Of a stretch of 64,000 nt of DNA, positions 1 to 64,000 are shown piece by piece; the stretch's first letter is position 1; every line of letters starts with the position of its first letter. The position numbers and the translations under genes are program-made. The stretch comes from Tubulanus polymorphus (lineage: Eukaryota; Animalia; Nemertea). The notes beneath the pieces were generated by a model, which made no database searches, was not told the DNA's origin, and was given only the letters and a program-made list of their open reading frames with translations. Location: the NCBI RefSeq assembly GCF_964204645.1, contig NC_134033.1:12532655-12596654 (forward strand), written 5' to 3'.

Positions 1-49
1 ATCTGCCCTTTACACCAACGTTACGAATTACATCTCCAGGGTTAATGCA

Positions 50-235
50 GATTTTCAGAAAACCAGGCTAGTGTTTGCCAACATGGAGAAAGCTATTGCA
101 TGTGTTTTTTTTTCTACTAACTTTCAGAAAGTCAGGCTATCGCAGGTGTGCACACTGAGAAAGCGAAGAGTACAGATTATCGGTAAGTCTGGCTATTGCA
201 GGTGTGCACACTTTCAGGAAGTCTGGTTTTTGCGG
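50..235. repeat. Degenerate tandem repeat
   Basis: Recurring (C)TTTCAG..AAGTC.GGCTAT.GCAGGTGTGCACACT. Confidence 0.6.
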
Positions 236-2067
236 ATAAAGTACTGAACGCTTTACCCGCAATCAAAAAGTTAGGTTGAGGCTTGCTATTCCTCACTTGC
301 TGGGAGAGACAAATGTTGCAGATACTGAGAATTGGAAGTTAGACTGTATTTGCCATATAAGGCAGTATGGTTAAGATTTCTTTATACCCAACAAGCTAAA
401 GACTCAATCCTAAAAGCCTCGAGCCTTCCTAATAATGCACAAAATATGACTAAGATTTCCGGGGCAGGAGCCTTTACTTTTCTGTTTGAGTCTCCAGTAA
501 GCCTACTCAGCTTATCAGAGATACAAATCAGTGGTACCAGTGGATCTATTGACCCTGCCAATCCTGTACCCAGAATATAACCGTAAACAATGGTTCAACT
601 ACTAAACTACCATTCCCTAGGCACACTACTATCGCCAAAATTTTGAATAACAAATTCGAACAACACAATATTAAAAATGCAGATTAAAACTGCTAAAATA
701 TTGAATCCTCGCAAGAGATGCGATTAAACTCGTGGATATTCCATCGCAAAAATACCGTGTACATACTTTACTGTCTCTGCGGTGAACATGCGCCGATTCT
801 AGCCTTCCAAATACCGGTATATCCCGCGTAAAATCCTATTAAACTCGAGAATTTAAACGCGTTCCGAAACGTTGACGTTTAAAGCCGGTACGTTTTAAAT
901 CGAGAACGAACGAAGCCCTCCACGTTTCTCTTCCTTCCGCGCGCGTAGAACACCGGTGTTTTTTGTGTATAAGTCGAGACTCTCGCGATCGAAGGGAAAT
1001 TTCATCGATGATTCATCGCGATATGAGTACGAGGGGAAACAAACCGGCGTTGTGTTTTATCACGGCTTATAATCACATCCTCGTATCACACGAGATCTAC
1101 AATACTACTGCACTATAACGACCATCACACGCTTCCACAGTAGAACGGTCGTAAAGGCGAAACGAACTGCTTCCACATTCAATCCACGCCGGGAATATTT
1201 TCTCTTTTCCGCAATCCCGACGGATTCCCGATATTCCGATACTAAAATCTCATTTTTTTAAACGGCTTTCGAACTTCTTAAATATTTGATAATCCGGTCT
1301 CGGAATGTTTCACTAATTGCGTCTGAATCCGATGACACCGACTCCACACGACATTGAAAAAAATTGTTCATATATGACACCGATGTCTATCCTCGAAAAG
1401 ATGTTTACTCAAAATGTTAATCGAGACGCAGATCAGCTCCACAATTTTTGGTCGCGTTAACTCAAACACTTTATAACACAGACTGTGAAGTCAAATTCAA
1501 CTCACTACTATAAAATCCACTTGAACTCAAATATAACTCACAACTGTAATTTGAATTGAACTCACAACTGTTTAGTAGAAGTTAATTCGTAACTGTCGAG
1601 TGGAATTTAACTTTAAAAACGAACTATTTTCTCTAAAATACCCGTGCACGAGATTTTCTACACATCCAGAACCATCGGTGATAAACAGCAGCAATGACTA
1701 TAAAAGGGAGTTGTTATACGCTGGATACATATAGCCTACACTCATAGATATAAACGTACGTATATAAAATCATTGCTTTGATGGGAGTTTATTTCTGGAG
1801 GGCTTTGAAATTAGATCAATTACGTATTAGACACGTTTTCCTGCGGTACGCGGCAGTGAGAGTCTGTAGACGTTTTGATAAAAAATCGAACATCAAGGCT
1901 TCGTGATTAGATAAATAAAACGAGGCAACATTGTCATCAGGATCTGAATCCACCGGCATTAGTGACAACAGGAGTCCATTGTTCACACTACTGTGGCAAT
2001 CCAGGATAAACCAGGTTCAGTTACACGTTTCAGTACAGAAAATGCTGCTGTGGCAAGTGAGCATTCG

Positions 2068-2301
2068 CAGGCGGCCACTTGCCCTGATTTTTCCGTGTGA
2101 TTACACTAAATTCCCAGAGTGAATCAGATAAATTTCTAGGTTTAAAATGTTTACAATTCATTTGTTTTTCATCGAATGACGTATTGATAAAGAAACAGAA
2201 ACACGCGGTCAATAGCATTATCTGAATCCCTGAGATTTGCAGATTTTTTGGTAAAATTTGTCAAATTCCCAGACTTTTTCCAGGTCAGTGGCGCCACCCT
2301 G
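2068..2301. mobile_element. hAT-like MITE (related copy at 32072-32169)
   Basis: Termini CAGGCGGCCACT...AGTGGCGCCACCCTG. Confidence 0.5.
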
Positions 2302-4690
2302 ATTTAGCTAGGTTTGTGCACCCTTGCAAACGAGGATGTGCCCATATGGTCAGTCCCATTATTCTGCCAGAGCCAATAGTTCCACTGTTCTATATGAAAA
2401 TTTGACTTAGGAGTCAAATATTTGAAAATCGACTCATTCAAGCTGAATTCGGATCTGGGTCCTGGTAGGACTACCTTAAGCTGGATGATTTCCACAAGCC
2501 ATGTTGGCTATATCTGAATTGAACCATTAGGCCTCTATACTGAAAACAGTTCGACCGGTTTTTCAAAACCACAAATGCTCTATAATAGATATAGACACAT
2601 GCGTATACATACCATGGTTATTACCACCGGACCCTGATCAACTCCTGCATCTTCAAGATTCAACGACCATCGCAAACATCAAAACCGGCTAAAAACATAA
2701 ATCAGAAAACGCTCGATTACTCACCGATTATACATTCACTAACGTCCATACGTATTGGTTTGAAAAGTAAAGCATAAATTTTGAATGATTTCTAATCCGA
2801 TATCTCTGTGGTTGGTGATACCTATAATCGCGGAACTGCTGAAATTATCGAGAAAATGACTCACGAGTGTTCAAGTGTTCAACACATGCAAAATAAAATA
2901 TTCAAGGCCCTCAGTATTATACAGAGCATCTTCATATAACTCCATTCATCTCAAGTTGTAACCAGATCAGACTACTTGATATCTTTAATTGTAGTAGTTT
3001 TTCTCAAAAATCGGTGTAAGTTAACATCAAAAATAGTGATTGGATTCAAAATGAACTATAAATGATTCTGATTTTGGGAGTATTTTGATATTTCTGAGAG
3101 CAGTTGACGTCTTTAAGAGCTCTCAGTCTGCGTAACTCAAACCAATATCTAAGAATTTCTAAAATCAGTTAAAGTAAATTACCCCTGTAGCTGGGTATTA
3201 TAGTCTAGGGCCTAGTCGGAATCCGTTCTGTGGTGACAATTCTTGTCTCTTGTAACAGAACCTTCAAAAGGCACTTTGATGTCCAAAAAGGTAATATTAG
3301 GGGTACTACCGCACTGAAATGCGACAATTTTGTTTATTGACAAAATTAAAAATGGCACTACCCAAATTTGATGCATGTACACAAGTATCACTAGTGCCTC
3401 TGGATCTGCGATGAAACATGTATCGGTAATACCTGCAGTATTCCTGAAGATACAGGAATTTCCTCGTCGAGTAGAAAGAACATTCTATCGTCCTGAATTA
3501 TGTAAGGAAATCTACAGAACCTGAAGAGACCGGAGACCGCGCGCATGCCCCAGTCATGTCTCTCTAGGGAATAGACCCAGGAAGAAATGAATACGAAAAT
3601 GAATCATTAATCCCGAGTTAATTGGGCCAAATTTCCTTCCCTTTCTCTTCGGCGCGACGAACTAAAATAACCCGCTTAGCCAAACGACTAAAAAATCTAG
3701 GTTAAGATTTCTACTTTTTTTTCCTTCTATAAGAATCTGATCGAACAAAAAGTAATAGCGTTTCATTCTTTGCCTCTCGCGGATAAAAACACAAAAAGAC
3801 TTTGTCAGACATGCACCATTTTTAGCCTAAAAATACGATTTCTATTGCCGTTTATAGCTCGCTATTATAAGCGGCTATTTTCGGCGCAATTTATTATTCT
3901 ATGAAATATTAACGAACTGATGTTTTGTGCAAATACATCGCTCAATACACAATCAATCAGGACCTTGAATTAACCACGTGAATTCCATTTCTAAATTCGT
4001 CGTCGCAGTCTACATAGTCTTCCTATCTTCAGAGATTTATTCGAAGAAGAAATGTTTTCTGAAGCGCCAGGAAAATAGATTTCATCTAGTTTCTATTTTG
4101 TCAATATTGTGAGCTTTCAGTCGTTCCTAGATATAAGTAGTTTTCAAGGAGTTTTAAAGGAGAAAATTTCAAAATTTCGAGGAAGCGTCTGCATCACTTT
4201 CATTTCCCAATTACAGTAGAGACTCCTAAATCGGTATATCTCAATAAACCGGTAATTCAGTGGTTTTATAAGCAATTCTAATTCCACTCACATCACGTCA
4301 TACATAACACATGCTGCATCTCTAAAATTATTACCAAAAAATCTCCGAACCAGAATTCCTACTATAGGCCTGATGTGAATAACTTCAGTCTGATCGTTAT
4401 ATTATCATAGATTCTAATCTAATGCGCATTTTGCGAGTTCGATTTAAAAACGAAATCTCGAAACATCTGCCGTTTATTTAAGGCCGGGGCTTATGTAAAC
4501 CAATTACGTTATAAATCATAGAATTAAATCCATTTCGCATTGCGCGCACTTTGAAATGAAAAACCCGAACATCTGGGATGATCGTCTGGCGCGTAAAATT
4601 CTTACAAATGGTCCAAAAAATTTGCCGGTTCTTTCTAAATGAGTTCCTAAGTACAGACTCAGTGCTAAATGAGCCTAATGCTTGAAATTG

Positions 4691-4899
4691 CCAGGGTCGT
4701 GTCCAGCCTTTACTTGGGACAGATAGGCATTCATAATCGAGGTTTTACTTCGGGTTACTGCCCTTTTTCGGGTTTCACTGCCTCCCCAACATTCAAATGC
4801 TAGGTACAGCCCTGCGGTGGTATGCTGGATCCATCCCTGATTGCGTACATGGGCCAGGGGGTAAAAAATGAACCCTTTCCCACATATTTATTCATACAG
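4691..4899. mobile_element. ~210-bp retroposon-like insertion with an 18-bp TSD
   Basis: GCCTAATGCTT(G/A)AAATTG at 4673-4690 and 4900-4917. Confidence 0.6.
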
Positions 4900-7729
4900 G
4901 CCTAATGCTTAAAATTGTATAGACCTTGTACACGAGCGTCTCAGAAATGGGCTACCTCTCCATAGACAATAATGCTTAGTAACACTGGCTTTATAGTCAT
5001 CATCAAATAGGACTTAAGACGTCGCATTATTGAGCATTTTAAAATCCCAATTTGTATTTCCAATTTAATTTACGTATTAAGTGTAAGTCGTCTGCATGGA
5101 TGAGTCGTCAAAAAAAGATTCATCGAACTAAGCCACTTTGACTGTACACGGAAATGAAAACGTGCAGAATTTTATCATACTCTACGAACAGCCTGTGTCT
5201 GAAGTACTTACCGCTGAGTTTAATCCATTATTGTCTCAGTGAAATAAAAGCTAATCCGGAAAAACTAATGCGATATATCGCCGCAATATGCTGGGTACTG
5301 TGCGTTAGTTAATACACTACGACATGTCGCGCGCGGACAAGAGGTTCGAGCGTTACTGATATATTGATTATCAAATCAGTACATACTGTCACCGCTGACT
5401 GTATCACAGCATCTATCATAGACAGATTTCTGTATATTTGACCAGTACTGAACAAATACCGGCGAGAACTATAGCCCAGGGTCTTAACCAGTACTGAATG
5501 GAACTAATATAGCCGCTAGCTCGCCCACGGGGTACGAACCAGTACTGGGCCGTGTCAAGCCGAGGAATTGCACAGTACTTAGCTTGAATCCCTATAAACC
5601 TGAAACTGAGTACGCACACGCAGGGGGGGTCAGTTTTGATTAGCTAGATATGAGGGGAGCTCAGGGGCAAATCCAAGGGGAGGTGAAATGGGTGCGCACC
5701 CCTCCCTAATTGCCCTAAATTTCACGAGAAAATCAAAGAAAATATCAAACTGACACCTAAAAACGTTTGAATTCATACGCTTGTTCTCATTTTCTCCAAA
5801 AATGAGTCAATATTTTGCGATGAGCTTTCTGCGGGGGTGTCCTTTTCAATAATATGATGTGACCTTTTACCGAATCGAGACCCTAGAGATCGGCCCTTGG
5901 AGCTTCATAAATGCCAATTCCTGGAAACTTGTCAAAATCGCTATGGCTAGTGGTCATTTACTAGGGTAAAAGATAAGGCCTATCAGTTTAGGCAGTTCAC
6001 TTAGTACATGTTAGGCCTACTTGATCTAGGTGACCAGCGGGGCAAAGTCCAATTTTCAAGAACACCACATTCCAACATTTGTCCAATATTGGAAGACAAG
6101 TTTCATATAGAAAGACCATCCAGTAGTTTTAAGTGCAGAGTCCACGCTTAGACTTCAATTGTCAATGAGACAATGGATCTCATCACAGCAGAGCAATGCA
6201 ATACTGACGGTATACTGAGGCATCTCAATTGATTTATGTAAATCTCCAGCCTGTGCATGAAGTAATTTCACTGGAGGTCATCATTATTCGAAGCTATGCA
6301 ATATGTACTGCCAAAAATTTGACTAATCTTAATTAATGAATCTTTACTATTGCTTATAATACTGAAGGTTTTTTTATTCAGAGGCTGATGCGACGGTCAG
6401 TTAGAGCAAACAACATTAGAAGAGTTATTTTTGAAAATAAGACCTCTGGAAATGATGATCTTTTCCTGCAAATAAATGAGTACTGTATTCAAGAAATTTA
6501 TCATCAAATTTAAAAAAAGGGTTTTGGCAGTGTTTTTAGCGGTCTGTAAAAAAAATGGAGGGGCTACGCAAACCTGCCATTGCTAAATTTGAGAAAACTG
6601 GACAACGAGACCACCAATCCACAACATGGGCCTCGTGCAAAAATCATTTGACACCAGTATTCTACATAGGTACTATAGAAGAGGTCAAACCCTTGCGCCA
6701 GCCCGGCCTGCACCAATCTAATAAGTAATATTTTGAAATATTTAAAATTAATTAAACCTAATTCGATAATTAAATGGCTTAATTAAATTCTGCTGGAATA
6801 GTTTAGTTATGAAATTTCACATGATAATTTCTGGACGTTATTTCTAATTTAAATTAATGCACATAAGGCTTCGTAATAGTAATAAGCTTATACCGCACGG
6901 TGGGTACCGGCGGCACCGGTGTCTGAATTGCCTTTCTTATTCTTCGATTCAAAATATTAAGCATAATCTACCTACCTCGTACGGTCAATGTAAAATAAAT
7001 GATCCCAGGGTTTTTATTTTGTATCTGATCAGCCATAAATTATTCCAGCCATCATCGGGAACGCGGTAGCGGTAGGACATGTAGGATCAGCATCTCTCAT
7101 CCAGCATCCCCGTGTGTGTCTCTTCAGTAGTGTTTACATTAATTTTGACAGCTCGGTTGTCAAAGAGGTAAAACCGATATCCGGAAGGACGCCATAAATA
7201 ATTTACACTTTTTCGAAAATCGGTCAACAGAAGAAATTTTATACAGTCAAAACCACAATAATAAATTTAAAATATTATTTTTAGTTGTTTGGAAAACTAT
7301 TTCGTATTTGTTTAAACTTAAAACTATACCCACTGATTCAGAAAACGATTTGACTTTTGTAATCTACAATTCAAATTACCTTTGTTGTACCATCAAAAAT
7401 CTATGTTTTTGCTTAGAATTTTAATGATAAGCGATCAACAGTCTCCATGAAGATCGGGCATAATGAAGTATTTATGGGGATTCAAATCGAAGAAATAAAG
7501 AAAAATGACATTTTAAACGAAACACGGATTCGAACCCAGTACATTAATCATAGACTGGTTGCCTGTCCCATTCAATATGGGACAGGTTTTGCCCGTCCGC
7601 CATCTTCCGCAGAATTTACGGATCCAATCAGATTTCAGTATTTCATCACGTGAACAATGTAACATGGCCGCCTACACAGTGTCTCGATTTACGTTCCATG
7701 GACCTCTTTAAAGTCATTTTTTTATATCA

Positions 7730-8790
7730 ATGAAGAAAGAAATTCCATTAAAACTGCCAGGTAACGCGTCTGCAGGCACTTGTTTAGCGTGTGGTACCGA
7801 AAATATCGGAATTCAATTGAGGATGGCTGCGTAACCGCGCCGTCAAAACCTACCGGTCATCAATCGGCAATTTGGACTGGATGGAATGGAAAACAACAAT
7901 AATACATACAATACTACTATATACCACTACTGACATACTGAACGTTGCAGCAGAAACTACTTGTTTGTTCACTCGTGGCGATTGATTGATTGTTCTTAAT
8001 GTGACTTTGGACATCAGCAGTTGATCCAGTGAAAATAATGACATCAACAAGGTAACTTAACCTACTTACTTACTTTCTTTAAAATGTGAACATTGAATAT
8101 GAGTGCTATTTCACAAACACTATAGTGATTATCTATTGTAGACTTTTCTGAGCGTTTTAGTGATGACTTTGTGAGTCACAACTCATAGGATGAAATTGAA
8201 GTAATGCGTATCAAATTAGCTCAACATGAAAAGAATAGATTGCAATGCATCAAGGTAAGTTTGAAAAATGGATTCCGAACCATTAATTGTAAAGTCAATC
8301 CAGGTTTAATTGTGTGATGTATTTTAATTTCAGAATGATAACATCATGCAGTAATCAAAGGGAATAAAGAATCAGCACTAGCTGTCATGAAATGAGATTC
8401 CAAATAACAGGTGGTGAAACTCCTTGATTCTGATAAACTCATCATCATCATCAGTTACATCAGCAAGCGCCGCTGCGCCAAGATGTTGTGTACTTTATTT
8501 CTCCACTGCTCACGATCTGATAAACTGATGAGGTTTAAAGAGCTGGATTCTGTGAATAACTGCACTAGCGAGCCTTCAATTTGAATTGTGATTGGATTAT
8601 CTATCTGGTCGAGACATGGTCTTTATGATTCTAAAGACACTATCATTCAAATCAGGGATATCAGGATCGTCCCAATTTGTCGATGAAAAAAAAACTACTG
8701 TCTATGTCATGAAATACGTGACCCGTGTCATTGCTTATTCTCTTGTCAGGGGCTGAACAAGATTTTGTACCAGAAGTGAACAATAAATAT
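7730..8790 (+). pseudogene. Decayed spliced gene remnant at the left end of the large element
   Basis: Donors at ~7762, ~8052 and 8255. Exon 8142-8254 reads DFSERFSDDFVSHNS*DEIEVMRIKLAQHEKNRLQCIK (one stop). Acceptor at ~8333. AATAAA at ~8782. Confidence 0.4.
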
Positions 8791-9087
8791 TGAATTCAGT
8801 GAAAAAGAATTGGTTGTGATGAATCTTATAAACGATTTCTAGCAAAGTCAACATTGACATTGTGTGGTCCATGAGGAGAGAGGATATTTCGAATTTCCAC
8901 TGTGATCTGAGTAACTTGTCTTGACCAGTCTCTTAATTTGACAGTCCCAACTTGCTGTCGTTATCAGGAAATCAGTATAGCTGAGGTGGATCCAAATATC
9001 TGATCTCACAAAGCACTAAGGAGTTCAACAATTGTAAACTTTATTCAGATACTAAATATAATCATTTTACAACACTGTATTGAAACA

Positions 9088-9319
9088 TCAATTCACTAAA
9101 TACATCTTTACACACGAACACAATTCTGATGCATATTTCCAAAGCAAATCTCCAGAGGATGTTTGAATTTTACCTGGTTTAATGGTCAATCTTAGAATAG
9201 CACATCTCATTTCATGAATACAATTCTCGAGATCTTCAGGAGGGATAGCATCTAATTTGAATGTCAAAGAAATTGGAACTAAGCAGAACTTGTTGAAAAT
9301 ATCCCTAAAATCTTTATAT
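9088..9319 (-). pseudogene. Orphan terminal exon of an unidentified gene inside the large element
   Basis: Acceptor TTTGAATTCAG, then an open frame YKDFRDIFNKFCLVPISLTFKLDAIPPEDLENCIHEMRCAILRLTIKPGKIQTSSGDLLWKYASELCSCVKMYLVN*, then a minus-strand AATAAA at 9040-9045. Confidence 0.5.
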
Positions 9320-9525
9320 CTGAATTCAAATAAAACTTCAGCTGTGCTAGGGGAGGTATCGAGGAGGTTCAGTGAAAATTAAGCCTGGACTTTTTGTGTC
9401 TCCGTAAAACTAGACAAAAGTTAGTTTTTTCGGACTGGACCGAAATGAGATTTTCCTAGTCTCATTTGAAGTCTCAACTGGACCAAAATTAGGTTGGCTA
9501 GATTTTTGGAAACTGTAAAACTTAC

Positions 9526-12172
9526 ATCAATCAAACTGTTCGTGCTGCCGTAATGATTTGAAATCTCATAAATTGCTGGTCCTCGTGACAACGATTTACG
9601 TTTATTACGAGAGAACGGAGTCGGTGATTTCTGCAGCCAGCTCGATTCTAAAACACAAATTCATACATGAAAGATTCACAAAATAAAAACCGGTTGACAT
9701 TCAGTTATATGGTTGTATTAGTGAGTGAGACAGTCAGACTGTTTGAGGTTGAAATTTGACCTTAGTGTTAAAATAATAAAAGCTGAATTAACTTTAAAAT
9801 TAGACTAATTAAACAATTTTGTGGAACTGATTCCAGAGATCAGTTTCACACTCGGGATAAAACATTCCATTCTAAATTCTGAAGTCGAGCTGTAGAACTG
9901 GATTGAGATGTTTGTTTCTTACCGACAGGAATGACTTTATCTCCGACCGCTGCTTGTTTACGTCTGGGATCTTTATTACGGAACGGTGTATTCGCTCCAC
10001 TAACCGTCTGCTGTTTCCACGTTACAATCTCTCATGGCCAGTCGACAAATACAAACTGTTTACGAGTTGCTGCATTTAAAAACAATTACCAAAATACATG
10101 AACAAATACAAGGAAATATCTGTTACTCATCTACCGGTTACAGACAGAAGACTTTCAAAACTAGTCAGTTATAATGAATAATCCCGCACTGGTATCACTG
10201 TTTCTGAGTATTGGGAAACCTGGGCCCGGTTTCATAGACTGAATATCGAAGTTATCCCTAGGGGTAAATCCTCAATCTGGGTGACAAAACCACCATGGTT
10301 ACAATGAGAAACCATGGTAATAACTGACAGATTTCAAAATGTTGCCAGGGACTATTTTTCTTCCACATCTATGAAACCCAGCCCTGTCACTTATTGCTCC
10401 TTTAAGATAGGATTTAGATAAATCTCAAAACTCTCAAATAATCCAACTTTGAAATATCAAGAATAATGTGGAATAATTCATAATCAGGGCTGCAGTTGCT
10501 CAAAAGTTGGTTATAGTTAACCAGTTGACATGGTGACAATCAAAAGACCAACGTTTGTCAACTTCTTTTTTTGGTGAAGCAGATTCAGATTCCTACTTAC
10601 ATCGATAATCTTTGGATAAATCGTTTTCGGAATATCGTTTCCGTAGTAACGGAGAATTCAGTTGAGCACTGTTGAAATCGATCGGGTTGATTTTGCAGAC
10701 GTCCGGCGAAGATTGTCGTTTTAAACGCAACTTCGACAGAAATGATCGCCGTTCGACGTTTAGACGTAAACCGTATCGGGGCAAGTCGTCATCTGTTTAG
10801 ATATGTCTTCATTTTCTCGTAAATCTAAACAAAAATCAAATAACTAATAATCTGCTGAAAAGAATAACCCACAATTAGGAAGCAAGACTACAAGAGAAGA
10901 GTTAGATTGCTGACTTACCGATATCTACGGGGTATCTGAGCGCCAGTCGACTACCCATTAAAACCTGACTCTCAACTGATAAATTCAGACAGCTTCGCGC
11001 TTGTTGTCGAGCTCTTGTTTGTTGCATTAATGGCTTCAGTTAGTCGTCTTCTGCAAAAATATAGGATTTTCTTTAAATTTTGTTTTAATGAATCGGAAAT
11101 GTTACAGAGCGAAAATAAATCGGAAATCTTATAAAACTTGTATCTATCCCATTGCGAGGCATCTTGATACTTTTTGTGATTTGGTTCCTGATAAGTTAGA
11201 AGGGTAATCTTATTATTGTTTGTAAGCTTTAATTAAGGTTTGTGGAAACATCCAATCATAAAACTCAACCACAGACTGGTATTTCTGACCAGGTCCTGGA
11301 GGCAGTTCCACGATTTTTGAGTTTGAATTGAACTGCGCAATAAACCAATTGAAAATGAATTGATTCTTACTCTAAGAATAGGGGAACGGAGTTCTGCTGG
11401 TTAGACACTCACCAGTAGGTTTAGATACCCTATCAGGGAGTCTAATAGCGTAGCTATCAACCATTCTGGTTGAATATTCCTGAGGTTTTAACCACTCCAC
11501 GATACAATTCCAGCTACAAAATAAACAACACATTTTCACCTACAAAACTTATCTTAACTTAACTTCTTATCTTGAACACAATATTCAAAGATACGGTTTC
11601 ATAGTTTCGAATCGAGTTTGAAACTAACTCACAACCGTGAAACTAGAAGATTTGTTCAGTACTAACCTTCTTTATCAAATCCCATATGATGAAGCAGCAT
11701 GCCTGTAATATTATGAGCTTCTAAATCTAAACTTAATTTCAGCGGAGTTTGTACATCATTGATACCCTGAAAATATATACAACCACTTCACAGTCGGACC
11801 TCAAAGAAAGTTAACATTTAAATTTGATAATTTCTAGCTATAAATCAGTGTAGGGTTAATTCCAGTCAAGATCTAGATACAAGATGCTTCTTCGATTGGT
11901 CTTAGGGACACTCATAGCATGTTCTTATCTACAACTGTTCTCAAGATGAAAATGAGCTCAGCCAGATGTGATTTATGGATTTTCAGTAGATATAAACTGG
12001 ACTGGCTGGCTCTCTCACTGGAGTCACTGATACTCGATATATCGATATATACCTGTTGAAGCAGACACTGTACCATAGCCTCGTTCCGATGTCGACAGGC
12101 GTAGCAGATCGGAGTACCCTGACCTTCACCTCGATTACAATCAACCCCTAATTCTATTAAACACTCGACAAC
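9526..12172 (-). pseudogene. LRRK2-like gene fragment (ankyrin region plus pre-LRR linker), 7 exons, disabled
   Basis: GT-AG exons 12053-12172, 11667-11766, 11413-11513, 10919-11050, 10601-10824, 9923-10069 and 9526-9647. The translation VVECLIELGVDCNRGEGQGTPICYACRHRNEAMVQCLLQQGINDVQTPLKLSLDLEAHNITGMLLHHMGFDKEAGIVSWSG*NLRNIQPEWL parallels human LRRK2 as recalled (MVECLLLLGADANQAKEGSSLICQVC...LVELLLNSG...DVRKALTISI...IISLLLRRLALD...ICLGG...VEPSWL). In-frame stops at 11488-11490, 11040-11042 and 10032-10034, plus two apparent 1-nt frameshifts. Confidence 0.75.
10223..10383. mobile_element. PIF/Harbinger-type MITE
   Basis: GGCCCGGTTTCATAGA...TCTATGAAACCCAGCC flanked by CTG/CTG (3-bp TSD). Confidence 0.6.
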
Positions 12173-13907
12173 CTAAAAACAGAGAAGAACAAGAAACGAA
12201 ATTCTTAATATGGACTTGACCGTTTAATCTAGAATCAAAATTAAAGAAAAAAATTTTTTTTTTTTCAAATCATGAGTGGTAGGCATGAAGTTTTTGGCAG
12301 AATTTCAGAGGATCCGTATTCTGAGTGATTAAAAAAATCCTAATATTTCTCCCCTGAATTGAATCAGGGAGTTTTTATGAAAATCTGACGGCTGGGCGTA
12401 TGCAGCCCTGTCTATGGGTAGGTAAAATTTTTTTCATTTGTTTAAGGCACTCTAGGTGTATTCTGAGGGCTTTCTGGCCATCTTTCTTTTCTGACATTTT
12501 CCATGTACGGCAGAATCTAAATAATTTTTCATAATCTGAAAATTTGATTTGATGATCATCATCTCATAGCAATGTAATCATTAATGCTTCCAAACCACAG
12601 AAAACTTATCTATGCAATTAAAAAACCTAAGATCGACTCATGTAGAAAATCCGCGACTAATGTAACGTTTATTTTTTCAAATAATTTATATTTGAGGAAT
12701 CCCATGATGAAACATTGCATAGAATCATTCTATGCAATGGGTCCATCGTGCCATCATGATCTTTGACCCATGTGCATACTACTGATGAGGCCTATACAGA
12801 TTGGAATAACTTTTAAAATTTAAAATTGTTGACAAAACAACAGGATACCAACCACATAAATTGTAAGACATAAACAACACATAACGCATGGAAAATATGA
12901 AGCGGAACTTGAACTTTTGGGGGTAGGAGCGTTCACACCCTCCCCCCCCCTGAATACGGCCCTACAGGTACGGGATCTCTGTGATAACAGCATGAAATGA
13001 TGATTAATCATAAATACATTCCACTTACATCATGTGAACTACCGATCGATCGTACACTGTGTATGAAGTTTGTTAGACAATTTATTCACTTCAACAATAC
13101 TTCAACAAAATTTTTTCTCAGCTCTGCTGAGCTTAAAACTTGACCCGGCCGCCTATCTACCTTGGACATTACTGTTTTTTAGAATCGTGATCTATTTTAC
13201 CATAACAGACCCGGCAGCTATAGAAATGAACTGAAGAAACAAAGTATCATTTTTGTTAAGCCTTGAAGTTGGAATTATTTATGTCACCACTTCGGGGTAT
13301 CTATGCATTTATGAGAAATAAAGCTAGAGGTTTTCATCAATAAATGTTAATGTTTTTATTCTTCGATTTCAATCAATTATTCTAAAATTTAAGAAAAAAA
13401 AACAGGCAGCGGCTAAATTAGGAGGGGAGCTGTTGGGAATCAAAGAAATTTATTTTCATGGCCTTATTAAAGTTCTACAATATTGTTCAGCTGGCTACTG
13501 GCGTGTATTCAACCCGGCAGTAGAACCTTTTCATTCAACTTCTATAAGCTCTCAATGTAAATCCATTCAACAATAGAGACACAATTGCTGAGTTGTTGAC
13601 ATCATTCATACGCGCTATTGAATACGTCACCGGCTGACCACGGTGTACACAAGCATAGGCCATTCACCTCTGCACACTCACACTGTGAACATGCTACCGT
13701 GGATTCTCCTCCTGGCGATTTTCGCTGCGCTCCCGCTCTTGCTCCTGTTCCTGCTTCCTGAGGAACGACGTCTTTATGTTTTATGTGTTACTGTTCGTCT
13801 CCGTGCTGTCCTGTACTGTTCCGTGTTTATTAATCCGTTCTATTTTTCAGCATTTAACTCGTTTTATTTTTCAGGGCCGATTTCTCTGTCGAATTTCAAC
13901 GTTTGCT

Positions 13908-14137
13908 GGAACAAAACTAATGTCCGAAAGCGTCAGCTCTCCTTCGCCGGTCACGTGTCGAGGATGTCAGACAAAGCGTCGGTCAGGAAATGGCTGCCCT
14001 CTACACGCCCTCATACGGAACACGAAAACCAGGATGACGAGGCCTCACTGCCCCCACCTACCTACAAAGTGTGCTGAGTGATGTCAATGACGGGCATATC
14101 TGTGGGATTGCGCGGGATACAAATGGAGCGGTTATAC
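13908..14137 (+). mobile_element. RTE-clade LINE 3' fragment (left arm of an inverted pair)
   Basis: Encodes VRKRQLSFAGHVSRMSD, resembling the RTE C-terminal motif RxLRWxGHVxRMxD. Confidence 0.55.
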
Positions 14138-14140
14138 TGG

Positions 14141-14647
14141 ATTGTCACGCTACTAGCATTCATTGTGTCCTTGTGACCGCCCGGATGAGGGATGATTCTA
14201 CTGTCACGCTCTTTGTTTCTGGTATTCTGAGTAGGCTGAGGGATGATTCTACTGTCACGCTCTTTGATTTCTAGTTTGATTGCTAGTTTTCATTGTGTCC
14301 TTGTGACAACCTCGGTCAGTGGATGAAGTCTCTTGTCGGCTTGTGAGTGCTAGTTTCATTGTGTCCTTGTGACAACCTCGGTCAGTGGATGAAGTCTCTT
14401 GTCACGCCCGGATGAGGGATGATTCTACTGTCACGCTCTTTGTTTCTGGTATTCTGAGTCGGCTGAGGGATGATTCTACTGTCACGCTCTTTGATTTCTA
14501 GTTTGATTGCTAGTTTTCATTGTGTCCTTGTGACAACCTCGGTCAGTGGATGAAGTCTCTTGTCGGCTTGTGAGTGCTAGTTTCATTGTGTCCTTGTGAC
14601 AACCTCGGTCAGTGGATGAAGTCTCTTGTCACGCTTTTGAGTGCTAG
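14141..14647. repeat. Compound minisatellite, ~227-bp higher-order unit x2
   Basis: GCCCGGATGAGGGATGATTCT at 14179 and 14406. Subunits GAGGGATGATTCTACTGTCACGCTC and TTTCATTGTGTCCTTGTGACAACCTCGGTCAGTGGATGAAGTCTCTTGTC. Confidence 0.9.
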
Positions 14648-14681
14648 TTGAGATCCTGAATCTCAACCCGGTCAAGCTGGT

Positions 14682-14911
14682 TGTACTGCGCTATTTGTGT
14701 TTCGTGCAATTTTACAGGTGTGTCAGTTACTGACATCACCCAGTACATCCTGCAGTTAGATGGGGAATGTGAGGCGTTGTCATTCTGGTTTTCGCGTTCT
14801 GTGTGAGGGCGTGTAGAGGGCAGTATATTCCTGGCTGGCTCATTGTCTGGTGTTCTCGGCATGTGACCGGCGACGGAGAGCTGAAAAGCTTTCGAACATT
14901 AGTTTTGTTCC
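14682..14911 (-). mobile_element. RTE-clade LINE 3' fragment (right arm of an inverted pair)
   Basis: The reverse complement aligns with 13908-14137 and encodes QLSVAGHMPRTPDNEPARNIL. Confidence 0.55.
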
Positions 14912-16249
14912 GTACCAGGTTTTCATCGCTCTTCTCTTTTTTTCATTTCAGGACTCCCAAGAAGTTGAAGAAGATGCTAGAAGGCGACTACAGAAGATGC
15001 CGAAAAAAATACTGAACTCGGCAATCTTGAAAGTTAAGTTGATACCCACGTAAATTAGGATTAATGATGAAAAAATGTGTGACTACAAAATGTTTTTCTT
15101 TTTCTCAATTTCAGCTTCGACGAAACCCAAGAAGACAAAGAAGTACTTCGATTCCGAAAAAAATGATGTAAAATCGACAGACGATCACACAACTATATCT
15201 GTACTCCGATTTCCAAAAAAAAATTAGACAAAATTATCTTCAACCTTGTAAACTTTCGGACTACATGAAAAAAAAAGACCAAATATTGTAAAATTATCGA
15301 AAAAAAATTATGTAAAATCGACCGACGATCACACAACTATATCTGTACTTCGATTCACGCCTGTTTCGCTCCTGGCAGGTGTGTCACGATTGTAAGGGAC
15401 ACCAACTCAAAAAGTCGAACGAGAGCTCATCAACTAAGATCTGCCGATTAGAGAAAAGTGCACAGAAGGGGCCAATTTGGATGAAACTCAACCAACCAAC
15501 TTAGGAGATCCTCCGATAATGAACCCAGCCATCATAAAAGGTAATTTGATATTTGATACGAACTTAGAACATTTTAACCGATACTGAACCCAGCAAACTT
15601 GAAATGTAAGTTGATTTTTGGCGAACTGTATGTTTGCCTATGCAAATGGTCTGGAGAAGCAGTTTTCATTGAAAATGAATAGAGTACCGGTGTGTCAGCA
15701 AGGCGTAAACATTGGCTGTTGAACCAATAGTGTTGATTTTGGTGTCATGGTTTGGCTTAATGAGTTCTCGAGCCCACAAAAATTTCATAGTGATCGAGTT
15801 ATAGTAGGGGACTTATTCTTGAAAAACACGTAAAAACCTGCTTTTTAGCACTAAGTAATGGCACGTTTTCATATATGAGAATTTGCATACTTGGAATTGA
15901 AATATATAAAAGTTCAATCCTTCCTGGAAGTGTTGCTATTTTTTTGCGACTCATCCCGATGTACTTTTCGACCTACAGGTCCTCACCTTATAAACCCCCA
16001 AAATTTTCTCGCTTCTATTTATCTGAGTTGACCTCATTACCTGAGCTACATTGAATGTGATTGGCTGTTTGTTGGATAAAGGGGAAACTCCGGGAACATC
16101 TGATGTAATTGGGAAAGCCCATTGGGAAAACCCAATGTAGAACCCAAAACAAAATGGCGAGCATTTCATTCGACTAGGTATCGTATGTTCGCTTATAATT
16201 TGTTCGGTGTTACGAATATAACTGAGTAGGCTATTCTAGGTATATTATT

Positions 16250-17730
16250 TATGGAAATTATTATGATAAATTCTAAATGAAATATTTTGTCATTACAGGA
16301 TATCTTCTTTTAATCATTGCAGCTAAATTTCAACTATGAGAAAAACCAAGTTTGAGATCAACTACTCATCCAAAATCGACCAACTGGAACAGTGCACAGA
16401 TGAGGCCAACCAGAATCCAACTTATCAACAAACAAACTTAAGATGATCCACGCCGATTACGAACCAAGCAATCATTAAAGGTAACTTGATATACATGAAA
16501 TTATTTCGATAAATTCTAAATGAAATATTTTGTCATTACAGGATATCTTCTTTTAATCATTGCAGCTAAATTTCAACTATGAGAAAAACCCAGTTTGAGA
16601 TCAACTACTCGTCCAAAATCGACCAGCTTGAACAGTGCACAGATGAGGCCAACTAACTAACCAACTAATAGGATAATCGCCGATAACCAAAATCATAAAA
16701 GGTAACTTGATATACATGGAATTATTTCGATAAATTCTAAATGAAATATTTTTTCATTACAGGATATCTTCTTTTAATCATTGCAGCTAAATTTCAACTA
16801 TGAGAAAAACCCAGTTTGAGATCAACTACTCGTCCAAAATCGACCAACTGGAACAGTGCACAGATGAGGCCAACTAACTAACCAACTAATAGGATAATCG
16901 CCGATAACCAAAATCATAAAAGGTAACTTGATATACATGAAATTATTTCGATAAATTTCTAAATGAAATATTTTTTCATTACAGGATATCTTCTTTTAAT
17001 CATTGCAGCTAAATTTCAACTATGAGAAAAACCCAGTTTGAGATCAACTACTCGTCCAAAATCGACCAACTGGAACAGTGAACAGATGAGGTCAACTAAC
17101 TAACCAACTAATAGGATAATCGCCGATTACCAAGCAATCATAAAAGGTAAGATAATCGCCGATTATGAAACCAGCAATCATAAAAGGTAACTTGATATAT
17201 GTGGAATTATGTCGATAAATTCTAAATGAAATATTTTGTCATTACAGGATATCTTTGTTTGCTCATTTCAGCTAAATCCTATCTATATGAAACTGCCCAG
17301 CTTTAAATCAACGACTCATCAAATATCTACAGATAAGCTCTGCCCACTGAACAATCCAAGCTTGAATCAAATGCATCAACCAATTGTTCTAACCGATACT
17401 GAACCCAGCAAACTTGAAATGTAAGATGAGGCCAACTAGAATCCAACTTATCAACAAACAAACTTAAGATGATCAACACCGATTACGAACCAAGCAATCA
17501 TTAAAGGTAACTTGATATACATGAAATTATTTTGATAAATTCTAAATGAAATATTTTTTCATTACAGGATATCTTCTTTTAATCGTTGCAGCTGAATTTC
17601 AACTATAAGAAAAAGCCCATCTTGAGATCAAACACTCGTCCAAAATCTACAAACTGGAACGGTGCACAGAAAAGGCCAGAACTGAACCCATCAATCTTTA
17701 AAGGTAAGTTGATATACATGAAATTACCTG
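16250..17730 (+). repeat. Tandem array of six ~220-320-bp units with exon/intron-like structure
   Basis: Acceptor-like (T)TGCAG|CTAAATTTC at 16323, 16566, 16787, 17009, 17272 and 17592, each followed by a donor-like AAAG|GTAA. Confidence 0.9.
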
Positions 17731-20700
17731 TATAAAGAAATTTCAGTACTCATATGAATATCATTTAATAATTGACTATCATCAAAATCTATTTACTGGT
17801 CCACATGGCTGAACTTATCTTCACTAGTCTTAAACAATGATGAACTAGTCCTACTACTGCAATTAATTATTGGGGTTTGAATCAGCAATTGACGTCAATG
17901 AATTTTCTTTGTGAAAAACAGGGTGGCTTGTAATTTGAAATGACACATAAATTATGATAAATCTGTCTGAAATGTTTTGCTTTTTTCACTTTGTTTCAGC
18001 CAAACTACATCTCGGAAAAATTGGCCTGAAGACGACACTCACAAGTAGATGAATACTGATCGACCCATTTGTTGTTGAAAACTGCAGAAGCCCAAATGAG
18101 AAGTTGAGGAGCCAGCAATCTCTGCACTACTTTATTGAAGCTCTGTGGCCGGTAGTAAATTTAAATATAGCTAGGCAATGATTGCTTGAATATTAACAAT
18201 ATTAGACGAAATGATTGAGTGAAGACTCTTAAATATTCTTTTGTCTGATAATTAAAATGTAGATTGGTCAGTTATTGATTAAAAGATTTTGTAAGTACGT
18301 ACAATTAAGGTAAATTCAATATCTTATGTGACATTTGAAATTTTTCGAATGTACTGTAGACATTTCAGGCCTCATATGACTATTTTTTAACTTACAATCA
18401 AGATATAGATAGAACAATTTACTAATTAACCAATCGCTTAGATATAAGCAATCATTCAATGTCTTGTAATGTTTGATGAGAAATTCTTCTGGTGTAGATA
18501 TTTCAAGGCCCCATTTAAATTTAGGTCGGCTTTACTTAAAGATATATCAATTAAACTTTATCGTCGGTTAATAGATTTTTCTTTACAAATAATATATTGA
18601 TAAATTTTTAAAGATTGAGGCCATATTTTACAGTATATACTATGTGCTGCCTCACACATAACAGTAATGAATTTCATAAGATAGTGTCTAAGGCATTATC
18701 GAGGTCTGGCGTTATATGGGGAAAACTATGGACTACAGGTCTTTATGAAACAGTGATTTGGTCTCAACATTTTGACAAATCCAGAATAAACCAAAGCTTT
18801 AATTGATTTAATTCATTCCTGAAACACTGCGTCTTGTTTTGGGCGACGCATGATAATTGTTGTTTGACTGACAATTAGCATAAATACAGCCAGGAAAAAT
18901 GGCTTAGATATTCACAATTAAGATGAATTCAATATTTGATGTTAGATCAAAACTTTTTATATCATAAATATTTATTGAAATATAGCTGAAATATATAATA
19001 TATTTGAGCACATCTATAAATGAATCAGTCTCATTGACTGATCAGTTTTGTATCGCCAACTGCCGCACATATAACGACTAGTCATGCTTTTCAATATTGC
19101 CAAAATTTACTCTAACCTAACTGATTCAATTAATATCTACAAGCCATACTGTGTGTCAAGTGACGCATATTAGATATAGTTTAACTGACAATTAGAATCT
19201 AAGATGAATTACTCATTAACGTATTACTTAGATCGATTAAGGTTAATTCAATTGTTATGTGAAATTATCTCTAATTCCATGGAAATTTAAAATGTAGCTG
19301 ATACATGTGTATCTGAGCACATTTGTTTATCTGTATCTTAGTGAACCTATTGTGTCTTCATACAGCCGTATTAGTTTTGATACATATTGCCAAAATCATT
19401 TCACGCAGATTTACTTCCGATCGAAGGGAGATAAAACAAATCTGTGCACAAATACATTCCTGGATTTGGAAGGGGGAATATTTCAATTTCACTGTGTATG
19501 TCAGATTGAAAGCCTTATTCTGACAGGATATCCTAAACTTAGGTCTTATTCCTCATGCTAATAGCTCTCTTTTACTAACCCCTCTCCTTCGAACTATTTT
19601 CTAGCATCATGACTCGCACCGCACCAGGGAGGTCCGGTCATAACAAGGTCTTTCGGTCCTTATACACAGTGTACTATATAAGGGAAAAAAAGATTATATA
19701 GCCATTCGGCTAAGGGAATTTTTAATCTACCACTAAAAATATGCTTTTTTATCTTTAATTTCTGATGAATTCAAATAGTGACGAATTCACCACATCTGAA
19801 ATTCTACTCATGTAGATTTTCAGGCTCCATATGAATATTGTTCAACTGACAACTAAAATATAGCTAGTATGATTATTAATTAATGGTTCGCTTAGATACC
19901 TAGAATTCAATTAAAATCAATTCAATATAATGAATATAAGTGAAACTTATTCAAAATTGCGCAGTGGATGAGACGACTGTATCGTGCAATGTCATCTGCG
20001 TCTAACTGGGCCACATGTGTGTGGGATCTGTTGAATCAGTTAGGTTTTGGGGAATTCTGGGTTAGTTAAGCTAGGTATCAAAAGCTCTGATGCAAAATCA
20101 GCAGTTCAAATAGTGATTAATTCAAATTTGTACCGGATCTGAAATTCTTCTCGTGTAGGAATTTCAAGCCCCATATAAAATATTGTCCGAGACAATTTCA
20201 ATTATAGCTAGGACATTATCAATTAACCAATTGATTAGGTATCTAATTCAGCATCTTCATATAAGGTGAAAGTGCTCAAATCTAAACCATAAGGGTTGAT
20301 AAGACAACTGTATAATTTAATATTGATTGATATATAAATAATACTGGGTATGTTTTAACTCTGTCTCTTGTGCGTGGGATTTATTGAATCTTTAAGGCTT
20401 TGCAGAATTCTGGATTTGTCGAGGTGTGGGAATGATTCAAGGTTTCTTAAATCTGTAGAACCATGTTACTTATAGGATCAGTGTGCTCAATGCTGGCAGC
20501 GCACTCACTCTTCAGTTAGTTACATTATCATAATTACAAGATCATTGTATATATTAGGAGCAATATTTAGAATAAATGAAATGGATTAGAATACCATTCA
20601 CTGGGTACAGATGTCACCATCTGTGGGTAGAAAACATCTCTTAAGTTTATTAACAGACGATGAAGTAAATTTGATAATACGAACATGGTTTAGCTGACAA

Positions 20701-21270
20701 TGGAAATATATATAGGCCAATATTACTAGCAGGTTTGCACTCTATGATGGGCCTGGGTTTCAATAAAAGACACAAAGAATTTCAAGAAGATAGAAAAGAA
20801 AACAGTTCAAAAATAATTTGATAAGATTGATTATGCATTACTAAATTTGTTGTAACTCTGGTATTCCTAGAGATGACTATAGATGCTTTAGTTGAGTTGT
20901 TGTTAAACTATAATAATCAACCATTGCTTAGATATTTAGAATATAGATGAATTACTATATGAGTTGAATTTCATAAATATCATTTAAGACTCTTATCAAA
21001 ATCTACATAACGATCCACATTGCTGATCTTATATATGAATTGACATGATAATTATGATCAGTGATATTCGAAAGGATTTTCTGCTCAAAAGGTTCTGCTC
21101 TTTTCTTCAGCTTGCCGTTTCAGACTGATTGGAAGATAGTTTGAATGAACCGGAATCAAATTTCCCAATTATGTACTTCGATTTCAGACATACTCGAGAA
21201 AAACTACTATAAAATTTAAAAAATTAGACGGTGAAAACGACAAAAAAATTAAAGTTAGACAAAATCCTCC

Positions 21271-21785
21271 CACCTTGTAAACTTTCGGACTAGTTACATG
21301 AAAAAAAGACCAAATATTGTAAAATATAGTTATTTCCAAAATCTCGATGTATCAAATTAGGCAGAAAAAAAATAGATAAAATTATTCAACCTTGTAAACT
21401 TTCGGACTAGTTACATGAAAACAAGACCAAATATTGTAAAATATAGTTATTTCCAAAATCTCGATGTATTAAATTAGGCAGAAAAAAAATAGATAAAATT
21501 ATTCAACCTTGTAAACTTTCGGACTAGTTACATGAAAACAAGACCAAATATTGTAAAATATAGTTATTTCCAAAATCTCGATGTATTAAATTAGGCAGAA
21601 AAAAAGTTAACCCCAATCAGTCACTCAATATGTGCTTCGACTATTCAAACGGTGAAAACAACCAAAAAAATTGAAGTTAGACAAAATTATTAAACGTTGT
21701 AAACTTTCGGACTAGTTACATAAAAAAAAGACCAAATATTGTAAAATTATCTTCAACCTTGTAATATAGTTATTTCCAAAATCAG
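21271..21785. repeat. ~117-bp tandem repeat, 3 full copies plus a partial copy
   Basis: CCTTGTAAACTTTCGGACTAGTTACATGAAAA...GACCAAATATTGTAAAAT recurs at ~21271, 21387, 21504 and ~21695. A related copy lies at ~15241. Confidence 0.9.
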
Positions 21786-21839
21786 AATTAGGCAGAATAA
21801 AAGATTGTTTGAATGAACCGGAACCGAATTACCAATTAT

Positions 21840-22710
21840 GTTCTCTGTAAAAACGACCGCCGATCACGCAACTGTATCTGTACATCGACTTCCGATTTTG
21901 AAAAAAACCACCGTTTCGCTCCCGGAAGGTGTGTAGGTTTGTAAGGGACACCAACTCGAAAAGTCAAACGAGAGCTTGAGGTCAACAACTCATCAAAGAT
22001 CTGCCGATTAGAGAACAGTGCACAGAAACCATCGTCGATGATGAAACCAGCAATCATAAAAGGTAACTTGATATACATGGAGTTATTACGAGGATTTCTA
22101 AATGTCGTGATTACAGGATATATTTCTTTACTCATTGCAGCTAAGTTTCAACTAAAAGAAAGAGACCAGCTTAAAATCAACTACTCATCTGAAATCTACG
22201 GATTTGAACAACCCACAGAAGAATCAAACTCATTAGATGGAAATTACCGGTATAAAGAAATTTCAGGCCTCATATAAATATCATTTGTTAAGTGATTATC
22301 ATCGAAATCTATTTACCTGTCCACATGGCTGATCTTAGAACTTTTATCTTTACTAGTCTTACACCTTGGAGTAAGAAATTTTTCAAATGATTACTCCAAG
22401 CTTAAACATTGATGAACTAATCCTACTACTGCAATTATTTATTGGGGTTTAAATCGGCAATTGACGCCAATGAACCTAATTCTGATTTTGGAAATAACTA
22501 TATTAACTAAGTGAAAAACACGGTGGCTTGTAATTTGAAATGACATGTAAGTTATGATAAATCTGTCTAAAATGTTTTGCTTTCTTCACTTTGTTTCAGT
22601 CAAACTACATCCTGGAAATAATGGTCTGAAGAAGACACCCACAACGATTACTGATTGACCCATTTGCTGATGAAAACTGCAGAAGCCCAGATGAGAAGTT
22701 TAGAAGCCAG
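21840..22710 (+). repeat. Diverged local duplication of ~15310-15550 and ~17720-18115
   Basis: Shared blocks such as GTTTCGCTCC.GG.AGGTGTGT, GTCCACATGGCTGA and TGTTTCAG.CAAACTACATC...GCAGAAGCCCA.ATGAGAAGTT. Confidence 0.8.
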
Positions 22711-22744
22711 TGACAGATTAATCACTCAACGATGGATTCTTCTA

Positions 22745-22975
22745 CAATCGATGATTTCTATAAAACATTTTATCAGGAGCAGCAGAGACAATAGTGAATC
22801 TTATAAACACTGATTCAAGCGACAAAGCTAATGGATTATCTCATAAATACTGATTCAGGATAAACACTGTTTTAAAAGCAGCAAAGACAATAGTGTATCT
22901 TATTAGGAGCAGCATGGATAATAGTGCATCTTATAAACACTGAGATCCAGGAGCGGCGAAGACAATAGCGGACTT
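22745..22975. repeat. Degenerate ~42-bp tandem repeat
   Basis: TTATAAACACTGATTCAGGAGCAGCAAAGACAATAGTG-like unit recurs about 5 times. Confidence 0.7.
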
Positions 22976-25900
22976 CTGCAGTAAAGTATTGATTTTTTTG
23001 CTTATCACCTTTTTCAAACCAGTCTGATGGATAATATAGAGTTTTCGAGGAAACTATTTGATAATGTTTATGCAATGTGAGAGTCTAATAACAGCTAAGT
23101 TCCATTAATGCACGATTTTGGTCTTTGATCCTTGGTCGATAGATAAGTCAAGTTAAGTTAGTCACTAGGGGTAAATGGTCATGTCGAGTGCCTAGTTTTG
23201 ACTCGTAGGTCTGTTGACTTAACTCCTAAACTGAGATATAGTTTCAACATGAATTGTGAGTTTAATCTTCCAACTTACCATAGTTAAACATAGTCAACTG
23301 TGGCTTGTCCGTGTAGATATCACATAGTTAGGAAACATAGAACATAACGTTAGACCAGTGTTTAACTATTTGCTGAATTGTAGATGTACAAATTTGACGG
23401 CATTGATATTTTCGAAGGTAACCAATTTGAAAATTTTGAAACAAATCGTAGATTTCGATTTAAGCCTCCATCAATCTGTTTGATGATCATAGCTATGTAT
23501 TTGAAATCGAAAGCTTTATTTGAAAGGAGACCATTATTTACATTCGAGAGGTAAAGCTAGGAATAACAAGGCATAAAGTTATAGTTAGGACTAATTTTTA
23601 ACGTTTTAACATTGTTTATAGCTGTTTGAACTTCTTTTATTGTAATGGGTAAATCCATATCACGAGATGGCTCTCGTGAATAATCACTTAGCTTCAAATC
23701 GGGTGTATAATGATTATTAAGGAGTGGCAGTGAATCAGTAGCGCTTTCTTAAAATGGGCCCAGAACTTTACAGTGAAAAAATGCCTGCAGTTGTAAATAG
23801 AGGAGTATAAATAATACATAACTACAAACTACAAGTACATAAATTAATTCTAAAAAATAAAAAAAAAAACAATTAATAATAAATAGAATAAACAACAATA
23901 CAAACAAACAACAAATTAATATTCTATTTACATGAAAAGGCATTTTTTCAAATATTTATCAATAAGGTTCTTCATTTATCGAACAACCTTCCCTAAGTAT
24001 AGCGAAAACCCGAGATCTTTTCTGTTGTTATTCAAAGCATTCTATCAACTCAGTTATTGTAATGAACAAAACAAATAACCATAAATCTTAACTAAATCGA
24101 AAACATTTAAAAAAATAACTGATATGATAGAATGCTTTGAATAACTGTGATGAAAGATCGACCCGTCCTTTCAACTAGCCGCGCTCAATCACTGCTGTGA
24201 CTGTTCATTGTTATACATGTTCTAAAATCTGGTACATACAACAGCTATAAACTTAAGTTATTGATGTTATTGATTAGTTACCGATTGTATAATTATGTTG
24301 AAGCTGCCAGGAAAAACGTCAGAATACTTAGTATGTAATGTCAAGGTGTTTGGAAATCTTTAAGACAAGGCAAAGTAGGCAAAATTCTAGTTTTCTAGTG
24401 AAAGTAATGATTAATTGATACTAAGAGTTCCAGAGTGAATCTGAGTTTCTCATCTCTAGTTTTAATGCTTTTATGTTGGAGACTGTTATTGTGACACAGT
24501 TTGCATGTTTGTAAATTAGGAACTTGCAGGATGATTCCTCGATTAAGATATTATTGTTGCGTGAATAAAACAATGTACATTTTCATCATTCATGTTGAAA
24601 CTTTTCAGTTGTTAAGTTTTATAGCAAAAATTTCACTTTGGTGCTTTTCAGTGGTTCATAAAATACTGAACTAATCAAGGCCCTGTCGAAAATAGCAGGA
24701 GCATAGAATAATTGTCCTAGCTTTGTTTTGAATATCAGTTTAACCGCGTCTGTGTGGGGCCTGTAATATCGGGACAAGAAGAATTTCTGATCTTTATATA
24801 GAGTTGTATTCATATGTACTATAAATTGAATAATACAATTAAGAATTTACTGTAGCTTCCTCAGTCAAACCATATTTGTTAGAAGATACTCGATTTAACT
24901 TGAATTATCACGAAGGAAAATATGTTATATCACTTGCCACCTCAAAAATCAACTTGTCCCACATGAATAGTCCGATTATGACACAATAATCCCTTGCATC
25001 GAGTGGGATAGAAGCTTTGAGACATAGAATTACACAAGCCCGGTGGATGAGTGATTATGATAACCTTCATGCCCTAGTGAAAATATACTTGTCCCGCGCA
25101 ATTGGACTAGTGCTTAGATCAGACCCTGCTTTGTTTCAAATGTAAAATTTGTGAAAAAAGTACCGTAGTTGATAATGTTTGAAGAAATCTCTTAAAGATG
25201 AGGAAAATTTGGCAATGTTTTTAGTTTTCTAGTAATAATTAAGATTAATTAGTTAACCTTGCGCTTTCCAGAGTGAGTGAATTTGTAGGTTTAATGCTTT
25301 TATTTTGAACTGTTTTAAAATAACCCATTAAGCCACCAGGGTATAATTGTTGAGCAAGAATAAAACGACAGACATGTTCGTCATTCATGTTAAAACTGTT
25401 CAATTGTTTAGTTACGTGTATTGCAACTTTTTTACTGTGGTGCTCACCTATGGTTCATGAAATACTATTTTCATTAAGGCCCTTATGGAAAAATAGAGGA
25501 GCAGTCTCTTGATAAAGAGACTTTTTTGAAATACAGGTCATGTTTTTGTAAATGACTGAGGCACTTCCTCAAGTATATGGATACCTGTCATTTAGGTATG
25601 ATTGTTGTTGTGGGGATAAAATGACATGTTCATGTCAATTGTTCATAAAACACTGATTTATTAAGGTCCATCGAATAAAGTTGGGCTTTTTCTTGACAAT
25701 TGAGATGTCCTCAATCTCGATGTCATTTGAAAAGTTGACGATGATAGATTCATATTTCATGAAATATAACAAATTGTCGGTTATATTGACCTCATGAATT
25801 GTCAAATTCATAATCTTAAGAGTTTCAGACTAGTCGTTTTTTGGTGTTTTATGGATCAAAAATTACAATTCGTACTTCTGTTATTTTCCTATTGATGCAA

Positions 25901-27246
25901 ATTGTATAAATCAGCTGTAGTGGAAATGTATCGTAGATAAAGACTTCTAAATACCTTACATGTAACTTTTGTTTGTTTTTAAGTTAGTACAATTTCATAC
26001 ACAATAAAATAATGAAATTATTATTAAAATTTGAGAAGATAAGCTAAAAGTTAATAATTTGACATGTGAAAATAAAATGATGTAAAGAATGTAAATCAGA
26101 TTTATTACTTAATCCCACGCTTTCCAGAGTATTTGGCCAGGTTTATCTCTGGTTTTAGTGCCGGGGCCATGGACAATTGAGTCCATGGTTGTACCATAGA
26201 CTTTTTTGTTTTAGAGTCTATATTTGGACCTAGGGGCGTATAAACACTCATCTATAGTTTATACGCCTATGGTGGTTGGACTAATTGTTTTTGAACGTCC
26301 ACGTGTTTGAGGAGCTTACGTTATAATTCCTCGAGCACAAACCTGGCATTTTGTATAATTGTTGTACACTGTATGAGAATAAATATGATTTTGAAATTTG
26401 TCATTCGTTGAGTTAAGCGACAAGTGTTACCGGTACTAAAACAAAGCACTACTAAATAAAAAGACTATATGCACCAGAGAAAACCGACCAATTTACGTTT
26501 CAGATGCATTTGTTTATATCTGGCATTGCCTACACTCATTGGCAGAGGTGGTTGAATACACAGATAGCACCCCTAGTGACGATTTCTAATGAGTGCAATA
26601 GCTCATCGGACTTCGTTTTAATCATGCATAGTTCTTACACCTCTAAGTGCATAGGTCTTCGTTTCAGTAGCACATAGTTTTTAGTAACACCCCCATTTCA
26701 CTGCCCTTCTATTAAATTCACGATATGATATAAATAAGTGATGCATTCTGATGAATTCAATAGGAGAGAAAGGGATGGAGAGGGTAGTCTGTAATTCAAC
26801 GGGAAAAGTTTCAAAAGTTTGAAGAACACATGAAGATGCCAAAAGCAAGATGAGCTTAGATTATCTCACAGCAAACAAACAATCAGCATCCAGCTAAACA
26901 GTTGTCAGGATTTGATAGGCCTATAATCAATAATGAATGTGACATGTACATGTATTACAGATATATAACAGGCACATGTACCTTTAGTAAACCGAGTTCG
27001 CACGCCGATAGTAGAAGTCTTGGATTGAATCCTGCCACCCATCCTATTATATAAATACAATAACTAGCATACTCCAATAAATCTGAAAAAAACAACAAAA
27101 CATATATAGAGGCAGCAGGACCTGGTTTACGTGCTAGGACCTGATTCAAGTTCTAGGTAACATTAGGATACAGAAACTATACCAAAATTTTGCTCAATAG
27201 AGAAGATAGAGACCGCTAACCAGTCTATTTTCTGCCCGCGAAGTAG

Positions 27247-28308
27247 TAGACTGGTTGCCTGTCCCATTCAATATGGAATTGGTCAGGATGAATTTTATAA
27301 TCGATTTCTAGCCAATGTCAAAGTCAACATTGACATTGTGTGGTCCATGAGGAGAGAGGATATTGCTAATTTCCAGTGTGATCTGAGTAACTTGTCTTGA
27401 CCAAGTCTCTTAATTTGACTGTCCCAACTTGCTGTTTGTATCAGAAATCAGTAGGCCTAGGCTGAGGTGGATCCAAATATCTGATCTCACAACGCGCTGA
27501 GTAGTTCAACAATTGTAAACTTTATTCAGATATTGAATATAGTCAACTGTATTAAAACATCAATTCACTAAATACATCTCAGAAAGGATGTCCCCTGTTC
27601 CTTCAGAATGTTCTGTATTCAGTGCATCACTATGATCGCTGCCACGACCATCACGTGACGGTCGTGGCAGAGCTCACCTCGCACTAGATTTCGATCCTTG
27701 TTAGTTTGTATTCCGAGTACCAGGTAAATTATCAGCGGATTTATCTGATACTTACATTAATTAATGTCTTTCCGTCCATTGTAAAGGGCAATTTTGATAT
27801 CGCTCGAAGCTAAGCAAATTCGAAGAGACGCCATCTTAACCAGGAAGTAACTCCCTGCTACTTTACATGTTTGACCTTACATTTTGACATGCATCAAAAA
27901 TGTAAAATGGAGGATGGGCACAACCGGTCTCTAATTGAAGATAGAGACCATCCTCCCTCTGCAGGGACTCGAACCTGATGGCATCGCTACACTCAGCCAC
28001 GGCACGAACCCCTGCATCAGTAGACCGGGTGCGCAGGTACATGCGCAGCTTTCCGAACGAAAACTGGCGGCACCAATCAGATTGCTCGTTGTATAATCGT
28101 TGAGGCAAATTTCAAGGAAGAACTATAAATGGGAAAACCGGGCTAAAATAAAACGGGATTTCTGATTGGCTAAAAATCACATCATCTGAACTGCGCATGT
28201 ATCTGCGCACACGGTCGATTATGGCAGGTTTCGTGCCGTGGCAATCTCGATGCCATCAGGTTCGAATCCCTACCGGGGGAGGATGGATAGAGACCGGTAA
28301 CCAGTCTA
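27247..28308. mobile_element. Internally deleted ~1.06-kb copy of the same element family
   Basis: Begins with the same TAGACTGGTTGCCTGTCCCATTCAATATGG as 7551. About 27277-27578 duplicates ~8807-9107. Ends at the AACCAGTCTA terminus. Confidence 0.8.
27949..28285. mobile_element. MITE with long imperfect TIRs containing a tRNA-type B-box; 9-bp TSD
   Basis: CATCCTCCC...GGGAGGATG termini and ~38-bp outer TIRs. TSD GATAGAGAC at 27940-27948 and 28286-28294. GGTTCGAATCCC at 28259-28270. Confidence 0.85.
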
Positions 28309-28375
28309 CATTAATCATAGATGACAGCACTACATACCACATTCAATACAAATATATTCTATTTTGCGAATAATT

Positions 28376-28400
28376 TTGAATGGGACAGGCAACCAGTCTA
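28376..28400 (-). mobile_element. Isolated terminus of a further family member, in opposite orientation
   Basis: TTGAATGGGACAGGCAACCAGTCTA is the exact reverse complement of the first 25 nt at 7551 and 27247. Confidence 0.7.
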
Positions 28401-28419
28401 TGTAGTGCAGGTAACCAGT

Positions 28420-28659
28420 CCAAACGCAAGGTGGAGGTATAAATCCTAGCCGTCACAATCCGCGCACGCGCACTCCACTGGTTCTGAGCACCGTGTACGC
28501 ATGCGCATGATCAAATACATACCGAGAACGAGGCTCCGAACGTGGCGGATCGAAAAATCTTTGCGATAAATTATTTTTGGAGAATTTCGGGCGATATTTA
28601 TCGGATTTTAACCGGCCCGAGGCCTTTTCCATCGGACTAATAGTAGTGACTGAACGATC
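28420..28659 (+). promoter_or_regulatory. Rab6 promoter / 5' UTR region, CpG-rich, housekeeping-like
   Basis: NRF1-like motifs CGCGCACGCGCA (~28462) and ACGCATGCGCAT (~28497) upstream of the ATG. ETS motif CCGGAAGT at ~28751 in intron 1. Confidence 0.55.
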
Positions 28660-37798
<9,139 letters not shown>

Positions 37799-39308
37799 TC
37801 CTTGCTAATCCTCTCTCTCTCGACACTTAATCCATCCATGATAAATCAAGAGCTGTCTCGGCTAGATCGTCTCGCCAGTCCCGACGAATCTAAGTTGATT
37901 CAGATGGCCTAGTCCGGGTTAGTCCTTTCGCGTGGATTCGCTGTGATACGCCCTCTTTAACAAATGCCTATTCACGTCTAATCCGGATTAAGGATTATCT
38001 AATAACATGGATTAATGGATAATCTGTTGTTATATGTTGATCGTTGAACAAATTCAGCCTGTGTGACGTTGAATGTATTTTTAAAACATGACCGAGATGT
38101 TCTAAATCTGCCGACCCAGTTCAACAGTCCGCTGTTTAAAAAAAAAAGTTTTTCACTGAGCACAAAATGGCCTGAAATATACAAAACTTTTTTTCTAACT
38201 CTATCACTTTCGGTTAGAAAATGACTTAAGACTTTTTAAGACTTGTCCTAACGTGTTAGAATGTTAAATCAGGGAGGTGGGTCAAATCCAGATTTCTTAT
38301 AGGTCGATATGATGGGTATTAAATAGGATCAAGTACTGTAGTATCAAAATTCCTCCTGTTGATAATGATTCAACCAATGACCGTGGAACTGATTTGGCGC
38401 TAAAACTGAACTGAACCATCTTATCAATGTCTAAACCACTGCTCGAATGTAGCTCCGTTCATTGGTCTAGTGCAGGGACACGTTTCCTGGGGGTCAGTTT
38501 TAGTTCACAGGTTTCCTGGAGTCGTCTATATAAGACGGTAAAACCGCGTTGTACAATTGGGTCAAAATGTACTCAATAACATGTAGTCTGGATTGCTTTC
38601 TGTATCAAAATTCCTTTTTTTTTTGGTTGAATTTATTTTACTATAATTGCAGTCATAAGTTGTTGTCATCATTGATTATTAATTTATTTATAGATGTAAT
38701 AATTTATGCTAATTATTATGCAAAGTATATTTATTATGATTTCGACGTGTACTTCGAATCATTGATTGCCCAGTGGTGAATTCTGGAAAGTGGATCCAGT
38801 CCTCGGGTTAGGTAATTCGAAGACTGTCTCCAATTCTTAGAGGAGTCCATCGCAGGCCTGCCCTGTTTATAGACATTGCAGTTGTCGTTTAGAACTGGAT
38901 GAGCTGCCGTCTCTTTGTAACACTTTAAAATGACATCGTATTTGGTGCTTAAATTAGTAATGATATATACATGTATTAGGAATAGTTGTTTCAGTTCATT
39001 TGATAGAAAATTCACGTTAGGCATTTACCTTAATTAGTATAACCCGGTAAATTGAATAACTGCCATACGATACTTCCCCAAAAGAGTGCGTGTGTATGTA
39101 AATATATATTGGGTCAGTTTGGGTCGATTGGAAAAATTGGCCATCGATGAATTCGTTACTACCGTACTTTGTTATTTAAACTTTATTTTCGGTCAATTCT
39201 TTCAATTTCCGGTCATTTCTTGACTCGCTTAATTTCCACAACTCTTTATAAACGTGTTTGTGTGTGTAAAAAGTGGCTGTAGAATATATAGAAAATATTC
39301 TAAAAGTA

Positions 39309-39314
39309 AATAAA
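39309..39314 (+). terminator. Probable Rab6 polyadenylation signal
   Basis: AATAAA followed by T/GT-rich sequence ~1.5 kb downstream of the stop codon. Confidence 0.45.
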
Positions 39315-40063
39315 TATTTTATAGAAAATTATATTAATACGCATTTGTTTTTGTATTGATTTCCATTTATTTCTTCGATTTTTGCCTTGTTTTATTTGTT
39401 TTCAATCGATGCCGCTATAGTGTCGCTGCTGTGTGCATGGCTCTTGCATGTGTTATAGTTATTGTAATTGGCTGTGCAAATAGTGTTTTCTTCGCACAAT
39501 TCTGATGCCTATACGGAGTAGGAAATGTTTGGCTTTTTCACTCGCAAACTGAGACTCAATGTCTAAACTACGGAAATTGCATCCTCAATGCAGGGATTTT
39601 GATAAGCTATCGGTATGTTTAGCGGCATAATCCAACAAAAGTTTTTTCCAAGCCCTGGAGTTTTCAATCGCCAATGAATGAGCCCTTAAGAGATAAATAC
39701 CCGCCATTTTACATGCGCAAGGTATTAAAGGCTAGTTGACCGATGACCACATATCCGGATCACGCGCCAAGAGCGGATACAGATTCAGCGAGGAGTCCAG
39801 AAAACCTAAATGTAAGGGACCCCTGAAAATGTCAGCCTAGAAAATTGCGACGGGAGTGCGTGCGCCTGTCTGGATATTCTGATTATATGCGCCCCTGTTA
39901 CACACAATCCTTTTCCTACAAAGCCTGTAATAGTCTTCGTCCGTAAAATCTTGAATTTTTGAGGAGGACAACCTTGATACGTGGCCTCCTGTTATCCCCT
40001 GGCCCCCTCCATATTTTCCTAGGGGAAAATATGGAGGGGCTCGTATCAGAGTTGTAGGTAATG

Positions 40064-40199
40064 CACAGGGGCTCGTATCAGTTGTAGGTAATGCAAAAAC
40101 GATAACCTGTTAATCCACTGTCTATATATAGTATATATAAACTATAGACATTGGATTAACAGATTATCGTTTTTACATTGCTTGATACGAGCCCCTGTG
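40064..40199. repeat. Fold-back inverted repeat with ~55-bp arms
   Basis: CACAGGGGCTCGTATCA...AAAAACGATAA.CTGTTAATCCA.TGTCTATA pairs with TATAGACA.TGGATTAACAG.TTATCGTTTTT...TGATACGAGCCCCTGTG. Confidence 0.8.
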
Positions 40200-42771
40200 G
40201 ATCCACACTTGCATTTTCAAAATTGGCGCCATCAATCCTCAATTACATCTCTGACTGGACGAATTGTATGTGTTTGTTCCTTGACCCGTGTTTTATCTAG
40301 AAATCGAACTGAAGCCGAAAGATCCGACACCAGAACAGCCGGAAGCGGAAGGAGGGTGCATCTGCTGATTATTGTCAATGCTCTAAATCATTTTCATACG
40401 CTTTCACATTATCGATCAGTCGAAACTAAGATCCGTTCTCCATAACCTGCTTTCGTACTCGCCTGCCAGTGGTGGTGGCATCCGACTTAATTCCTAATAT
40501 CACAAGCCCCGTCAAATACTTAAATCAATCTTTTCTATTTAATTACTGAATATCATATATTCATAGTCTTAGCGCTTTTCTGTGTTTTTTTTTGGTATTC
40601 AAACGGTAATTCGCGCTATAGCTATGTGACGGTTCACGCTAAAAACTTGATTCTTTTTTGAAATGAAAGTCGTTTATGGAGAACGCAACAACTAACTACT
40701 ACAGTCGTAAAACGAAAACGCCCAAATCGAACCCAGATTTGTAGCCGGAATTATATTATATCAATTTCAAAGCTAGATGTATGATCCACACAACGGAATC
40801 ATTTTACTCGAATCTATTCAGCCTATACGTGCATATGATAAGATATATATATATTTACCGGTTATCATTTTTAAACCCATATAAATTTTGCGATGTTAAT
40901 TTTTGTTCGAGAGGAATTAGTAAGCCATTTTCTCACTAGGTGGTAGCGGTGAAGTAACCGTCGGCATTTTGACAACGCCATATCTGAATAATATGAATAG
41001 TATATTGTATAACTTGGTTCAAATCGATATCGATGCAGAACTTGGTATGGAACTGTCGGGCTCAATTTCAACTTTAAAGGTTACATTCCGAAGTATGTTT
41101 CGAATATGTGCTAAAAGCCATCTTTTTTTCTGAACATCAATGTCGTAAAGGATACAGAAATGCCATTTTGCGCCATGCCACTTTATAGTTTAAATGTCGA
41201 AATTTTCAGCTGGCTAAGACTTATATTCTATTAACATACATTTGTGTATAATGCTTGGTGTTGATTTATTGGTTACACACTCAGTTATGGAAATCTCACG
41301 AATTATGAGAAATCATCGAACCATTTCGAATGCTGCCACCTTGTGTTCGAATATACCACAGCCTCGAGTGCATCCCTTTGCTGCCATTTCGACGACCGCC
41401 GTCGAATGGTCACGTGTTATAACGTCACAAATCACGTTATAGTGTCACAAATCGACGGCTTTCGTTGGGATTGATTTCATCTTCTTTTTATAATTTTTTT
41501 TTTTAGTTTTGAGTTTCGAGTTCATGTCGTATGCAAATCAATGATTTAGAGCAGAGGTCGCTAGCACCGATGATAAAACAAAAGCTAGTCTGATATGTTG
41601 TGTTGGCGCTCAAGCGTGCCTCCTATTATATAACATTATCCGTGTATGCATTTTACCATATTTATAAATGAGTGGCTCCCTCTGGTGTCTGTTGCGCAGT
41701 CTGGCGAGCCCTGTGTTACTATAGTCTGGTGGTTGTGTCGTAAAAGTGGCACCACCGAGAGTCGTGGGTGAATTTTTGAACCTAAACGCATGAGGCTTCT
41801 GGTGTATTAAGTGGCGCCGTCTGGTGAGCCCTGTTACTACAGCGGTGCCGTCTGGTGGTGGTTAAGCCGAATATGATATAAGTGGCGCCACCTGGTGTTG
41901 ATATGAACTCAGTCGTTATGAGAGTTTGTATGTTATTATATATAGATACGAATGAGTCATCGATTGGTTGATGAAGTAGCGCCATCTAACGTGGTTTAAC
42001 GGAGTCGAGCTCTCAGGCGCTATTGAATATTAAATATATATAAATAACGTGTATGTGTGGATTTCGAATAATTATGAGTGTAATATTTTCTACAGATATA
42101 TATCAACTGCTATGAATGTAGATACATATGCATACGTACATATATATTAATTAATTAGAATGAACGTTGTAGTTTAATAAAATCGATTGATTATTGAATA
42201 TATAACAAAACGCCATTTTGAATTAGTTTAAGGTTTTTTATAAGTATATGTAGCTAATATATGAATTTTGAAGCTCTGTGTATGACCGTGTTTTGGGATG
42301 ATTGAATTTTAACTAGTAAGGAGTCGATGATATTATATTGTTCTCGTCTAGGCAAAAAGGTTTTTGTCGAAAAAATGGATGTCGAAATGTAGTTTTTTGG
42401 CTTCTAAAAGCGTAAATGTCGTAAAATACCGATTCATCTGAAAGGTTATTTCCTTATTTTAATACCAAGTCTGGTCATTTTTGATGACATGCGTTGCTTG
42501 CCTAATATATAAGTTAAATGGCTTGTTTTCTAAAAGAGAAATAGATTTTCAACCGCATTTTTATTGTACATGTATCATTGAACTGCGCATGAGAAAGTCG
42601 TTTTTGAGGTTGAAGGGTGGGTCGTCTGCCATATGTCTGGTACAATTAAGCACGTACGAACTCGAGAGTACTCGTTGCAGGTAAACAGGAATAACATCTA
42701 GGAACACTAAACATATGAATTTGATATCAAACTTTGTTGCACCCAAGACGTTGTTCCAATCAAAAAGACAC

Positions 42772-43086
42772 CATCCTCACGGGCAGGGTTTCGAATCTGA
42801 CGGCATCGCTTAACTCAGCCACTCTGCCACACTAGACCGGGTGCGCAGGTACATGCGCAGGTTTGCCAGAAGAAAACTTGCGGCACCAATCAGGTCACCC
42901 GGTTGAATAATCGTTGAGGCTTTCACGGAAAAAAACTATAAATGGAAAAAACCCTGGCTATAAAATGTCATTTCTGATTGTCTAATAATGACATCATCTA
43001 AGCTCGCACGTAACTGTGCAGTTAGTCTACGTACCATGGCGAGTCTCGATGCCATCAGGTTCGAATCCCTGCCTATATGGAGGAGG
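42772..43086. mobile_element. Second copy of the B-box MITE
   Basis: Colinear similarity to 27949-28285. Flanks AAAAGACAC / GAAAGACAC (8 of 9 match). Confidence 0.85.
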
Positions 43087-43965
43087 GAAAGACACTGGCA
43101 AAGTTAGATTTTTTTCCGTTGAATCGTTTACATAAAAACGACTGTTAGACGCGGCGGCCGTGCAACAATCGTGTTTGGTAAGCGATCAGTCACTATAGTA
43201 TAGAGGCTATACCGGTATGTTAGGAGTATGTTTAAACGATTTTTATATGTTACGCGTCTTAAAACTGTGATGATATGTTTTCAAAAATGGATGAATTAAC
43301 TATATTATAAATGAATGAATACTGCTTTCTACTCATTGTACGTTATAAGCTTACGTCGGTCTAATACCGTACATAAGTTCACTGAAGGCTTTGTAAAGGA
43401 ACCGTTTCTTTCTCATCAGAAGCTGAATTTCCTCGGGGGCGGCTCGTACGGCAATTTTATTCCAGACAATTCAGTTGTGGTTTCCAAAACACTTAATACT
43501 GTTTGTTCTATAGAAAATTATTCCCCGGAGAGATTTACAGTTACAGCGCAAACTCAGATCGCCGAGCTCATAATTTTTCTGAGGGCAGAACCATGCCCTG
43601 ATGAGAAACAAGTGATTCCCTTTACATCGTCAGATATACGCGTTGTTCGGTCACGTGCTTCGCAATGGAATATTCGTTTGGTAAATTAAATTTACTCGCA
43701 CTTAAAAAACGTTACCTAAATTGTAAGAACATATATTATATACATGTATAGTACGTATAGGATTAAACAGTTCTTATCGATTTGACCAAGTTTTGACTGA
43801 CTTCAGAAAAAGATGCACGCACAATTTGTTTGAATTGTTTCAGCGTGTGTCTAGTGTTTATCGTATTGATAGATATATTGATATTCTTGCTCGAATTTTT
43901 TTCCGGTATAATTACGTATGTGCGAAATTCGTCACGGTTAATGCACGTTACGTTGAATACATGTA

Positions 43966-44237
43966 CAGTCAAGCCCGATATACCACCAATATCGGTGAGT
44001 TTTTGACGGCGAAGGCAGTACGGCGGTATATTGGGGATTAATTTTGACTGGTTCTCAGATAAAATACAGGGGACTGTTTTGAAGACTGCTACTACCTTTG
44101 ACCCCGGGGCTAATTCAATTCATTTTCAATTAAGTTAGCCCCACGCTTGAAGGTAATACCAGTTTGTTATACCGGCCCCTAATGGATCGTTCGATCATGG
44201 TGGTATAGACTAGGTGTGGTATATCGGGAGTTGACTG
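43966..44237. mobile_element. Tc1/mariner-pogo-type MITE (short relative at 32947-33031)
   Basis: TA|CAGTCAAGCCCGATATACCAC ... GTGGTATATCGGGAGTTGACTG|TA. Confidence 0.8.
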
Positions 44238-44662
44238 TACAATTTCGATCATCTTGAATTTTAATCTAAAACAACGAAACTACGGCAAAAGAAAGTGTTT
44301 CCGACGTGGGTCGGTAGTACATCCTGCTGGACCCTGGATCTATCAGATTCTTTATCAGATCCATCAGATACTTTATATCACCACCATTCAGCAAATTTTT
44401 GATCGTCCATGCGTCGGTCGTCAGTACTTCGCTTGAAAAATTCTTAACTCATTTGGGCTTCAAACACCAGACATATATCAATGCCTATAGGTTGTTTTAT
44501 AAGCACTCTCACTAAAGTGGTGAAGGATTTACTGAACTTTTAAAACAACTGCCTTCATTTGATACAATAATGTGTATTTGACAATCGCAAGTGACTGGCC
44601 TTAGTTCGGAATCTAATCACAGACTATACCAAACTACGGCGTAGACCACATTCGTCTATCAG

Positions 44663-44804
44663 GGGCCGGTTCCATAGTCAGAGCTTTCAATTAACACCAA
44701 TCTACGACCATCTTAGTTCTATAGCCAATCTAACAATTTAAGACGAGTCATCAGATTTTGAGGACCATGACTTGGACTTAAGACTCTACCGTGGAATTAG
44801 CCCC
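44663..44804. mobile_element. PIF/Harbinger-type MITE
   Basis: GGGCCGGTTCCATAG ... CCGTGGAATTAGCCCC termini. Related fragments are scattered at ~1490, 9820, 11300, 11590 and 37030. Confidence 0.5.
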
Positions 44805-47800
44805 CGGATTCTTAACTTTGCATATCGAATATACGGAGCTGAATATCGAAGAAAAAAAACTAAACATTAGGGCTGTAAGAGAATGTATGGTTAGATTTTG
44901 TAAACGCTCATCACGCTCATAAATGCTGAAATTCTGACCAATAATTAGAATTATTTGTTTCATATTCAATTGCTTGTTCGTTGTTGCGTTGGCATGGTGA
45001 TATGTAAAGGTTGGATCTTTTTATCTAGTTTTTTTTGTTCGTTTTTCAATCAGCCTCTTTTTGGCGTTCGAAACAGTTCATGGTTTAAAAATGAATGATA
45101 ATCTATCCAACAAAACTTAGAGAACAAAATAATGATCATTAATACTGTAATAAAACATCGTGTAGAGATGATCGTTGTATCGCAAAGAATTGCAACGAAA
45201 ACGACTATTTGTTTTTAATGAATGTGCTGCCAAAGTGTCAACATGGTTCCTTTATTCTGTGAGAATAAAATATTGAGATTAATGGGAAATGGTCGACTTC
45301 TTTCTTTTTTGTTGTTGTTTTCAAATCGCTTTTTGGAACATACACTAGCTTGAGTTCGAAACCCAATTTTCTTATAAGATCGTACGCGCCACCCGTCACG
45401 GTGACCTTGAAACGTAATTTCCGGTAGTAATCGATCGGAGCGCCGCCTTCAGTCGATCCGACGAAATAGAAAGAAGCATCATCGACAAATAAATCACGAA
45501 TTTGACAAAGTTGCATGAACGAATTTTTAGAATATTCATAGGTAGCTGATAAATCAAGTGAATACAGACTCAGTCGGATTCTATCAAAGCGGACCATTGG
45601 GGATCGACTCGGATGTTTTTGAAATATCTTCTGTGACACAAAATACAAGAATACATTACATCCGACTCAGATATTACTCGAGTCGGACTCATTTTTAAGG
45701 TCCCAAAAGATCCAACTTTAGAGAAGTCTACTTATCATTTGGTCCAGTGTGTCATCTTCATGATTTTTCCCTCCAAGCATAAAGTGACATTAAATTTGGG
45801 AAATTTTGACGGTTCGTATTAAGCGTTCTACTTAGAAAAACAACATGAAAAATTATCTACGGTTATTTCTGTCTTTTTGGCATCGTGTATTGTGTATATT
45901 GTGTTTGGTGTCGCCTCACATGAATAATGGGCAAGTCACATACACACAAGTAAATCTAAATATATTGTGCATTTTTATTTCAACCGGCGCTACTGTGTAC
46001 TGAGAAAAAAAAGTCGCATTACGATATAAATATATGCGGCATTGTCCTACAAGTGTCAGACGTTTACTACCGTTCAAAAATAATACGAATTTACCCCCGC
46101 AGATACGAGAACAATATAAAACGTCTCGACAAAATCCGATTCCGCGACAGTGGATCAGGGCTTAGGCGTAACGTATAGGCTACACGATTAATCTGGGTTT
46201 CTGTTGGCACAGTTTTTGATCTAGTGAATACAAAGAATCTAATAGAGCTGTATCACTGGAATTCTTGAGCCTTCGTTGGGGTGTTGCTGCTCAAACATAC
46301 TTAGAGTCGCGCCTCTAAAGGACGCCTACGCATGTTATTTCTCGAGAGAAATTTACTGTCAACAGGCTGCTGCATGCGTCTTAATGGTATACGCTGAATG
46401 TTGTTTTTGGATTTACACTTTTAGCGACAGAATCGCACGTAAGTATCTCTCCTCAACTAACGAACAGAGACATGAGATAACTTTTCGGAGAATGAATCTA
46501 GTTACAAGATGCATATCATCATGCGAGTTGTACGTCCTGTGATTTAAGATTTTCCTACATTAAACATTTCAAATGTCTGTCCCAAAGGTACAAACTGTAG
46601 ATTTGTAGATACTGATGTTTAACGAATTTTCACTACAACTTTTTAAGCAGGCAGTGGCCCTTCTCATTGCCATATTTGCGGCTCTGAATCACACGCTATA
46701 GCTCATCAAAAAGTGTACATATCTAGGTGACACCGATTCTTTTTGACCCGGTTTCGAAAATTCTAAAAATACCAACTCACATCTGATTGATACGGTCTAT
46801 TGTCGACGTGAGTTACGTAGTCTATTATTACGAGAATTCTTGGTCGTTTTGTGGCGTCCATGATCGGGTTCTTGAAACGTGCGCGGAGAGAATAAGGGCC
46901 GATGACAACCGTCGCATTCCGATGAAACGCGACACGGGTATACGTACAATCAGTCACTAGTTACATTCGTCGGTAGCATCTGGGAACATACGTAGATTTT
47001 GATGATGAAATCAGCGATCATCCGAATGATGATACTATGTTTCTCTATGTATCAGCCCGCTATTAACATTAATTATCTAGCAAACGAAGCATTAGGCAAG
47101 AATTACGTATTCGTTATCAAATAATGCCATTTGGTGTCAATTTTTCTGCATAGACGATTGATCTATTGCGGCATATAATATGTAATGTTAGATGGTCTAG
47201 TTCCCTCCATCTCGTCCGACTCTATCGCCACTCCGTGCGTGTCTATGCGCTACATAGATAGTTAGGATAATGACTGCTCTATTAGTTTGTATTTAGAGAG
47301 AGTTGTCGTGCTTTTTGGCGACGACGGAAAAACAATATTGTATAACCCATGTGATCGCTAGCTCGTGTTATAGTTTCGTGTGCGGTTTGGCAGTGTTAAT
47401 AGCTGATTGGTGTTTGATGCCTCGCATTGCCCAGGCGCTTCCGAGTCGGGGACTATATTAGAGACAATTCACCTTGAATGGTTTCGAGCCTTTCGTTTTG
47501 TAAGTAGATTATCTTTATCGTTGTGGGGTTATAAGTATATGCAATATTTTTGAAAAATAGTTTTCATTCAAAAGCTCGACTGGAAAAAGCCTTCGTTGAT
47601 CAGTCGATGACCTGAAAATTTCAAAAAACAAATTTGGGGAAAATGAAACGACATATTAATGAGAATTGAGGGAAACGAATTTGAAGCAATTAGGGGGTAG
47701 TGCAGTTTATAGACTGGATCTTATCTTAACAACTGACGATGATTTTTCAAAAATAATTTCTACAATCGATGCCTTTAGATTTTAGACCGAGAAATCGGGG

Positions 47801-48664
47801 TCTCGTCTCACGGAACGACTTATCATTTCATTACAAACAAGCGCAGTTATATTAGTATTTATGAAACCGAGTCTGATAATAAACAGGTCCCTAGAACGTT
47901 GAAGAACCCGTGTGTAGTGTATACTAGATATTTGCAAACCACTCGCGCATTGTTTACGGCTCGAAATGCGTCCAAAATCTATCGTAAATTCCGTTTTTTT
48001 CTCAATTCGATTGGCAATTGAAACGCGCAAAATTAGAAAGTTTATTCGGGGGGTGACTTTTGAAGGCGTGAGTTGCGTTATCAACTAGAATCATGTGTAC
48101 ATTGTGGGTGTGTGTGAAATTTACAGTTTCTCGATAAAAACCTAGTCAACGACCACTTCAATTTCAACTGAATGATCCTCGAAAAAAGCGATATGCTCCG
48201 TATGAGGTGTCCTTATTTCCGTTATATTATCGGCCAACTTGCATATATACGTGATGTTGAAAAAAATTCCTATAGTCTTGATGCTTGAAATTGAAATTAA
48301 GATGAACATTTTCCGATAGATTCGACTATGTTATCTATGGAACTTTTCGTCCTTGCAACTTGTCAGCAGCATTGTGACAGACATCACGTACAAGATACGA
48401 AGGCTATTTCGCAGAAATCATTCAGAAAATTCATGAAAGTTGGCTTTGTACTGCGGAAACCTAAACTCCGGATGCAATGCTCCCATTGATGATAAAGGAA
48501 TAGGCCTATGTATATAATGCAAATTATTGATTAAAAATAATTGACATACATTCGTATCTCATGTTTATCACAAGAGAAAATACTCAGAGAAAAGACTGAT
48601 ATAGACCCTTTGGCCGACATCAGTGTGACCTGTATAGTACTAACGTCGGAACGTCGGCTTGTTT

Positions 48665-48815
48665 GAGCTTTTTCCTTCTCTTCCATTTCACCGCCACGCT
48701 TCCCTTCTTCACTCCCTCAACACCTCATCTCCTCCTTGCTCTCTCTTCCTCCCCTACCCCCATCCCTCTCTTCGCGACCCTCTCTTACTCCATTCCTCTC
48801 CCGTCTCTTCTCTTC
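48665..48815. repeat. CT-rich low-complexity tract
   Basis: About 150 nt that is almost purely pyrimidine on the + strand. Confidence 0.8.
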
Positions 48816-51800
48816 ATATACGGTGTACGAAAAAAAACATCTGGCGCTTAAGCATACATAAAAATATAACGTACGTTTATATATAAGCACGCGTTGAATG
48901 TGCGTTAGTGATAGAAATCCGAGCTCACAACGACGACATCCTGTGCCACAACGCTGTGTCACATCGATAGCGTTATCATCATAAACAAGCCCTATATCCT
49001 ATGGCGACTTCTTCCTTAGCGATAGATCATTTTCGGATTAAACGTATTTAGCTTTTCTGCTTTGCGTATGTGTGTACGATAGTGTCATCGATAATCTGTG
49101 ATATCACGCCTCGCGTAAGTACGAAGGTTTTATGAATGAAAAAAATGAAGTGGTCGTCTAACGATGTTGGGCGTCCCGGGTTCGAGCCTCAGGCAATCAT
49201 AGTCAATATGGTAACACCTTGTTTACTGTAGAATCCCTATCTACAAGTATTGGGCCTTTTATGCATCGGTATGCATTTACTGTGAAATACCCAATCCGAA
49301 TGGTAAGGTCCTTTGATTCCTGTGGACCTTTCTGACATCATTTAACTAATGAAAATTTTTTTGCAACAAAAAAAACAGAATAAAGACTGAAGAACAATTA
49401 ATTGAAATCACTGATAACAGGCGTTCAACCGTTTGATGATAATAATGAGGCAATCTAACGACCGATGACGTCACGAACACAAAGACATCCGAAAATTACC
49501 GTAAATTAGAGACGGTGGTTCCATTCACCGAAACAGCAAATAGTTTGCAATCACTTTTTTAACGCATTCAATTATGAACAATTTTTGTATAATAATTCTG
49601 ATTGCATTATCAATAGCTGCCCTATTCATGTAGCGTTTTATATGTTTCGTTGTTTTTTTGTCAATTGTGTTTACTCAGGGCCTGTTTCCTCTTCGGGGTG
49701 TCGTGCACCGATCGGTCGATGCGTGGTGGGCCACGTGAGTGCACAATTTAACCCCGAAAAACAACCTCATAAAATCTGTCGCGTATTGCGCAATAACCGT
49801 TGCGTTTAAAAAAATAATAACTGTGTAAATTCGAGAAATGATTGTAATTTTTCCTAATCGTGTTCGACAGCGCTTATAGGCGTCGTGATATCGACGATTT
49901 CTGTTGTTCTTCCGCTTGTAAATTACGGTTTGACCTAATGAATTATTTAACGGTAGTGCACTGGTTTGTCAACATAAATAACCGGGGCTTCGTATGTCAT
50001 TCTGCTGTCGAAATTTACGACAAAAAATACGCATTAAGTCGAATTTAATAACGCATATATCACATATCGTGTATATACAGTTCATATTGAGAATTCGTAC
50101 ATAGATTTTGGTTGATAAGAATTTTTTTGAACGACATCGCTGTTGATTTTGAAATAATTAACATTCCTCGCACCGTTACGAAAAAGACTGTCATTTCACT
50201 GAAACGAAAACAGTTCATGTCACTGATCTATATAAAACGTCAGGCTAATTCATACACAATATACTGTGTCCTTGCCCTTGTCAGGGGGTTGATCTATAGC
50301 CTTGTACTACCGGTTGTAACCATTCATTCCACGGGTCAAAAGTGGGCTCCTTCGTACACTTCGATATGTGCCGAACCAGTAGCAAACCTTTCGCCGAGAT
50401 TCGAACCCCGCGACACATATGCTCGATTCGAAAACGTTTTAGTCTTTTAGTTATCGGAAAAAAGGATCTAACGATCCTAATTAGAGACTGTAATTAGTTA
50501 AAAGTATCCATCTATTAGAACAACCATTTTGCGAAAACCTACTAGTCGAGCATTGTTCAACTGTCAACTATAACTTGGTGAGGACGTCATAAACTAATTA
50601 TCAACATCCATAATTAACTAATTAAACAAAGTTCTCATACATTACTGATTGTTGTTATATACCCTTGGTCTATATTTTGAGTAATTACGGTCCTTGTTCT
50701 AGTACAAATTACGAATTTCAGAGCATTTATTCCTATTTTCCGTTTTAAACTATACTTGTATTATGAATGAAACAATGTATCATCGTTATCTGTCTGTATT
50801 ATGATTCTTTTATAAATACGACCGTTTTGTATACACAAATATCTGTTTTTAAGAATTTACGGCGGGGACCTTCGGACCGACCCAGTTAACCTATACCAAC
50901 CTGTTCTGATTCGCTTTTATAAGTGCCGGGCTTCTTGTTCACCTTTACGTTCCGACTTTGGATCGGCAGCGTTTTTAAGGTTTCATTTCGATTCTTGGCC
51001 TTGTTATTATTGTGAACATTCGGCTCATGTGCGGGGCTGGACTACGAAATGTTAGAAATGTAGCTTATTCATCTATAAAAATCAATATATTTCAAAAAAT
51101 CATAAGTGATGAAGCCATCAGTTTACAAATTCCGCATCTGCAGAAACACCAGCTTGGTAATGATGAGCTGGATGAACATTTCAGACGACATGGCAAACAA
51201 AATATGTACATAACATTACGATGAATTTATTGATTTAGAAAGGAAGCCAAGTTGCTCTTGTACCCGATTGGCTAATCCAATAATTTCGTGGGAATGGGGT
51301 TTTGTTAAAGTGCATGTAGCCTACGTATGTGTTTTGTGATGATTCTCCCATGGTTTTGGCGATGCTTACGTGATGAGGGGATGGTAGGACTCCGCGTCAG
51401 AGGGCAGTCTTTCGAAGCTTGTTCTCGCGGTAGGAGTAGAACGTGATGCATTACGTAAAATGTTGCTTATACAAGTTTCCAATTTTAAAGAATGAAAGCA
51501 GCTAATTCAAACAGAAATGAAAACTACTACCACTGACTGATTAAATGTAATTTTTCAGCTGGAAATGAATATGGAGAATTTGAAAATCATATCTGAGAAA
51601 TTTCGTTCCCATTGCTGTCGATATTAAGTTAAAGGTCGTTGACTTTCTTTCGAAGTTTTAAGACGCAGTAGGTCTAATCGAACTAACAGTATAATTTGGT
51701 TTCTAGTTCAACTTCACCTTTCGCTCTCTGAAAGCTTGAACAATTTGAATCGGTGCTAAATACCAGTAATTGCTCCGTCGATTAGTTCCGTTTGCATAAG

Positions 51801-53354
51801 ATCAAAAGGTGATAAATAATAGTGTTTTATTTTTATTTGTGTTCGAACGAAATATATTCGAAAATCAAATAGCGTAGAAATCGCTCTCGCTTTCAATTTC
51901 GGTAATTCAATAACAATTTCATATCGTTCTAACGATATTGAGTTCCCCAATAGCAAGGTTGAAAAATCATAGAATGCGCGTCAAGTGTGTTTGGACGAAA
52001 TTTATACTGCCGTCTGGCAAATACTTTCGGGCTATTATCAACAAAACGACGGGGGATATTTTACCTTTTCATATATGTGTACGTTGGAAAAAACGCTCTC
52101 AAAAATCAGACACGTCGTCGATCGCGGTTTTGTGTGTAAAGGCGAAGAATGCCGTTCGTTCGGGACCGCGTTAATTTGTTTACACGACTGTTCTCGTTTG
52201 ACACGTACTGAAATCACCTCCTTTTAATTGAATATAAGTCGATTGCATATACGTGCGTGATAGAAATTATGATTAGTTTTTTTTTGTGACGACGTTAAGC
52301 CAGTGCACGTTAGTTCGTGAATTTGGTTACGTTGAAGAGTTAACCGGTTGTGTAAACGTGTGGTGGTTTTGCAAAGTCTAACAACTGCCAGGTGGTTCCT
52401 TTACATAGGGACCTCGATCTTCGGTCTTAGAAGTTTGTCGACTATTTTCGAAAGTGAAACCGGATGTCAGTTAGCCATGACAATGGTCCGGAAATGGTCG
52501 ACCACGGGATTGAGCACGGTCGCTGCAGTTCGGACTTATTTCCAAGATGGCCGACACTTTGTGAAATGCATAACGACCAAACCACGTATTGTGCGTTCGT
52601 TTATTAGCTCCTGCCACTGTAGTCGACAGCTACAAAAACCGAACTTCGACCTGAAGGTCAAATTTGTCCTAGGCAACACCCTGGCGTAGTAGCCTAAACA
52701 TAGCTCTGATTGGTCAACAGAGCTTAATGTATGTATTATTCGCACGAGGAGTCCAATCAGGGATCGATTTCAGACACACTCGTCAACCCCCTGTCTAGAT
52801 TTCAGACATTTAACACCTAATCATCGGGCACAAAAATAGAGGTTTGTTAGTACGTGTGCATTCCAATAATGAAAGGAAAAATCAATTTGGCACTGCAAAG
52901 GCCCATGCAGCCCTCGAAGGGTACTTGACATCCCGAAATATATACGCGCGCATAGAACACTCAGTTATGAGCATGATAAATTTCCACACACTCCACGTAT
53001 AATAATTATACACAGCGAAACAGTCATTATATAACAGCGCGAGGATACTTGACTCGATTCACTATAAATCGCTGTACGTTGTGACGACATTGTTCTAAAA
53101 TCAATTACGCAGCCAGAAAGTTCGTGCCTAAAAACAGCCCGTCTATTAAAAAACCCTGAATTCCTATATATATATATATACAACCATAGAAACGACATTC
53201 AATTAATCAACCCCTCCGTATTCGAACTTCTTGGTCAAGTTTTGGTCATATATTTGACAAGTATTTTCTTTCAATCGAACCGTAAGATTTTAAAATTTTC
53301 TAGGCTAGTTTTGTTTAGAATGTGATCTTTTCTATTCAGATGGAACATACGTAA

Positions 53355-56300
53355 ATGATGGAAGTCGCCGACGAGATAACCCTTCTAAAGTTTTGTACGG
53401 TAAGAAAATCATTTTGCCGTGTTTCGTAATCATGGTATTTTGATATATATATACATATATAACATTTAAAATGGTGTATAACAACACGGTGCTAAATTGT
53501 TGAACAACAAACTATCGACTTCCAGGGTTGGAATATTTTAAGTCAACTGTCAGGATTAAATACAGTCATAGCGGAAAACATTATTAAAACAATACATTCC
53601 AAATGTTACCCGGGGTAAATAAGTTAACAATTCCTGAGTCTATATTGGGCGTTAACATGTCCTAATCAATCCAGATGCCAGTGTCGAGGATTTGGTATTT
53701 TCTCTCCTGTGTCATATATGCCACGAGAATAAAAGGAAAACCTATTCAAGAACCATTCAGTCGATCTCTTCCCTTCTATCCTAAGGCTTATACATAAAAC
53801 TCCTGAGCACTTAGTAGTTGCTTGGATGCTACTCCACAGGAACCGATGACCGATACGAGTTAGAGTTAGAGAGATTGGGTGTAACAATACACACTAATGA
53901 AGGCTAATGATAATTCACTTCGTTTTCTAACAGGCTGTTGCTGATGAATTGGTGACTGGTCTGGTTTTCGCGGACAGAGTCGACCTCGGCAAGCTTACGC
54001 AATACAAGGTTCGTTCGTCGTCGGAATACGACGATGAAAAATGTTTTTGAATTTGTCATATATATTCGCAGACGTGAGTGATATCACATATCTGTTTATA
54101 TCGAACCCAGTCCCCGCTTCGTTATTATTATGCTCGTGCGATCTGTTATCGCCATGATTTGCATAATGAATTTTTCCCAGGGATTTCTATCGTCATCAGT
54201 TTAAGCAACAAGCTGACACGAGACCCAATTCTGAATCATCGTTGTTAGATATCGTATTCCACATATTTGATACCTATATAGAATCGTACGCAGTATCCTA
54301 TTGCGATCAACACGCGGTGTGATGGGCCTAATTTGCACTGATCCAATTTTCTTAAACTAATCCGCCCGCGCGATAAGTTTCTTTCTCAACTAAGAACCGG
54401 CCGGCAAGGAAACGGACAGAAATAAATAAAAAGCTTCAGATGGCAATCCAACGTTTTTCCGACATTTACGGTTTAACCCTATATCACCGATATTACGTCC
54501 TTGAGTGATTCCTTATGCATCTCTATTTGCACATTCATTTATCGAGCATCAGAGGTATAAAAGATAGTTAAGATTTTCATAGAAAATATATATACAATAA
54601 TCAAATAATATGTACAGTCTGAGAGGTTATCAATTTCAGTGAATTTTGTAATAAAACGTTGTCTATTATAAGAATGCATTTTCTCGCGCAGAAAGGGGCT
54701 TTAAAACTGAAGGCTGATCATCCCTGGGCAACCCGTCTCATTCACTGTCTCGATATACACTTCAGAGCCGCCACTAAATGGAGAACGGTAAGTGTCTCTG
54801 AACATATTGCAAAATACAAAATGATACTTGTAAAAACCGTATGTGTTTTGCATATATACCACGTGTTATCATATAATGTATCAGCGTTTTTAATGTTGAG
54901 ATTGGCGCCGAAATCCAGCAGGCGTGGCTGAGAGATTTCCAGGTACAGAATCTTCACCCCTGAAATATCGAATTTCTTTTCAGTTTCAAGAGGAACTGCG
55001 CGAAATCGAATTGCGCGTTGAAGAAAGCACGAAGAAACTCAAAGAAACTTTAGAACTTTACAAAGACGATTTGTCTTCAAAAGGCGTAGATTCAATAACT
55101 CGAGAAATTTCTGTAAGTCTAGTATGTCCTCGTGACGAGAAAGGTTATGGAAATATGAATTTCATCAAAACGTCTTCTCTCGATTTTTAGAATGCTTCAG
55201 AAGTTAGGAACGATATCCTACCGAAGCTCAGTAAACTTTACGCTCAAGCGGCCACTCTTCCGTGTCTCGAGAAACGTAACGAACCACTGAAAAAGCCTTT
55301 TCGTGTCCACATGATCTGTTCGCTTCGGACTAAACATGTAAGCATGATACTCATCTAAAAAAACAACTTTTCTTCTGTGTTTTGCTACTTTGAGTAGTAC
55401 TTGGATTCAACATCAATTTTACGAGATTGAAATTCATCAGATTAAAACATATTCCAATGAGATCAAAATGAATTCTTAAAATTGCTTGTTACGTGTTCAG
55501 AATCGCTATACAGTCAAAGATAGAAAATCCGGCACACCCGAAAAGGTATTTAATGCATGCATGTTTAGACGCTCGGTTTTCCAGTAACACTGTATACCCC
55601 TAATCATAATGGCTCTCAATTTCATGTAACTAATCGTGGTGAAGTTGTATGTGAAAAACCACTTGATGATTAATATATTGTTTGTTATTATCGTGTGTTG
55701 GCCAGAACGTATCCTTGCTGGAGAGTTGAATCCTTCCGAAATGAATATTGTTTGCGGAAGGGTATATCAATGAGGACATTTCTTTCATTTGAGTTGGACG
55801 TGCGTCCAGCGGGAATTTCATGTACATTCATATGCACAACATCTTCCCGTGGTTTGTTATTGTCGTTTTGATTTATTTGGATAGAAATTAGGTGCTGGTT
55901 TAAGATATCCATTTTGTAGAGCATGTACCCATCATTTCAAGCATGCCGTGTGTAGGTGTAGATAGAGCTCTTGCATCCATGTGATTTCTCGACGGAATAT
56001 TGGTGGGCGAACACAATGATTGACATGTCGAACCCTTGAAGTTTGTCAATCCGCTGATCATCTTTTGTTGTTATGTACAGCAAGTCTCTCAAGGGCTGGT
56101 TGGCAAATAAACAATGATATCACATGCGAGACCTCTGGCATTTCGTGTTTACCTAATTTGCATATATCGAATAATGTAACATACACCCAGCTGCGACTGG
56201 CTTGCGAAATTTACATTTTATGTCTACGATACCAATACAAATTCAAATTAGCCGAATTCCAGCTAATTAGTTAATCCTAGTTAATTGATAATTTTTGCTT

Positions 56301-59300
56301 AATGGGATTACGTAGGTTTAAATCGAATCGCACGTACCCAGCTGTGACGCTTTGAAATTTTAAATCAACTCTTAAATAGATTAGAAACTAGAGCTATACA
56401 TTTCTGTCTATAGTATCTTCACATATAATCTTATTTAGGAGAAAATATGTGTTAAGTCTATTTCTTTGTAAATGTGCTAATATTGAAATGATTGCGACAT
56501 ATGTTTCAGTTTTGATGAATTAAAGTAATCCGAATCTAATTTTATGGTTTGATCTAGGTGAAACTAAAGGAAGGAGAAGCGATGACACTTTTGGATAATC
56601 ACGATCCCGTTCAATGGAAGGCAAGTAAAAGAGGATAAAAGATGATATTTATGGGGAATAGGGACGGGATGGCGAGGTGAAACCAATTTGAGAAAATGTG
56701 CCTTACAATTCAAACGCCACTTGCTTTGGTCTTGAATTGTAAAATTGTTGCTGAAATGTATAGAATACGAAGCAAATACGATCATTTGTTTTTTTATTGT
56801 CTATATGATAGGTTCAACAAATTCCAGAGAAAAAATCGAAGGTACAAATAAAACACGGGTGTTTAATGATGTTTGTTTGTTTGTTTGCTTTCATAACATT
56901 TTTTAACAATCGGTTTTAAAACAACAAGAGTCGCACATATTATCATTCACAATGCATGAATTTTAAAAATCCGCTTTTGACCGTTGGCTTATCTTAATCA
57001 TTGAGCTTCAGAGTTTTAACATACCCAACTAGGGTAGTTAGAGATGGCTTTGAAACAAAGGAAACCATTATCTCTGGTGTTCTTCGACTTTTTCCAGAGC
57101 ACTAAGTCCAAGACTTGTACAAATGAAGCACGAATGAACAGTCCTTATAAGATGGGATTCACATATATATACCCATAGAATAAATCTTCACGAATAACAC
57201 TTTTATCAGTTTGCATGATGCTTGTGTATATGGGCTAGGTTTTTACGAATAACACTTGATTATAAGGTTGGATGATGCTCATTTAAATGTTTGACATTTG
57301 TTTTTTGCTTTGCGTTTGATATTGTGTTTAGTATCCAACCGTAATCGATATTTAGTTATTTTCTGCCGAATTTATTTGCATAAATCCATTTTTGCACATA
57401 CAACTGGTATAGCTGTAGTAGCATGGGCATCTTGGTGATATCTTTTTCAGCGGTTGCGTGGAAATATATGTTCCGCATAATTCTTTATATATACCTTTTT
57501 ACAGAACGTGTAATCAATTAGTTTTTATTTTAAATTTCGAATGGATCAGGTGCGGGCACGAACGATTTCGTCGGAAAAAGTCTACAGCGTTCCTTCCTTG
57601 CTGGTGATGATCCCGGGACCTACCGAAGAAGCGGCACTCAAAGTAAAAACGTACGTAAATATCCTACAAACTGGGTATCCATTTTTTGGGAGTCGAAATC
57701 GGAACCTCAAAAATGATCACATAGATCATCTGTGTACTTGTGAACGTACTAAAGAACGAAGATGGGAGACTGACTGACCAAAATAAAAAACACCTATTGT
57801 TTTATTTTCTAAATGTAATGTATACTTGCAATTTCAGAATTGAAGATAAATTGAGGGCCCGGTTTACTGAAAGCACGTCTGTGATACACAAAACAATGGT
57901 GGTTTATTTTCAAATACTTCTTCAATCGTGGCAGACAATGTTCGTAAGTAGCTGTCCACAATTGTGGGATCCGAACGTTTCAACTATGGAATTAATTCTC
58001 ATTGAGAAAATATTAAAGTTTCTATAGAAATCCGATATAGATGATACTTTTTGTTGCATAATCAAGGGTACCAGGATGAAGGAACTTGATAAGAAGGAAA
58101 AGAAGGAAGTGGAAACTGTTTTCGACATGGTAAGCACTTTGATAAGCCGCCATTGGAAAGACGTCGAAACGAAGAAACTTCAAACGGAGGTGAAGCAATG
58201 GAAGAAACTTTTGTCGAAGGCCGGAAAAGGTAATTCAGAATTGATATTATGATTCCGCGCTATGGCGACAAACACCAAACATCGAATTAATCAATCTATA
58301 ATTTGTTCAACGATATTTCATAGGAAAGACCGGTAAAGAAATAACTGATCATTTTCGACAACTGAAGAAGCTAGCATCAGCAGCAAATGTAAGAATTACC
58401 AAATGGAAACTTATCTCCGTTCAAAATTCAATTATGAACCATTGGAACTCACGAGATAATGCTTATTTTCATGTCCGACTCGTTTCTGTTTAGGATAATG
58501 AGTCAAAGATACCATTGAACCCGGAGAAGATTAAGGTGAATGGAGACCAGCTGATTCCGCTTTTACACGGCGAAAAACGACTGTACGCCGACGAATATAA
58601 ACAAAGCCAACAGCGATATAAAAGGTATACAATTACAACTTCTACTATTATTTCTGTGCTCTAAGCAAATGTATTTTTGTTGAGCAAATAATCTAAACTA
58701 AACTAAAAGAAAAACTAGACAATCACCATGAACTGCGCTCCCCTACGCCCACACAGTTGTGAGAGTAGGGTTTTGCTGAGAACTTACTGTGGCTTCTACA
58801 CTCCCGCATAGAAAGGTGTACCAAGATTGTGGTCTCTACGCTCCCAGACATGTACAAGGGGAAGTGGATTTGCAAAAAAAACCCTATCGTGTTGTTTATG
58901 CAACCACATGTGAGGGAGGATTTTACCAGGTTCATGTTATGGCCGTGGTTCTTACTTTTATAGCTTATCCCTCCCATAATTCATGAGTTACACCAACAGT
59001 CAAATATACCACAATAAAATCGATTTAAAATGAATTTCAGGAGATTAGAAGTGACCTACGTAACGAAGGAGATAGAACGGGTTGAGGAGATAACTTACAT
59101 TCCCGTAGACGCGATAGGTGGCGCTGTGAGCCCTGGAGTGAGGGTTGTTACAAGGTCGGTGATCGTCGACGGTGAAGAATTACCGGAAGAGAATGAAACA
59201 CACGTCATAGCGAAGAAGAAACCGAGGACGGTGGACGAATCGGGAACAACCGACAGCGATGAAGATAAACTGCCAAGTAAAAGCAAGAAAGGTGACCACA

Positions 59301-62300
59301 AGAAGGTAAACAGATAACCGAATGTAGTTGGCAAGAATGAGATGAAACTGTTCGATGTTTTCTAGTGGGAGATCACGATATGTATCTTAATGGTGAAATG
59401 CAATTTAGATGCAGATTTTAATTCTTTCAATTGTAATGTAATAGCTTAGAAGATGTCTAGTTATTTTTCCGATTTTAATCGAACTATATTACTATGGAAG
59501 AAGCTCCAGCCCAATAATAGATAGGTACCCGATTCGCATACATATCTTTATATTACAGGTGAAGAAATGGACAGAGACTTCGGAGAAAACCGAAACTCGG
59601 CCAGTACGCAATGGAGACAGTTCTTCAGAAGGTGGTGTCGGAGACGACATGGTTGATGATAGCATAGTGAAGGAAATAGCTGTAATAAAGATGATACCGA
59701 ACGAACCAGTTTCTGTCACGATCAGCGATTCGAAATCGATCCAAAATAGTGAAGTGATTCCGACAGAAGGCGATGGCAGGAACGGCGCTGTGGAAGTCGA
59801 GGAGGATATGGACGTGGATGACAACACACGTCAACCGATGGTCCAAAAACGAACAGTCTTAAGAACTACGACTACAACTACGCGCAAGGAGACGTATACT
59901 ATGAGTGGTGATGAGGACAACAGCGACGATGGAAAGAAAAAAGCTCCGGACGGCGTAGAATTCGACTCATCGGTTACAGCTTTACTGAAAGGCGACGATA
60001 ATATACCAATCAGTGAACTGGATAGCAATGAAAATGGGCAAGTCAGTATCCTAAAGGATGACATAAACGAAGATGAACCGATAACGACTATCTTGACGTC
60101 GCGATCATTAGTGTCCGGAGATGAAGGTGTGACGCTGCCACAATCGGTAGACGGTGGTATCGTCTATAAAACCCAGTCGGTGTACAGCAGTAGAGTCGAC
60201 GGAGATGGCGTGGATAGAGAGAGAATTGTAGAGACGTCATCTGTCGGCACTGATGATGGGGGAGCGGACAGAAGACAAGTTTCAACGACTACGACTACGC
60301 GTACGATTTACGGAGAAGGTCGGCTGGATTCGTCGGAAGCCGGGACAACACCATCGGTAGATCGTTTCGGTAATGTCGTGACGAAAGAGGTGACACTTTC
60401 AACGCAAGTAGGTCCCGTTGGTGAGGACGATATCGTAAGTGCAGCGTCTCCGGACGGGAAAGTCGTCGAGGAAAAGGAAAAATTAACGACGACCGATCGT
60501 TTTGGAAATAAAATCGTCACGACAACAAAAACTAAGAGTATAAGCGGCGCGGATAGTCCGGATCTAAGTGATCGAGCGGGTAAAGAAGTTAGGCAGACGA
60601 CTCTCGTCACGAAGATGGAATTAGTTCCAGACGACGGCAGGCGTGATGCGTTTGATCGATATCCGACGAGTTCTGAAGTAGATCAAGCTGATCAAATAAC
60701 AAGATCACCTACTGGTCGAGTTATCGTTGGGGATGGTACGGGCGACGCACGTTCAAGGCAAATTGACGGAGCGCGAATAAACAAAACCGACGAGTTTGGG
60801 AACGTCATTCAAACGGTCGACAACTCACAGCCTAATCGAGATTCTTCAGGACAAACATTAGGTCCAGATGACGATGAAAATAGCCAATGGGAAACTGATG
60901 AATTTGGTAATAGAATACGGGTCAGAACCACGCGAACAACAAGTAGCGCAGATGGGGCAGATATTGGAAATGTAATCCAGTCAATGACCACAGAAGGGTA
61001 TGACATAGGTCAGGCTGGAGAAGTAAACACGGAGACTGAACTTGATAGATTTGGAAATGTAGTCCCTATAACGACAACAACCATCTACGGTACTGATGGC
61101 GCTCCTGACGTAGGACGCCAAACAGACAAATTTGGCCAGAGGGCAACCACTGATACAATACCGTACGGCATGAGAGAGGGCCCTGCAGATATCAATGAAA
61201 GACCACAGGGAGATGGTAAGGACCTTGATAGATTTGGTAATGTAGTCATTACCACGAGAACGACAGAAACAATCTATGGTAGAGGTGATGCTCCTGATGG
61301 TGGAAACCATACAGATAAATTTGGTCAGAGTTTAACCACTGACACAATACCGTACGGCATAGGACAGGGACTTGGAGATATCGATGGAAGACCACAGGAA
61401 GATACCAGAGACCTCAATAGATTTAGTAATATAGTTACTACCACAACACCGACGGAAATAGTCTACGGTACAGATGGTGCTCCTGATGGTGGAGGTCAAA
61501 CTGATAGATTTGGCCAGAGCGTAACTGCAGATAAATCACAGTATGGCATAGAACAGGGCCCTGGAGAGACCGAAGATCAATCACAGGGAGATGTCAGGGA
61601 ACTTGATAGATTTGGTAATGTAATTACTACCACGAGAACGACGGAAACAAACTACGTTAGAGATGATGCTCCTGACAGCAGAAGCCAAAACGATAGATTT
61701 GGCCAGAGGGCATCCACTGACACAATACCGTACGGCATGAGAGAGGGACCCGGAGATATCGATGAAAGACCACAGGGAGATAACAAAGAACTTGATAGAT
61801 TTGGTAATGTAGTCACTACCACGAGAAAAACGGAAACAGTCTACGGCAGAGATGATGCTCCTGACAGCGGAAGCCAAACAGACGAATTTGACCAGAGGGC
61901 AACCTCAGGTGCAATACCCTATGGCATAGGGCAGGAAGCTATGGACACCGATGAGAGACAACAGGGAGATACCAGAGACCTCGATAGATTTGGTAATGTA
62001 GTCACTACCACGAGAACGACAGAAACAGTCTACGGCAGCGATGATGTTCCTGATGGTGGAAACCAAATCGACGGATTTGGCCAGAGGCTATCAACTGACA
62101 CAATACCGTACGACATAAGACAGGGCCCCGGAGAAAGACCACAGGGAGATGTTAAGAACCGGGATAGATTTGGTAATGTAGTCACTACCACGAGAACGAC
62201 GGAAACAGACTACGGTAGAGACGATGCTCCTGACAGCAGAAGCCAAAACGATAGATTTGGCGAGAGGGCATCCACTGACACAATACCATACGGCATGGGA

Positions 62301-64000
62301 GAGGAACCCGGAGATATCGATGGAAGACCACAGGGAGATAACAAAGAACTTGATAGATTTGGTAATGTAGTCACTACCACGAGAAAAACGGAAACAGTCT
62401 ACGGCAGAGATGATGCTCCTGACAGCGGAAGCCAAACAGACGAATTTGACCAGAGGGCAACCTCAGGTGCAATACCGTATGGCATAGGGCAGGAAGCTAT
62501 GGACACCGATGAGAGACAACAGGGAGGTACCAGGGACCTCGATAGATTTGGTAATGTAGTCACTACCACGAGAACGACAGAAACAGTCTACGGCAGCGAT
62601 GAAGTTCCTGATGGTGGAAACCAAATCGACGGATTTGGCAAGAGGGTATCCACTGACACAATACCATACGACATTGGACAAGGCCCCGGAGAAAGATCAC
62701 AGGGAGATGTTAAGGACCGGGATAGATTTGGTAATGTAGTCACTACCACGAGAACGACAGAAACAGTCTACGGTAGAGACGATGCTCCTGACAGCAGAAG
62801 CCAAAACGATAGATTTGGCCAGAGGGCATCCACTGACACAATACCGTACGGCATGGGAGAGGGACCCGGAGATATCGATGGAAGACCACAGGGAGACAAC
62901 AAAGAACTTGATAGATTTGGTAATGTAGTCACTACCACGAGAAAAACAGAAACAGTCTACGGCAGAGATGATGCTCCTGACAGCGGAAGCCAAACAGACG
63001 AATTTGACCAGAGGGCAACCTCAGGTGCAATACCCTATGGCATAGGGCAGGAAGCTATGGACACCGATGAGAGACGACAGGGAGGTACCAGAGACCTCGA
63101 TAGATTTGGTAATGTAGTTACTTCCACGAGAACGACAGAAACAGTCTACGGCAGCGATTATGTTCCTGATGGTGGAAGCCAAAACGATAGATTTGGCCAG
63201 AGGGTATCAACTGACACAATACCGTACGACGAAGGACAGGGCCCCGGAGAAAGACCACAGGGAGATGTTAAGGACCGGGATAGATTTGGTAATGTAGTCA
63301 CTACCACAAAAACAACAGAAACAGTCTACGGTAGAGACCCAAGAGTGACGGCAGAGCAGACATATAGCGTACTTACAGAACCTGAAACTGATAGATTTGG
63401 TAATATCATTACAACTACTCAACGTTCAATGACTACCTACGGAAGAGAGGAAGGCAAAGGGACAGATGAAGAATCTGGAAACGAACGAGACAAATTTGGA
63501 AATCTTGTTGTAACAACTAGAACTACTGAAACGATGTACGGTGGAGTTATATATCCCGATGAAACTGGTGGATTTGGCCAAACGACATCTACACAAGAAC
63601 CAATCGCCATGCATGGTATCAGCCAGGAGCCCAAAGATGATGCGACGGGTGAAATGAAACTGGGGAATCTAGAAGAGCCTAAAACCGATCGATTTGGTAA
63701 TATTATCACGACTACTACAACATCAAAAGCAATTTATAGTGATGGAACTTCTGCAAGAGAAAGGAAGGACCAGGAAGTGCCTGAGCGCGATCGATTTGGA
63801 AATGTTATACCAACTAGGAAAATCGATGGTTACGGGTACATTGAAAATGACGAAAATGATCAACAAGCACAGCCTGAGACTGATAGATTCGGCAATATTG
63901 TCACAAATCAAAAAATGTCCAGAAATGATAATGACGATAATAGTCCTGAAGAAGATGTAAAGGGCCGGGAGCAACCTGAAACTGTACGGGATAGATTTGG
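53355..64000 (+). CDS. Plakin-domain-related protein (spectrin repeats plus SH3) with a giant repetitive exon; 3' partial
   Basis: In-frame exons 53355-53399, 53934-54008, 54692-54787, 54984-55112, 55191-55337, 56558-56620 (GC donor), 57550-57650, 57838-57943, 58028-58229, 58324-58388, 58494-58624, 59041-59305 and 59559->64000 (reads open to the window end). Segments DHPWATRLIHCLDIHFRAATKWRTFQEELRE and LPCLEKRNEPLKKPFRVHMICSLRTKHVKLKEGEAMTLLDNHDPVQWKVRARTISSEKVYSVPSLLVMIPGPTEEA resemble the SR4-SR5-SH3 region of plectin/dystonin/desmoplakin plakin domains (recalled: WMLQLCCCIEAHLKE...; AVCDYK...VHKGDEC...WKV...VPSVCFLVPPP). Confidence 0.85.
61044..63330 (+). repeat. Coding tandem repeat of 60-63 aa units (DRFGNVVTTTRTTETVYG...DRFGQ...TDTIPYG...RPQGD), organised as a 558-nt higher-order repeat
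   Basis: Unit starts 61044, 61227, 61416, 61605, 61794, 61983, 62163, 62352, 62541, 62721, 62910, 63099 and 63279. The spacing 189/189/180 repeats three times. All units are in frame with the exon starting at 59559. Confidence 0.95.

Follow-up and report, generated by a model that had tools for sequence, protein, structure and literature searches.

The 64-kb stretch of the Tubulanus polymorphus genome analyzed here (the window) contains a large block whose outer inverted termini, TAGACTGGTT starting at position 7551 and AACCAGTCTA ending at 28308, are abutted exactly by the 9-bp sequence CATTAATCA on both sides (7542 to 7550 and 28309 to 28317, plus strand). This target site duplication (TSD) has no further copy in the 64-kb window, and the probability of a coincidental 9-bp identity was computed as about 6e-6 for a given end pair. 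The block ends next to Rab6, as an earlier note made from the letters alone had claimed: the first coding exon (28660 to 28729, plus strand), which lies outside the element, begins with the ATG at 28660, i.e., 343 bp from the TSD, and a downstream exon matches Rab6 with an E value of 7e-19. Between the two, outside the TSD, older orphan ends of the same transposon family are located on the minus strand (28378 to 28422), namely, a third left end at 28378 to 28400 (terminus at 28400) and a degenerate right end at 28410 to 28422 (terminus at 28422). They were missed in the first reading and place the landing site of the block 83 bp from an older family end.

Inside the block, two ends face each other across a spacer of 19 bp. 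Member A (19,677 bp) starts with the outer left end (7551 to 7586, plus strand), which has a terminal inverted repeat (TIR) that is perfect over 10 bp and imperfect over about 19 bp and a palindrome at 7562 to 7586, and stops at 27227 with an inner right end (27203 to 27227, minus strand). Member B (27247 to 28308, plus strand) begins with the inner left end at 27247, provides the outer right end and is an internally deleted standard member of the family, in which a 30-bp left end is fused to a homologue of positions 8807 to 9107. The outer ends of the 20,758-bp composite unit hence derive from two separate elements yet share one new TSD; termini, 9-bp duplication and facing inner ends were all recovered where the earlier note had placed them. 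Left and right ends diverge beyond base 10, and normally each of them carries one subterminal palindrome (fold z scores of -4.3 and -4.7 for the left and right ends, respectively), which has been lost from the inner right end of member A. The right end of member B is interrupted by an unrelated fold-back element of about 340 bp with tRNA-like boxes (27948 to 28286), which is bounded by a 7-bp duplication (ATAGAGA) and has a relative at 42766 to 43101 in the window. No intact transposase frame was found in the block, whose longest stop-free stretch comprises 151 codons, and it would therefore have been mobilized in trans.

Most of the cargo consists of other multicopy repeats and not of freshly captured host genes. 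The first repeat, E2 (9252 to 18118, plus strand), is the 5' part of a large noncoding multicopy repeat that was matched at 29 of the 29 places scored, and it contains an inverted repeat (13908 to 14911) as well as 66/227-bp and 221-bp tandem arrays. The second one, E3 (18119 to 27200, plus strand), includes a 117-bp array and shares its 3' half with E2. Both are present in dozens of copies, most of them without a family end nearby among the matches listed. The start of E3 at 18119, with TC directly after an A, is sharp in many copies and suggests a Helitron-like element; no clear Helitron 3' hallmark (hairpin plus CTRR) was found in the window. Since the E2/E3 junction recurs at three other places with 93 to 95% identity, it probably predates member A.

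The captured nonelement sequence between the TIRs comprises an ankyrin exon and further exon-like pieces, which together represent one or more decayed, spliced host-gene fragments (8200 to 12172, minus strand; left boundary approximate). In searches run exon by exon, the ankyrin exon (11981 to 12172, minus strand) gave ANK_LRRK2 as its best Pfam match, with an E value of 7e-5 that is below the cutoff and in a near tie with generic Ank models, and the other pieces gave no match. The two exons that follow resemble the LRRK ankyrin-to-LRR linker by eye; an LRRK-like origin is weakly supported. Confirmation as LRRK2 was sought in the PDB and among 1.8 billion proteins, and only generic ankyrin proteins were obtained. 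In the genome, the exon was detected at six loci (nine candidates scored); each of these lies in a repeat copy, and none represents an intact source gene. Of the cargo named in the earlier note, the repeat arrays were confirmed and the LRRK2-like fragment is reduced to a weak ankyrin match, whereas the "RTE pieces" had no Pfam match and resemble the tails of non-LTR reverse transcriptases by eye only. An exon-like frame crosses position 9251, and positions 9119 to 9251 are present only in member A and in the donor copy described below, so that member A may preserve an ancestral long capture from which the standard members may have been derived by deletion.

The ends of the block belong to a family with 228 left-end and 265 right-end matches in the 267.8-Mb genome (reversed controls, 0), and where a sequence is said to have no family end nearby, this refers to lists of up to 100 exact matches each. 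A tabulation of TSD lengths at sampled loci, along the lines proposed in the earlier note, revealed that other copies do carry such duplications, of 9 bp in 11 and of 10 bp in 6 of the 28 end pairs compared (up to two mismatches). Many minimal members of 45 to 63 bp consist of both ends only. Standard members (1.2 to 2.3 kb) are composed of an arm like that at 7551 to 9119 (plus strand), which is common to dozens of them, and a homologue of positions 27580 to 27949; a full-length relative of member B with the same inner fold-back insert is located at C7:13732708-13734957. Substitutions separate the copies in the window from other members of the family by 2 to 7%. In metagenomes, the terminal pattern was absent.

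Coordinate-level searches of the genome identified one other long copy, which is inverted relative to the block, comprises 20,313 bp (C9:15152956-15173268) and lies 2.6 Mb away. Identities to this donor copy, which are percentages of matched segments with gaps counted and substitutions and indels not separated, amount to 93% for 7551 to 9300 and for 8901 to 10438, 96% for 10593 to 12300, 99% for 17750 to 18550 (spanning the E2/E3 junction), 90% for 25916 to 27103, and 94% for 27163 to 27246. The segments follow the order of the window, with left-end offsets that agree to within 0.7 kb, and colinearity is based on about 6.7 kb of direct alignment and on spacing for about 13 kb of the interior. 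The final match comprises the right end, which the alignment identifies as the true end of member A at the donor site, plus exactly 19 bases (15152937 to 15152955), and stops where member B begins.

These 19 bases reveal the origin of the spacer. In the 268-Mb genome, the sequence TTTCTGCC-N-TAGACTGG was matched only once, at the left end of the donor copy, whose own TSD is about 10 bp long; 9 of these bases were read at the left end. Within the spacer, the initial 10 bases (27228 to 27237, plus strand; TTTTCTGCCC) correspond to the right copy of this donor TSD that was carried along, and the remaining 9 bp (27238 to 27246, plus strand) are donor flank, presumably used as the left TSD copy of member B. 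The possibility that the spacer is the junction of a circle, in which one TSD would be present twice, was rejected, as the halves of the spacer differ and its sequence matches the donor flank. Because the window holds the TSD and flank of the donor, and because the donor shares the interior, the comparison shows that the transfer ran from the donor to the window with the cargo already assembled. Beside the right end of the donor copy, no match to member B was found (coordinates, one haplotype); a past presence of member B there would be apparent as a duplicated GCGAAGTAG beyond the spacer.

Overall, the block is likely to be a composite (macro)transposon of a nonautonomous short-TIR family generating 9- or 10-bp TSDs, which was moved as a whole from C9. 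The donor interior and the donor TSD kept in the spacer both speak for the earlier proposal of single-unit mobilization in trans. The history started with the entry of the approximately 20-kb member A, including the host-gene fragment and E2/E3, into C9:15.15-15.17 Mb, where it generated the ~10-bp TSD of the donor. On some chromosome, the 1-kb deleted member B would then have landed 19 bp past the right end of member A. A transposase provided in trans would subsequently have used the left end of A and the right end of B and skipped the two inner ends, as is evident from the newly generated TSD and from the flank carried along, and would have inserted the 20,758-bp unit 2.6 Mb away, in inverted orientation, at a distance of 343 bp in front of the Rab6 ATG. 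The presence of member A alone at the donor site could be explained by gap repair from a homologue without B or by later recombination between haplotypes. Several points weigh against macrotransposition: member B was not seen at the donor, so that its landing there is not observed; about 13 kb of the donor interior is placed by spacing; no autonomous element with the family ends was found; and the identity to the donor is uneven (90 to 99%, gaps included) and locally no better than that to other repeat copies. Such uneven identity implies that the event is old, that gene conversion followed, or that the origin was mosaic.

The foremost alternative, though an unlikely one, is that member B was already resident at the window site within CATTAATCA and that member A and the 19-bp flank entered afterwards, when recombination took place in the shared left end, either via a circle formed by attack of A's left end 19 bp past the right end or via ectopic gap repair that copied the donor. 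Such a history would yield the same final structure and account for the missing B at the donor; the uneven donor identity favors it, and the left arm is nearly equidistant from the donor (93%) and from ordinary members (91 to 92%). Moreover, gap filling is the principal origin of single-copy Pack-TIRs in animals (PMC8277862). However, the join is blunt and located exactly at the terminus, with TAG present twice instead of being shared, as expected from a transposase, member B retains just 30 bp of a left end, and independent ends are separated by spacers of 18 to 21 bp at unrelated loci as well. That a small element at the window site grew in place through nested insertions without any large move is highly improbable. 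The mostly multicopy interior would be in agreement with such growth, but the donor has the same interior between the same ends, including the E2/E3 junction with 99% identity, and the window carries donor TSD and flank; growth in place was therefore rejected as largely refuted by the donor copy. Even less credence is given to an assembly artefact, i.e., a false duplication or chimeric join, since each copy has a distinct TSD, the copies differ by 1 to 10%, and an assembler would not produce a 9-bp duplication at exact termini.

With respect to the mobilizing enzyme of the composite, an AcademH-type affiliation of the family is somewhat favored by the characters of its ends. AcademH elements have YR..YR termini, which the TA..TA termini of the family fit. 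MuDR elements generate 9- to 10-bp TSDs, a length that overlaps that of the family, but the TIRs observed here (perfect over 10 bp, imperfect over about 19) fall short of the long TIRs of MuDR and Pack-MULE elements; typical Pack-MULE TIRs have about 100 bp or more, and short-TIR MULEs exist. According to the passages on these groups in PMC10045372, TSDs comprise 9 or 10 bp in AcademH, 4 to 10 bp in the MuDR group, and 0 to 4 bp in PHIS elements. The mixed 9/10-bp TSDs of the family fit the AcademH signature and miss the PHIS range. Harbinger-like DDE_Tnp_4 genes just inside the left ends at two loci (L010 and L012) might suggest another source of the enzyme, but they were judged to be passengers because of the TSD mismatch and because copies occur away from the listed ends: the L012 transposase has three 95%-identical copies, none of them near family ends among the matches listed.

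An autonomous element with family ends, which in AcademH would encode a transposase plus a RecQ-like helicase, was not found. The seven weak genome matches of DUF6589 all fall outside the end pairs listed, which would fit an enzyme other than AcademH. Two left-right pairs of about 10.85 kb (C4:10907332-10918182 and C5:11220973-11231854) were rejected as autonomous candidates, as neither contains a DUF6589 or Harbinger match; the former seems to hold an LTR-like insert behind a minimal end. Taken together, a non-AcademH enzyme is a real but less favored possibility, against which the very short TIRs, the TA..TA termini and the mixed TSD lengths can be set. Within it, a MuDR-type transposase is rather doubtful, and an unusual Harbinger-like or other transposase is still less probable.

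The arrangement of two ends at a short distance is not restricted to the window. In the window and some 50 other distinct loci, end-to-end gaps of 18 to 32 bp were observed in 15 distinct cases (minimal elements apart), with spacers of 18, 19, 19, and 21 bp between outward-facing ends, whereas about 490 randomly placed ends would have a neighbor within 50 bp with an expectation of ~2e-4 per end. Frequent insertion 18 to 32 bp from an existing end would thus provide a route to such end pairs. At L013/L046, where two right ends are present, the TSD (two mismatches) agrees with the more distant one, an apparent second case of a skipped inner end. Targeting via tRNA B-boxes was dropped as an explanation, because these are only weakly enriched near ends (7 of 60 versus 25 of 480 in controls). 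We tentatively propose that existing ends might direct the family transposase to sites about two TSD lengths (18 to 21 bp) outside or 22 to 32 bp inside of them, thereby routinely pairing ends, skipping inner ones, and carrying flank along. The enzyme would in that case probably be a biochemically unstudied AcademH transposase-helicase pair.

Animal composites bounded by two TIR elements are represented by the FB-flanked giant transposing elements of Drosophila, which, unlike the Tubulanus block, have long foldback arms, intact genes, and far larger spans. A closer parallel is offered by the Ac/Ds macrotransposons of maize, for which PMC9910405 (citing Huang and Dooner 2008; Wang et al. 2022) describes that two elements located close together use their outer ends to move the 10 to 28 kb between them and that a copy can stay at the origin. 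The block resembles them in that outer ends of two elements moved the enclosed DNA; however, the maize case is an experimental one in a plant with a hAT transposon and 8-bp TSDs, whereas the block is a natural case in an animal with 9/10-bp TSDs, and just 19 bp of host DNA separates its members, the bulk being located within one of them. With the nonautonomous AcademH elements (Kojima 2020, as summarized in PMC10045372) it shares 9- and 10-bp TSDs in one family and TA..TA termini, but here the ends are not associated with a gene for a transposase or helicase. The AcademH passages of that source contain no description of a cargo-laden 20-kb member, of minimal members of 45 to 63 bp, or of end-adjacent insertion. 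Like Pack-TIRs in animals and Pack-MULEs (PMC8277862), the block is a TIR element with nonelement sequence that became multicopy through transposition with distinct TSDs; it differs from them by an interior of mainly other repeats, outer ends from two elements, and a parental gene that was not found.

Neither a new class of elements nor a functional captured gene is revealed by the block. Macrotransposons and Pack-TIRs are already known; new here are the minimal members, the targeting of sites next to existing ends, and a record that leads from source to target. As a probable natural case of macrotransposition in an animal, it is unusually well documented, with source, direction, and captured flank all derived from one assembly. 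It would show that, together with short subterminal palindromes, TIRs of 10 bp are sufficient to move 20 kb beside a housekeeping promoter. The 45- to 63-bp elements, the mixed 9/10-bp TSDs, and the end-adjacent targeting represent defined substrates for testing end and target choice of a little-studied transposase, probably AcademH. If insertion is indeed steered by existing ends, the family would by itself be able to give rise to composite transposons and to 20-kb cargo in an animal, with a minimal mobile unit of about 45 bp.

Minimal members of the transposon family measure 45-63 bp and consist of nothing but the family's two ends. Among the genome loci fetched around matches to these ends, they were found in L001, L005, L009, L016, L021, L039, L060, and others (at about positions 1460-1560), as well as in L019 (2172-2223), and many have retained intact 9/10-bp TSDs. 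In the listed loci, the internal junction is different in every minimal member, which suggests that these elements arose repeatedly and independently through aborted gap repair. Several minimal elements among L002, L006, L008, L023, L024, and L060 have a left-end flank in common, with unrelated right flanks, the TSD-bearing version being that of L060. They possibly represent further flank transductions; within 1.5 kb, no distal ends of such candidates turned up.

A 3.4-kb member on sequence C2 (L010:1501 to L044:1523; C2:11006450-11009848), whose 9-bp TSD has two mismatches, lies nested within an older minimal element that is flanked by a separate 9-bp TSD. This 3.4-kb member contains a frameshifted Harbinger-type transposase and a convergent Myb/SANT-like gene, the latter identified by eye, and no obvious Harbinger TIRs were detected in it.

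A large non-coding mosaic repeat family of about 13 kb is represented at window positions 9252-27200, C5:6320296-6332958, C3:245901-258880, and C2:31093582-31103963, and its 221-bp arrays contain intron-like GT..AG units. Two copies of a fold-back family are present in the window (27948-28286 and 42766-43101), with CCATCC termini, tRNA-like boxes in both arms, and 7-bp TSDs (ATAGAGA and AAAGACA). A coding tandem array at 61041-63337 (189-bp unit, 12 copies) is unrelated to the composite transposon.

On the minus strand, the reconstructed empty site of the composite unit (window 7520-7550 plus 28318-28345) resembles degraded A-box and B-box motifs of the tRNA type; B-box enrichment close to family ends is weak. 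Window positions 28327-28408 form a fold-back enclosing an orphan left end, with a 10-bp inverted flank and inverted CATTCAA (z = -3.7).

Near-identical members, spaced tens of kilobases and more apart, are numerous in C3:0.44-1.30 Mb and C6:1.2-1.7 Mb, where they probably sit within large segmental or tandem duplications. In L001, L002, and L016, several family ends are located near conserved host genes, i.e., one that we take by eye to be HSP90-like, a Methyltransf_32 gene, and a 2-hydroxyacid dehydrogenase; this proximity hints at a bias toward genes or promoters.
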